From: Tubulanus polymorphus
Lineage: Eukaryota; Animalia; Nemertea
Length of the DNA: 64,000 nucleotides
Direction of reading: 5' to 3'
Assembly (NCBI RefSeq): GCF_964204645.1
Contig: NC_134025.1
Span: 3,162,001 to 3,226,000, forward strand
Part shown: piece by piece, positions 1-64,000 of the stretch
Layout of the letters: every line of letters starts with the position of its first letter
Numbering within the stretch: position 1 is the stretch's first letter
Notes under the pieces: model-generated
The model's database searches: none
What the model was told of the DNA's origin: nothing
Seen by the model: only the letters and a program-made list of their open reading frames with translations
Position numbers and translations under genes: made by a program

Positions 1-599
1 GATTCGAAAAATGACCGATAAATCGAGCTTTAACTCGGGCCTGATTAAATTGTATCAACATATTCCAGGGAACGATACTGCACCAAGCTGTTATTTGTTA
101 TTAGTGTCGACGGTAAAGAAATCGGATGTCATGAAGCTGAAGTTAAACTTGAGTCTAAATTCATTGTTAATGTCACAAGAAACTTGAGAAAAAATAAATT
201 TTCGATTCAAAAAAAAAATTACGCTGTCGTTTTAGACATGGTTGTATTCAAATGTTAAGCGCTTATCTTCATATCCGCTATATAATAAACATAAAAGCTT
301 AGAAGCTAAGCGCCTCTAAAAACTGATAACCACAAATCTGAAATTACTAAAAGATCAATTATCAAAATCATTCCAAGTGCGAACGATATCACATGTAAAT
401 ATAGCCCGGTATATATGTGTGTATATATATATATATTCTGTTTTCAACACTACATGATCTTGATGGATAGTTGGCATAATATGCATAAATTGACTATATA
501 ATTTTTCATGGCGCGGAAATGTGCTTATCATTCATTTAAATTAATAACAGCTGTTCGATAATATTCAAAAATCACATAAAATCTACCGATCCCCGCCAC

Positions 600-608
600 T
601 ATATAAAG
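600..608 (+). promoter_or_regulatory. TATA box of GM2A-like copy 1 (equivalents at 4246-4254 and 5661-5669)
   Basis: TATATAAAG lies 54 nt upstream of the ATG in all three copies. Confidence 0.6.
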
Positions 609-653
609 CCGAGTACACGATCGAGGAGAACGTGTTGAACTCAAACAAGCATC

Positions 654-1671
654 ATGTTGAATTATATCGTCATCGGGCTGTTGGTCGGGTTTGCAAATGC
701 GGGCATGTATGTGAAGAACTGTGATGGTCAGTATACTAATGAGTCAAGAAGTGATTTGAAAATTGTTTCGTCGATATCGATATATCAATACATTGTTCAA
801 ACAGATTGTCACATAGCTAAGTGAAAAATTACAAATCTATATGAAACTCATTTCATCCATTTTTCGATTGATTTTATTATTTTGTAGTATTTATTTGTTC
901 TGTAAAATTAGAAATTATTGAATAGGCCTATAATGATAGAACTGTGATAAATTTCAGAAAATAGACTTACTGACGGATAACTCATTGACACATATATATT
1001 TTGTAGGGAGTCAAAATAAACTGATTGACTTTACAAAAGTTAGTATTACACCCCATCCTATCAAGTTTCCGGGTAGATTGAACATCGACGCGTTAGCAAC
1101 TGTAAATAGGGAAATAGGCGGTCAGATCGATGTCAAAGTGTCATTAAAGAGGAAAGTTTGGTTCGCTTGGGTTCCCATACCATGCATAAAAGAGATCGGG
1201 TCATGGTAAGAATCGCTGATTTACAGGATAAAAGTCGATACAACTGCCAGGAAATTTTAGATGATTCTACATTTCGTTTCAGCGAATACAAAGATATTTG
1301 TTCGCGATTGAAACAGTTTAGTTGTCCCCCTGAAGTCGTTGAACAGGGAATTCAATGCCACTGTCCTTTCAAAAAAGGCCCGATGAGTTTTAACATGGAC
1401 AACATCATTGTACCTTCAATCCCAACAGGTCTGGGGTTACTTGCTGACGTAAGAGATCATATTTTCTATCAAACTTTGTCACATTCAATCAGTATAACAC
1501 TTCATGTATACACTAACAGAGATACTAAACGACAAACTTCGCAAATCTGCTTTTCCCAAGGACACAGTTTTCATTTTCTATTTTCAGGGTCAGTATTATG
1601 CTAAAGCTCGCATCATGGCCGACGGAGTTGAAATCGGTTGTATCGAAGCGGAAGTAGGACTTGACTCTTAA
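654..1671 (+). CDS. GM2A: GM2 activator-like (ML-domain) secreted lipid-binding protein, copy 1; exons 654-726, 1007-1205, 1283-1448, 1588-1671
   Basis: GT-AG exons join in frame. Signal peptide MLNYIVIGLLVGFANAG is followed by the GM2A cysteine pattern NCD...WVPIPCIKEIGSCEYKDIC...CPPE...QCHCPFKKG...GQYYAKARIMADGVEIGCIEAEV. Confidence 0.9.
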
Positions 1672-2104
1672 ATGACGACGACTACTTCGATATCTGATGC
1701 TCGATATCTTAAGCAAATGATAGCTTATGTCTACAAAAAACATGTTTTTCATTTGAGAAAGAAACAAATGGATTTTGTCAACAAAATATGAATTTATTCT
1801 TATGAGTTCTTCATATGTGCAATTCATTTTTCTTTATCGTTTATAATCTTAGCATACTGTGGCTTATGAATAGTAGCTTATATATTTTTTTCACCCAGAT
1901 AATCTTGTTCTATCGATTTGAAATCATTCTGTCCTCGGCAGAATTTTAGTGCACGCGTTAATCACGGCCTATTAAATAGTTATCTCTACAATCATTTAAT
2001 CAATAGTGGATTCAGGTGCAGATTTATCGGTGGTCGACACTTATATGTAATATTTAAGAATATGAGATGACTTTGTCTTGGGAAGTCAACTATTCGCAGA
2101 CAGA

Positions 2105-3079
2105 ATGAATCGCCGATTGAACAGTAGTACCGGTGCTCATGGTGGCTTACAGATCGGTAAACCATTTTTCGCTTCGATTCTACTCAACATTCTACCGGTA
2201 CAAGCCCAGAAGGAACCGTTTCTTCGCATGTTCGCTCTGATTTCGCTACCGACGATCTACGGTGTCGGACTTCTCGGTAATCTATGTAGTTTATTTACGA
2301 TGATGAGTGCACGTTTTCGCGGTCATTCCTACGCGAATTATTTAGCCGCTCTTGCTCTCGCCGATCTCGGCTGTTCGCAAGTATTTTTCATCCCGATTCC
2401 TAATTACATATTAGGTTATCCTTACATAACAATAAAACACGATTGGTGCGCCATATATACTTATGTACTAAACATTCCATTCTATCTCGGGTCTTATCTA
2501 GTGGTTTTCATCGCGTTGGAACGACTTATTTTGGTTCTAAAACCATTTACAGCGAGGATTCTGTGCACGGCAAAGTTTGCCCGGATCAACACTTTGTGTT
2601 TGACCCTCGCTTCAATGGCTATCCCTTCTTATAGCCTGTTCATAGTGAAATATGAAGATCATCTCGGATGTTACGTCAGTCGTCTCCATCAACGTATACA
2701 TTTTCTATTCAGCGTCATTATGAAATATTACATTCCAGCCATTCTTATCATCATCTTCAACATCATCATCATCGCTAATCTACAGAAACAGAAAGATTTC
2801 GGTTCGGGTGAAATGAAAAGCGCGCAAACGATGAGAATAACGATGATGTTGTTGTCCGTATCGGCGATGTTTACGGCTACGACGTTTCCACCCGCTATTT
2901 CCAGCACTTTCACCAGTCTCATGAAAGAACGACCGAAATATATCAATCGTCTGAACGCCATTACAAACCTCATGCAAAATTCAAACTACGCGACAAACTT
3001 TTATCTTTACCTTTTGACCGGCAAAGAGATAAGGGCACATTTATTCGATAAACTTAGAAGTTGCTGTCGGACAAGGTAG
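2105..3079 (+). CDS. Intronless rhodopsin-like (class A) GPCR, orphan peptide/chemoreceptor-like, copy 1
   Basis: Seven hydrophobic segments; GN in TM1, LALAD in TM2, ERL at the DRY position, NFYLY at the NPxxY position, C-terminal CC. ATG 2105 is shared in frame by both copies. Confidence 0.9.
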   Translation: MNRRLNSSTGAHGGLQIGKPFFASILLNILPVQAQKEPFLRMFALISLPTIYGVGLLGNLCSLFTMMSARFRGHSYANYLAALALADLGCSQVFFIPIPNYILGYPYITIKHDWCAIYTYVLNIPFYLGSYLVVFIALERLILVLKPFTARILCTAKFARINTLCLTLASMAIPSYSLFIVKYEDHLGCYVSRLHQRIHFLFSVIMKYYIPAILIIIFNIIIIANLQKQKDFGSGEMKSAQTMRITMMLLSVSAMFTATTFPPAISSTFTSLMKERPKYINRLNAITNLMQNSNYATNFYLYLLTGKEIRAHLFDKLRSCCRTR

Positions 3080-4299
3080 GCTATACAATTCATTCATGAA
3101 ATTTTTCGTCGAACACATTGAATCCTTTGAGTAATCTCGATTCCCACAAAGTAAAACACCGCGGCGGGTTTTCATCACTACTCATGTTTTGATCGGATTC
3201 ATGGAAATCTATGTCTTCCACAATTTATTCGCGACATATTCAGAAAACGGTTTTCCACACAGTTTCCTAATTTGAACAATTTCCAAATATTTCATTAGTT
3301 TTCGTATTTTCTGATGAGGTTTCCTATGTAATTAAATAGGCCTTCTTTTGTTCGAAATCCAACGAAATCCAATGAAAATCGTATAGGCTAGTCAATCATA
3401 CAGTGCGCAGGATGAATTCTGTGGGATGAATGTTTGAAATAAAGGATCCTCGGGCATAATGTGTAAAATGTTTAGAAAATCAGTTTCAACATAAATGGAA
3501 TTGATCTGCCCAAGATCCCGACCGAATTTGGAACCTATGTCAACGCCACGAGCAATTATCTCAACAATTGCTCGTAGGTCAACGTATGTATAGAATATCC
3601 TGGTCTAATGATAACTAGAACAAATTCACTGTTGCCGATTTGATTTGATTCGAAAAATGACCGATAAATCGAGCTTTAACTCGGGCCTGATTAAATTGTA
3701 TCAACATATTCCAGGGAACGATACCGCACCAAGCTGTTATTTGTTATTAGTGTCGACGGTAAAGAAATCGGATGTCATGAAGCTGAAGTTAAACTTGAGT
3801 CTAAATTCATTGTTAATGTCACAAGAAACTTGAGAAAAAATAAATTTTCGATTCAAAAAAAAAATTACGCTGTCGTTTTAGACATGGTTGTATTCAAATG
3901 TTAAGCGCTTATCTTCATATCCGCTATATAATAAACATAAAAGCTTAGAAGCTAAGCGCCTCTAAAAACTGATAACCACAAATCTGAAATTACTAAAAGA
4001 TCAATTATCAAAATCATTCCAAGTGCGAACGATATCACATGTAAATATAGCCCGGTATATATGTGTGTATATATATATATATTCTGTTTTCAACACTACA
4101 TGATCTTGATGGATAGTTGGCATAATATGCATAAATTGACTATATAATTTTTCATGGCGCGGAAATGTGCTTATCATTCATTTAAATTAATAACAGCTGT
4201 TCGATAATATTCAAAAATCACATAAAATCTACCGATCCCCGCCACTATATAAAGCCGAGTACACGATCGAGGAGAACGTGTTGAACTCAAACAAGCATC

Positions 4300-5284
4300 A
4301 TGTTGAATTATATCGTCATCGGGCTGTTGGTCGGGTTTGCAAATGCGGGCATGTATGTGAAGAACTGTGATGGTCAGTATACTAATGAGTCAAGAAGTGA
4401 TTTGAAAATTGTTTCGTCGATATCGATATATCAATACATTGTTCAAACAGATTGTCACATAGCTAAGTGAAAAATTACAAATCTATATGAAACTCATTTC
4501 ATCCATTTTTCGATTGATTTTATTATTTTGTAGTATTTATTTGTTCTGTAAAATTAGAAATTATTGAATAGGCCTATAATGATAGAACTGTGATAAATTT
4601 CAGAAAATAGACTTACTGACGGATAACTCATTGACACATATATATTTTGTAGGAAGTCAAAATAAACTGATTGACTTTACAAAAGTTAGTCTTACACCCC
4701 ATCCTATCAAGTTTCCGGGTAGATTGAACATCGATGCGTTAGCAACTGTAAATAGGGAAATAGGCGGTCAGATCGATGTCAAAGTGTCATTAAAGAGGAA
4801 AGTTTGGTTCGCTTGGGTTCCCATACCATGCATAAAAGAGATCGGGTCATGGTAAGAATCGCTGATTTACAGGATAAAAGTCGATACAACTGCCAGGAAA
4901 TTTTAGATGATTCTACATTTCGTTTCAGCGAATACAAAGATATTTGTTCGCGATTGAAACAGTTTAGTTGTCCCCCTGAAGTCGTTGAACAGGGAATTCA
5001 ATGCCACTGTCCTTTCAAAAAAGGCCCGATGAGTTTTAACATGGACAACATCATTTTACCTTCAATCCCAACAGGTCTCGGGTTACTTGCTGACGTAAGA
5101 GATCATATTTTCTATCAAACTTTGTCACATTCAATACCAAACGACAAACTTCACAAATCTGCTTTTCCCAAGGACGAAGTTTTTTATTTTCTATTTTCAG
5201 GGTCGTTTTTATGCTAAAGCTCACATTATGGCCGACGGAGTTGAAATCGGTTGCATTGAGGCTGAAGTAGAACTTGAATCTTGA
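4300..5284 (+). CDS. GM2A: GM2 activator-like protein, copy 2; exons 4300-4372, 4653-4851, 4929-5094, 5201-5284
   Basis: Same four-exon structure with an intact frame; last exon GRFYAKAHIMADGVEIGCIEAEVELES*. Confidence 0.9.
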
Positions 5285-5714
5285 GAATGACGACGGCTCC
5301 TCGACATTTGTATTTAGATAGATGATAGCTTTATCTACAAAAAACTTCTTTTTTTTTCATTTGAGAAAGAAACAAATGGATTTTGTCAGCAAAAATATCA
5401 ATTAATCTTATGAGTACTTCACGTGTCCAATTCATTTTTTATCGTTGATTATCTTAGCTTATGAATAATAGCTTATATTCTTTTCACCCAGTTAACTGCC
5501 TTCCTGATGGATGGAATCCTACCGCTGGTGTAAATGCTAGTTCCCCAGCCAGCCTGCCGATACAAAAAACCCAGCCAGTTACACTCTTCAGTCATTTAGA
5601 TTAATAACAGCTGTTCAATAATGTTCAAAAACCCCAAAAAAATCAACCGTTCCCCACCACTATATAAAGCCGAGTACACGATCGAGGAGAACGTGTGGAA
5701 CTCAAACAAGCATC

Positions 5715-6697
5715 ATGTTGGATTATATCGTGATCGGGCTGTTGGTCGGGTTTGCAAATGCGGGCATGTATGTCAAAAACTGTGATGGTCAGTATAGTAT
5801 TGAGTCAAGAAGTGATTTGAAAATTGTTTTGTCGATATCGGTATATCAATCGTGTACATTGTTCCAACAGATTGTCACATAGATAAGTGAAACATTATAG
5901 ATCTATATGGAACTGTTCATCCATTTTCCGATTGATTTTATCGTTGTGTAGTTTTTCTTTGTTCTGTAAATAAGAAATTTTTGTATAGGCTTACAATAAT
6001 AAAACTGTGATAAATTTCAGAAAATAGACTTACTGACGGATAACTCATTGACACATTATATTTTGTAGAAAGTCAACTGATTGACTTTACAAAAGTTAGT
6101 CTTACACCCCATCCTATCGAGTTCCCGGGAACATTGATGCATTAGTAACTGTAAATAGGAAAATAGGCGGTCAGATCGATGTCAAAGTGTCATTAAAGAG
6201 GAAAGTTTGGTCCGCTTGGGTTTACATACCATGTGTAAAAGAGATCGGGTCATGGTAAGAATCGATGATTTACAGGATAAAAGTCGATACAACTGCCAGG
6301 AAATTTTATATGCTTCTATATTTCGTTTCAGCGAATACAGAGACATTTGTCCGCGATTAAACCAGTTAACTTGTCCCCCTGAAGTCGTTGAACAGGGAAT
6401 TCAATGCCACTGTCCTTTCAAAAAATGCCCGATGAGTTTTAACATGGACTACATCATTATACCTTCAATCCCAACCATTTATGTAAGATATCATTTTTTC
6501 TATCAAACTTTTTCACATTCAATCAGCATAAGAATTCATGTATACACTAACAGAGAAACTCAAACGGAACACACAAATCTGCTTTTTCGAAGTTTTTCAT
6601 TTTTTATTTTCAGGGTCATTATCATGCTAAAGCTCGCATCATGGCCGACGGAGTTGAAATCGGTTGCATCGAGGCTGAAGTAGAACTTGATTCTTGA
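5715..6697 (+). pseudogene. GM2A: GM2 activator-like copy 3, frameshifted
   Basis: Exon 2 lacks 7 nt (TAGATTG) near 6129, giving TAG at 6143-6145. It also has an in-frame 6-nt loss in exon 2 and a shortened end of exon 3. TATA box and splice sites remain. Confidence 0.85.
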
Positions 6698-7151
6698 GAA
6701 TGACGACGGCTACTTCGGTTTTTTATATCTAAATAAATGAGCATATTTGTATCTAGATAAATGAGAGCTTTATCTACAAAAACATTTTGTTTTTCATTTG
6801 AGAAAGAAACAAATAGATTTTGTCAGCAAAAATATCAATTCATTCTTGTGAGTACTTTTTTCTATCGTTGATAATCTTAGCATACTGTGGCTTATGAATA
6901 GTAGCTTATATATTTTTTCACCCAGTTATTCTTATATCATTCTTATTCTATCGATTTGAAATCATTCTGTCTTCGCGAGAATTGTAGTGGACGCGTAAAT
7001 TACGGCCTATTAAGTAATTATCTCTACAATCATTTGATCAATAGTGAATTCATGTGTCGATCATCGACACTAAGTATATATATATATATATATATATAAC
7101 TAAGAATATGAGATGACTTTGTTTTTGGGAAGTCAACTATTCGCAGACAGA

Positions 7152-8126
7152 ATGAATCGCCGATTCAACAGTAGTACCGGTGCTCTTGATGGCTTACAGA
7201 TCGGTAAACCATTTATCGCTTCGATTCTACTCAACATTCTACCGGTACAAGCCCAGAAGGAACCGTTTCTTCGCATGTTCGCTCTGATTTCGCTACCGAC
7301 GATCTACGGTGTCGGACTTCTCGGTAATCTATGTAGTTTATTTACGATGATGAGTGCACGTTTTCGCGGTCATTCCTACGCGAATTATTTAGCCGCTCTT
7401 GCTCTCGCCGATCTCGGCTGTTCGCAAATATTTTTTATCCCGATTCCTAATTACGTATTAGGTTATCCTTACATAACAATAAAACACGATTGGTGCGCCA
7501 TATATACTTATATAATGAACATTCCATTTTATCTCGGGTCTTATCTAGTGGTTTTCATCGCGTTGGAACGACTTATTTTGGTTCTAAAACCATTTACAGC
7601 GAGGATTCTGTGCACGGCAAAGTTTGCCCGGATCAACACTTTGTGCTTGACCCTCGCTTCAATGGCTATCCCTTCTTATAGCCTGTTCATAGTGAAATAT
7701 GAAGATCATCTCGGATGTTACGTCAGTCGTCTCCATCAACGTATACATTTTCTATTCAGCGTCATTATGAAATATTACATTCCGGCCATTCTTATCATCA
7801 TCTTCAACATCATCATCATCGCTAATCTACAGAAACAGAAAGATTTCGGTTCGGGTGAAATGAAAAGCGCGCAAACGATGAGAATAACGATGATGTTGCT
7901 GTCCGTATCGGCGATGTTTACGGCTACGACGTTTCCACCCGCTATTTCCAGCACATTCACCAGTCTCATGAAAGAACGACCGAAATATATCAATCGTCTG
8001 AACGCCATTACAAACCTCATACAAAGTTCAAACTACGCGACAAACTTTTATCTTTACCTTTTGACCGGTAAAGAGATAAGGGCACATTTATTCGATAAAC
8101 TTAGAAGTTGCTGTCGGACAAGGTAG
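7152..8126 (+). CDS. Intronless class A GPCR, copy 2 (in-frame upstream ATG at 7113 possible)
   Basis: Same motifs as copy 1, with 10 amino-acid differences. Confidence 0.9.
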   Translation: MNRRFNSSTGALDGLQIGKPFIASILLNILPVQAQKEPFLRMFALISLPTIYGVGLLGNLCSLFTMMSARFRGHSYANYLAALALADLGCSQIFFIPIPNYVLGYPYITIKHDWCAIYTYIMNIPFYLGSYLVVFIALERLILVLKPFTARILCTAKFARINTLCLTLASMAIPSYSLFIVKYEDHLGCYVSRLHQRIHFLFSVIMKYYIPAILIIIFNIIIIANLQKQKDFGSGEMKSAQTMRITMMLLSVSAMFTATTFPPAISSTFTSLMKERPKYINRLNAITNLIQSSNYATNFYLYLLTGKEIRAHLFDKLRSCCRTR

Positions 8127-8879
8127 GCTATACAATTCATTCCTGAAATTTTTTGGTCGAACACATTGATTCCTTTGAGTAATCTCGATTCCCACAAAGT
8201 AAAACATCGTACCGCGTCGGGTTTTAATCACTAATGATTCATTTTTGATCGGATTCATCGAATCTATGTCTTCCACAATTTATTCGCGACATATTCAGAA
8301 AACGGTTTTCCACACAGTTTCCTATTTGAAAAATTCCCAAAAATCTCATTAGATTTTGTATTTTCGGATGAGGTTTCATACAGTGCGCACGATGAACTCA
8401 ATGTTTGAGAAATAAATGATCATCGGGCACGTAGTGTAGTCAGAGCGACGTTTCAAAAACTTAAACAAAACTCGGCGCCAAGAATCAGATTTCATCACGA
8501 TATTCTCTAAAAGGTTCAATAAAAATAGAATCACACAATCATACCGGCGTGCCGTCACGAGCCCGGATCCGTGACAGTAATTAAATAGCTATGCGGACGC
8601 ATTATGAAATTTAAAATTTTGGGAAACTTATTTAGATGAAAGCGAAATGTTGCTTTTAGTTTTGTGGTCCAGGATTCGAACCCAGATGCCAGGCATGAAG
8701 AACGGCATTAAGTCCTATAAGAGTAAAACACGTAATCGAAATTCCTATTCCGCGTTTTCGTCTTTTAAATTCAATGTCAATTCATTTCGTGCCCTTACTG
8801 TGACTGTGGTGGTCGCCTGTTAAAAGTTGTCAGTATTTTGCAGCTTTCAGTCTCTCTGTGTCCATAACTAATTGAAACG

Positions 8880-10949
8880 ATGGCTTCTACATTAGATCAA
8901 CTGAAGGCATTCACGACTATCGTCGCTGACACCGGTGATTTTGGAGGTAATTAATAATTAACAACTCAAACGTGACAGAGTCAGAAAGGCAGGGCGGAAA
9001 GAAAGGCAAACCAGACTGAAACCCCTTTTTGACAGACTGGCAAACTGAATATGATCATGGTGCTCTTTTCACGTGTCTGAATAGAATTAAAACATTATGT
9101 GTGTGTGAGAGAGTTGTGTGTGATAATTTATTATTCATGTAATTTAATTCTTCAGTGATGGATAAATTCAAACCGACAGATGCAACAACCAATCCATCTT
9201 TAATTCTTGCTGCTACAAAGATGCCTCAATATCAGCACCTCTTACAAGAAGCTATTCAATATGCTAAGAGTAAAGCATCGTAAGTTCGATTAAAACCAAA
9301 TCAGCTGTTATAGGACTGCAGTTTAAAGGTCACCTTTCCACCTAAGTCAGTAACCTGTCTGTGTGGTAGAGTTTCATGATCAGATATATTCACAAACCAC
9401 ATAAGCCACATTGGACGTATAAGCCCAATGATGAGGTAACTTACTACTTTCCACTACGTGGGGCTAGTGTTACTGAGTGTCATGGTTAGGGACATTACCA
9501 TTAGGGTCACCTAAACTGCAGTCCCCTAGTCGCTTTTGATAGGTAAGTTCTTTAAAAGGTATTTGTTTTGTATGTGTCTTTATTTTCTAGGAATCTGGAT
9601 GAACAGGTTTTGGAAGCAACTGATAAACTGTTTGTACTTTTTGGAAACGAGATTCTGAAAATAGTTCCAGGAAGAGTTTCTATTGAAGTTGACGCGAGGT
9701 AGGTAAACTGCTCACAAATCTTGGAATCATTGCAACACAGTGCAATCGAATTCCATGATCGAACATAATCAAAAATCATTTGTTCCATTTGATTTTTAGT
9801 CAGAAATCTACTGTAGTCTATACTGCATATTCTACTTGATTTACCATAAATCATCCATTCATAGATTGTCATTTGATAAAGAAGCATCACTGGCCAAGGC
9901 TAAAAAATTCATCTCCATGTTTGAAGAAGCGGGAATAAGCAAAGAGCGAATTCTAATCAAGCTCGCTTCAACGTGGGAAGGCATAGAAACTGCTAAGTAT
10001 GTTTTGAACGATATGATACTAGCTGATTATGAAAGTGAAATTCGATTTAGAAGTACTAACAACAGAAATATTTATGATTTTCAGAGTGCTGGAAAAGAGT
10101 CATGGTATTCATTGTAACCTTACTTTGTTATTTTCATTTGCTCAGGTAAAGAGAATAGTATTTTGAATTCAAGATTGGAAAAAATGCTGTTTCTGGTGTT
10201 AACTTTTCAGCTCCTTTGATTTTTCATTTGCAGGCTGTAGCATGCGCTGATGCTAATGTTACTCTTATCTCGCCATTTGTGGGCAGAATTTTTGATTGGT
10301 TTGTTAAAAATACCGGACAAAAAACTTATGAGTTACTGGAGGATCCAGGTGCGTTAGAATTGTCCAAATATAATGTATAGATATTATATACACTGATATA
10401 ATGCAAAGGTTTTTATACTTTCAGGTGTTGTGAGTGTAACTAAAATCTACAATTACTATAAGAAGTTTGGATACAAGACTGAAGTTATGGGTGCATCATT
10501 TAGAAATACTGCTCAAATTCTGGGTCTTGCCGGATGTGATAAACTTACAATCAGGTAAATATACAAGCACCAGGCTAATACTGATCGCAACGGGACCAAA
10601 AATTGGATCTGTTATCAATTTTAGCCCAAAGTTGCTTGAAGAACTGAACAAGTCAATTGCTGAAGTGAAAAGATATTTGGATAATGATGCAGGTAATGCC
10701 TAAAACGCTTTTTGCATGCATATTTCATAACAGGAAAATCATTAAAAATATGACATGAATTTGTTATAATTCCATCCTTTTTCAGCATCTTCCATGGACA
10801 TAGAGAAGGTGGCCTTGAGCGAATCCAAATTCAGATGGATGTTGAATGAGGATGCGATGGCAACAGAAAAACTTGCCGAGGGTATTCGAAATTTTGCTGC
10901 TGATGGTATCAAACTGGAGAACATTATTCGAGAAAAATTGTCCTCTTAG
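8880..10949 (+). CDS. TALDO1: Transaldolase; exons 8880-8946, 9156-9279, 9591-9698, 9865-9996, 10085-10145, 10234-10348, 10425-10554, 10625-10692, 10786-10949
   Basis: Motifs [25 protein letters not shown] (Schiff-base Lys), [14 protein letters not shown] and [14 protein letters not shown]; GT-AG junctions in phase; AATAAA at 11223. Confidence 0.96.
9311..9528. mobile_element. Putative MITE in TALDO1 intron 2
   Basis: Inverted termini GGACTGCAGTTTA (9313-9325) and TAAACTGCAGTCC (9512-9524). Confidence 0.5.
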
Positions 10950-11586
10950 ATTTAATAGAACCGATGTGATATATCATTAAAATGACCAGACCTTTCCGAT
11001 TCATTTTTGGATGAGTTTGAGCTTCCTTTGCTGCGACAGATTGTGCTCATTGTTAAATTCTATTGTGATACTGTATGCTACATCATAATGCAGACATACA
11101 TGTATTTCTATTGTGTAAATTCATCTTTGACGCTTAATAGACAAAACCTTATCATGTCACTATGTTGAAAATATTTGTTGAACATTCCTGTATATATAAT
11201 GATACAGTAAATTGCATAATTAAATAAAACATACAATTGAATGAAATTTCCATTTGAGTTATTGGTTTTTTTGGCCCAAATGATCAATGGCGTAGCTGAG
11301 GAAAGAACACTGATTTTAACAGCAAATATAATACTTTATTTTCATACAAAAATACATCTAACATACAAAGATATAAGGTTTTTGGAGAAACTTGATTACT
11401 GTAGTTTTATATGCAGGATAGAATTTAAACATGACTGTTCAACTGAGACGACTCGATGACTTGTGTGACCTTTGAGCTGACGCGGATCTTTTCTCGAACA
11501 CTTCAGTAATGATGATTTCTGTCAACTTGAAGAAGATCATGAACTGGACACATTGGCACATTTGGTTTCGATGTTAAGCGATTAAT

Positions 11587-12338
11587 TTAGCCCATTTGCC
11601 ACTGAAATTGGAGCAAATATTATTGTGAATTCGTGTTTCGGCATTTTCAATAAGTGATAATACTGTAATATAGCAAGTCGTACCTTTAACCCATCTTGTT
11701 CATTACGATTTCCCGCTAATTCTTGTTTCTTTTCAAGTTCTGCTAGCCGTTTCTGCTTTTGTTTTAGTGCTTCGGGATCTTTAATTCCTTTTTTGTCTTG
11801 GTCAGATTTTCTCTTTTCCGCAGCCTCCGCTGCTTGTCGCCTTCTTGTTTCCTGTGAAAGGGAACCCAGCAATTAGTAATCACATCATAAAACCTGCAAA
11901 TCCTTGACCTTCGTAGTTTATACCAGATGATATTTCAGCAATTGCCCTAGTACCCCCTCCCAAAAATATTCTAGCATATTATCTATTAGTGAGGTCTGGG
12001 AATATAAATGAGCGAGTATTAGCCTATTAGCCAGAAAAAGTTGCTTTTTGTGTCAAAATCACAGGGACTTGACACAAAAGGATTTTGACCCCAGCATCCT
12101 AGGTACTATATGTAAAAAGACTTTTTATATATAGTGCCTAGGATACTGGGGTCCTTTGTGTCAAGTCCCTGTGATCAAAATGATTGATACAGATAATGAT
12201 AATACTTGGGCCTGAATTGCCAGAACAACGATTTTTGGGAGGGGTATGATTAAGTAAGTGCATAGCGCAGTAACTTACTGGGTCTGGTTGATCATAATCT
12301 TCACTTGCACCACCCAAACAAGGTAAACACATACCCAT
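11587..12338 (-). CDS. SVIP: Small VCP/p97-interacting protein; exons 12338-12279, 11851-11684, 11601-11587
   Basis: MGMCLPCLGG acylation-type N-terminus, VIM motif RRRQAAEAAEKR, C-terminus GLKWQMG*; 80 aa. Confidence 0.92.
12058..12175. repeat. 118-bp foldback in SVIP intron 1
   Basis: ATCACAGGGACTTGACACAAA...CCCCAGCATCCTAGGTACTATATGTAAAAAG pairs with CTTTTTATATATAGTGCCTAGGATACTGGGG...TTTGTGTCAAGTCCCTGTGAT. Confidence 0.85.
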
Positions 12339-12962
12339 CTTACACAAATTGCGGCTCGAAAGGAAGATTTAGAAATTTTGACAGCCCAAATTGATTTACT
12401 TCCGTTTTTCAGCTCCATGTAATTGCAATAGATGGCAGCACCAGTTTTAACCAAGCAGAAAAATTTCTTTTTAGTCAGACTGTTTTTATTTACAGATATA
12501 AAATTTCCGTATTTAGTTACAATATTTCTTAACTTCAAAATAGCATTTAGAAGGCAATTAATGCATTTAATAGCTTCCATACATTAAAGAAAGCAAGATT
12601 TCTAATGCTACTGTAACTGAAATTACCTGGTACATATACATACATACATACATTTACAAATAGACTAGAAAATATGAAGAATGATGGACACACGTCAAGT
12701 GGACCACAAATCGAATCATTATTCATTGATTGCACATCTGACTAAAATCATAACAGATAAAAATATCAAACAGCTTTACAACAGAAATAAATCACTCTGC
12801 ATCTTCCGTCCCTGGTAGCAGTGCGGCTACCAACAGTTCCAGTTTCTTTCAATCTATGCGATCGATGAGGTCTGAGTTCAGCATCAGTAATTCCTAATGT
12901 TAGATCCACAGTTACAGACCGATTATCCAAACCAAGTGTCCTATGCATTATAACATATCTAT

Positions 12963-15387
12963 TCAAGATGCAAATGTCACTGTTTCCATCGCCATATTTC
13001 TAGCCATGTATAATGTTTCGCATACTTCTTGCACTAATGATTCTCGATTGTCTCTAGAAACCTGAAATTAATATCGAAATTCAAATCAAAACAAAAGACA
13101 AACAAGGGGCGTGCATAAACAGGGTCCCTACAGATCAGTCATTCCTGGGTATAAAGTTTTCTTCAAGGAGTAATTTTCAGATTTCGAGGAAGTGTCTGCA
13201 TGACTTTAATATCCAAATTTCAGTAGTTTCCACCTAAATCGGTACTGTTTATCTTAGTAAACCATTTAATCTGGTGGTTTTGTAATCAAATTTTTATCAT
13301 ATACACTAACTAAACTCGGTTTATAATTTGGTAACTGCTAATTGGAAAAAAATCCTGGTCCCAACTGCACCAATTTAGGCGTAGTCTACTGTGCCACTAC
13401 AAACTACAGTAGACAAAAATCTTTAATTGTTTATTTCTCAAAATTGTAGGAGTTTTAAAGGAATTTCACGGTATTTTAATCAAATTTTTCAAGTTTCAAG
13501 CGCCTTTAAAAGAATTTTTCCATTTAGAATTTTTAAGGAATCAAAGGGACCCTGGTCAAGAGGTGAAAACTGCAATACTCACATAAAATAACTTGGTATC
13601 TTTTCTTTGAGTGAGTTCATCTACGAATCTGTGAGGTCGGCCTTGTATTATAGGAACAGTGGCGAGTATAGTCACTCCTTCTAATTGAAACAGTTGTTGA
13701 ACTACGTGCAGAAACGACTGACTAAATGACTCCATCTTACCGATTTCATCGATAATGAATATAGGATAAGCTCGCAGATTCTGAAATGAGAAAAAACATC
13801 TTAGTATCGGTAAGTCGATTCATCCGAGGCTATTTCATAGCAAGCGAAAATCATGTACAGAGAAAATCAGTTGATTTTCAATAAAATTTGAACTGGATTT
13901 TTAGTGAGGTAGGTATTACCTGTACATGTAAAGATGGTAAAGCTATTTGCTCTAAGCTTGTGACATCTACACTGTATTTTCCTACTTTGTATTCACGCTT
14001 GTAACTGTGACCAACTGTTTCTTCTCTAAAAATTCAAATAAATAGAACAGGAATGACAACTGATTGTCCAGCTATCAATGAAGTGGATATTTAGGCTAAA
14101 AAAAATTGATACCTTGTTTCTCCGCTCTGCTGAGCTTAAATGTTGACCCGGCCGGCCGCCTATCTACCCTATACATTACTTTTTTTTAAATCGTGATCAA
14201 TTTTACCATAACAGACCCGGCCGCTATAGAAATGAACTGTTTATAAATTTTATCATATTTTACAAAAATGACCCGGCCGCTGCGGAGAAACAAGGTATCA
14301 TTTTTGTTTAGCCTTAGCCCATATGGTTTTATTCTAATAACCGCTATTTTGCCAACGTATAATATTAATTTTCAATCTCAATTATATATGCTGCACTAGT
14401 GTAGAGTAGGTGATGGGTTAAAATCCTAGTTTACTTCACTAATTTCTCTTCAATGCTCTCTTGAATTTTAAGTCCAGCACTTTAGAATGCACGCGCAACA
14501 TCAGAATGAGCCAAAATATCTACTACCCAAGTAAAGGACTCAATGCGGATATTCAAACCCTAGAGTCTTGCTGTGTTATTCCCCATCATCACTTGAATAT
14601 GGGCTTTGACCTTGTTGGTGCGTTAAAAATGATAAAATTTATCGTAATCTACGATAAAAATGCCAACGGGGTTGCCATCTTAATTATCCATGATGCAACT
14701 GTTTTACCCATGATCCAATGCGCATCCAGCGTCTAACTATACTATACAGAATATATAGTATAGTATAGTTAAACGACAGGCGTGTGTTGCATCATGGGTA
14801 AAATATTATAAAACATGGCGGATTATCGAAGTAGGAACAACGCATCGCTGGTGAATTACTAAATATTTATCCATTATCAAAGCCCATATTCAAGTGCCTG
14901 TGAGTAGGTGAACCCGTATACCTGTATTCAAACCCATATTCTGTATGTGCAATTTCTAAGACTGTTGATCACTTACGATACTCGAGCAAGCGGTCCTTTC
15001 AAACCATCAAGCGTTACAATGTCGAATCCACTTCGAACTCCATTTTGTCGAACTTCTTCCGTAACGAATCCTTGGCACGGTATACCTTCATTTACCAGCA
15101 TTTTATACACATTCATTATCAATGTAGTTTTACCAATACCTTGGATACGAACAAATAGCGTAGAGGAATTAAGAATCAATCAGACAGGCCAGTATTTCTA
15201 AAAGCACATAATTATTTAAATTATTTATTCATCGTGGGCATAGATTTATTGAATTGATGATGATAATTAATTTGATTTATGTTCTAAAGTATACAAAATG
15301 ATTATTTCAGTTTGGAGGACTCTATTAACCTGGTTTTCCTCTAAGGACCACATGTTTATAGACAGGTTCCACCGATGCTTCAGCCAT
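12963..15387 (-). CDS. NTPCR: Cancer-related nucleoside triphosphatase; exons 15387-15330, 15139-14977, 14025-13920, 13780-13583, 13061-12963
   Basis: Walker A GKPGIGKTT, GFVTEEVRQNGVRSGFD, VGKYSVDV, Walker B IIDEIGKME; junctions in phase. Confidence 0.94.
13120..13554. mobile_element. Composite non-autonomous element: CAGGGTCCC...GGGACCCTG outer ends with an inner CAGTAG...CTACTG element at 13221-13391
   Basis: Inverted termini. A homologous copy lies at ~30588-30845 and a reverse fragment at ~50065-50105. Confidence 0.6.
14094..14313. mobile_element. PIF/Harbinger-type MITE, copy 1 (NTPCR intron 2)
   Basis: ~30-bp TIR GGCTAAA...TGATACCTTGTTTCTCCGC, TTA target duplication, second copy at 40057-40276. 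Confidence 0.8.
14590..14896. mobile_element. Foldback/MITE in NTPCR intron 2
   Basis: Perfect 20-bp inverted termini CACTTGAATATGGGCTTTGA plus an inner hairpin at 14702-14804. Confidence 0.7.
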
Positions 15388-15673
15388 TATGATTCTGCAT
15401 GCGGTTTGGGCTAGAAAACAGAAATTCTAGGGCCCCAAAGGTCCAGGAAGTCATTAAATACAATGTTGGATTTAGCTTCACGATCGTAAAATCAGGTTCG
15501 AACCCCAGGTGTTCAAGTTGATCGCGGAGGTGCCGAGTCTTGATCCGGCTTTTAAACTTACCCTAAATCGGTTGCAACACGACACTCGCAATTCTCTATT
15601 CAAGGTCGTTGAGCAAATTTCCCAAAATTTTATAATTTTCCAGAATTTTATCAAGATTTTATGAACTACGACG

Positions 15674-16979
15674 ATGGGAAACTCTATAAAACCTCATATC
15701 GAAACAGCCCAGAAAACAGGAGCCTGTCAACTGAGTAAGATGGGGATAAGTGAGGTAAAATTGCAGTAATAATCACCGTAAAGCTTACAAGAATTAATGA
15801 TTTTGATGGAATAATCTTCAATCTACTACTAATCTTCTCTAATCTTCAAACTTCATTTTTTCACTTCATTGACACTACTACAGCATACTGAAGATATATT
15901 CCGAATCATGTTACTGTTGTCACTTATTTGACTCACCACTTTACTCTATTGTCTGTCGCCGAGAGCTCAGAGTGGTGGGTGGACAAATCAAGACGTGCAT
16001 TGCTCTCACACTTCACCCTTGCAGATCTCTTTTTCTATAGCATTCGGCATTTTTATTGTCCATTTCTGTTGTATCTATTTTACAGTTTCCCCCAGAACTG
16101 AAGAGATTGACCAAAAACTTAAGAACACTAGATCTATCAGAAAATAAACTAGCTGAACTTCCCAATGATATTGGATCATTTACGATGCTGAAAAACATGT
16201 CATTAAATTCTAATAGATTAGGTAGGCTACGTAAATATTTTAACAGAATCCATGATGCGATTTTGATATATCAACTAGACTAATTGATATGAATTGTTAT
16301 CTTTTCAGCTGCAATTCCAGAAACAATTGGACAACTAAAAAAATTGGAATCGCTGAGCCTGAATTCAAACCGACTACTTTCACTACCTCAGTCATTTAAT
16401 CAGTTGAACAATCTGCGTAGTATCACAGTTAATAACAATTTCTTAAAAGAGTTCCCGGCTCAACTGGGGGGCCTGAAAAATCTGGACTCTCTTGACCTGT
16501 CTCATAATAAGATAACCGTCGTACCGGATGGAGTGAAACATTTAAACGTGGTTGAAATAAACCTTAATGAAAATCAGGTAGGTATTTCTAAACAGCAGCC
16601 TTTAACATTGTGTGAAATAAACACTGTCAGAAATATATCACCTACAGTTTGGATTCTAATCTTTCAGGTATCAACTTTATCGGAAGCGATTGCTGAATGC
16701 CCGAGATTAAAAGTATTACGTGTAGAAGAAAATTGTCTCGAATTAAGTGCCTTCACGCCTCGTATTCTAAAGAACTCGCAGATTTCTTTGTTGGCAATTG
16801 AAGGAAATCTGTTTGAGCAAAAATCATTTCATAATCTCGATGGATATGAACAGGTTTGATTTTATTATTCAATTCCAGTACTTTTTGCATACAAATATGT
16901 TGATGAATGTTTCTTAAGACATTTCTTCTCATTTCAGTACATGGATAGATACACAGCCACTAAAAAGAAGTTCGCTTGA
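15674..16979 (+). CDS. LRRC57: Leucine-rich repeat-containing protein 57; exons 15674-15754, 16086-16221, 16309-16577, 16668-16853, 16938-16979
   Basis: N-terminus [16 protein letters not shown], LRRs, [17 protein letters not shown]-terminus [13 protein letters not shown]; AATAAA at 16984. Confidence 0.95.
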
Positions 16980-19900
16980 ACACAATAAACTGTACTTATT
17001 ACTGGATGCCATTTTTATTTCAGTGCATGTTTGTTGAAGTTGCATGTAAAACTTAAACTTTATCGAAATGCAGTCGGAATCTGTTCCCACTCAATTTCAG
17101 CACTAATTCTGTTATCTATTTCTTTGTGAGACACCATCACAGCCCAACATTCATTCAAACAAGTTGTCAGCATTGTTTTAATGTTGTAAAGAGAAAACCG
17201 TATACCGGTATGTACAAGGTACTAAAACTTCTAGTCTTTATTAAAATGCTTAACTTAAAAGGTTGCTTGCTATAATTATATAGGGTACAAATAGGGTGAT
17301 TATAAAAGGCATAATTGGATCACCTGTGTGTCTTTCACTTGCATTGTGATTTCCTTATCAAATATGAATGAATCATCCGTTATATAAACGTAAGAGAAAA
17401 AATGAATGTATTTGAAATTTTTGTTGTAAAGATTAATGTAAAATATGTGTATATTATTAAATATTATTATTATAATTAAAATCGGTGTTTTTGATTTATT
17501 CATTCTGATGTTGGGAACAATTAGATGTTGCTGTAATCTAGATGATATAGGACAGCAAAGGAAAGGAAAAACTTTTTAAGGTCCTGGTTGGTGCTTACTT
17601 TTCACAAAAATGTAAGTGCTGAAAAGTGGTAGTCTGAAAAAATTTTGTCATGTGATACTTAGTGTTGAGCAGTGTAACTATCTGTGTAAGTAGAATATAG
17701 CATTGATCGCTATTTTTTACTGTGGCGAGCGAATTGTTTCAATCGCTAATTCCATCAATCCTTCATTTAATGGAATTATTCTCTTGAATATCTCACTAAT
17801 TGATTAAGAGCTAAACCTCCATGTGACGGCTTAAGTCTAAAGTCTTGTGAAGGATGATTGACTGGCTTGGCGATCCTCAAACCGTCCAATAGGCAAAAAG
17901 ATTAAAAATCAATGAATTGATGCTGCATATGCCATTTATTATGAAATCAAAATTCTATAATACAACTTAATTTGATTTTGAATGTGAATAACAATATTCT
18001 ACACATATTGCTGTCTATTTTACATAAAGAGCCATATCTGCAGTCCATACATGCTGGTAGTTCAATAGAGCACATTGATATCATTATGCAGTGCAATTAT
18101 AGCTTTATCTACTGACTAGATGTAACTGATGTGAATGAAATTAATTTTTCTCACTTTATCTTCTATGTATGGACTGACAAATGCATAAAACACTACACAA
18201 ACCCTGCCCAGAGTATCGAATAATAACACAGTGTTATCAAACACATCCTACATGGTAAACATTCCCATGTGAAACAATAAGAAATGATGAAAAACTCATT
18301 TTTCTCAATAGACAGAATAATTCTGAAGAAAAAACACCTGAATGCCTAATAGAACAAGAAATAAAAAAGAAAAACAAACAATCAAAATCTAATGTTAAAG
18401 TAACAAATAAAATTCAGCAGAATTATTATCACAGCAGTTCAATTCTAATCTGTCTGAATTTCCTACAATCACATTAACTGAATATCATGACCACTAGTAT
18501 GTTATCATAGCACGAGGGTCTACTGAATTGATTGTCATATTCTTGGTTCATTAGTTAACACTCAGTTATGGCAGTTCTAGACTAGACAACAATTGACCCG
18601 TGAACACTGCGAACAACCTCAATTCTATTCTTAAAAAAAAAACAACTAAATATATGATATACATCCATGTGCCAAATCTATATCTATTCTTTACATGAAT
18701 CATTAACAAACTGGACAGGGTCTGTTTGTGTGAAAGAAAAAATTCACTTCCGAAATAACAACCTAATGATAATCACAAAGTTCATGCATAATATCTATTG
18801 TAGTATGAAAATCACATAATAACCCTAGCTTTAACACTGTACACGCTCTATTTCATATTTCATCCAATGCCATACAGGAATTTATTCATTTGTGACATCC
18901 TGCAACTGTATAGATCTTTATACCAACATGAACCGCAATTTATTTATAATTACAATCATTAGTGTCAAATATTCATATTTGGTATAAAATAATCATCTGC
19001 TTGGTAATGATTCAACACAGGATATAAAAAAACATCTTATTTTACTAAACTCAACATTTTGCAAAGTTGTTGCGATCTGATATGAAACTTATGAGAACAA
19101 GAATCATGAAATTTGTTAACCTTACATAACAACGATTCAGTCAATAAATTGATGATGGTTATAACGTGCTACACCCCTCTAGACAGTCTAGTCGCGCTTG
19201 CATTAGATATATTTACTATATATATGACAACAACAATGATTTACAAGACATTCTACCTATCTATAGGGTTAAAGGTGATAATATATAGCGTTGTATAATT
19301 CATGTACATATTATTAGCTATAAATGAATGTTTTCAAATTATGTCTTTAATGAAACATTGTTGCCATCAGTGATAACAGAATTCTGTAATGATGAGGACT
19401 GACCAATAAACAATGACTCGAGTAAATTCTTGATTCTCTAAGCAGAATTTTGCTACACATATTCAATAAACTATTTCTCCAGACAGCTGTCTCTTAGTTC
19501 TACTATTGCAAAAATATATATCAATTGCTGACTGGGGAATGAATATTTCTTTCTTCTTCAGTATGGAATGTTTAGTTTACATTTCAAAATGCAGACGACA
19601 TAACGTCAAACTCCATGAATATATCATATCTTTGCTCAGTCCTTTTAAACAATGAACTTTTTAAAAATGTATAAAACGTAATGAAACAAATTGAGTATTG
19701 CATAACTCGTAAATATACATTTCTAGATTGTAACTTCATAACAGATTCTTAAGTCATAATTTCCAGAATTTTTGGTTTCTATCATTTGATTTGTGGCCTA
19801 TTCTACGAGCAGATTTGAAATAATAGCAGAAAACAATCTCAATATATTTGTATTTTGTATATGTAGATTTTACACGTATAGCATATTTACAGTTATTCAG

Positions 19901-20439
19901 AATGTTAAAAAGAGAGAGAGAATAAGTCGTTGAATAGAGATAACCAACCACCTGTTCAATCTACAGCCACCAGGGTTCCAGACAAGTTAAACTAACACTA
20001 GGAAATAGGTAATAGTCACGGCAGACATGAATGAACAAGAGAAGACTTAGTTATGAATTTAGGCAGACAAGTGTGAAACAGTTTTTTTTTCGATACTGTA
20101 AACTAAAACCTTGTATAAGTAGTGACGACGCGTGTTGAAATCTCTCAGTAATTATCCATATCACTTCAGACGACCGATAACCGGGATCTTGAAATAAACT
20201 TCGGTCATCAATATTTCATGAGTAATAAAGTTTGAAATGTATATGCACATGTCATGCCTCATTTGGCTAATTTCTGGGTTCGTTTTGTGGCTAAATCCAC
20301 CCGCGTGCCCAATGAGTCGGCCTGTAAGAGAAAAACATATCCGAAATGATAAAACCAACTCAATCATATAAGAAGAAATGAGGGCTGTTGTTCGTTTTGG
20401 GCGTGCTTCGAACCTATCAATCGATGGTGCAATATCTAC

Positions 20440-20717
20440 CAAGGGTGGATCTAGGATTCTTCGAAGGGGGTGGACCTGAAAATTGGAATTTGCACTAACT
20501 TTGAAAAAGGCAGATATTGTAATGAAAAATATTGTGGGAGTTCTGGTGGCCCTCCCACAAAAACTTTGGGAACAAAATGGGCTTTTCCTGCTCTTATCAG
20601 GGCCATTTGGATTTATAGTTTGTCTTTTTAAAAATTTTCTTTGCAAAAAATATTTTTCCAGACCTTTTGGAGGGCACATTCGAATTTTGATGGATCCACC
20701 CCCTAAATCCACCTTTG
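20440..20717. mobile_element. MITE-like insertion in the presumed SNAP 3' UTR (related ends at ~24874-25141)
   Basis: Inverted termini AAGGGTGGATCTAGG and CCTAAATCCACCTTT. Confidence 0.5.
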
Positions 20718-21216
20718 CTAACGATAACATCTACAAAATTTGATTCTGAAATATCAATCTCTCATAATTAAAATTATCAGTGAAGAATAAGAAGCACTTC
20801 AGATTTGAAAAGATTTGTGATAAATGAAGACACCGCAATGCTTCTGAAATTAAATATCAAAATCATCAAACTGAAACCCAAACGCACAGAAACAAGCATC
20901 ATAGAACAAACTGTACAACTCAACAGAGAAATGCACAATCCACAGATTACAATAAATAGAGAACTACCAAACGATACAACTACAAAACTAGACAGCCTGG
21001 TGTCAATCAGTATGGAAAACCACTTAACAAAACATAATAATATTCAAGAAAATATTCAAGGAATAAAAGTACATGGAATCCTGTCTGGAAAAATTGAGGA
21101 GGAAAAATGATGTACGAAGAGAGAGAGAGAACTGTAAAATGTGCAAGACAAAAAAGAGTAAAAACGGCAAGAAATCTCCACTAATCGGATTTAGTTTAGC
21201 CAGAGAAGTAGTACCT

Positions 21217-24200
21217 TCACGAACTAAGTAACTTGTTGGCACGTTTGTTTGCCTCACTGATGCGGTATTCATTAGATGTAGCCTGTAAGAATAACACAGC
21301 GTGACATTGGTTAGTACAAAAAGTCTCGAAGATATCCAATTTTACAAATCCAGATCTTCTTGGTAAAATAATATCAAAGGACATCTTCTTCGAATATCTA
21401 ACATAAATTGATGTTGGCAGAGTGAGTATACATATCTCGTAGTAACATGCACTTGCTAAAGACAATATGTATATTCTAATATTACCAGTAGACTAACGTA
21501 AGAGAAAAAATAATCCATATTGTGCAAACATCTCATTTTAAAGCATATAGCAGTGACTAGATATACGCATTAAATTGAGATTTCATTGCAGCAATCATAT
21601 GCATAAATATGCAGTACAGGGTTAAGTAATAGCCGCACATCTTGTTATTTACAATAACTGTAGATGATAACTAACACAGATCATTGAAAAACGGCATCAA
21701 ACAGACAGTTCATCCAAGAAAAACCGATCCAAAAACAAGTGCAGGATTTTATTCAGACGACAGCAGTGAAAATACAGTAATAGAAGCATTGGAACTCGAA
21801 AACGTCAGTTGTTGTATAGATCATTCCCAGTGGACCGCCGTGTCAAATGTCGATAGCTCATGTATAAAACATGGCGTTAGTGCTGACTTAGTTCTGCATA
21901 TACACACAATACAGGATATAAAACCATTTAAAGACATTGCCAGCGATAGAATCAATTCCCTGATGATCAATCTCTGATTGAAAAAATAACAACATTATTT
22001 ATTTGCATGCACGGGTACGACGGATACAATGCGCATACCCAGGACTACGATATCAAAGTCTCCTTCTGAATGGTTATCAAATTCTACACATCGGTTATAT
22101 TGATATTTATCAAATATTCAGTGATTCATGCAGTTAGACATCATGAATTTCTATCAATTCTAAACACGAATGATTTATAATTGCTTATAGCAATTGCTGT
22201 TCTACGTGCATGTACCAGCATTTATCTAAACCACTCAAAGGTGAATTTTGAAACAAAACTTCTAATGAATTTTTCAAGGATTCTGACTGAATACCGTAAG
22301 TTGCAGTTCGAAATTTCGCTACGCTGGTACGAACACAAGGATCCCATCATCGAATCTATTCACCTCGTATAGATTCAGATTACCTCGAACAGCGAAGTGG
22401 CACTCACTCATTTCGCAAATCTTTTAATGGCTTGAGTCGGTTGAGTGAATTTTACGTAACAGGAGATTGGCAAAATGAATGCAATACCGATGTACATTAA
22501 GCCTGATCTGATTATTTCAGACATGCTATTTATTACCTTCTGGTTAATCCTGTCAATTTGTTTATTCTGAGAACCGATCTCGCTGCCCATATCTATGGCC
22601 ATGTTACGTAGATTGCCAATCATACCGCTAACTTCGGTAATATTCTGCTCCATTTCATCTTCACGTGCGTCATTCGTTACTCTACAAAACAACAAAATCA
22701 TCTGATAATGCAATTGATTGTAGTGACAAAACATGTTAAAATCAGTTGACATTTTCCACAAAATCCTTTTATACATCTATGCATGAGGACTGATAAGATT
22801 AAGATGGCCACCAATAGCCAATAGACTAAATACTACTCATATTCCAGAACTTAAGAAAATGTTGAATAAAATACTAGCTCAAGGAGACTTTATTTTGTAT
22901 TCTTAATATTCTTAAGTGTGGGATCTTTTATATAAATCATTTGAAAATCTTGGCTGTTAAAAAAGGCAGAATTTTTATCAAATGTATCCACAACACGAAG
23001 GGGCTTTCACTCGACAAATGATTAACAAAAGCAGCTATTGCCTGTATATAAGAGGTACTAAAACCAAAAGAAACACATCTAAGGCAAAGTCGAGCTTATG
23101 TCACTTTGAAGATTCCGTGTAAAAATTGAATTAACATCGTCGCATAACGGAGCGATGATTAATTAATTTGATTAGATCAGGCTTAATAAACCCCTCCCCC
23201 CGGGCACAATTTTGACGCCGTTATAATGTAATTAATACACAGCCTACTTAAAGCTTGCATCATATTTCAGCCGATGATACAAAGCAATACGACGACGACG
23301 ACGACGAACGGATGAATTATTATCAGACGAGATTGATTTTCTGTATTCGTCTTAAAGCACGCAGCGAGAAGCTTTTCAGTTAATTGCTCGGGCGGAAGAG
23401 TGCGTGCTTCATTCAGTATAAGGCTTATAGAGTAAAAAGAGAAACTAATCACGGCACCATCTTGACACGGCTCACATTACAAACATACAGATGTTATCCG
23501 TCCGGACGACGCATGAAAACAACATCATCTCGCGATGTTTTACTGAAGTTGTTTTTTATTTCTCTCGCGATGACGTGAAACAGTTCGTGAATTACGACGG
23601 AAATCGATGCAGATAAATAGAAAACCAGTGGATTACAAACCGTGTAATAAAACCACCGCTCGACTGCATTCCGTTTCCTGCATCCACCGTGATTCTCGGT
23701 CCATCCTGATTTACTTGTCCGTCGTCGTTCGCTTTCCAGGTAGCGTTATACGCGGAACCTTTCTCGAAATTCTTAGCCCTGAAAATAGAACAAAAACGTC
23801 TTCTTACACGCGGCATATCACTTGTTAGTCCGTTCTAATTTGGCCCGCACCAAATGGACCTATTCAGAATGGACCAAGTTAATACTCAAATGATTATCAC
23901 TGGTCCAACTGCTGCACACTGTGATTGCCAGACAATCGAAGCAAAGACTCCATCACGAATGGATGAAATGATCCATTCAAAAATTTAGAACAGATCTTGA
24001 GTAGTATAAGTTGGTCGGTTTAGGGAAGTGTAATGATTACACTAAGTGCAATCAATACACTCCATGGTCGGTTCTAAGAGGGAATCAACCAAATTAGCAC
24101 AGACCTTTTGCTAGAGCGGACACATGCTCGGTCCATTCTTAAAATTGAAGCGGATTAAATCTAGCAAATTCTAAGTTATGTAGTGGCTATAGTGACTGGG

Positions 24201-27200
24201 GAATGAATGATATTTCTTACTTCTTCGGTATGAAATGTTCTAGTCTCCTTCATCGGACCCAGAATCAGAAATTCATGATCAATAAAATGAAGCAATTATT
24301 ATCAGTTGGATAAATGCTATTAATCAAAACTTAAACATCTTTCATTTGATAGAATTCTTGCAATTTTCATGACAACTCAGCTTTACTAAAGACATGATTA
24401 ATCGTTCTTCATCTCATACATGAACCATTTATCCCGAGTTATACCTCTTCCACGGGAGAACACAAAGGCCGCAACATTTTTCTAGACCCTCTAAATTTTT
24501 CTCAGCATCTTTCATATCCTGATTAATCTGGTCCATTCCTTCTTCAGCGCGATCCAATTGCTCTGCAAGAAAAAGCAACAACTCGAATGAAAGATTACTC
24601 GAAATGATTCGGATTTTTTTCCCCAATATCCATTAAGGGAATGGCGTAATGAAAACCTATAACTGTCAAATATACGAATGATGATAATAAGAATCGAATA
24701 TAACCACATATCATAGCGTGAATGTCAAGAGTAATTACAAAATGAAGGATAATTATCTAAAGCATCCTCACTATTATATTTCACTATTTTCTGCTGGGAT
24801 TTTGACGAATACCGACAGAAAACAGCATGAAATAGTATCGTTGAATGCTATCATATTTTGGTTCGATCATTTCCCAGGGGTGGATCCAGGGGTAGGCTTT
24901 CAGAGAAGCACAAAGAAATGAAAAGCTGAAAATGGGCAAGTTTCCACGCAGAGCGCTCAAGAAGGGGTTTGGAAAATTTTGAAAGTTCAGTTTACTTTAA
25001 TGCAATTTTCAGGCATTTGAGTGACATAAAAGAGAATATAAGCTTAAACTTGTTCAATCAGTTATGGGTGGAAAAATTGCTGTCATTTTTCAAAAGGGCA
25101 CAGAAAAATTGGGAGCCAGTGTTTCCGCCAGAATCCACCAGTTTCCAATATTCTAACGTAACAAAGATACCGTTAACATTTGTCTAAAACCCGATCGATT
25201 TGATTTATACCCGATAAAAATGTTCTAAATGCGAGTGCGCGGAATATTCATCCAATAAGTTCATATGAATCGTAACCCGTACCAACCTACGATTAAAACT
25301 GCTAAACATCACGACATATCGACCTACACAGGTTTACAATTACAATTATTCTATTTTTACAAATTCAATACAAGCAACTCTTGCTATGTTTGAAATATTG
25401 CAGCTATAAACGATAGAATGTACAGTAAAAGGATGCTACTAATTTCGCAAGCCATCCGGCTTATCACTTCATGGGTTTTTACTCACCGCCATGTTCAAAT
25501 TAGACATGCATCTTTATTACCCATATATTATTGGATATGAAGTAGTATTAGTGAGATGAAGTTACGACTATAATAGCCAAGTTGTCATTCGGTTTTGTCA
25601 TTAGGATCGACATAATATTATTCCTCTCTACGCTCCACATAATTCAGCATCGAGAGGATATTGTGCATTGCGACTACAAATCAATATTATCCATCAGTCT
25701 AGACAGGAACCAGGCACTGGAAATATTTGCTTTTTGGAACAACCCTTTTCACTAAAACGCCTAGCGCTTTCTCTTGTGAAAGATGTTGAGTATGTATCTA
25801 AGAAGAATGTTTTCACGATAATGTTTGAGTCCTCGATATCAGAAGACCTTGATAAAAAGCATTATTCGCCGTGAAGAGACTGAAGAGATGTTTCATTGTA
25901 ACCGATAAAATCTGTACTCCATCTAGTCTATATACCCATCACCATGACGTCGTCAACGCGAATTCATGGCATCTTCGAATCGGAATAGAATTTTCAGACG
26001 TCGAATCCCATGAGGACTAAAACATTAGCGGCAAGTACGTATTAGCCATAAAATAGCATACGTTGTTACCATGGTTCTCTATTCACTCGTAATAAAATTT
26101 GTAGCGCAACATTTTGCAATTCATTCCGTATTACGCCGACGGTCACCATCAGCCAGAAATAAATTCTCCGAATGACAACCACATGAAATCATCGCGCGAT
26201 TCTTACCTCCTTGATGGTCCAACATTTGAATTGTTTTGACACCTACATCCTGACTCTAAAGAACACAAAATAGTTGACAACGTTGAAACAAAGTGCTCAC
26301 AAAATAAAAGCATGCGTAGTGAAATTTACTGTTTGACGGACAACAAATGAGGTTATTGCGAAATCTTTCAATTAATAAAAACATTCAAAGAAATCACTGA
26401 CGGTCCAGTTCTACAGTTCGACAGTCGAGATTTGATTCTAGGGTTGAAGAATACGAAATGTGAAAACTGCGGAACTGGCGTCGAAGAAACATGATTTTCT
26501 TTACAAATATTTTGATTTAACAAGTACTCATTGAAAAACGTTAAGGAAATTAATAAACTTATTTTGTGCGGACCAGGAAAAAAAATTCCCTGGAATAAAG
26601 TGCTATAAACGAAAGCATGCATTAGATTTTAAACATTTACTTTTATCTAAAAAATACAACATCGATCGATATTTTACAACGGAGAATATTAAGTTGTCAG
26701 AAGCGATAAAAAAATCTGTAATATTTCTTGTTCCCGTCCTATCAGCGAAAAGCGCTTTTTTCCCGCAATATAAATGTCTACTCGAACTACTCAATCTCGG
26801 GATTTCACCCATAATAAAAAAGCAGAAATTTCATGGCTTCTGACAACTGATGACATTCTACAACACTTATCCAGTGACATAGTGTGTACACATTAAGATA
26901 ATATTCAAACCTACCTCCTTGTTCATCTAACATTACCAGGGTACGAATACCCGCTTCTTTACCCTAATATTCATATTCATCAAAGTATGTTTAATTCATT
27001 TCATCTTCACAAGTATCGCATACGCTACTCATTATCAATGTTTTACACTAAAATCTGGTGAATGCTTGATACCACATCACGAGTTACACCATAATACCAC
27101 GTTATAGTATAGATACTTTATCGCTCAGATTCCTAGACACCGAAGCATGAAAATTTTATACTAAAATTAGACAGCTCTCCAGTTCAATAATATTCTATGC

Positions 27201-30200
27201 TTTTATCGGTCAGAATTTATGTAATTATTGCAATAAGTCTAAAATGGATTTACGGCATTTCATCAACTATGAACTAATGGGATGATATAATCAGTTTTAC
27301 GCATCCACAAATTCTGCCACGCCGCAATAATTATTGGTCACGTAAGGGTCAGAGTCGTCGAGGACAGAGGTTCACGAGAGTGGAGATAAACTACCATAGC
27401 GGATATTCACGACGACATCAGATAATGAGCGACTCTTCCCACCTTGTGGGAGATATAAAAACAACTAATCATATCACAGGTAGATCAGTAAAAATGGGAC
27501 TTACGCGAGAGTAATGGAAAGCAGCATTATGTATTATGAGTGGTTCTCTTGATTCATACAAGGAAATAAACAACCACAGAACAGATACTGAAATCTATGG
27601 ATCTCCTTATTCCAATACTCAAGTCAAATCAGAGATCGCCTAAAATGAATCACACCAAGACTCGATATTTGTGATGACATCAGATATACGTGAAACTTCA
27701 CTCCTCGCGGGAAAAAGAAAGACATAAACTAATCATATAAGGTGTAGATAGGATAAAAAAGCTTCTTCGGGGCTCGCAATATGTTTGTGTCGGTGAAAGT
27801 GGTGGAATAGCTTTCACTCGATGGTATTATAGTCGATGAGGGACTATCTGTATACGCTGAATTATCCATTATGTCACGTTATTTACGATAACGTTTCCTA
27901 TTTTCTCGTATCGCGTTACCGAGCAGCGAATCGATAGGACTCGATGACGACGACGACGCACTTCTTGCTTTCGCGAGCCACGTCCTCTACGCGGCAATGT
28001 TTCAGGTCAAATACTGCATAAATCATTTATTAAGCCCGATGAATACGCGACGGAAATTTCATTATCGCGTCGATCGATGATTAGGTATTGTTCGTATTTG
28101 TCGCGTGTGTTAAATGACATCAGTAGCTGCAACGATACTCGATTCTAAATGGATCAACAGCTACAACTACTGACATAGTCACGCCCAAACAACACAGGAC
28201 CACACTACAGCTATCATAAATAATTAACCCTTTCAGTGCTGACTAATTAATACCCTATAGTGCTGGAGAAAATTTGAAAATTCTTAAAAATTCCACCCTA
28301 GTGTGTTGAACAATGGGAATACCACTATAGTGCGTCTACACCGCAGTGCGGTGTATCGTTAGTTACTAGTATTTCACTATGTTTGACACTTGCTGCCATT
28401 TTTCAATAGAGATAATTACAAATTACTAATTACATCAATACACCGCAGTGCGGTGTACGAGCAAAATCCATCACTGATTTATACACCGCACTGCGGTGTA
28501 GACGCACTGAAAGGGTTAATCATCAAGCATATTTACTTAAAATGAGCCTCATACATCTTTATTTCATCCCTGAACCCCATTGTCACGAACGGATTTAGGG
28601 CCCCATCCCCCCACCCCCGTTCATTGCCAGGCCACATACATTTTCACAGAAAGTGGCAATTTACAGCTGGTCACATTGTGTAAGAATCATTCTAGATGCC
28701 CAAAAACACATATTTTCAAATTACTTCCTCAGGGCCGCTATTCTAAACTTCTGGATCTACCCGATTTAGTACCATGAGCAGGTGATTGGAGTTTCTTTTT
28801 CTGATTGGGAGGAGAGGCCAGAAAAGTTATGTATGTTCTCATTGACCCTAATGGCCACTGTATTGGATCAAATGATGTCTTTTTAAATGCAAGTGTTTCT
28901 CTTGAATTATTTAGATACGTGGTATATTTTTAGATTTCTGGTTTTTTTTTAAAGGAAATCACAATCCACGAACGTCATTGAATGTCATGGTTACATGTAA
29001 ATAAGTAATGGCACTGCGATAGAGCCAAGTGAAATCACAGCACGAACTGACTAACTGACTGACTGACTGGCTGGCTGAAGTCTAAGTCAGGATACACTCG
29101 TGAACGAACTATTATATCCCTAAATGTCTAGCTCCAATAACAGGCACGTTCCAGTCAAAACAATTAAAGCTTTTTGCATGATGAACTTCGCGTTGTAAAT
29201 TTAAGGTAATGCTTCTTCAATTTGCATAAAACCGATCTCATTATCAACAATTCTAATCCGACTATTTACAGCGTCTAAGAAACGGCCATTAAGCAGAGAA
29301 ACTCCCGTCGTAAACTGTGAGTTTATCTTCGAAACTAAGTTAACGAATATGTCTCGAATTCATGGATGATTACCCGAAACAGAATCCGAAAAAAACCATA
29401 TAAAAATCGTAGGAACTAGTGGCAGATCCCGTGGCAAGGTCACGGTCGAACCAATTTTTTAGGGAAGGTTAAATGTAACTCGTGTAAGTGCATTCCGATA
29501 GTTCCATATTGACAGGATTCTTTTTAGGAATCTTCAACGACAAGTTAAAAAATCTTTTCGACAAAATCCTGTCGTTTATGACATAAAAAGCCTCTAGATT
29601 TTAAGGAGACACAAAATATCGTAAGAATCCCTCGATCCAGGCCCGGAAACTGTTTACTTTTACCTCTCAGATTTTACATCGAAAGATTCGCAATCTTTTA
29701 TTACATATATGTAATTGACAGGAACATTATTCTCATAAATAACTGTATGTCAGAAATTCACGGGAGTCACAGACATTTTTGTCGATCCAACATGAAAAGG
29801 GTGGTGAACGACACAAGACAACGCAGCGAACGAGAGAAACAGCTCATTATTTTCCATCCAGTCTTTGATCATTCTTGATGTTCTTTTGAAGCTCGCCGCG
29901 GATTTGTCCCCGTAGATTTCAAAATATCCTCCCTCCCCCCGCCGCAAACCAGACTAACTTTGAAGAAACGGCAGATATCTTCCATCTCTCGCGCGTATAT
30001 GAAATCGGAACCAAGCGCCGGAAAGGATAAATCTTGCGAGGCCAGATACGCTGACCCCGGTGCTTAATGGAAAATCCAAGATCAATAAACTGGCGAACGG
30101 AAAGCGTCGAATCCTCGGGAGAAATGGCAAACTGAGACAGACATGAGTTATCAGGGCAGAAACGGCTGCCGCCAACAACAGATAATTTTTACCACGGCGT

Positions 30201-31946
30201 GAATCCTGATTATGAAAACTGATCATCAATCAGCTGTTCATGATAAATAACGCCTCTCCCGATAACACAAACTATTGATAACCAGCAAACCATTATTGAT
30301 ATAACCAGGGGGGGGAAGGGGAGGGGGCGTACAGCACAATACCACAATACCATAATATCCAAACAATAAAAACAAATGGCTATCAGTCTAGACTTTTGAA
30401 AGAACGTTATTTGCCTTCACAAAAACAGACCAAACACAGGAGGGGGGTCATGCGAGATTTCTATAAGACCCTCAACATTTTCAGTGCCCTGTCGAAAAGT
30501 ATATTGTGTCAAAAATAGAGCAATTTGGCTTTGAAACGGATACTTTGGGTAAAAAAAAACATCACTTTGTTGAAAGTTCCTGAAACAGAGTCCTACAGAT
30601 CAGTCACTCCTGGATATAAGGAGTTTTCAAGGAGAAAATTTCAAATTTTGAAGAAGCGCCCACTTTCCAATTACAGTAGACTCCTCTGAAATTGATACCG
30701 TTTTTCTCAGTAAACCATTAATTCAGTGGTTTTGTAAGCAAATTTTTATCATTTACACTAACTAAACTCGGTTTCTAATTTGGTAACTGCTAATTGGGTA
30801 AAAAGATCCTGGTTCCAACAGTACTGATTTAGGGAGAGTTTATTGAGTAACCCCTGGATTTACCCCTGAAACAGGACTGATATATCTCACCCCTGGATTT
30901 ACCCCTGAAACAGGACTGATATATCTCACCCCTGGATTTACCCCTGAAACAGGACTGATATATCTCACCCCTGGATTTACCCCTGAAACAGGACTGATAT
31001 ATCTCACCCCTGGATTTACCCATGAAACAGGACTGATATATCTCACCCCTGGATTTACCCATGAAACAGGACTGATATATCTCACCCCTGGATTTACCCC
31101 TGAAACAGCAACCAACCGACGTAATCAAATAAATGCAGCGAAGACGGTCACTACGAGATGAAGCTGTTGCTAATTGTTCAGTTGCAATCTTCAACACGAC
31201 GAACGGACGGTGCAACAAGCGACGTCAGTGTCTCATCTGTTAATGTCTGACGAGACAAATCAAATTTCAGAATCACATTATCACCATCGGTGCATTCCGT
31301 TACTAAACTGACACGGCCAATCGGAAATAACATGTTCAATATGTGTGTGAACATAGGAAGACAAACACGCCGCTGAGCAGGTTATCATTAAGCACTAACC
31401 CCCCAAGATACGATGACACAATGAATCAAATTACACGACTCAGTCGGTTAACTCAGATTACCCAGCTGAAATTATCCACTGCTCGTGTTCTGGGCCCGGT
31501 TCCATAGTCGAGACTTAGGTCCAAAAGTGGTCTTTAATCTTAGGAATAATCTTAAGTTGGGTATATCACTAAGTAGGTCTTAGACTGGTCTTAAGTCTTA
31601 GTCATGACTATGCAACCGACCCCTGAAGACTGCGTCACCCGGATCAGGTGGAGGCTATTTGGCCCGGGTCAAACTGGTACGCACCAGACCCCCGATTAGA
31701 GTACATCGAGACATAAATCGATCAAATGATACTAAAATGCTATCAAAAATATGCAGCGGCGAGTGAGGTGAGTGATTTCCAGAACCCGGCGCGGAATGAT
31801 TTGACCCAGCTCAATTTGAGCCTATGTAATCATTAATCATTATGATTGATGAATATCACGATTATAACTGTGAATATCAGCGAAATGGAGTAAAAACTAC
31901 TTAAAACAGAAACGCCAGTGAAAATAGAAAAACTGGTTGAATCCCG

Positions 31947-32013
<67 letters not shown>

Positions 32014-32153
32014 CGAGAATGAGAGGAGATAAGTGGTGTAGTCAATGATGGATTCAAACAGCGTTTATGGTGGTGGTGAATAACGACGGGTGCCTGCCTC
32101 GTGATGTAGTATCTTACAAATTTATCGATATATTACTTATACATAGCCGTTTA

Positions 32154-32201
<48 letters not shown>

Positions 32202-35200
32202 AAGCACTCGTGTTTAATGATCCTGAATAAATGAAGCATACACTCGGTGTATTATATCGCAGTTTATTATATACGTCAGTCGTGTTAACTTACCTCTTCA
32301 CATAATGCCAGCATACGACGAGTCGTCTCCAATGACTGAAAATATAAAACACATCGGTATCAAAAACGTGAATTAAATACTGAATATATCGGTAATAATC
32401 TACTAATCATACATGCAGTTTATAATGACAGTCTAACAGGCTCGGACCAGACCCGAGTCAAATTTGGCCCGTAAGTGAATCACTCACTCATTACTAAACG
32501 ATGCCGCAGCAAGCGAGGTGAGTCATTTCCAGACAGTTTTTGGTCAGGCCAAACAGGCTCGGACCATTATGACACCTACGCGATCAGTTTGGCTCCGGTC
32601 AAAAATGCTTGTGCGATCGGGGCTCAAATATTGCTTAAAGAACTATTAACCCTTTCAGTGCGTCTACACCGCAGTGCAGTGTATAAATCAGTGATGGATT
32701 TTGCTAGTACACCGCACTGCGGTGTATTGATGTAATTAGTAATTTGTAATTATCTCTATTGAAAAATGGCAGCGAGTGTCAAACATAGTGAAATACTAGT
32801 AACTAACGATACACCGCACTGCGGTGTAGACGCACTATAGTGGTATTCCCATTGTTCAACACACTAGGGTGGAATTTTTTTTAGAATTTTCAAATTTTCT
32901 CCAGCACTATAGGGTATATATTAGTCAGCACTGAAAGGGTTAAGCTGAGCATTGGTATATACAGAAATGGGTAATTATGAAATGTTGATTAAAGAGAGTA
33001 AGGGGCTATGGCTAATGATTTGAAGTGATGTAACCCTTAATTACGAATCAATTCTACTGATATCAGATTCAATATACCGATTCATGTTGTACTCGATAAG
33101 TTTTGGAGCTATGTAATTAATTTTCTGCCAACGTCCCATCGCCCATAGTCAATGTCGTAATTAGTGCATCTACGAGCGCGTGATTTAGTGCAAATCGCTC
33201 GGTTACTGTCAGACACAAGACATCCGGAATAAGAGATGACGATTCTATTTCTGTCTCCGGTATCAGCGGGATTTAAAACGATCGCAGCGATTTCGGATAT
33301 TTTAGGAATGTTACGTCACAGCGTGGTCCAAACTGATGATTCGTAAGATCAGTTTTTCAAGAATGCTTTTTCAATGAGTTTAAGTCAATCAGGTCATTAT
33401 TTTGTCTCTATTTTTTAGTCCCACTTTGAAATTCCAAGTCAGTCGTCATTTGGATAAATTGTCAACATAATGATGACCAAAAGCCCAAATCTTTATCACC
33501 AACCAGACAGTAAAATAGAGTTCGGAAATATAGCGACTTTTAGACTAAATTGAATTCGATCATTCTCATTGGTGATCAAGATCAAGGTCATCAAATGAAA
33601 TGCTGAGAATCTTTGACCATTTCTGATCTAAGAGCGCTCTCCGCGTTCAAGCATTCTAAGTAAATAAAAACATCGGTACATTTCCGGCGGGGAAATTGAA
33701 ACCTAGATCGGGGAGAACAGTCTCTCTGTTTTCTATCCTGTTCGGCTGAAATAACTTGCAGACGAAAAACGGATATGCGAAAAGAGGATTGATACTCGTA
33801 ATCATTGATCTCATATCTGACGTTTACCGCGGAGTGTTGAATATTAACATCGAGAGGATTATCGCGACCTCTTTACATTACCATATAGAAAGAGACAGTC
33901 AGAGATTTCATCATTCATCGCAGTCGACAAATATCATTATACGATGAAAATAATATATATATATATACATGAAAGATGTATCGCTTGATCGTCGGAGACG
34001 TTTCCAAACTTACTTCAGTTGTGCCATCGTCGATCTGTTGTTGAAGTAACTCGCCGGGTGATAAATTAGCGTCGTGTTCCCTTTTCAAGCGTTCCTCCTC
34101 GGTCTCCTTCGGTTCCTCATTCAGTAATCCACTGAGACCCGGCACTTCGAACACCATTATCGAATAATAGCTTTACCACAAATTACGGAATTACGATTTC
34201 ACGATATGCCTCGAAACGCGCGGGTTTTTCACTCTAAATCTACAATTTCATATCCTCGCGATCTTCCGTTTTTGATTCTATTCCATTTCCGTCGATCTTT
34301 TCATTATCCTTTTTTTTTTCGAACGAAATTCTTCCGCGTTATTTCCTCTCGTCGCGACACATGCTTTCAACGACGACGACGACGACGAATATTTGTGCGA
34401 TTGCGCGCGCGTGAACCCAAACTAAAACGGACGTAGCGACGACGACGTTGCCTCTATGCGAAGTTGCACATTCAAATGAAAATCCATACACGACGAGAGA
34501 AGGCCGATCTAATGAGACCCTATCAGCACGAACCCGCGAACGACGATGCTTTGCGAGCCGGTTGACACGATGCTTCTAACGTCGACGCCGTGTGTGACTC
34601 GATAGCTGCTGCATATTCGGTGAAACACGAGCAGCGAGCGACATGATTGTTTTAAAATTCGCGTATGAACGTACACGGGGGACGTGTCGTCTCACATGGC
34701 AGAAGATATCGCCGCGGTGTTTCATCTATAATTTATGAAACGAGCCACCATCAGTATTCACGAATATAACATTCTAGAAACAGACTGTAGAGAGCTAGAA
34801 ACTCGCCCGGTATCAATTAACGATGTTAATTCAATAATTCATGAGTATGTGGACCATGTGTGAATACACTAATACAATAGATAACTAATGAGACGAGTCC
34901 GGTGAGTGTCACTTCATAACCTATAGGACCGACCATCGGGCTAATTTCATCGACGGAGAGTTTGAAGATGAATTTCGAGATATGCGAAAAACCCTACTAT
35001 AATCAAAAATCTCAAAAGGATCAAATGTACTTTGAAGATGCGAATGGAATGTAAATAGATATATCTATATCAAATAGGTTTTTTTTATGGGGGAAAGCCT
35101 TAAGTAGCTATGGCAACGAAGGTCATAACGAACGACTAGGAGAGGCCATTTATCAAACAACTATGCTCATGTAATGACCAATTTCGTCTGGGAAATGGGA

Positions 35201-37359
35201 TGAATTCCCAATGTTCAATAGCCCCAAAAGTATTGCGCTAATCACTAACAGTTGTATATTTACGACTCCGCTAAGATTGCTTATTTGCTCCAACAACGAT
35301 CTATCATTGCTACGATCATTTTGATGATCGCGAAAATATCCGCATATCCTTCATATTATTATTAGCGAACATTGTAGAACATTCGAAAATAATAAGCTTC
35401 ATGAAATAGTTTCCTGTCCGTATTGAAACAATAATAAACAGTAAAATCCTTCTAATCTTTGACGATGACTGTTAGGCTCTAGTTGAAATGTCCTAAAACG
35501 GGATACCGGCAAGGCTACTGAGGGAAGGGAGGATTCAGCGATAATCCACCAGGATCAATAGTGGTGCTGGGTTACCGCGCTTCCCATACACTGAGGGAGA
35601 AAGGCAATCTTATATTTATCCGATGACTTCGCATTTGGAAGCCTAAAAATCAAGTTCAAATTTCATTGAAGATGAACTGATTTTCACTATGAATGACCCA
35701 CTGTTTTGTTGCGCCATCTGGTGGTGCCCGCATCCCATTGTACTAACTACTAGCGCAAGGAAAACCATATCCGATTATCTTCTGGGATTCGAAATTCAAC
35801 TTATCGATTCATATTCTGAAATTTTACGACTTCAGAAAGATTCGTACCATTTCGGAAGCGCTACAAGCCAAGTCTACTCACTATCAGTAGTGGCCACATC
35901 GGAAAGTGGTAAAATTTCATAATGTATTAAGCGATCAAAACCGGGCATCCATTACAGTATGACTGAGACATTTGACGAAGCCAATCTGAAAAGTACAAGC
36001 TTTATCGCAAGGCTACACGACTGATGGATGAGTATTTCTGTATTATTCAAGCATTAGTCTCACGACGGATATGTCACAATATGCATGTCGGGTAATACCT
36101 CCAATCATTCAAGGCAGCAATAACATAAACCATAAATCTTTATTGTTCATACATATGAAATATTCATTCGTGAAATTTTCCAATTTCATATCGGAAACTG
36201 TCAACCGAATTCATCAAAAACTGCATTTTAACAGATACACGCGTAAAATATCAATTTGAGCCGACATGAAAATTTAATTGGTCGAAATAATGGTAGAAAT
36301 AACGGAGCGACATCGCAAGCAACAATACGATATTCGAAACAATTTAGGCAGCATCTGCATAAGCAGCAATAAATGTAATTAGTTATGCACATGTTTGGTC
36401 CATTGGGATATATGTAATTTGTAGAACAACTAAATGAATACTTGAGTATGAGAAGGGTATGATTAGAGAACGGGTCAGATGACTGCGCAGACCAGTAACA
36501 CCTCACTACGTCCATATTGCGCAAACACAGAGGAATTAACGCTACGGAAATAATCGTAACATTATTCAGATACGAATTGGAATAACTAGTGATTGAGATG
36601 TGAAGTTTCTCGGTTGTTCATTCATGAGCGCCGTGAATCTAGACTGTATCACGGTATCCGCAGATTCCATCAGGATTATCACCATATATCTTCCCTATAC
36701 CGAGGTCATCTACAGTACATTCCATACGAGATAAGTACGAAAAGTTCATCTGTATCTATTCACTTTTTATAGTCTTTACGCAATTTCTAAAACATATATT
36801 CTATAACGTGACTAAAAGACAGCAAAATCTATCAATTTATACTTCAAATGATAAACAAATATAGGCGAGTAGCGCACAGCTGTGTAGAATTAATTCTCAT
36901 TTTCATGATTTGCGATGTCATTAAACTGTATTGAACCGACACCTGTTGGGAGGAAATTAGAGTAATCGATCGCATTAGTGATTATTTCCATCGACAGAGC
37001 GCGCCACTGGCTAGTCACGCGTACATATCGAACGGAATGATCGAGTTACGAATGACGTATGGCCGATACTCGATGATAGATCGCTGCAGGCAATTAACTG
37101 ATCTGATTCGTCCGCAAGAAAACACGCTTCGAACGGAGGATAGAACAGTAGTAAATTGCGGGGAACTCGTTTCATACGAGAATTCACCATCTCCGACAAT
37201 GCTTCAAATAACATATACCTATATAATCCCTTGGGCTGAATATTCGAAAAATAGAACGCCCAACATTTAAAATTTCTCACTTACTTCATCAGTAGTAGTG
37301 TTCATTTTGAGCTGGAGCTCAGCCAGCTCGCTACGCATTTCATCATCAGTCTTCGACAT
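21217..37359 (-). CDS. SNAP25: SNAP-25/SNAP-23 family Qbc-SNARE; exons 37359-37285 (or 34157-34014), 32335-32294, 26963-26915 (or 26255-26207), 24562-24445, 23778-23641, 22681-22537, 21282-21217
   Basis: [24 protein letters not shown], palmitoylation cluster [21 protein letters not shown]...[34 protein letters not shown]. Exon sizes 42/49/118/145 match my recollection of vertebrate SNAP25. Confidence 0.95.
26207..26255 (-). CDS. SNAP25: SNAP alternative exon 4b ([16 protein letters not shown])
   Basis: tttag acceptor, gtaaga donor, 49 nt, phase 0 to 1, paralogous to 26915-26963. Confidence 0.85.
26915..26963 (-). CDS. SNAP25: SNAP alternative exon 4a ([16 protein letters not shown])
   Basis: attag acceptor, gtaggt donor, 49 nt, canonical SNAP-25 sequence. 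Confidence 0.9.
28228..28515. mobile_element. piggyBac-type MITE, copy 1
   Basis: TTAA target duplication, TIR CCCTTTCAGTGC, three internal palindromes TACACCGCA(G/C)TGCGGTGTA. Confidence 0.88.
30851..31108. repeat. Minisatellite, 39-bp unit x ~6.6
   Basis: Unit CCCCTGGATTTACCCCTGAAACAGGACTGATATATCTCA. Confidence 0.95.
31492..31623. mobile_element. Short MITE-like element
   Basis: Imperfect TIR GGGCCCGGTTCCATAGTC / GACTATGCAACCGACCCC. Confidence 0.5.
31951..32013. repeat. (GA)n microsatellite
   Basis: Directly visible. Confidence 0.95.
32157..32197. repeat. (AT)n microsatellite
   Basis: Directly visible. Confidence 0.95.
32650..32939. mobile_element. piggyBac-type MITE, copy 2, inverted relative to copy 1
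   Basis: Near reverse complement of 28228-28515; TTAA on both sides. Confidence 0.88.
34014..34157 (-). CDS. SNAP25: SNAP alternative N-terminal exon 2b ([10 protein letters not shown]...[20 protein letters not shown])
   Basis: ATG plus 47 further codons ending at a phase-0 GAA|gtaagt donor, in frame with exon 3; CpG-rich DNA upstream at ~34200-34720. Confidence 0.8.
37285..37359 (-). CDS. SNAP25: SNAP alternative N-terminal exon 2a ([25 protein letters not shown])
   Basis: tttcag acceptor (exon begins 37384), ATG at 37359, phase-0 GAA|gtaagt donor; resembles SNAP-25 MAEDADMRNELEEMQ. Confidence 0.88.
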
Positions 37360-37769
37360 TTTTTTCCCCGCAATTCACCGACTTCTGAAAGTAATATAAG
37401 AACCAGTAATGAGAAACTGCAGTAGATCATAATCGAACTGAAATATCTGATACATACGGCCATCGACAAATTTGACTCGGAGACAGATAGGAATATACGG
37501 AGCCGATTTCCGAGTGGTTTAAATCGATAAAAACAATGCTATTGCAATATTTACGCCGAGGATATTGGTTATAACTGCCGGGCAGATATACATTATCTAT
37601 GTATAACACGAAGGCGATTATTGACAAATAGAACTAACAATACAAACCAATCGATATCAGGAAATCTGTCCCTGGATAGAAATCCAATTTTCTACGACAT
37701 CTATTTATCAACAAAACGCGTAAAGACAAATGTCTCAAATCAAGAGGGCAAATTGACACGCATTCATAC

Positions 37770-38277
37770 TAATGTCTATTTCAACCTGACTTGAGAGCAT
37801 TCCGGGTGGCCTAGCTCAGTCAGTTTTGGTAGTACATACCTGATAAAGGTCTTAGTAGGACCAGAAAGGACGGGCAGTCGACCTAAATCATCATTTTAAT
37901 CCATTTGAAACTGTATTGAAGGATATCCAAAAAGACTTCACTGAAAGGGGTTAAATGAAGAGAAGTGACTCCATGATTTGAAAGTTTAACAATATGTCTC
38001 CATGCCTACATACCAAACTTCAGTTGGTAGGCATGGAAACATATTGTTAAACTTTCAAATCATGGAGTCTCTTTTCTCTCATGAACCCCTTGAACCCCTT
38101 TCAGTGAAGACTTTTTGGATATCCTTCAATACAGCTTCAAATGGATTAAAAAATGATGATTTAGGTCGACTGCCCGTCCTTTCTGGTCCTACTAAGACCT
38201 TTATCAGGTATGTACTACCAAAAATGAGTGAGCTAGGCCACCTGGAATGCTCTCAAGTCAGGTTGAAATAGACATTA
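37770..38277. mobile_element. ~508-bp near-perfect foldback element
   Basis: Arms of ~245 bp (TAATGTCTATTTCAACCTGACTTGAGAGCATTCC... and its reverse complement), small loop near 38018, TA at both ends. Confidence 0.88.
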
Positions 38278-40056
38278 CGACAGATGTTATTATTAGTATA
38301 CGGTGTATGATATAGCAGTCAAGTGTTCGTGGGAATATTTATGAGAGTAATTCTCGCAGGTAAAATATCACGCATCTCGATACATAGCGTGGCGCGCCAC
38401 TCCGCATCTTATCAGAGATCGGTACGCTCCGTCCTGTCCCGAGACTGCTACTCGAGTCAGGGGAAATGAGCGTTGTCATGGTAACAAACTGCTTTCCGCG
38501 GGTACGATATATGTCGCGTTCGTAAGTGGGAGACAATACTAACGTCTGGATTAGAGAAACAAATCACTGACAACTGTTACGCATTACACAAACGATTTCG
38601 AAGAGGCCAACAATTTATATCTATATATGTATTTAGGCTATATGAGATACAATTATCGCGTAAGCCATCAATTTATTCTCTCTTATCAAACTCTTACTGC
38701 AACATTGACTGTTGATGCGTTCAATATTCACATTCGCCTGATGTCAGTACTGCGTCAGTTGCTGTTTGCATTATCCATAGCAACAAATTACCCCTAATAT
38801 AGTTCTCAACACTCCAGACATTATAACTGGAATCTTGTATATCAGATGAAATGGTTTTGTATGAATGCGCAGCAGCGCTGCTGCTGCCGGCTATCATTGT
38901 ATATGTTTTGCAGGCTTTCATGTATGTTTTCGCTCGTTATCAAGAATAAATATATACACTCATAATTTTTCCGGCTGTATTCGCGATTATAAAATAATCT
39001 TTCGTCGAACCGTCGTCTATATATGAAATATGCAACAGCTAGCGAGCCGCTCCCCACAGGGCCGACAGATTTACAGAGTCTACGATCTCTTTCCGATAGA
39101 CGGGGATAATTCCATTAACGGGATTGTGTAACGAACATGATTGCGCGGATCAGTTAATTGAAACGGCGACAGAAGTTGATTGATTTTCAAAAGAGCCATC
39201 GAAGCCGGCTTCGCAGTTGAAAGTCGCCGTCGAAAAAAGCCAATTACATATTGCTGATAAATAAAGACGGCTTCGAAGATGGATGAGTTCATTTGAGACA
39301 ATACAGCGCGGAAAGTGGTAACAGCCAAAACGACCCGATAGATTTCATTTTTTATTGACACGTAATAAATCCTCATTTCTGCCGAAGCAAATCACAGCAA
39401 CCGCAATGTTTCACATGCAATAGGCTAACATAGCTCGAAGATTAGAAATAGAAAATACTGATTCGTTCAGAATTAACGTTCTTGTCATTCATTCCTACCC
39501 GGTATTCGGACCTGTTGTATCGCGTAAATATGGCTATAATCGTATTAACACCAAGTCGTCGTTGATATGTTAATACGACAATCATGAACCACATCAGGAT
39601 ACATTGATGCTATTGATATTTGTTGACCATCTCTTCAGATTAGTTACAAGTGAGATAGTTAATTTAATTAAGATGCCTCAGCGTTGACCGTTAAGATGAA
39701 ACTGGTTATTCCGAGGCCGTTAGGAATCTTACGCTAATAACCATTAAGCGCGCATTACCGACTACTCGAAATGGATTGATACGTAGCTGAAAACTAAGTT
39801 TTCTCGCTGAATTAACGAACGAAGAACCATTCAAACTTATCTTATCGTCTTTTCTGTTGACCTAAGAGCCATGCTAGATACAGTTCTATATCTACATGTA
39901 CCATATTAATGACAGATATCAATGTTAATAGTTTCTTGTTCTTGGACTCAGTTCAACGCAGTCGAAAATTAGATGATTTCCATTGCGATAATTCATGTAG
40001 ACCTAGGCCTATTAGAGTCAACCGAAAAACTGTGGAATCCATTCTATGAACCATTA

Positions 40057-40276
40057 GGCTAAACAAAAATGATACCTTGTTTCTCCGCAGCGGCCGGGTT
40101 ATTTTTGTAAAATATGATAAAATTTTTAAACAGTTCATTTCTATAGCGGCCGGGTCTGTTATGGTAAAATTGATCACGATTTTATAAAAAGTAATGTATA
40201 GGGTAGATAGGCGGGCGGCCGGGTCAACATTTAAGCTCAGCAGAGTGGAGAAACAAGGTATCAATTTTTTTTAGCC
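40057..40276. mobile_element. PIF/Harbinger-type MITE, copy 2 (inverted relative to 14094-14313)
   Basis: Same TIR and TTA target duplication. Confidence 0.8.
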
Positions 40277-41099
40277 TTAATCATTTTTGATTCACAGTAA
40301 AATCTTTTGAAATTGACCAACTCTTTAAGTCATACAACTGCAGTCCTGGCGTTTTAACAGTTACTTTTAAATTTCCTTAACATGTATTGATATTTATATT
40401 ATATATAACTACACAAGTCTACAGATTCACACATCAATGAATTCAAAATTTCAATTTCATTCATTAAATGATCGCATCTTAACTTGCATTGACTACTGGT
40501 ATTGATGTAGAATAGACTAAATATAACCATATACACTTGACAATACAGTCGAGAAATTAAACCAGCATCTTATGACTATCGGTCAATGAAGTCAGTCGAT
40601 ATCCAATCAAGCCGTCTAAAATAGTAGGCAACGATCAGATAGTGACAGAGACTGCAATCCCACTAATACTGACAATATACAGTGGATCAATCACTTGCTA
40701 GATCGGTTACATTGGAAAGCAATTGCCCTGATTGGATCTACAAAAAGCATTGATGCATTTGAAATATTGATTAATCTTTCAACCAATCCATCTTGAATTG
40801 ATGGATTTATAGCAGAAAATGTGACAAACTGTTCCATCAAATAACAACCAATGACGACATCCAGAATGGCCTTTCAGAGAATCTTTCCACAATTGATTTT
40901 TTAGACAATGATAATCAAATATTCGCACTCAATCACACCATGCCAATGGCGATGAACGAATGATAGGATTGCAAAATCTGTTGGTTCTAAAAGAATTTTT
41001 TAAGACCCAGTGTAAATAAATCAGCCCATCCTGCACAAAATAGAATGACAGTATGAATAATTTTCAAATGAATACCTAGGCCTTCATACCGACTGGTGC

Positions 41100-41850
41100 C
41101 CTGGGGCACATACATGTGAAGTTTGATACTCAAAAATGACAGAAACACGGAAGTGAAATTTTTTCGGTGATTTAATGACTATTTGTAATTGATTTACGAA
41201 TAATTAAGGCCCCAAATTTAGTCACAAACACAATTCTATTACATCGAATTCAGATTTAACACTTACACAAATAAAAACCAAACACAGACTTAGAGATTCG
41301 TTATTCTCAGCGCGACAGTTCTGTCAAACCTGGTCAACCCTTCTAAATTACATGAAATATGGCGGATATATGAACTCGTAAACTCGACCCTCACTTACCG
41401 AGGTAAGTTTCTCACCCTGTGTACGGCCAAATGCGTAACAAAATAGCATGAAATATAGCTTTATTTGTGTATGATTAAATAATATATTTAATAGAACTGT
41501 AAGTAGCAGATCAGCATTAAATGAACAGTTTCTATTGTGAAAAAGGAATTGAAACTCGAACTCGATTCAGTTCCGAACTCGCTTAAAACTCGTACTCGAT
41601 TATTTCGCCCTTCTAAAACAACATGGCGACGCTACTAAAACGCTCGCCTGAAGTGTTCTACTCGTAATTCGGCTTGATATGTCAATTATCGCGTAGCCAG
41701 CGAATCCCAATCGACCGAAAACCTTAAGTTTAGCTTATTCTGCGTGTAAGTCGTGCATTAATTTCATTGAAAACATTCAACGTATCTAATTTTATCGCTG
41801 TTTAATTCGGACGGAAAATTGTTTTAGTTATTGAACCGGAAGTAAACAAA
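41100..41850. promoter_or_regulatory. Probable bidirectional promoter region for SNAP (-) and ZNF106 (+)
   Basis: ETS-type CGGAAGT at 41148 and 41837, YY1-like ATGGCG at ~41358 and ~41623, gtaagt donors on + (41403, 41746) and on - (41398, 41266). Confidence 0.5.
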
Positions 41851-42389
41851 CCCACATGGTTGACATATACGCTAAACGAGTTTTGACATGTTGGCTTGGT
41901 GCCTTGAACATCTATGACTAAGATATCTCGTTTAGATGAAAAAGGATTAATTAATCTCGGATATAGAAGTGTTAAATTGTTGTATTCAAGATGGGAGTTC
42001 AACATGTTTCTGAATCTGATGTCGAGGTAGCAAATAATGTGAAAACTTAAGAAAATGACAGAAGTTTGATCGAACTGATTAGTAATTATCAAGTTGAAAT
42101 TCCCTGTAGATTTGAACATATAGTAGCTATATTCATACTGGTATCAAAATACTGTATGTTAGATAAGGGTTAAGGTCAGTTTAGGCTCCATTAGATTTAC
42201 CCAACAAAGTAATTGAGTGAATATCTTTAGCAGTTTGTAGTGATTATATTATGGTTATAGCCATGGCCTGATTAAAAACCATCAGTTTGGATGGGAGTGA
42301 ATGCAGTTTTAATTGTCTCTTACCTAGAATAGTGGAAAGTTGACCTAGACTATATTTCTAGCCGTTATATATTGTTTCAGTCAGTTAAG

Positions 42390-45300
42390 ATGTCAAAGTT
42401 GAAAGATAATAACTGTGATCTTTGTGATATTTCATACGTAACTCGTGAAGTAAGTATTCAGCTTTGAAATCATCAACAGAGTTGCGTAACATTCTCTGCA
42501 TCAAGAGTTTAACTAAAAACATTGCTTGCTTCACAGGAGCTGACTGAACATTATTGGTCTTTGATGCACCATATCAAATTGGAACAACGCAAGAAGTAAG
42601 ATAGAAAATAGTTCGAATCCGTTTCGATTTCATAATTCACGAAAAACGTTCGATATATTTCATTCTTGTCGAATTATTTCAGGGATTCCGTGCACTACTG
42701 TACTATTTGTTACGCGTCTTGTGAAAATTTGACCGAATACAGCAAACATTTAAATGGCGACCAACATCGCAAGGCGTTATTAGAAGAGAGAAAAGCGAAA
42801 CTCAGAGAAAGGTAATTTTGATGATAGTAATTTGTATAGCTCAGTTTTCCATGTAAAACAAAAGTTTAAATGCGCTTCCTTGGATTAAAGGTTGAAATGA
42901 GTGCAGAACATTTAGGTTTTTATGAACGTTTTGAAATGAGTAAGTGACATATTGAACACAGTTTGCAGAGAGTCGATGCACTTATTCCAAAGTCTAAGAG
43001 CGATCCGCGAAAACCTCTCCCGCCTAAATTGACGTTTTCAATTTTGTATTTTCAAATCGTTTATTCTCGATTTAGATTTGGTTTGTATCCTTACTAAATG
43101 AAATGGTTATTTTGAATTATTCAGTGATGGAAGTAACAGCAACGTTCAAACCGATGATTTAGATCACGCCGGGACGGATGACCGATCGAGACCAAGATCG
43201 AGGACATCTAATAGCACCAATTCTGATTATGCGTATAGTAGAACAGGTTGGTTATGATATCTCTTTAGTAAGCTAATAGTAGATACACTCATCGGAGTCA
43301 TAGAAGAATAGAATAATGAAGATGAAATGTAGAATAGATAATCAGGGTGGCCACTGACCTAGAAAACCTGGAAAACTCGGGGAATAAAAAAAAATCAGAA
43401 GTTGACCGATTCCGCAAAAAAACCTGGAAAATTCAGGGAATTCGAATATATTGTTGACAACATGTTTCTTTATAGATAAGTGATTCATGAAAATTGTAAC
43501 TTTTGAAACTGAGAAATTCTTTGAAAAGTGCAGAACACACAAATATAAATGAGTCATAATTTTATGAAAATGTGTCAAGGATTTATCCAAAGCCTAACAC
43601 CTGTACTCTAAGAGGGGATGAACCCTAAAAAAACTGATAATGAGAATTTAGATAATGATGATCATTCTGATAATTTAGTCCGAACAATAATAATATTACT
43701 AATAATACAGAAATAATGATAATAATTATAATGAAAACATTTTGGACTCTCTCAAGACCCTCAGATGTGCTTTAAATCTTATTATCTGCTTACTAAATTT
43801 GATTCTAATTTTCAATTGTAAATCTGAAATTGCACAAATGAATATTTCTAGGTGGCTCGACGGAGCGTTCCCATCCTTACTCCGGAGGATCGTCGTATCG
43901 TAATCGTTCGTTCGAAAGTCAAAACCAGGCGGCGACCAACGACAAACATTATCATCATCATCACCACCACCGCTCCTATTCAAACCGATCGCAGAATTCG
44001 CAGATCGACGAAAATTATCAGCACCATCGTTCGTCGTCGCACCGGCCGCAGCAGAACAACCCGAAAAGAGGTTTCAATAATAAAAAACGAGGCAGAGGGA
44101 ACCGGAGAGAGGGAAATACGTGGCACAGATATAACAGGTGGACGTACCACACAACGGGTAGAGACGCACCTAACGATCTGTATGACGGTTATTACAAAGA
44201 TTGTAATAAGCAGAGACAGTATTGGAATAATGATGATTATCCGATAGATGGCGAGTCGTTTACTAGCGATACGACCGAATTTATACACGGATTTGATAAT
44301 CATTCGGTCGGAGATGAGGTCATACCGCAGCATCGCGATCACTCGCGGTCGAAATCTCAAGAAATGATGGTAGATTCGGTCGCCGTTTGTCAACCGGAAA
44401 CGCAGCAAAGTGTTCCTCGCAGTAGATCGCGATCGCCGTTGAAAATGAAAATACCGAGTCTGTTAGACGCGCCGGTGAAATTGGCCAGCGGTTACGCGTC
44501 GGTGAAATGGCCGATCGGTTACGACGTTTCGACTACCGAGATCGACGAGACGCCGCGCGAGGACTGCGGAAAAACGTTGTTGGACAAAGCTGAGAATTTG
44601 TGTAAAACGTTGAGAGAAAAACGCGAACAAGCGAAGGCCGATCGGGAGAAACGCGAAAAACAGGACGAAAAACGACAGCAACACGACGAATTAGACAAGA
44701 AAATTCAAGATTATTCCGACGTTTGTCAGTCGAAGATCAAGGGTATTTTGAACGAGACGATGGACACGACGGATTTAGGAAGCGTGACGACTTTAAACGA
44801 GACGACGTCGATACGTTTACCGACGTCGAAAGAGAATTTAACATCGCTCAATCAGAGCACGGCGACCGAAACATCGAGCGTTTCGTCTCCGTCGACATCG
44901 ACGACCGTCGGTAAAACGTCGACGAGGAAACATCCGGTAAAAAGCGTCGATTCGGCGAAGGTTAATTTCGTCAAACAAAACGCTGAACCGATGAATAAGA
45001 CGCAACTGATGAAGATGATCAACGCGCCGAGGAGTTTGAAAGAACGGCGACATTTGGAGAAGATTTTAGTCAATCGGCCGAAGAAATCGTCGCGACCGAA
45101 ACTGAATCTACAGCCGCAAGTAGAAGACTGTCAACCGGTAGAGAATGTGGATGTTGAAGAATTGCCCGACGAACTGCGTTTGAAGGTGTGTAGAAAACTT
45201 TGTAGAATATGATAAGTGCAGTAGCTTAATTCGTCACTTATGTCATCACTATTGTTCAGTCATAATTCGTATTTTCATGATTCAATTCATTAAGTGTAAG

Positions 45301-48300
45301 TCGTCTTTGGGATCAATCTGATCGTCACAACTACAATGACTTCTGCGAGTTTGACTGTTTATTTTCGTTTAACTCGCGCGTTATTTTGTGTCTATCGTGT
45401 TAAGGTTGAAAAGCTGTGCGATGTTGAACCGTTGGATTGCGACAGCGATACTCTTCTAGCTCAGTGTTCAGATCTGATCGATTCCAACAGATACGGCGGA
45501 TCTGCTTTATCCGAGAGTCAGTCAAAACGTCGTCATTCTCTGACATCACCTCCGGTATGAATCGATCATTACTAGCAGAGCTACATTTTATCTTTTTCAC
45601 TGTTTAGTTTACAGATTTATGTTTTTTTATTTAAGGTTTCTAGCTTTTCGATGGACACTTTGAATAAAAAGAAAAGAACAGGCGAGTACATGTAGTGGTT
45701 TGTGATACTTTCCTTCCCTGTTGCTGAATATAAAGTAAAGATTTTTTTTTTGTTATTTGTTTCTAGGTTCGTCATCTCGAATGGATATTTCAATGGAAAT
45801 ATCACGCTCTCCATCTACGCCTAGTACAGTGGTTGACACGGGTTGTGGTGAATCTGTTATTTCTGTGAAACAAGAGCCAGTCTGGGTGCCTGAATACTCC
45901 GTTATTCATTCTACAATTCCGCCAAAAATGCCAGAAACAATTCTACCAGCGGATGTATCTTCGAACGTCATAAATCAACAGCCACCTGTAACCTGTGCTT
46001 CTGTCAATGAGAATCCTGATACCGTTCAAAATTCTCCGATACCTCAAATGCCGCAGATCGCTTCGAATATAATGGCTAATCATCCAACATTCTCTGAGCT
46101 GTCCGTGCTCAACAAGGCAACGTCAGTGTTAACCATGTCTGGCAATAATAGAGGTAAATATCTGTGAATTGCCTGACAATAACTCGATACGATATGGTTC
46201 ACGCGCGACAGCTTTTTGTGAATCAACAAACTTCAATGAAAAACCGGTTTTACTCAATTGTTTACAAACTCCTATCATATAAAAGACAAATTTCATTCAT
46301 CTGACTTTTGAAAAGTCTTTATCTGATGATTTAAGGTTTAAAGTAAATTTATTTAAGTCATAAAAATTCCTGACAATACCTTAAAATACTCGAGTGTTTT
46401 GCAGGTTTATGTTCTTTATTCCACTCGGTTAAGAATGGATATTGATGTCCTGTATTGTCATGTTTTAACATGTTTGTACAAGTAGAATATCTCTTCATGT
46501 TGTCATCGAGATGGTTTTGTGTTTTGTGAAATGTGATGTTTCGGAAATTTCAGGAAATCTAGATTTACAGCACATAGATCCACCGACAGCGATGAACACC
46601 TCTCAGGATTCCAATCAGTCGATGAGTCAGGTTTTACAGATTACGTTACGAGAGGAACAGATTCGCAACAATCTAAATGTTATTCATTCTCACGTCGATC
46701 GCTGTAAAACATTACTACGCGAAACACAGAAAGAAATTGAATACTTCACTAATCTTCATGAATTTGTAAGTTTAGTTTTACTGTCGAACCTTGTTACAAT
46801 GAACAAAATGTTCTTTATAATGGACAGTTTGTTAGGTATCATATCATTACTTACCATCAAAGCTTTTAAGGCCTATATACAGACAGCCTCTTAGTTTAGA
46901 TACTTAGTCACGTCCTTTGTGATGTAGGTACGTACCTCTCTTAAATTGTCCTTTATGCAGGTGCTGCCATAAGATAAGTCCAGTTTCTATCAAATAAGTC
47001 TCATATCCAGAGTGAAATTATTGAAATTTTTCCTTTGAAGAAACTCTTGGTCTGAAATATCGGATAAAATGTTATGTCTAAGGTAACTTCCATTTCTATA
47101 CACAATATAATCGTTGCTATATTGAGAATTTTTTCCTCATAGTTGATAAAAGAAGAGGTCAATCTTAGACAACAGAGGCTCAATATCTTAAAAGGTTTGT
47201 CCGCATTCGAATTTAGAAGGTTCAAATAAAGAAATTAGCAGATTATATTTTTAAAATATTCATTTATTTTGCAGGAGCTGTAGGAAATGCGAGTACCTCG
47301 AGTATTCAAACGCCGATATTAATCTCATCACCTCAGACCAACCGAGCTATACATGATGATTCTATAACTAGTCAGTCTGCTAATGATAATACACTGCCTT
47401 CAGCTGAATCTAATAATAATAATAAAAACGTCACGATGGAATATGTCGGTACATTACAATCACAAGTGGCGGCTGAAAAACTACTTCACGAACTGTCTAG
47501 TAATTCTCAGGAAATGAAGAGTAGCACTCCTCAGCCGGGTGTGTTCGCGGTTCCCGAACCGGTTCTCTCAGATATAAACACCGATACCGAGCTGAATCGA
47601 GATTCCACTTATCTTAAACCAAAAAAGAAGCAAACGAGCGTCCGATCGAAATCGACGGATTCTTCGATGACCGATGAGTCGAGCGCGTCGACTTCGTCGT
47701 CGACTATTACCAAGAAGAAGCAATCGAAAAAGAAATCCGATAAGAAGAAACTCGAAAAGAATATGAAGTTGCAGAAGAAGAAAAAGAGTAAAAAGGCAGC
47801 GAAAATGAATAATGATGACGATAATGTTGATATAAGTTTTCTCTACCAATCCAGTTCAGCTACGGATACCGATAGCACCGTTCAAGAAAAAGCTGATTCC
47901 GAAAAACGAGCCGATTATTCGTCGGATATTTCACGCGGCGGTGAATCGAGGAGTAACGCAGACATTCCTCCCGATATGGCATTAGAGATATTATCTGATA
48001 AGCGCTCGCATAAAGAAAAATTCAAGGCTATTCTATTAGACAGTGTAGATACTACTATGCAGGTAACTGTTCAATTCAGTTAAGATTAATCTGACGTATG
48101 ATATTCGAAATAGATTTTGATAAGTTCGTTTTGAATAACTGAAAATTGATAGAAGTCTGGACCCGGTTCCACAGTTGTGAGTTAAGATTTGACGCTGACT
48201 CTAATGAACTCATTAAAAAATGAACTAATTTATAACTCATTAACACTAACTCACAACAGTGGAACTGAATCCAGATTTTATTCGTTAAATTTTCCTACTG

Positions 48301-51300
48301 CTGGTTTTTTATAAGCGTGTATAATCGAGGCATCGTGCGGGACCAGGAATTTCAATATGTCGATGTGAATCATGAAAATTAGAAATAAAACTTCTAGTTT
48401 CGTTCTCTTTCAGATATCGAACACGTGGGAAGACCCGGATTGTATATTCTTGGATAAGATCAGTCCGTATCAGATGGAAACAGACACTTCAGCTTTAAAC
48501 ACGCCGACATCAGTCATGTCATCGCAGCTCTCGTCCGTCGGTAATTCAAGCCGATACCCGGTAGTCGTGTTGAACCGTATCGACGAGGCCAGTAAACAAG
48601 AGAAAATAGCTCAGTTCAAAGACGACCTGCTCCAAATACCCGATTCTTCCCCGAATACGACGAAAAAGAAGCGCACGAAAAAGAAAAAGAAAATTCAAAC
48701 AGATTCTAATATGGGCTCGACGTCGAGTTTGGCCGATTCGAGCACCGAGTCATTCAACGATATTTCGCGTCATGATAGCAGAAATGCGGGGAATTTGAAA
48801 GTATCGCGGGACTTACTGGTGGAAGCTGGCGTGATTTTCACGAATTCCGACGCCGAACAGATGTTATCTGATTCGACGGTGATTAAATCCGAAGATGATG
48901 ATCACAGTATTGTGTCGTCGTCTAACTTAACTGAAAAAAATAGGTAAGTGTCTGGTCTGTATTCAGCTTTCTTCAAGCTGAGTTTCTGCAACATTTTTGT
49001 TAACCATTGATGAAACACTGTCCGTGTTGCAACAATAAGAATGAAAAATAGAGACTGAGATGTTTCCTCGATGTTGGTTTATTTCAATATTTCAACTATA
49101 TCCAAACAATCATTCTCGGGAAGATACTCGGTATTTGTAAAGATGACTATTAAGATATATAGTCGAAAAGTTGAAATGAACTACCAGCTCGAGGAAATAT
49201 TTCATTCACTATTTTCATTTTTTTTGTGGGATTTCATTTTAACGTATGTTTTATTGTTTATGATGTAGTTTACAGCTTGATTTGTCAACTCCTAAATCTG
49301 CTACAAAAGTCATCCGTAGTGTAAAGGAATCTTATAGTTCACTTGCGACACCTGGAGAATTTCTCGGTCATTCGATGCCGATATTCTGCATGCAGGTGTC
49401 CGGAGGTTTTCTTTATTCATGTTCTCAGGACGCATCCATTAGAAAATATGATCTGAAGGTAATATAAACTCTTAACAGGATTTTAAATTTTATTACAAAT
49501 TCAGGGGCTGCTTGTACTACTAATACGTGAAACAATCTTCTTTTTAGACTCATGCATGTGTTCTCAAATTTTCCGGCCATACAAAAGCTGTGCATTGCTT
49601 ATCCGTCACTAGTAGTCCAGAGGACCTGCTTTTCACGGGAGGATTCGACAATATGCTCATCATTCATAGTTCAAAGGTTGGACATTGCTCATTTAGAAAT
49701 ATTGTCTTTGAAAATGAACTTCTACGCTGCAGTAAGTGTAAATCCAACTGAACCTCTTTATTTCAGACCGCAACGATTCTAGATAAGTTTGAAATGGACT
49801 CGAAGCTACACTGCATGCACAGTGCTTGGGGTAAATTATACATAGGCCTCGAAGATGGCTGCGTTCATTGCTTCGATTTCAAGGTAAGAAGGAAAACGTA
49901 GACACTGAAATTTTCAGCCGTGATTACACAAGCGTTTTTGACCCACGCTAAATTTAGCCTTGCCAGATAAGGCCACTGATGCCAAGTTGGTCCATGCATT
50001 CGTGGTATGTTCAAAAACGTCATCTGAAATTTGATATTTTCTCCTTTAAAACTCATCGAAAATCAAACTCCTTATATCCAGGAATGAACAATCTGTTAGG
50101 ACCATAGACTCTAATCATCTCCATGTAATCAACCTCGAAGTGATAATTGATTTTTGTTTATTCGCATTTCAGAGTAATTCAGTAATTGATACATTCAGAT
50201 GTTCGGATCGTCCAATCAGCGCGATCACGTCGACGCGAGAAGGAATACGCAGACTATTATTGGTCGGCTCATACGATACTCTTATTACTGTACGCGACGC
50301 GAACTCGTGGTTATTACTGCGCACAATCGAAGCACACGACAAAACACCACTCAGTATTCGGGTAATTCATCATCTTCAGGGTGGCCACTGACCTGGAAAC
50401 CTGTAATATTAAGGGAATCTTGAAAATCTTGAAATAAAATCAGGGAAAACTCGGGGAATTCGAATATTGTTGCAAAAAAAGAACCTGGAAAACTAAGGGA
50501 TTTTGTCTATGGTATTGACCACACGTTTCTTTATCAATTCTCCTGCCATTACGCTCATATTATTCGGGGAAAACTGGGTAATTTGTAAATGCAGTAAAGT
50601 GGCCACGCAAATGATGTTGTTAAATATTAATTCTATTCATTCGATTAAATGGTAAATGATGATTTCAGGTTCACGGTTCTCAGATATTCAGCACCTCAAA
50701 CGATTACACCGTAAAGGTTCATGATCTTTATGTAAGTAGAATCGGATGACATCGAATTTCTGGTTTCAAAATGACACACACTCGAGTTTTAGATTATTAT
50801 TATAATGATAATTATTATAACAATATACACACGTTCATTACTTACAGACTGCTGGTCATGTATATACATTCCCTAAATTTCCCGGAGCTATGACATCATT
50901 AGCTGTACATAAAGATGTTATTCTAGCGGCTGGTTTTGATGGATTGATTAGGTGCTACGATATAAAGGTGAATTATCTCAATCATCCTCGGTGAATTTCT
51001 CAAGTTCGTAACGATATTCTTATGACATAATTATACACTCTTTCCAGACGTTTCAATTACTCGCGTTGTATTATGGAGCGGGGAAGACACTCATATTAGA
51101 TATGCTTGTCTATAATAATATGGTTAGTCATCAAAGCCAATTTTAATTCGACAATTTATTGAAATGTGACATTGTACAAAACTTTCATTGAAACATGATG
51201 GTTTGTTTGTAGATATTCACGGCTAACAGACATGGCGTCATCGAAGCTATCAGTTTCAATCCTAAAGTTGTATTTCCGTGTAACGTAAGTATTTTTGAAT

Positions 51301-51746
51301 TATTCAGTGATTATCTATAGCAGGGGTTTGAGTGATACGAATAGAAATTTGATGAATATGCGAAAAATCCTGGTATTTTGTCATTTGAAAAAATGTGAAA
51401 AATTGTAAGGATGGGAAAAATGAAAATCACGTTTATCAATTTGACCCGTGCTATAGTGAATTAGAACGATCATCAGCGTAATACACAATATTGACTGATT
51501 TTCTGAAATTTTCATGATTTACGATATTTCCAGGTGATCGGTTGCAAGTTGAAATTCGGTTTGACCTGCGATCTGTTATACCACGTTACAGAAGCTCATC
51601 TGCCCGCGACCTCCACCTCAACCGGTGTCAAGTGTCCGTGGAATGGTTGTTATTTGATGTTGATATTGGGTTCTAACGCCAGAGAACATATCGCTCATCA
51701 CATCGAAGATCTCGATGATGATTCGCTTTCAAATTTATCATCATGA
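42390..51746 (+). CDS. ZNF106: Zinc finger protein 106-like; 21 coding exons: 42390-42449, 42537-42595, 42683-42811, 43125-43246, 43852-45185, 45405-45554, 45636-45681, 45767-46153, 46554-46765, 47143-47194, 47275-48062, 48414-48943, 49269-49458, 49548-49676, 49767-49883, 50173-50361, 50669-50731, 50848-50967, 51048-51122, 51213-51284, 51534-51746
   Basis: Two N-terminal fingers (CDLC...EHYWSLMHH; CTIC...KHLNGDQH), long low-complexity middle, coiled coil, WD40 repeats (LLLVGSYDTLITVRDA), two C-terminal C2H2 fingers. All junction phases are compatible. Confidence 0.9.
43343..43590. mobile_element. CAGGGTGGCCAC-type non-autonomous element, partial (second copy 50377-50606)
   Basis: Both copies start CAGGGTGGCCACTGACCT and contain GGAAAA subrepeats; the second ends in GTGGCCAC. 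Confidence 0.55.
48156..48274. mobile_element. Short MITE in a ZNF106 intron
   Basis: TIR TCTGGACCCGGTTCCACAGTTGTGAGTTA / TAACTCACAACAGTGGAACTGAATCCAGA. Confidence 0.6.
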
Positions 51747-53862
51747 ACAGATTTTATTCAACGAACAGTTATGGGGGTTTTTGATATTTTCTAGGTAGTT
51801 TAATGTAGTATTAAATTGATGTTTAATAATAGTATTATTTTCAATAGATTTGAACGCTTTGTTTTCTTGGATTTTCTTTCTGAATGAAATTTTAACACAA
51901 AACTGTATTTGCTCATTAATCATGGTTTGAATTTATGATGAAACTGAAAATGATTCAAATAATGCGTCTGATAACGATAAAATCGAAGGTTCTGACGACA
52001 TATACTGTTATATACATGTATTTAAAAACAATTATTTTCGTTTTGGTGAAGTGAATGACTTTTAATGAAATGCGAAACCTAAATGATACCGGAACTGGGA
52101 TTATTCCATTGATATGTCACCCATTTATAACACAGCATAAAGGTTTATAAAAATGTGCTTGTGGTATTTGTTGAAGGGCTATGTATTTCGTATATGGAGA
52201 TGATTGATCTTGTTCACGGTGTATAGTGTTATTTTCTGATGGAGCGTTGAAGTTCATATAATAATAGTATCTTACGTGTGAATAGTTAAAACGAGGTCAC
52301 ATTAGTACATGATAGTTCAATAGTTTTCATAGTAGTCTTAATTTATAAAAGTCCTAGTGACATTCCGACTTCATTCGAAATGCTGACAAATGTTATGTAT
52401 ATTGTAATCCGCATGAGATGAATTTCCTACTAATTCGTTTTGTCGCTAATATCTAATTTTATGAAGGTGACTGGGTTTAACAGCTGGACACACTCCCATA
52501 GATCTATCTGATTTATCTTTTCAGTCATAGACTCAAATTGGCGGTAAGTTCATTTCCAAATGTTAACTCGGATCTGTAGAACTGGTTCCTGATCGACTAA
52601 AATCTAACTGGTTGTGTTAAGCTATAGTAACAACGATATCTGTATAAAGAATTCATGTGAATGAAACTAGGGGTGAATATGTGTGTCGGTACGAATAATA
52701 CAATGTATATGAATTTATTTTTTTACCCATCTATGTATTCTATACAGACAGCTTGTAATAAATCATTTTTGTACAGTAATTCATTTTGTTTTTTTGTTGT
52801 TTGCTGTTGTTTCTTCGAGACGAGAAATTCTCTATTAATGGACTCTATATGATGATACCGATTGTCACGATGCCCAAGTATCCCCGGATTATAAGATAAA
52901 ATCCCACTATTTACAGATTAAAAGAATTTAAAAACAAGAATTTATTTATTAAATCTAAAATATTTAAAAGACACGACGTTTCGATCTCACCCTAGAGATC
53001 ATCGTCAGGTGTGATTATCGTTCTATCCCCGGATTGTTATGGCTCTTCGCTGATAGTTTATACAACATTTAATTATTATAATGTTCTAAACTGCAATAAG
53101 TGATGGGTTATTATCCTCAACGAGAATAGATCATTGACCACACCCTGATATCGGTGATAATCGTGCGTTTACGTAATATCGAAAGAGATTACGAACGCAT
53201 CATTTTTCCATTTTATTGAGAAATACTTTTAAGCCATCATTCATAGAATACGCCTTCGCTAGAATCTAGCGAAAATTATCCCTTTTGGTTCATTGGTCGT
53301 AGAGCTGTACTGTCGTTATGGGCCGTGTACACAGAGCCGCATAGATATATAGACAAGTGAGAGTAAACCGACACAGCTGTTTTCATGCGTTGTGTTTCGC
53401 AGTACTATCCTCGAGTATCGTCGTCAAGGTGTTAATCTCTTTCTAAACAGGAAGATCGAAATATTCAATTCACTGAACCAACTGTGCGCTATACCTTCAG
53501 TCAGTGAATAAGATGCATATTTCTACTGGGTAGTTGTTTTTATACCCTTTTACAGGTGAGTTGAGTCGATGAATTCTTGAGAAGATTTTTCAGATCGTTC
53601 AAAATGAAAGATGTATATGTTGTTTGTGTTGTGAATTAACTCATGTACACCGTGATTAATAACACTTTAAGGCGCGTGATATCCCGTCCATTTATTCAAT
53701 ACTCGAGTACGGTTTATAAAACTGTAACGCATATTTCCACGTACATGCGTTAATACGAATCTTACGGGCTTAATTAAAATTGTCGTATTAAACGGGTTTC
53801 GTATTTTCTAAATCTGAATTGATATGAATATGTTAGCTGGGACATGCTGGAAATCATCATTT

Positions 53863-54018
53863 GTTATAAATCGGTTTCGTCTTTTACAGAATCGTATAAC
53901 CGTTATAAATCGGTTTCGTCTTTTTCAGAATCGTATAACCGTTATAAATCGGTTTCGTCTTTTACAGAATCGTATAACCGTTATAAATCGGTTTCGTCTT
54001 CTACAGAATCGTATAACC
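53863..54018. repeat. Minisatellite, 39-bp unit x 4
   Basis: Unit GTTATAAATCGGTTTCGTCTTTTACAGAATCGTATAACC. Confidence 0.95.
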
Positions 54019-54639
54019 AAGGTTCAGACTGTAGTACATATATATATATTACGATACCATAATTATTCTCTTTTAAATGAAAAAAAACGATTCGCGTGGT
54101 GTTAATATTTGCTTTAAAACGCTGCGACAGAAAAGAGTCATAGTTGAAAAAATAATGATTGACCTGAATTTAACTGCCATATTATCAGTTCATTTATTAT
54201 TCAACAAATATCGAGCATTTCCTTCCCGGTTCCAATTAATATTTCAAGGACCTTGAATTGAAGTGTCCAATACACACGAGACAGTTTTAACCAATATGAA
54301 TAGATCTAGGTACCTAATAATTTCATGTTAGAAATGAAAGTAAGAATTTGAAAATAATTTAGAAAATTTGTCTTTTAGAAAGATATACACTTAGCATTGT
54401 ATCAGTTTGTAATAAACAGGAATAGCGCCTGATACAAGTCGAACTATATTGAAATATGAGAACTGATGGCCAGCACGATTTTGATTCCTGTGCGTGAAAG
54501 TTTGATGAACATTCCTCTCTGGATTAAAGAACATTGAACTTTTCTAATTTACGACGATAGAATTTAAAATTTAGCCCAAAATTAAAAACGTGTATCTGTT
54601 TACAGCGGTTTTTGAACCAGGTTCTCGAACTCAGGCTAT

Positions 54640-54905
54640 CTATTTTGCTAATTGTAAGCCTACTCTTGACTGTTAGAAGGTCAAATACACAATTTGAAAA
54701 AAAACGAAAGATATAAAATGCGAAAAATTTATCCTCTAACTACGAATTTTCGGTCTTCTAAAAACCATTTTCAAGTGATGATAAAGGTTTTTAGATGAAT
54801 ATCGAAATTTTGGAGTTTTCGGAGAATAGATTTTTCACAGTTTCATATCTTTCGTTTTTTTATTGTGGATTTGACATTCACTATTTGACATATAAAAAGC
54901 AAATT
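54640..54905. repeat. Degenerate foldback
   Basis: AAAAAACGAAAGATAT pairs with ATATCTTTCGTTTTTT, TCTAAAAACC with GGTTTTTAGA, GTCAAATA with TATTTGAC; centre ~54775. Confidence 0.6.
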
Positions 54906-55389
54906 CTACATATTCTAAGCTGTTAGGTTTAGTTCACTGCAAGATGGAAAATGGTACGGTTATTTGATTGAGAGTCGTGAAACAAGACAGAAAGAAAGAT
55001 GATTTAACAACAATATTTTCTATTAAATTTTATTCATATCTAGTATTTCTAACGCACGGTATATTGCGTAGTTTACCATTTCAGACTTAGTGCGGTAAGA
55101 TGTTTACCTTGGTCGTCAATATTTGCCCCGGGACAAATAGACATAATACTTCCAAATAGCTATATCGCAAATTCGAATCGGTGACGAAGGAACGCAACGG
55201 CATATCAAATAACATGATACGAAACAAGATATTCGTTACCTATCAACTAACGTCTGACATCGAATTTCGATTAGCCATATAAATCTGCTTAAGCTAATTT
55301 TGGAGCTGTATGCCGCGCCCATCTCAAAGGTAGTTTTCGTTCCCATGAAGGGAAATCTACTTGATACGAAAGATATGAAATAAACCTTC

Positions 55390-55460
55390 AAAAAATTCAG
55401 AGGGGTCGAACCACATTTGCCGGGATAAACCATGCGCGTAAACCACTACACCACAGATTG
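55390..55460 (-). other. Degenerate tRNA-like or SINE-head sequence
   Basis: A-box TGGTGTAGTGG, B-box GGTTCGACCC, then a T6 run. The D-stem pairs but the other stems do not. Confidence 0.4.
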
Positions 55461-57246
55461 TACTGACATACAAAGCATTTTAGGTCTGGTGGTCTTGTCG
55501 ATTGTCGTGGCGACTTAGCTGTTGCTTGGAGTATTTGGACAGATGTCAAAAAGCATTAAAAACATTCAATAAAACATTTGCCATACGATTCTAAACTCTT
55601 GATTTCACAAACGACCGAACTGTGCATTTATAGATTAATTTTCGAAATCAACATTTCAAACCAAATTCTCTTGAAAAAAAAAATGTTTGGACCTTTTAGG
55701 GCTAGCTACTAACGACAGAACGTTGCTTGCAGGGAGAGGATCAGTGATAGGCGATAGTTTATAAATGGAAAATGATGCCATATAGAAAAAACACCTTCAG
55801 CTAGTTGTCAGATGTAATATATTTTATGAATATGATTGTAGAGGTCCGCGCGGCGTATCGTATCGTTTAATCTCGCAGTCGATGTCTGATTCTTTAAAGT
55901 TGTTTCATTTCTAAATATACTATTTCTGATGTGAACTGCGTCAGAAATCTTACATCGATATCCGAACTGTCTTGTTGCCTTCGGCAATGCGATATATTTA
56001 TATAATTCAGTACGAAAATATTTATATTCGTATGTTGTTGCTAATGAAAAAAGGTGCTTAGATTTATATATATATATATTGACGCAAACTCGATTTGCCC
56101 CTCGAAAACATCGATCAGATATTATCCTATCGTCGCATCGCGTGTTCTAAATTGGAAACACCATCATCCGATGTATTTCAGGTAAATTCATCTGGTCAGG
56201 AAAATCATTCAATACACACACGCACATACACTCTCTTTAATAGGTACTATAACTTAATGACCTTATCAATTATTTATTTCAATTATAGAAATTGAATCAA
56301 TTGAATTGATAATCAAATAGAATATCAACTAAAGAAAAAATTTTTTCCACTACTTTGATATCTCTCCCGTGGGCTGAAATGATCACGTTTCCGTTTGATC
56401 GTGGATGTTCTCTAGTTGATATACATCCATGGTTGGATACAAGCTCGACTATAAAGATACCCGGTTTTCGGTAAGTTGGTTGATTTTATGACGTGTCGCG
56501 TCGACGATACAACCATCAAGGATTAGGTATATTGATCATATACTCCCGGTATAAATAATTGTATAACATACACCTGAGGGTGTTGCCGTTTAGAATTATA
56601 AATAGATGATACAAATTGACATGGATGTTGCTAGTCGTTGTCCATCCGTTTTGGTCCGAACTGGTTTTATGAGGCGTGCACTTTAGATGTTGTCATTAGT
56701 AACCGGGGATACTACCTTCTTGGTTATATCTATCTACCTACCTACTCGAAAGAATGTTCGAGCTTTGAATGTATGCTGTCGTCATGGACCTTAGGAATGT
56801 TATGAAAATCGCAAGAAAAGGATTTCCTTCAGTATATTGATGGAACGTGATAGGTGTGTACTTGAATTCATTTTGTTCTCAAAATTTCAGAATGAAAAGC
56901 TAATCTCTCGAGAAAGCAACTTTATTCAACTTCTTAGAGTATATATATTTATATATCATTTTCTGTGTGTATGCCAGGATGTTGAAGAAATAGATTCACG
57001 TTTGTTTCAGAGATGTAGTAAAGTGACAATTGAGAATTTATCCATGTATTATAGACGGTTCAACACGATAAGGAGCATACATTATCACTTAGAGAGTATA
57101 TGTATATAGAGGTGTCATATACTACGCCCTGCTATTCCCAGACGAATTCATACATTCAAGGATTATATCGATGGAAATTAGTTGATTTTTAATGATTATC
57201 TTTCTTGCCATTCAGAAGCCGTTCAGATTGCTGAAAAACCTTAAAC

Positions 57247-59880
57247 ATGCACTGGAAAGTGGTTCTAGTGTTGGCATTTCTTGTTACATTGTACTTGATC
57301 TTAGGAGGAATCGCTTTCCACTACATAGAACATCCAAATGAGACAACCAACCAGGAACAAGCATTAACGGCAAACAAAGAATTTTTAGGTAAGCTGTTGT
57401 TTGTTTTTTTTTTAAATAAATTTATCTAAATGTGTATATGAAAATAAATGATAACACAACTCGTAATTATTTCCTATATATGCGTGTTTACACCATTCTT
57501 AAAACTCCTCAGGCGTCAACACAAGCTACAGTGACGTAGCTACATCATTGCTTCCTCACTTGAAATAGATATTTTTTCTTCGTTTCAGCCAATTTCACGT
57601 GCGTGGATCCAGAAAAATTTTCAGAACTCATTCAAAAAATAATTGAAGCTTATAACCAAGGAATAATAGCTTCCAATGACTCGATGGTCAGCAATAGTAA
57701 CTGGGATATCGTTAGTTCCATATTTTTTTCCACAACTGTTGTCACTACTATAGGTATGTCAACTTTTAAAAAGTGGCCATGTTTTTGTGGTGGTCACTTT
57801 TTAGGAATACCGCGGTGTCTTCTTCAGCATTTGAGATTGTCCACAAATAGCAAAGATTACGATTAAGATATTACAATCCTTTACGACGATATCATGTCAA
57901 TAATAGTACGTTCGGTACACATCTGTTTGGTCTAAACAATTATCTATATTTTCGGGTTCTCCACTATCCAACCCTAAACTGCCGACTTCCCAAATAACCT
58001 TATCCTGCTTTGCCTCGTTTGTCTGTTCAGAGAAGCCGCGTAATCTTGGTTTTACCAACACTTGGTCGGTCGTCCAGTTTGTTCCTTATAGCCTAAAACG
58101 CAATTAGCGTATGAATGATTTAAGGCAGTGCCGGTATAAAAAAATGGCCGGAAACTCGACCTTTGGTGAAATAGAGTGGAATTTGAAATTTATTTGAATA
58201 TTTTTTACTATGTAATTTATCAGTTGAATCCACTGTCGAACAATTAAAGTATGTGAATTCAACGGGACGCTCGAAACTGATAGGTTTTTCTTTTTGTTTT
58301 GTTTTTAGGATATGGACACATAGCCCCGGTTACGCATGGTGGTCGTGCATTCTGTATCATATACGCGCTTATCGGAATACCACTAGTGGGAGCATTTTTA
58401 GCGGGAATCGGTGAAAATATCGCGGAATCGGCACGAGCTCGATATAAACCTGCGGAAGAAAACTCTAAGTGTTCTAAATACAGTCGTATCTGGATAGGAA
58501 TGATCTTTCTGTTTTCCGGTGCCGTCGTATTCATATTCATTCCGTCGATTTTATTCTCATATATGGAACGGTGGACATACGGAGAGGCACTTTATTACTC
58601 TGCAATTACACTCACAACTATAGGATTTGGAGATTTTGTGGCCGGTAGGTTTTAGTATGCAAACTCATCTTTACTTCTCTGAAATATATTTTCTTCAAAT
58701 TTTTAACTTATTTCCTCTTTCTTAAATTGTACATATCTTGTTTATACACATTTTTATTATGATACTTTTGATTGGTTTCGATTGAATAAATCTGTATTTC
58801 TATAATGTGGTATATTAGGTCGCGTACATAATCCCCCTCGACCGGGTATGTACCAAATTCGTAAAAATGTTGTGGTTTTGATCGTCATATGTGCTCAATT
58901 TCCCGAGAAGTTGAATCGATAGAAAGAAAGTTTTTTTTGTCGCAAATTGAATATATCAGGCGGCATTCACTTTAGCTCACCTTTCTTTGTTGTTTAAGTT
59001 CTGTCCAAAATTTCTATTTCGTTTAATTTTGTACTGCACTACACTTTTATGGTTTATGTTCATAAAGCAAAGACCTAAGAAAAATTAATACTGTAACTGA
59101 AATTAACCGAAATATCCGTCTTTGACCCTATGAACTAAAATAAGATATTATCGTAATCGCTTTTTAGGTTTAAGATCGAGTGGTTCACAGCGGATCTGGT
59201 ATAGATTACTCATATCAGTTTGGATCCCGGTCGGTTTGGCGTGGTGTGCGTTACTTATCAATGAATTCAGCGATGTAGTGAAACGATATTTCTCGAAACC
59301 CGAAGTAGAACCGGAAGACGAAGAGGCGAACGAACCCAACCACGTGACCGGAAAGACAAATAATGGCTTCGAGCGGGTAAGTGGCGTTCGATAGACCATA
59401 TAGACAGACATAAAACAATTTAATGTTAACGTGTGTAACTGCATTCCACCGAAGGCAGCCGTATTGTCCAACTGCATTATTTTAGTCGCAGCCAATTGTG
59501 ACTTTAAACGCGATCAGCGTATAGTGACTGTACCGGCAAATCATACACGGGCCAACCGTTCGGCACCGGTGCCAAATGGGTCCGTGCCTGATTGACACGG
59601 CCAAAAACGTTGGCCCATGCCCGTGCCATATTCTAGCACGAATCAATCTAAACAGTGTCGATTTTTTCCACCAGTAACGAGTTAGTGACTTACGCGTCTT
59701 ATGAGGCACGGCCAAATTTGGCCAGTGTGACCCGGGCCAAAACGTTTGTTGCGCTCGAACTCATGCAGGAGACATCGAATTCATTCCCGATAAAAGACAT
59801 CGAATTCATTTCGAATTCATTCGAATTTTTACTTTTAGGATAATCACAAAATGGAATTGAACGATATCGAAAATAAATGA
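57247..59880 (+). CDS. Two-pore-domain K+ channel (K2P, TREK/TALK-like); exons 57247-57388, 57589-57753, 58309-58644, 59168-59376, 59839-59880
   Basis: M1 MHWKVVLVLAFLVTLYLILGG, cap Cys, pore 1 TTIGYG, pore 2 TTIGFGD, M4 WYRLLISVWIPVGLAW. The subfamily cannot be resolved by eye. Confidence 0.92.
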
Positions 59881-60695
59881 AGTGAGATCATGCGCATTGT
59901 GACATTGTGATAAGTACTTTTGGTTTGAAAGTTGTGATCTCTGAAAAAGGTTAGTTCTTCCTTGATTTGGTCGAGAGTTGGTCGAGGCCGGGCTGTGCGA
60001 ATTTGACAATTAAAATCGAGGCTAGAATATGAAGAAGTTACGAAGAAACCACGAAAGTGTTTTATGCAGATGATTTATATATATATATATATATAAACAT
60101 TAAGATAATATATTCTATGCTCATATTTATAAACCGCGTACATTCTTGCATAAATCTTCACTTTCTGTTATTATCAACATTTTTTAGAAATATTTATAGT
60201 TTTCAAATTAAAATCACCGCATATTTTAATCGTCTTTTGAATTAATTCGATATCTTTTATTTCACCCGAGTTGTATTGTATATAATGTAAATAAAAATAG
60301 AATTATTTTCAAATGTATTTTACTGTGAATTTGTCGTAGCGGTGAGACTTGAGTAGTTTTTGGAAAGGACGTACAGCGACCACATAGCGACCACATGCGT
60401 ATTCTAATAGAAATCGATTGTTCTAGTGGCTAAGTGTCGTACATGAGAATATCAACTTACACATTCATCCGGTAGACACTTCATTTTAGTGACGGATACA
60501 TTTATTTCTATCAATCGTTGATACAAATGTGTTAATATTATGATACGAATTGCTAGGTCTCACAGTTCCATCTCCTGTTTACATGAATGATTAATTTGAA
60601 CATAAGAATAGTATCTATAGATAGAAACAAATCTAGAATTATAGATTCGTGCAATTGAGCTGCGATTTAAAACGTGTTTTGAATAAGATTTTGTA

Positions 60696-63600
60696 TCAGA
60701 AATTAGCGACATCGGCGAGAGTTGAAGCAGCAGAGAGAAACGTGTACGTCACGACCGATAGATGTTTCTTGAAAGTCTCCCACCGTTTTTTCTGGTTCGG
60801 GTCATCTTCAATTTCAAACAGAGCGTCAACAAGACCAGGAAGACTTACACCAGAGTAGTTATCAGTTGAACTAGGCGCGTATATTATATGTCTGAAAACA
60901 AAAACAAACTACACTGGTTTCATACGAATGCACTGAATCTATATTTAAAATATTGCATATTTGATTGAAACACGATAAGTCTTGGTAGAGTTAGTTTTTT
61001 TATTTGCTGCTGCCTGATTATTGGTTCTTCACTTGAAGAGACATTCGTCGTATCACCGATGATGGATGACTGGTTACATACCGATCTCTAGGTCGACCTG
61101 GCAGACCATTCGGATCCGTGAAAGCTCGTTCCAATTGCATCATTTGATCACTGGCTTTACGTGCGTCCAAAGGACTGAAAATAAACAGCGATCAATCAAA
61201 ACCCATTCAATAGTATGATTATCGTTATTGGGCGATTGAGTGGCTGTTACTGAAACTTACTTATTCCTGTTAATAGAGGGTAGTAATGAATGGAAATCTT
61301 GGCAGGATTGTGAAAAAATGTCAGCCGCTTCTTTCAAATCAGCTGTAATATTAAAAATATGGTCATTAGAACCATCGCATAGATTCGATTTTGATTAAGA
61401 TCGCACGGCTATCACTTGCCCACAGATATGTTGTGCTTTTCTAACAACGTTCCGTATTCTTTGATAAAGGAATTAACAAATCCAGTTATAGAATTCCCAT
61501 AGTCTCGCACGTCGAATGGCAGTATATACGTATCAGCGATAGATCTCGCAACTTCTCCCCAATACTGAGTTACAGCCGCATGATACTAAAAAAACAAACA
61601 TTCTAATTGAACGATTCAATGAATACCAAACATCTATATAGGTATTACGCTAAATGCTTTACCTTAAACGTCGGATCAATGATATCATTCATCAATGAAA
61701 ATGTCTCATACACGGAATGATACAACGGATAACTAGATAATTTCTTCAATTTCACCTAGAATCAGGAAAACTCGATTATAATCATTATTGAATGTTTTGT
61801 TCTTCTGAAACGAACGGCGTGATATACATATAGATGGCATAGATAGAGGGCATTCAAGCATCGACATGCTCAAAAAGTACAGAAATATACGTTGATGTAC
61901 CTCATCATAAGTATGATAGAAATCTGCACTGGTTATTCCGCACGTTACAAAAGAAGCATAATCGCTACCACTACCCAAAACTAGAATTCTAAATATATTT
62001 TGATAAGATTAATGAACAACCTTGTCATACGTATATCGAGTATCCATACTTGACACCCCTAATTTCGTGATAAACGGAGCATAATCACTACCACTGCCCA
62101 ATATCTGAATACTGCAAAGATAAAACAGCTCCGAAATGCTCCATCATTGTGAAATAATAGATTATTGAAAACCGTCTGATAATCTTACGTTGGTACGGTT
62201 GAGTTTGAAAACTGTGCCCATTTGTCATACAACGTCTTCTTTCCAAAACCTACTTCAGTCGTGTTTGGATTTGGTACCTTCGGAAAATATTGAAATCGCT
62301 TTTCAATTTCATACAAATGGTCATCATTTGAAATAGAAACATCAATGATTTATATTTACTAATTTTGCTGCTTCGTGTAAGACTTTCGAAAGAAGCGGCG
62401 TTCCTTTAACTTGTATGGAATGATTACCTAAAATAAACAGAATGAAATGAAAAGATTGACAAAGATATGAAAAATTAAGTTTTGAAAATATGAGCTCAAT
62501 CATATACTCACCCTGAACTGCGATGTCAACATTAAGGTAAGCTACAGCCCGTTCACCTAGACTCTTAGTGAAATGCTATATATTGAAAGTGAAAAAAAAT
62601 TGAAAGTTGAGTAAAATGGAGCCATATGCAGATTACACACTACAATAAGACATGTTTTTATATTATACCTCAACCCATTCCGTCGATCCAACTAATCCAT
62701 ACTCTTCTGCACCCCAACTACAGAACATCAATGACCTTCGAGGTCTCCATCCTTGAATTATTCGAAATTAATATATATAAAACATTTATCATTTATGATT
62801 CAAGTAATGCGTGGATATGAATCAATGACGAACCTTCTTTTACAAGTTTTCCAAATACGCGGCTGAGTTCGACCATTGCTGCAGTTCCGCTGGTTGGGTC
62901 AACGGCTCCGAAAACCCAAGCGTCTCTATGATTACCTAATAGTACGTATCTGTCAGGCTCCATATCTCCTCTTATAGTTCCGATAACATTATAGACAGTT
63001 TTTATTATATTATACGTTTGAACGTTCAACTGAACTTGCCTGAAAATTAAGGATGAAACATTTACATTGTACATATAGTGGAACCTCGTTATAACGAACT
63101 TACGGAGCCCCTGAGGGGACATGGTTAGAAATAGATATCTTTTTCCGTTCGAACGAAATAATCTTTTCGTGGGAACGAAATGATTTCGTTGGAACGAAAA
63201 AAATTTATATTAATCATGATATCGGGGCTCCGTACGACATCCAGGGGACGTACAAGAAAATATGTTCGTTATAACTTATAATTCGTTTTCGGTATCAATT
63301 TCTTGAACTGTGGTATTAATCACTGAACTTACCATGAACTGTCAACGAATCCAGGTCCAAGTTTGTATTTTATCCCTGGTATGGCACCTTGCCATTTATC
63401 AGGGGCATCCTTACCAGCGAGATTTCTGGAATTTGATAAGACCGAAGAGTATATGATAGATGTCTCTGAAATTATAGGAGCACAAGAATAACATCTGAAT
63501 AAGTCCACACTGATTTGTTATGCCCCGACCTTAGCAATGTCTGTGCATCGTCGTAACCTATCGGATGACTAGGAATTTTCGGGATATCGATATCCTCTTC

Positions 63601-63929
63601 AGAAATACGATATGCAGAAGCTAAAATTGATAGCAAACAATTCAAAACCCGTTTCGTAGAAATAACTACAAACTGGATGTACAAAACGATTTCTTCCCCC
63701 CACGAGTCCCGAATTTTAACATGTCCTTTAGTTTCTAAAACTTACATATCGAAGGATAACCAAGTGTTTGTGGATCTCCCTTGTCTATTAGCAACGTTCC
63801 TCTTTGCACACCTGTGCCGGGTAGCCACCACGTTTCAGGGAATACCTTGACATTTGTATCTGGTGCGTAATTTGCGGGATCACTGTATAAAATCATCCCT
63901 TTACAACCGAACTCCTCCCCAAATTTCAC
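60696..63929 (-). CDS. NAALAD2: Glutamate carboxypeptidase II / NAALADase (M28B) peptidase, 3' part; exons 63929-63746, 63620-63530, 63425-63333, 63039-62834, 62751-62669, 62575-62512, 62427-62360, 62277-62189, [62111-62021 or 61988-61901], 61755-61663, 61585-61420, 61342-61261, 61174-61082, 60891-60696
   Basis: [65 protein letters not shown]. Zinc ligands and catalytic Glu are present. The 5' end is outside the window; FOLH1 versus NAALAD2 orthology is unresolved. Confidence 0.93.
63101..63234. mobile_element. Small MITE nested in a Tc1/mariner-like remnant
   Basis: TIR TACGGAGCCCC / GGGGCTCCGTA inside a sequence starting AGTGGAACCTCGTTATAACGAAC. Confidence 0.5.
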
Positions 63930-64000
63930 CTAATCAAAGGCAAAATAAACACAGGATTAATCGGAATTTGTTGAACGATACGTTAATCTAATTAGATAAA

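What the first reader, a model, noticed from the sequence alone, without database searches (positions are those of the whole stretch)
26207..26963. One SNAP gene with duplicated exon 4 encoding SNAP-25-like and SNAP-23-like SNARE helices
Seen: two paralogous 49-nt exons 659 nt apart, each with intact splice sites and the same phases, encoding [16 protein letters not shown] and [16 protein letters not shown]. Both keep the zero-layer Gln, and including both shifts the frame. Known: human SNAP-25 reads [16 protein letters not shown] and SNAP-23 reads SQDAGIKTITMLDEQ. Vertebrates switch exon 5a/5b rather than exon 4, and Drosophila uses separate SNAP-24 and SNAP-25 genes. Inference: this animal makes regulated and constitutive exocytic SNAREs from one locus by mutually exclusive splicing. 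I do not recall this arrangement being described.
Basis: partly seen in the sequence, partly recalled or inferred. Interest (0 to 1): 0.85.

Follow-up and report, generated by a model that had tools for sequence, protein, structure and literature searches.

The report
Ancient swappable exon in SNAP-25 gene
This ribbon-worm gene for the vesicle-fusion protein SNAP-25 carries two interchangeable copies of one small exon that recode the patch where, in mammals, the calcium sensor docks; database gene models show the same pair from snails to hagfish, and jawed vertebrates likely split it between their SNAP-25 and SNAP-23 genes.

Summary
In detail: two 49-nt exons (minus strand, 26963-26915 and 26255-26207) have AG/GT ends and equal phase, and including both or neither gives a premature stop. 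The pair is not new to databases. Five RefSeq Tubulanus polymorphus isoforms map letter for letter onto the window, two with 4a and three with 4b. The same swap occurs within one gene in another nemertean, 11 mollusc genera, hemichordates, echinoderms and two hagfish. The scan also noted it earlier in a sea urchin and an arthropod. Exon 4 encodes residues 39-54, part of the synaptotagmin 'primary interface'; 4b changes K40, L47, V48 and E52. Added here: the gene also has alternative first and last coding exons; a hagfish gene keeps both exon-4 forms; jawed-vertebrate SNAP-25 is 4a-type while 11 of 13 SNAP-23 rows score 4b-type; the flanking genes look like LRRC57 and ZNF106, the neighbours of mammalian SNAP23. 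No RNA from this species was obtained, so tissue use is untested. The Q40 state is also the cnidarian state, so 'SNAP-23-like' may partly mean 'ancestral'. Nine topic searches found no paper on this exon pair.

The parts
37285..37359 (-). Coding exon 2a (ATG, 25 codons)
   Evidence: Exact match to residues 1-25 of all five RefSeq isoforms; GT donor
34014..34157 (-). Candidate alternative first coding exon 2b (144 nt, ATG to GTAAGT, phase 0); not in the five isoforms held
   Evidence: Second-best hit of an exon-2 profile; ORF; 7 of 8 residues shared with the Lineus alternative N-terminus; its end resembles the N-termini of four gastropod sequences. Splicing not shown.
32294..32335 (-). Exon 3 (42 nt)
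26915..26963 (-). Exon 4a (49 nt; K40, L47, V48, E52; SNAP-25 type)
   Evidence: used by RefSeq isoforms X2 and X5; weakest pyrimidine tract of nine acceptors, 10 of 20
26256..26914 (-). Intron between 4a and 4b (659 nt), with two GCATG motifs at 26620 and 26315 and a 20-nt inverted repeat (26692-26711 with 26829-26848)
   Evidence: a role in exon choice is untested
26207..26255 (-). Exon 4b (49 nt; Q40, I47, Q48, H52)
   Evidence: used by RefSeq isoforms X1, X3 and X4
24445..24562 (-). Exon 5 (118 nt, cysteine cluster); no second copy seen
24221..24247 (-). Optional 27-nt microexon (9 residues) after the cysteine cluster
   Evidence: In RefSeq X1-X3, absent from X4 and X5
23641..23778 (-). 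Exon 6 (linker)
22537..22681 (-). Exon 7 (second SNARE helix)
21217..21282 (-). Last coding exon 8a (with stop)
   Evidence: RefSeq X1, X2, X4, X5
20259..20321 (-). Alternative last coding exon 8b (with stop), a diverged duplicate of 8a
   Evidence: RefSeq X3; 26 of 60 bases shared with 8a
15674..16856 (+). Neighbouring leucine-rich-repeat gene, tail to tail (first exons only; read as LRRC57, name recalled)
   Evidence: Pfam LRR hits; ORFs; orthology not tested by a named search
42333..51743 (+). Neighbouring zinc-finger plus WD40 gene, head to head (read as ZNF106, name recalled)
   Evidence: Weak Pfam C2H2 and WD40 hits below curated cut-offs; ORFs; orthology not tested by a named search

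Best explanation
The window holds the SNAP-25/23-family gene of a ribbon worm, with two tandem same-phase copies of exon 4 that public gene models use one at a time, and the choice likely tunes how the fusion complex binds the calcium sensor synaptotagmin, with 4a likely favoured in neurons and 4b in other cells. Shown: the two exons, their exclusive use in RefSeq models, the stop on double inclusion or skipping, and which residues change. From the literature: exon 4 covers K40, L47, V48, D51 and E52 of the SNARE-synaptotagmin primary interface. The core-facing positions G43, T46, L50 and the zero-layer Q53 are unchanged (layer assignment recalled), so both forms should still zipper a four-helix bundle. 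4b drops the K40 and E52 charges and changes L47 and V48, which is predicted to weaken or retune sensor binding. Inferred: 4b is the default exon (stronger acceptor) and 4a needs activation; exclusivity is probably enforced by regulation plus decay of frame-shifted products, since a 659-nt intron is too long for steric exclusion. The pair is probably old, as the same residue signature separates the two forms in nemerteans, molluscs, hemichordates and echinoderms.
For: All five RefSeq isoforms map with 100% identity to the window. 19 of 20 chosen isoform pairs from 19 genera are identical outside exon 4; the exception is a truncated sea-cucumber record. In 17 invertebrate genera, with the a-form defined by K40, sites not used for the definition also split: residue 41 is E in 17 of 17 a-forms and D in 16 of 17 b-forms; residue 42 is A in 15 of 17 against V/I/L/M in 16 of 17; residue 52 is acidic in 17 of 17 a-forms and in 8 of 17 b-forms; mean identity a-a 0.87, b-b 0.76, a-b 0.63. 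PMC8967716 (passages) lists K40, D51, E52, E55, Q56, D166 as interface residues and K40Q, L47I, V48T as the only SNAP-25A/SNAP-23 differences there. The four gastropod sequences in S8 Fig of a brain-transcriptome paper all read 2b+4a+8a (PMC4342343 supplement). Among 40 unnamed, mostly short-contig proteins, 4b went with 8b 20 times, 4a with 8a 10 times, mixed 8 times, unclassed twice; these rows are neither independent nor phased.
Against: No spliced read from this species was seen; RefSeq isoforms are automatic models whose read support I could not inspect. No tissue data. SNAP-23 carries K40Q/L47I/V48T and still supports calcium-triggered fusion. Amphioxus (3 species, one cluster), tunicates and cnidarians have neurons yet show only a Q40 form; the chiton shows only 4a in 6 of 6 isoforms. 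The Lymnaea record P0115 joins 4a to 8b, so the coupling is not strict. The two GCATG motifs are borderline (P about 0.05, looked for after the fact).
Confidence: 0.62

Rival explanations
1. The exons are real and exclusive, but the difference is not about synaptotagmin or neurons: it tunes pairing with different syntaxins or VAMPs, or developmental timing.
For: Residue 39, near the helix core by recalled layer assignment, differs in this species. Animals with only one form still have both neurons and secretory cells. Lineus has five exon-4 versions and Haliotis, Mytilus and oysters three, more than a two-state switch needs.
Against: The most conserved a/b differences include residue 40, named as an interface residue, and 47 and 52 are invariant or always acidic in the a-form only.
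Confidence: 0.25
2. Exon 4 duplicated independently in several lineages, and the 4b/SNAP-23 likeness is retention of, or drift back to, the ancestral Q40 state rather than descent from one ancient pair.
For: All 6 sponge, placozoan and cnidarian exons tested score b-like. Amphioxus and tunicates show one form. Extra lineage-specific copies show that the exon duplicates readily. Only 16 residues carry the signal. SNAP-23 of Huso and Scyliorhinus scores a-like, and marsupial and skate SNAP-23 are closer to hagfish 4a (12 of 16) than to hagfish 4b (10 and 8 of 16).
Against: The same K-E-A versus Q-D-(V/L/M) signature recurs in protostomes and ambulacrarians. Hagfish 4a is identical to jawed-vertebrate SNAP-25 exon 4 although the rest of that gene lies outside the SNAP-25 clade.
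Confidence: 0.3
3. Exon 4b is a decaying or never-used copy that gene predictors picked up.
For: No RNA evidence from this species was obtained here.
Against: Intact frame and the stronger acceptor of the two; invariant T46, L50, D51, Q53, G54 in 17 of 17 b-forms; 25 of 40 unnamed, mostly short-contig full proteins of other species carry a non-K40 exon joined to exons 3 and 5.
Confidence: 0.03

Closest known systems
RefSeq models of this gene (XP_074654281.1, XP_074654290.1, XP_074654299.1, XP_074654308.1, XP_074654317.1; Tubulanus polymorphus isoforms X1-X5)
   Same: Same locus, same two exons, same alternative last exon and microexon.
   Different: Automatic annotation without interpretation; candidate exon 2b is not among these five isoforms.
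Vertebrate SNAP-25a/b, exons 5a/5b (PMC2581893, passages)
   Same: Tandem-duplicated, mutually exclusive exon that recodes part of the first SNARE helix.
   Different: A different exon: 5a/5b covers the end of the helix and the cysteine cluster; here exon 4 (residues 39-54) is doubled and exon 5 is single.
Jawed-vertebrate paralogues SNAP-25 and SNAP-23
   Same: 4a matches SNAP-25 exon 4 at 14 of 16 residues; 4b shares Q40, K45 and I47 with tetrapod SNAP-23 (12 of 16). The flanking genes resemble those of mammalian SNAP23.
   Different: Two genes instead of one. 4b also replaces E52, which SNAP-23 keeps. The last exon of SNAP-23 does not match the invertebrate 8b class.
Hagfish SNAP-25-like gene (Eptatretus A0A8C4N3V5 and A0A8C4N0W4; Myxine isoforms X1 and X2)
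   Same: One gene, two proteins identical except for exon 4, one K40 and one Q40.
   Different: A vertebrate gene; no alternative first or last exon among the 4 full-length records seen.
Drosophila SNAP-24 and SNAP-25 (two genes; recalled, and a title in the reference list of PMC12857021)
   Same: Two forms of the same plasma-membrane SNARE.
   Different: Separate genes. SNAP-24's exon-4 region was not examined here.

Membership tests
SNAP-25/23 family (Qbc SNARE) | SNAP-25 family domain and full-length similarity to solved SNAP-25 | tested here: met
   PF00835 at 67 bits, cut-off 25; PDB SNAP-25 E 7e-68 over residues 4-208
SNAP-25/23 family (Qbc SNARE) | Two SNARE helices with zero-layer glutamines and a cysteine cluster between them | tested here: met
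   Alignment to PDB chains; Q53 in both exons
Tandem-duplicated mutually exclusive exons | Adjacent homologous exons of equal length and phase with splice sites | tested here: met
Tandem-duplicated mutually exclusive exons | Double inclusion or skipping breaks the frame | tested here: met
Tandem-duplicated mutually exclusive exons | Transcripts carry one exon or the other | tested here: inconclusive
   RefSeq models do; no RNA run of this species could be laid
Tandem-duplicated mutually exclusive exons | Both copies conserved in relatives | tested here: met
   17 invertebrate genera and 2 hagfish
Vertebrate SNAP-25a/b switch | The duplicated exon is exon 5 | tested here: not met
   The doubled exon is exon 4; one exon 5 found
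SNAP-23 orthologue | Groups with jawed-vertebrate SNAP-23 in a tree | tested here: not met
   With exon 4 removed, the nemertean protein lies outside the vertebrate clade (98/97), so it is a co-orthologue of SNAP-23 and SNAP-25
SNAP-23 orthologue | Sits between ZNF106 and LRRC57 | tested here: inconclusive
   Mammalian order from gene lists in PMC8355708 and PMC10384200; the window's neighbours have fitting domains but their names are recalled
Neural versus general isoform switch | Tissue-biased inclusion | not testable with these tools
   No RNA holder listed; only indirect hints from other species

The most novel reading that the evidence does not exclude
The 4a/4b pair dates to the common ancestor of protostomes and deuterostomes, where one gene at the ZNF106-LRRC57 locus made both a neuron-tuned K40 SNARE and an ancestral-type Q40 SNARE. 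It survived into vertebrates, as hagfish still show, and after gene duplication jawed vertebrates gave 4a to SNAP-25 and 4b to SNAP-23. The SNAP-25/SNAP-23 split would then be a splice switch turned into two genes.
Probability: 0.45. Interest if true: 0.7.

Novelty: new variant of a known kind. Interest (0 to 1): 0.5.

Why it matters
The exon pair itself is already in automatic annotations, so finding it is ordinary. What may matter is the history and the position. If the partition reading holds, it explains where the neuronal and general plasma-membrane SNAREs of vertebrates came from, and it dates a tuned synaptotagmin-binding surface to early bilaterians. It also warns that work on snail, slug and sea-urchin synapses has usually treated SNAP-25 as one protein, when these animals can make several. 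The pair gives a natural experiment on the primary interface: two proteins that differ only there.

Tried and rejected
No whole genome is held, so exon order in other species and a second SNAP gene in this species were not checked. No RNA holder listed. The 19 differences of X1's spanning contig all fall outside the exons, but only about 0.45 were expected there, so this is uninformative. The idea that SNAP-23 also inherited the invertebrate 8b last exon was not supported: 5 SNAP-23 rows scored +1.1 to -16.8 where positive means 8b. The hagfish dual gene could not be assigned: 603 of 1000 bootstrap trees join it (with one unnamed row) to SNAP-25 and 343 to SNAP-23; p-AU 0.446 for the SNAP-23 grouping. 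No competing long-range RNA pairing around the two exons stood out among the 25 longest of 92 inverted repeats; the 4a-4b intron folds better than 20 of 20 shuffles (z -2.7), without conservation data. The ESM Atlas gave no answer for the neighbours, and PDB holds no named match for the LRR gene among the 60 of 281 shown. PubMed 10327594 (cockroach SNAP-25 'sequence variability'; title only, from a reference list) is not held and may describe the insect form of this event. Both forms within one named arthropod or annelid gene were not obtained. No structure or complex was predicted.

Full report
OBSERVATION. They share 29 of 49 bases, and joining both or neither to exons 3 and 5 gives a stop in exon 5. 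A profile from 45 exon-4 peptides of other species finds these two (53.4 and 49.1 bits) and nothing else above 0 in the window. A single contig of DNA run X1 spans both.

THE GENE. A search with exon 5 (best 120 of 401 hits listed) and cluster look-ups returned five RefSeq isoforms of Tubulanus polymorphus that map to the window with every residue matched. X2 and X5 use 4a; X1, X3 and X4 use 4b. The models also show a 27-nt optional microexon (24247-24221) and two alternative last exons (21282-21217 and 20321-20259). A profile scan found a further candidate first coding exon, 34157-34014, absent from those five models. It shares a short N-terminal motif with the alternative start in Lineus, and the one variant seen in it is synonymous. 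With the tree placing the protein outside the vertebrate clade, the gene is a co-orthologue of SNAP-25 and SNAP-23.

DISTRIBUTION. I picked 20 isoform pairs from 19 genera in which both forms were on record; 19 are identical outside exon 4. They cover two nemerteans, 11 molluscs, two hemichordates, two echinoderms and two hagfish. Lineus has five exon-4 versions among 15 isoforms; Haliotis, Mytilus and oysters have three. Misses: the chiton shows only 4a in 6 of 6 isoforms; amphioxus (one cluster, three species), tunicates, cnidarians, Trichoplax and a sponge show one form, with Q40 in all but one Oscarella row. In arthropods I saw non-K40 forms in a weevil and a lobster, a K40 form in Drosophila and an unnamed model with two exon-4-like stretches, but not both forms from one named gene. 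No jawed-vertebrate gene showed both forms among the 90 of 94 new rows parsed or in three shark and ray clusters; most vertebrate clusters were not expanded.

WHAT CHANGES. Exon 4 encodes residues 39-54 in vertebrate numbering. PMC8967716 (passages) names K40, D51, E52, E55, Q56 and D166 as key residues of the SNARE-synaptotagmin primary interface, and gives K40Q, L47I and V48T as the only SNAP-25A/SNAP-23 differences there; PMC9258623 (passages) says the same. Exon 4b has K40Q, L47I, V48Q and E52H. Across 17 invertebrate genera T46, L50, D51, Q53 and G54 never change. The a-form is more conserved (0.87 against 0.76), and residues 41 and 42, not used to define the classes, split them almost perfectly.

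MECHANISM. Shown: two in-frame alternatives that differ at the sensor-facing residues. Inferred: both form SNARE bundles, and 4b binds synaptotagmin differently. The neural/non-neural reading rests on hints. The four gastropod sequences in S8 Fig of a brain-transcriptome paper all read 2b+4a+8a (PMC4342343, passages and one supplement; 5 of 17 files not searched). In 40 unnamed, mostly short-contig proteins 4b went with 8b 20 times and 4a with 8a 10 times, with 8 mixed and 2 unclassed; kinship and unphased assembly weaken this. The 4a acceptor has the poorest pyrimidine tract of nine, and two GCATG motifs (RBFOX-type; motif recalled) lie between the exons, P about 0.05. Against a clean regulated/constitutive split: SNAP-23 supports calcium-triggered fusion, and animals with one form still have both cell types.

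EVOLUTION. All 6 non-bilaterian exons tested score b-like, so Q40 is probably ancestral and K40 the bilaterian novelty. In jawed vertebrates and lamprey 3 of 3 SNAP-25-type rows score a-like and 11 of 13 SNAP-23 rows b-like; Huso and Scyliorhinus do not (two SNAP-23 labels are mine). Marsupial SNAP-23 matches hemichordate 4b at 14 of 16 residues and 4a at 11. The hagfish dual gene is vertebrate and outside the SNAP-25 clade (100/99) when exon 4 is left out of a 45-row tree, but its tie to SNAP-23 is unresolved; exon 5a/5b isoforms are mixed among the SNAP-25 rows. The window gene lies head to head with a zinc-finger/WD40 gene and tail to tail with a short LRR gene, which I recognise from memory as ZNF106 and LRRC57. 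Gene lists in PMC8355708 and PMC10384200 give the order ZNF106, SNAP23, LRRC57, and PMC4256931 lists the three together (table passages). This fits an ancestral pair split between paralogues, but 16 residues, single forms in amphioxus and tunicates, and unchecked exon order leave independent duplication open. The last exon does not show the same partition.

PRIOR KNOWLEDGE. Nine searches of the open-access library (listings only, some cut to the first 20-30) showed no paper on an exon-4 pair; subscription papers are not covered. PMC2581893 (passages) treats only exon 5. PMC9741552 (passages) has no SNAP25 mention in its main text, and PMC12857021 (passages) reports butterfly SNAP25 splicing without naming the exon. 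The scan noted the same pair earlier in a sea urchin and an arthropod; the sea-urchin note prompted my deuterostome search, which confirmed it in Diadema.

VERDICT. Real, conserved and already annotated; interesting mainly for its position on the sensor interface and for the hagfish and synteny evidence on the origin of SNAP-25 and SNAP-23. Interest 0.5.

Noticed in passing
window 21282-21217 and 20321-20259 (-): Duplicated alternative last coding exons; the same swap is in isoforms of Lineus, molluscs, hemichordates, sea urchins and a weevil, with three versions in oysters, mussels, chiton and Diadema.
   Followed up: partly
window 34157-34014 (-): Candidate alternative first coding exon missing from the five RefSeq isoforms held; similar to the N-terminus of gastropod nervous-system SNAP-25.
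   Followed up: partly
window 24247-24221 (-): 27-nt microexon just after the cysteine cluster; a scallop record (P0103) has a short insert at the same place.
   Followed up: no
window 15674-16856 (+) and 42333-51743 (+): Neighbours look like LRRC57 and ZNF106, the genes around mammalian SNAP23; names recalled.
   Followed up: partly
P0464-P0468, P0471, P0472, P0398, P0474: Shark and ray SNAP-25-like isoforms swap exon 5, although PMC2581893 says the exon-5 duplication was not described in cartilaginous fishes.
   Followed up: no
window 28224-28519: About 300-nt element with terminal inverted repeats and very high contig depth in X1-X3, likely a miniature transposon, in the intron before 4a.
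   Followed up: no
window 30850-31108: 39-nt tandem array, 6.6 copies, 99% matched.
   Followed up: no
window 1110-8123 (+): Recent tandem duplication: two near-identical rhodopsin-family receptor ORFs (2066-3076, 7104-8123) and three copies of another ORF without a Pfam match.
   Followed up: no
window 9800-10114 (+), 11585-11872 (-), 58284-58652 (+), 62796-63209 (-): Exons of a transaldolase, small VCP-interacting protein, two-pore potassium channel and M28 peptidase.
   Followed up: no

What the first reader, a model, noticed from the sequence alone, without database searches (positions are those of the whole stretch)
61901..62111. GCPII/NAALAD peptidase with a swappable substrate-pocket exon
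Seen: tandem paralogous exons A (62111-62021, [30 protein letters not shown]) and B (61988-61901, [29 protein letters not shown]). Both are phase 2 to 0 and open, with only 32 nt between them, shorter than any intron in my models here, and joining them breaks the frame. Known: in human GCPII this segment carries G518/N519 and the S1 arginine patch R534/R536; GCPIII has Ser in place of N519. Aligned positions 519/534/536 are S/D/R in A and S/D/Y in B. Inference: sterically enforced mutually exclusive splicing yields two enzymes with different specificity.
Basis: partly seen in the sequence, partly recalled or inferred. Interest (0 to 1): 0.8.

Follow-up and report, generated by a model that had tools for sequence, protein, structure and literature searches.

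The report
Swappable substrate-pocket exon in worm peptidase
A ribbon-worm membrane peptidase related to human PSMA carries two copies of one exon that lines its substrate pocket and splices in one or the other, which likely gives two enzymes with different substrate preference; database isoforms of a priapulid worm swap the same segment, likely by a separate duplication.

Summary
Exons A (62111-62021, 91 nt) and B (61988-61901, 88 nt) are paralogous, 32 nt apart, in an M28B (GCPII-like) peptidase of Tubulanus polymorphus. Spliced contigs show all four predicted junctions in one run, three in a run of a second study, and no A-B joint. RefSeq already models both isoforms. B is under purifying selection (dN/dS about 0.2-0.26). 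Correction: neither isoform should act like GCPII, as five glutamate/acid-binding residues are replaced (N257T, R463Q, N519S, R534D, K699N). A holds the commonest animal state (S/D/R); B is derived (S/D/Y) and loses the last arginine of the S1 patch. New here: Priapulus caudatus isoforms differ only in the same segment (16 of 30 positions, 0 of 800 outside), again replacing R536. Position 536 is the pocket residue that other animals vary between gene copies. Different specificity is inferred, not tested. Exon swaps that retune enzymes are a known kind (coq-2); I found no report for this family.

The parts
62021..62111 (-). Alternative exon A (91 nt, phase 2 to 0); ancestral-type pocket S555/D570/R572 (= GCPII 519/534/536)
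   Evidence: Spliced contigs in X2 and X4; RefSeq X1 and X3; keeps 9 of 9 family-conserved columns
61989..62020 (-). 32-nt spacer GT...AG between A and B; in-frame TAA if retained; only YTRAY match puts a branch A 12 nt from the donor of A
   Evidence: no contig joins A to B
61901..61988 (-). Alternative exon B (88 nt, phase 2 to 0); derived pocket S555/D569/Y571/H572, one residue shorter
   Evidence: Spliced contigs in X4 (both junctions) and X2 (downstream junction); RefSeq X2; keeps 8 of 9 conserved columns, dN/dS 0.20-0.26 against A
62189..62277 (-). Constitutive exon upstream of the pair (89 nt, ends in phase 2)
   Evidence: joints 62189>62111 and 62189>61988
61663..61755 (-). Constitutive exon downstream of the pair (93 nt; carries the equivalents of Y549, Y552 and zinc ligand H553)
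   Evidence: joints 62021>61755 and 61901>61755; alignment
60698..63929 (-). 3' part (residues about 255-786) of an M28B / GCPII-like type II membrane di-zinc peptidase gene, 14 exons per isoform in the window; the 5' part lies beyond 64000
   Evidence: spliced contigs, exon model, tblastn of RefSeq proteins, Pfam PA + Peptidase_M28 + TFR_dimer

Best explanation
A tandemly duplicated exon of a Tubulanus M28B peptidase is spliced one-or-the-other into the mRNA, and the two resulting enzymes likely differ in the residue they accept in the S1 pocket. Shown: both forms are spliced; each alone keeps the frame; all zinc ligands and the catalytic glutamate lie outside the swapped exon and are intact; B is under purifying selection. 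Inferred, splicing: the 32-nt spacer is too short to be excised and the branch point of B lies almost on the donor of A, so the spliceosome would have to choose one exon; double inclusion, skipping and retention all give early stops and would be decayed. Inferred, enzyme: R210/Y552/Y700 (carboxylate anchors) are kept, while N257, K699, R463, N519 and R534 are replaced, so both forms would be non-glutamate-specific exopeptidases, most likely acting on dipeptides or free amino ends, with the near-invariant Asp at 534 as a candidate amino-group anchor. A keeps one arginine of the S1 patch (R572) and would favour acidic or polar P1 residues; B has none (Y571, plus H572, F570, A568 and a one-residue deletion) and would favour neutral or hydrophobic ones. 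Odds: mutually exclusive splicing 0.95; steric cause 0.8; not a glutamate carboxypeptidase 0.85; measurable specificity difference 0.65; dipeptidase/aminopeptidase type and direction of the switch about 0.4.
For: Junction contigs in two studies; RefSeq X1/X2/X3; frames; intron sizes; dN/dS 0.20-0.26, and 10 of 20000 neutrally mutated copies of A keep as many conserved columns as B without a stop; the one variant seen in B is synonymous; residue table; AlphaFold model of B with 96-row alignment, mean pLDDT 90.2, blocks over the exon 82-95, D569 and Y571 two apart on one strand 566-573, TM 0.94-0.95 to GCPII, GCPIII and NAALADase L; R463/R534/R536 define acidic P1 preference and K699 the P1' glutamate preference in GCPII (PMC9768917, PMC10794815, PMC10865363); position 536 takes 19 residues in 146 diverse representatives while 519 is S in 124 and 534 is D in 89, and differs between gene copies in 16 of 21 species; Priapulus isoforms swap the same segment and also replace R536.
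Against: No activity data for either isoform or for any close invertebrate relative; the Fasciola enzyme gave no activity in amino-, carboxy- and endopeptidase screens (PMC9768917). No close relative shows both exons. The two runs are not on record as RNA and may be the evidence RefSeq itself used, so they are not independent of it. Contigs give no ratio or tissue pattern. Several surface columns of the exon vary more than 536 (entropy up to 3.5 bits against 1.94), so variability alone does not prove a specificity role. The model of B leans on an alignment of mostly A-type rows and has no ligand or metal; no usable model of A was obtained. YTRAY occurs near the acceptor in only 5 of the 13 other introns, so the branch-point call is weak.
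Confidence: 0.65

Rival explanations
1. B encodes a folded but inactive or weakly active subunit; the swap switches activity off, damps it through A/B heterodimers, or serves a non-catalytic binding role.
For: B is the only row with a gap at that place among the rows that have the segment and has H at 537 (3 of 87 rows); it is the longer branch of the pair (0.53 against 0.05). The Fasciola relative showed no activity; a clam NAALAD2 is proposed to act like a transferrin receptor (PMC12896564).
Against: B keeps G-S-G-S-D, G and D534 (8 of 9 conserved columns); all metal ligands and E424 are shared; the model folds with high confidence; non-R residues at 536 are common in intact family members.
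Confidence: 0.15
2. Both isoforms have about the same activity; B persists as a tolerated duplicate constrained only to fold, or differs only in stability or expression.
For: Purifying selection shows constraint, not a new function; no assay exists; 17 of 29 residues are identical.
Against: The changes include R572Y at a known S1 residue; in both species with a swap the derived copy loses R536; whole-gene copies in other animals change the same residue.
Confidence: 0.15
3. Origin rival: the two-exon arrangement is ancient (protostome ancestor) and was lost or is unannotated in other lineages, rather than arising twice.
For: The Tubulanus and Priapulus genes fall in one weakly supported protostome group (72/98); both derived copies lose R536 and are one residue shorter; the AU test does not reject TubB+PriB as a clade (p 0.24); gene conversion could make copies within a species look alike.
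Against: PriA+PriB group at 95/92; forcing TubB+PriB costs 12.9 log units; 2 of 2 informative sites group by species; TubB and PriB share 8 of 29 residues against 17 of 29 and 14 of 30 within species; the deletions are at different places; 12 of 17 shared residues of A and B use the same codon (8.0 expected at saturation, p 0.04-0.07).
Confidence: 0.2
4. Exclusion is achieved by decay of frameshifted A+B transcripts or by splicing regulators, not by the short spacer.
For: Both exons are 3n+1, so A+B is out of frame; 14 of 29 C. elegans clusters rely partly on decay (PMC4165533); the genome-wide minimum intron size is unmeasured.
Against: The spacer is under half the shortest other intron of this gene and below published steric limits; no stable RNA structure across the region (z -0.75).
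Confidence: 0.12

Closest known systems
coq-2 exons 6a/6e (Tan et al. 2020, PMC7434440; passages read)
   Same: Tandem homologous exons, not multiples of three, spliced mutually exclusively; one copy resembles the family norm and the other remodels the enzyme core; found in several invertebrate phyla with origin (shared or independent) left open.
   Different: coq-2 switch is proven genetically and its derived residues are invariant across phyla; here no assay exists, the enzyme is a peptidase, the derived copies differ between phyla (Y against M at 536), and the spacer is 32 nt against 678 nt in C. elegans coq-2.
C. elegans gly-5 9b/9c, gly-6, egl-15, let-2, bet-2 short-spacer clusters (Kuroyanagi et al. 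2014, PMC4165533; passages)
   Same: Spacer too short to excise (14-34 nt where given).
   Different: Those exons are 3n; here they are 3n+1, so steric block and frameshift decay could both act.
Human NAALADase L / ileal aminopeptidase (PDB 4TWE)
   Same: Best PDB match of both exons (E 3e-7 for A, 0.034 for B); S at 519 and D at 534.
   Different: Has A at 536 and keeps R463; its C-terminal part is far from this protein (E 0.13 against 1.5e-14 for GCPIII); no exon swap known to me (recalled). The primary paper was not held; its aminopeptidase activity is taken from PMC9768917 and PMC10794815.
Human GCPII (PSMA) and GCPIII
   Same: Same fold (TM 0.95), domains, zinc ligands, E424, R210, Y552, Y700.
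   Different: N257, R463, R534, K699 (and N519 of GCPII) are replaced in both isoforms; N/R/R at 519/534/536 occurs in 1 of 146 representatives.
Priapulus caudatus NAALAD2-like isoforms X1/X3 and X2 (XP_014674342-5)
   Same: Isoforms identical outside the homologous segment; one S/D/R form and one derived form lacking R536.
   Different: Known only from database proteins; genomic layout, spacer and reads not checked; keeps R463.

Membership tests
Homologous mutually exclusive exons | Adjacent paralogous exons, same phases, similar length | tested here: met
   91 and 88 nt, phase 2 to 0, 17 of 29 identical
Homologous mutually exclusive exons | Each exon spliced to the same flanking exons | tested here: met
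   4 of 4 junctions in X4, 3 of 4 in X2
Homologous mutually exclusive exons | Never included together | tested here: inconclusive
   No A-B joint in 2 spliced runs and no tandem segment in 353 proteins, but contigs drop rare forms
Sterically enforced exon pairs | Donor-to-branch-point distance below the spliceosome minimum | tested here: inconclusive
   Whole spacer 32 nt, other 13 introns 77-293 nt; species minimum and true branch point not measured
M28B peptidases | TM + PA + M28 + TFR-dimer domains and GCPII fold | tested here: met
M28B peptidases | Zinc ligands H377, D387, E425, D453, H553 and catalytic E424 | tested here: met
   all present in both isoforms
M28B peptidases | Measured peptidase activity | not testable with these tools
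   needs recombinant enzyme
GCPII/GCPIII glutamate carboxypeptidases | S1' glutamate recognition by K699 and N257 | tested here: not met
   N733 and T299 in both isoforms
GCPII/GCPIII glutamate carboxypeptidases | S1 arginine patch R463/R534/R536 | tested here: not met
   Q/D/R in A, Q/D/Y in B
NAALADase L (NAALADL1) aminopeptidases | S519/D534 pocket | tested here: met
   shared with most non-mammalian rows (84-85 of 87), so not diagnostic
NAALADase L (NAALADL1) aminopeptidases | Orthology | not tested
   No named NAALADL1 row was in my trees; whole protein is closer to GCPIII/GCPII (E 1e-195/1e-187) than to 4TWE (1e-156)

The most novel reading that the evidence does not exclude
The exon carrying the S1 strand of M28B peptidases is a recurrent specificity cassette: a nemertean and a priapulid each duplicated this same exon independently and replaced R536 in the new copy, doing by splicing what molluscs, brachiopods, hemichordates and amphibians do by whole-gene duplication; the isoform pairs are natural single-variable experiments that would reveal the substrates of the orphan invertebrate enzymes.
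Probability: 0.4. Interest if true: 0.68.

Novelty: new member of a known kind. Interest (0 to 1): 0.5.

Why it matters
Substrates of non-mammalian M28B peptidases are unknown (screens of the Fasciola enzyme found none; the C. elegans enzymes are predicted to differ from GCPII). Two isoforms identical in 756 residues and different in 13 pocket-exon positions, with a second such pair in Priapulus, isolate the S1 strand as the single variable. They would test which residues set specificity in the PSMA family and whether the S/D/R pocket, not the human N/R/R one, is the ancestral state. A repeated duplication of one enzyme exon in two phyla would add a clear case of convergent alternative splicing. 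The splicing mechanism itself is known, and both isoforms already sit unremarked in RefSeq.

Tried and rejected
No genome is held for the window, so minimum intron size and other Tubulanus gene copies were not surveyed. No RNA holder was listed as such. Single-sequence fold of isoform A failed (pLDDT 35.5) and is not used. Search for B-like fragments among proteins of 30-430 residues gave 6 hits, best 58% identity, none a close relative; the four I read are A-type. No third exon copy and no second GCPII-like gene in the window. No docking/selector structure: inverted repeats are short, and the region folds no better than shuffles (22 of 100 as good). Contig depths (499 and 254 in X2; 3.6 and 3.3 in X4) are not used as isoform levels. 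Of 30 clusters looked up, 27 had several members and 8 hold records labelled as isoforms; only Tubulanus and Priapulus show an exon-confined swap (members under 240 residues dropped); absence elsewhere is weak because it rests on annotation. The first 47-row careful tree did not finish (quick tree shown); a 22-row tree did. AU tests rejected neither TubB+PriB (p 0.24) nor Tubulanus+Priapulus genes as a clade (p 0.16). The ESM Atlas added only generic M28 clusters. Earlier scan notes: nothing. Paper searches listed no report of mutually exclusive exons in this family or of this gene; the library lacks most subscription papers. Tykvart 2015 and Barinka 2008 were not held. Rejected: B as pseudo-exon or assembly artefact (DNA run X1 spans both exons in one contig; B is spliced and constrained); allelic or paralog mix-up (0 of 756 differences outside the exon).

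Full report
Observation. The minus strand at 60698-63929 holds the 3' two thirds of a spliced gene. Exons A (62111-62021) and B (61988-61901) are flanked by AG/GT, are 91 and 88 nt, enter in phase 2 and leave in phase 0, and are 32 nt apart. With A alone or B alone the frame is open to the natural stop; A+B, neither, and retention of the spacer all stop early. They share 17 of 29 residues, against at most 9 for any other stretch in six frames of the window. The 13 other introns of this gene in the window are 77-293 nt.

Splicing evidence. Five runs hold the region, none on record as RNA. Two (X2, study P1; X4, study P2) give contigs that skip GT-AG introns; X1, X3 and X5 read through them. X4 has one contig upstream-A-downstream and one upstream-B-downstream; X2 has upstream-A-downstream and B-downstream, the latter ending beside a synonymous variant in B. 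No A-B joint was listed, which contigs cannot prove absent. DNA run X1 spans both exons in one piece, so the tandem is not an assembly artefact of the window, though X1 may be its source. An upstream exon matches RefSeq XP_074651751.1 of Tubulanus polymorphus at 100%. That record (X2) carries B; X1 and X3 carry A; X1 and X2 differ at 13 of 30 positions in the segment and 0 of 756 outside. RefSeq may rest on the same runs.

Is B functional? Nei-Gojobori dN/dS between A and B is 0.20-0.26 over three gap placements (29 codons, dS near saturation, so rough). B keeps 8 of 9 family-conserved columns; 10 of 20000 copies of A mutated at random to the same divergence do so without a stop. A model of isoform B from a 96-row alignment has mean pLDDT 90.2, with D569 and Y571 two apart on strand 566-573, and matches GCPII, GCPIII and NAALADase L at TM 0.94-0.95. 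The model leans on mostly A-type rows; the single-sequence model of A failed.

What enzyme? Domains are PA, Peptidase_M28 and TFR_dimer. By GCPII numbering, H377, D387, E424, E425, D453, H553, R210, Y552 and Y700 are kept in both isoforms; N257, R463, N519, R534 and K699 are T, Q, S, D and N. In GCPII the R463/R534/R536 patch sets acidic P1 preference and K699 the P1' glutamate preference (PMC9768917; PMC10794815; PMC10865363; GCPIII S509 for N519 in PMC10382371; passages read in each). So neither isoform should behave as a glutamate carboxypeptidase. In 87 rows outside mammalian GCPII, 519 is S in 85, 534 is D in 84 and 536 is R in 55; in 146 diverse unnamed representatives S/D/R is the commonest triple (25) and N/R/R occurs once. 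A is therefore the ordinary animal state and B the derived one. Both exons match human NAALADase L best in the PDB, which has S/D/A and is described as an aminopeptidase; its primary paper was not held. The rest of the protein is closer to GCPII/III. I infer an exopeptidase for dipeptides or free amino ends, with A keeping one S1 arginine and B none.

Position 536 as the tuned residue. It takes 19 residues in the 146 representatives and differs between gene copies in 16 of 21 species that I grouped by hand (near-identical copies included, Ptychodera poorly aligned). Its entropy is 1.94 bits against 0.16-0.53 for 519, 534 and 537, but several surface columns of the exon vary more, so this supports without proving a specificity role.

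A second case. Priapulus caudatus X1 and X2 differ at 16 of 30 positions in the homologous segment and 0 of 800 outside; X1 is S/D/R and X2 S/D/M. Its genome could not be read, but the exon borders appear conserved widely: Lingula models that start or end in the flanking introns, a Mytilus model with an insertion at the upstream border and a frog model that skips to the downstream border all break at the same places. Among 27 multi-member clusters (8 with labelled isoforms) only these two show the swap; Lineus, sister to the Tubulanus gene (92/93), has one A-type record. On the 30 columns PriA+PriB group at 95/92, forcing TubB+PriB costs 12.9 log units but is not rejected (p 0.24), 2 of 2 informative sites group by species, and 12 of 17 residues shared by A and B use one codon (8.0 expected; p 0.04-0.07). 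Two independent duplications are favoured, not shown.

Why exclusive. Any branch point in a 32-nt spacer is under the 50-nt donor distance used as the steric criterion in human (57 of 629 clusters; PMC5740500) and the spacer is under the 40-nt limit in C. elegans (PMC4165533). The only YTRAY match puts the branch A 12 nt from A's donor, but that motif is a weak predictor in this gene (5 of 13 other introns). Both exons are 3n+1, so decay is a back-up. No stable RNA structure was found. What chooses A or B is unknown.

Comparison and verdict. Homologous exclusive exons cluster near functional sites in general (PMC7954323), and coq-2 is a proven substrate switch of the same design in several invertebrate phyla (PMC7434440). 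Five searches listed no such report for M28B peptidases or this gene; no supplements were read, and the coq-2, human and fly exon catalogues in supplements could bear on the novelty claim only for those species. Verdict: a real, spliced, constrained exon pair in a substrate pocket, already modelled by automatic annotation but apparently undescribed, with a likely convergent twin in Priapulus; function untested. New member of a known kind; interest 0.5.

Noticed in passing
window 63088-63275: MITE-like element in the 293-nt intron: 15-nt terminal inverted repeats at 93%, inner inverted repeats, many related contigs with loose ends and internal deletions in all four runs; single copy in the window.
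   Followed up: partly
window 61419-61418: GC-AG intron (donor GCAAGT) after the 166-nt exon, confirmed by spliced contigs of X2 and X4.
   Followed up: yes
P0041 (RefSeq X3), residues 215-216 of X1: A third isoform lacks two residues in the PA domain, probably an alternative acceptor 6 nt apart; lies beyond the window end.
   Followed up: no
window 62105-62104 and 61981-61980: Both A and B have a second AG 7-8 nt inside the exon; out of frame and not used in the contigs seen.
   Followed up: partly
window 61883-61896 and 61991-62004: 12 of 14 nt match between the intron starts after A and after B, possibly a remnant of the duplication, possibly chance.
   Followed up: no
window 1110-8123: Tandem blocks: a rhodopsin-family GPCR reading frame at 2066-3076 (7tm_1) with a near copy at 7104-8123, and a reading frame without Pfam match repeated at 1110, 4756 and 6159.
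   Followed up: no
window 16293-16856: Leucine-rich-repeat coding stretch.
   Followed up: no
P0001, P0002, P0003: Mollusc database models that fuse tandem M28B gene copies; the two halves of the Liolophura model differ at 536 (R and S).
   Followed up: partly
Haliotis, Dreissena, Lingula, Crassostrea/Saccostrea copies (P0035, P0097, P0152, P0096, P0024, P0011): Gene copies that lose R536 often also lose R463, suggesting the two S1 arginines change together; not tested on a tree.
   Followed up: no
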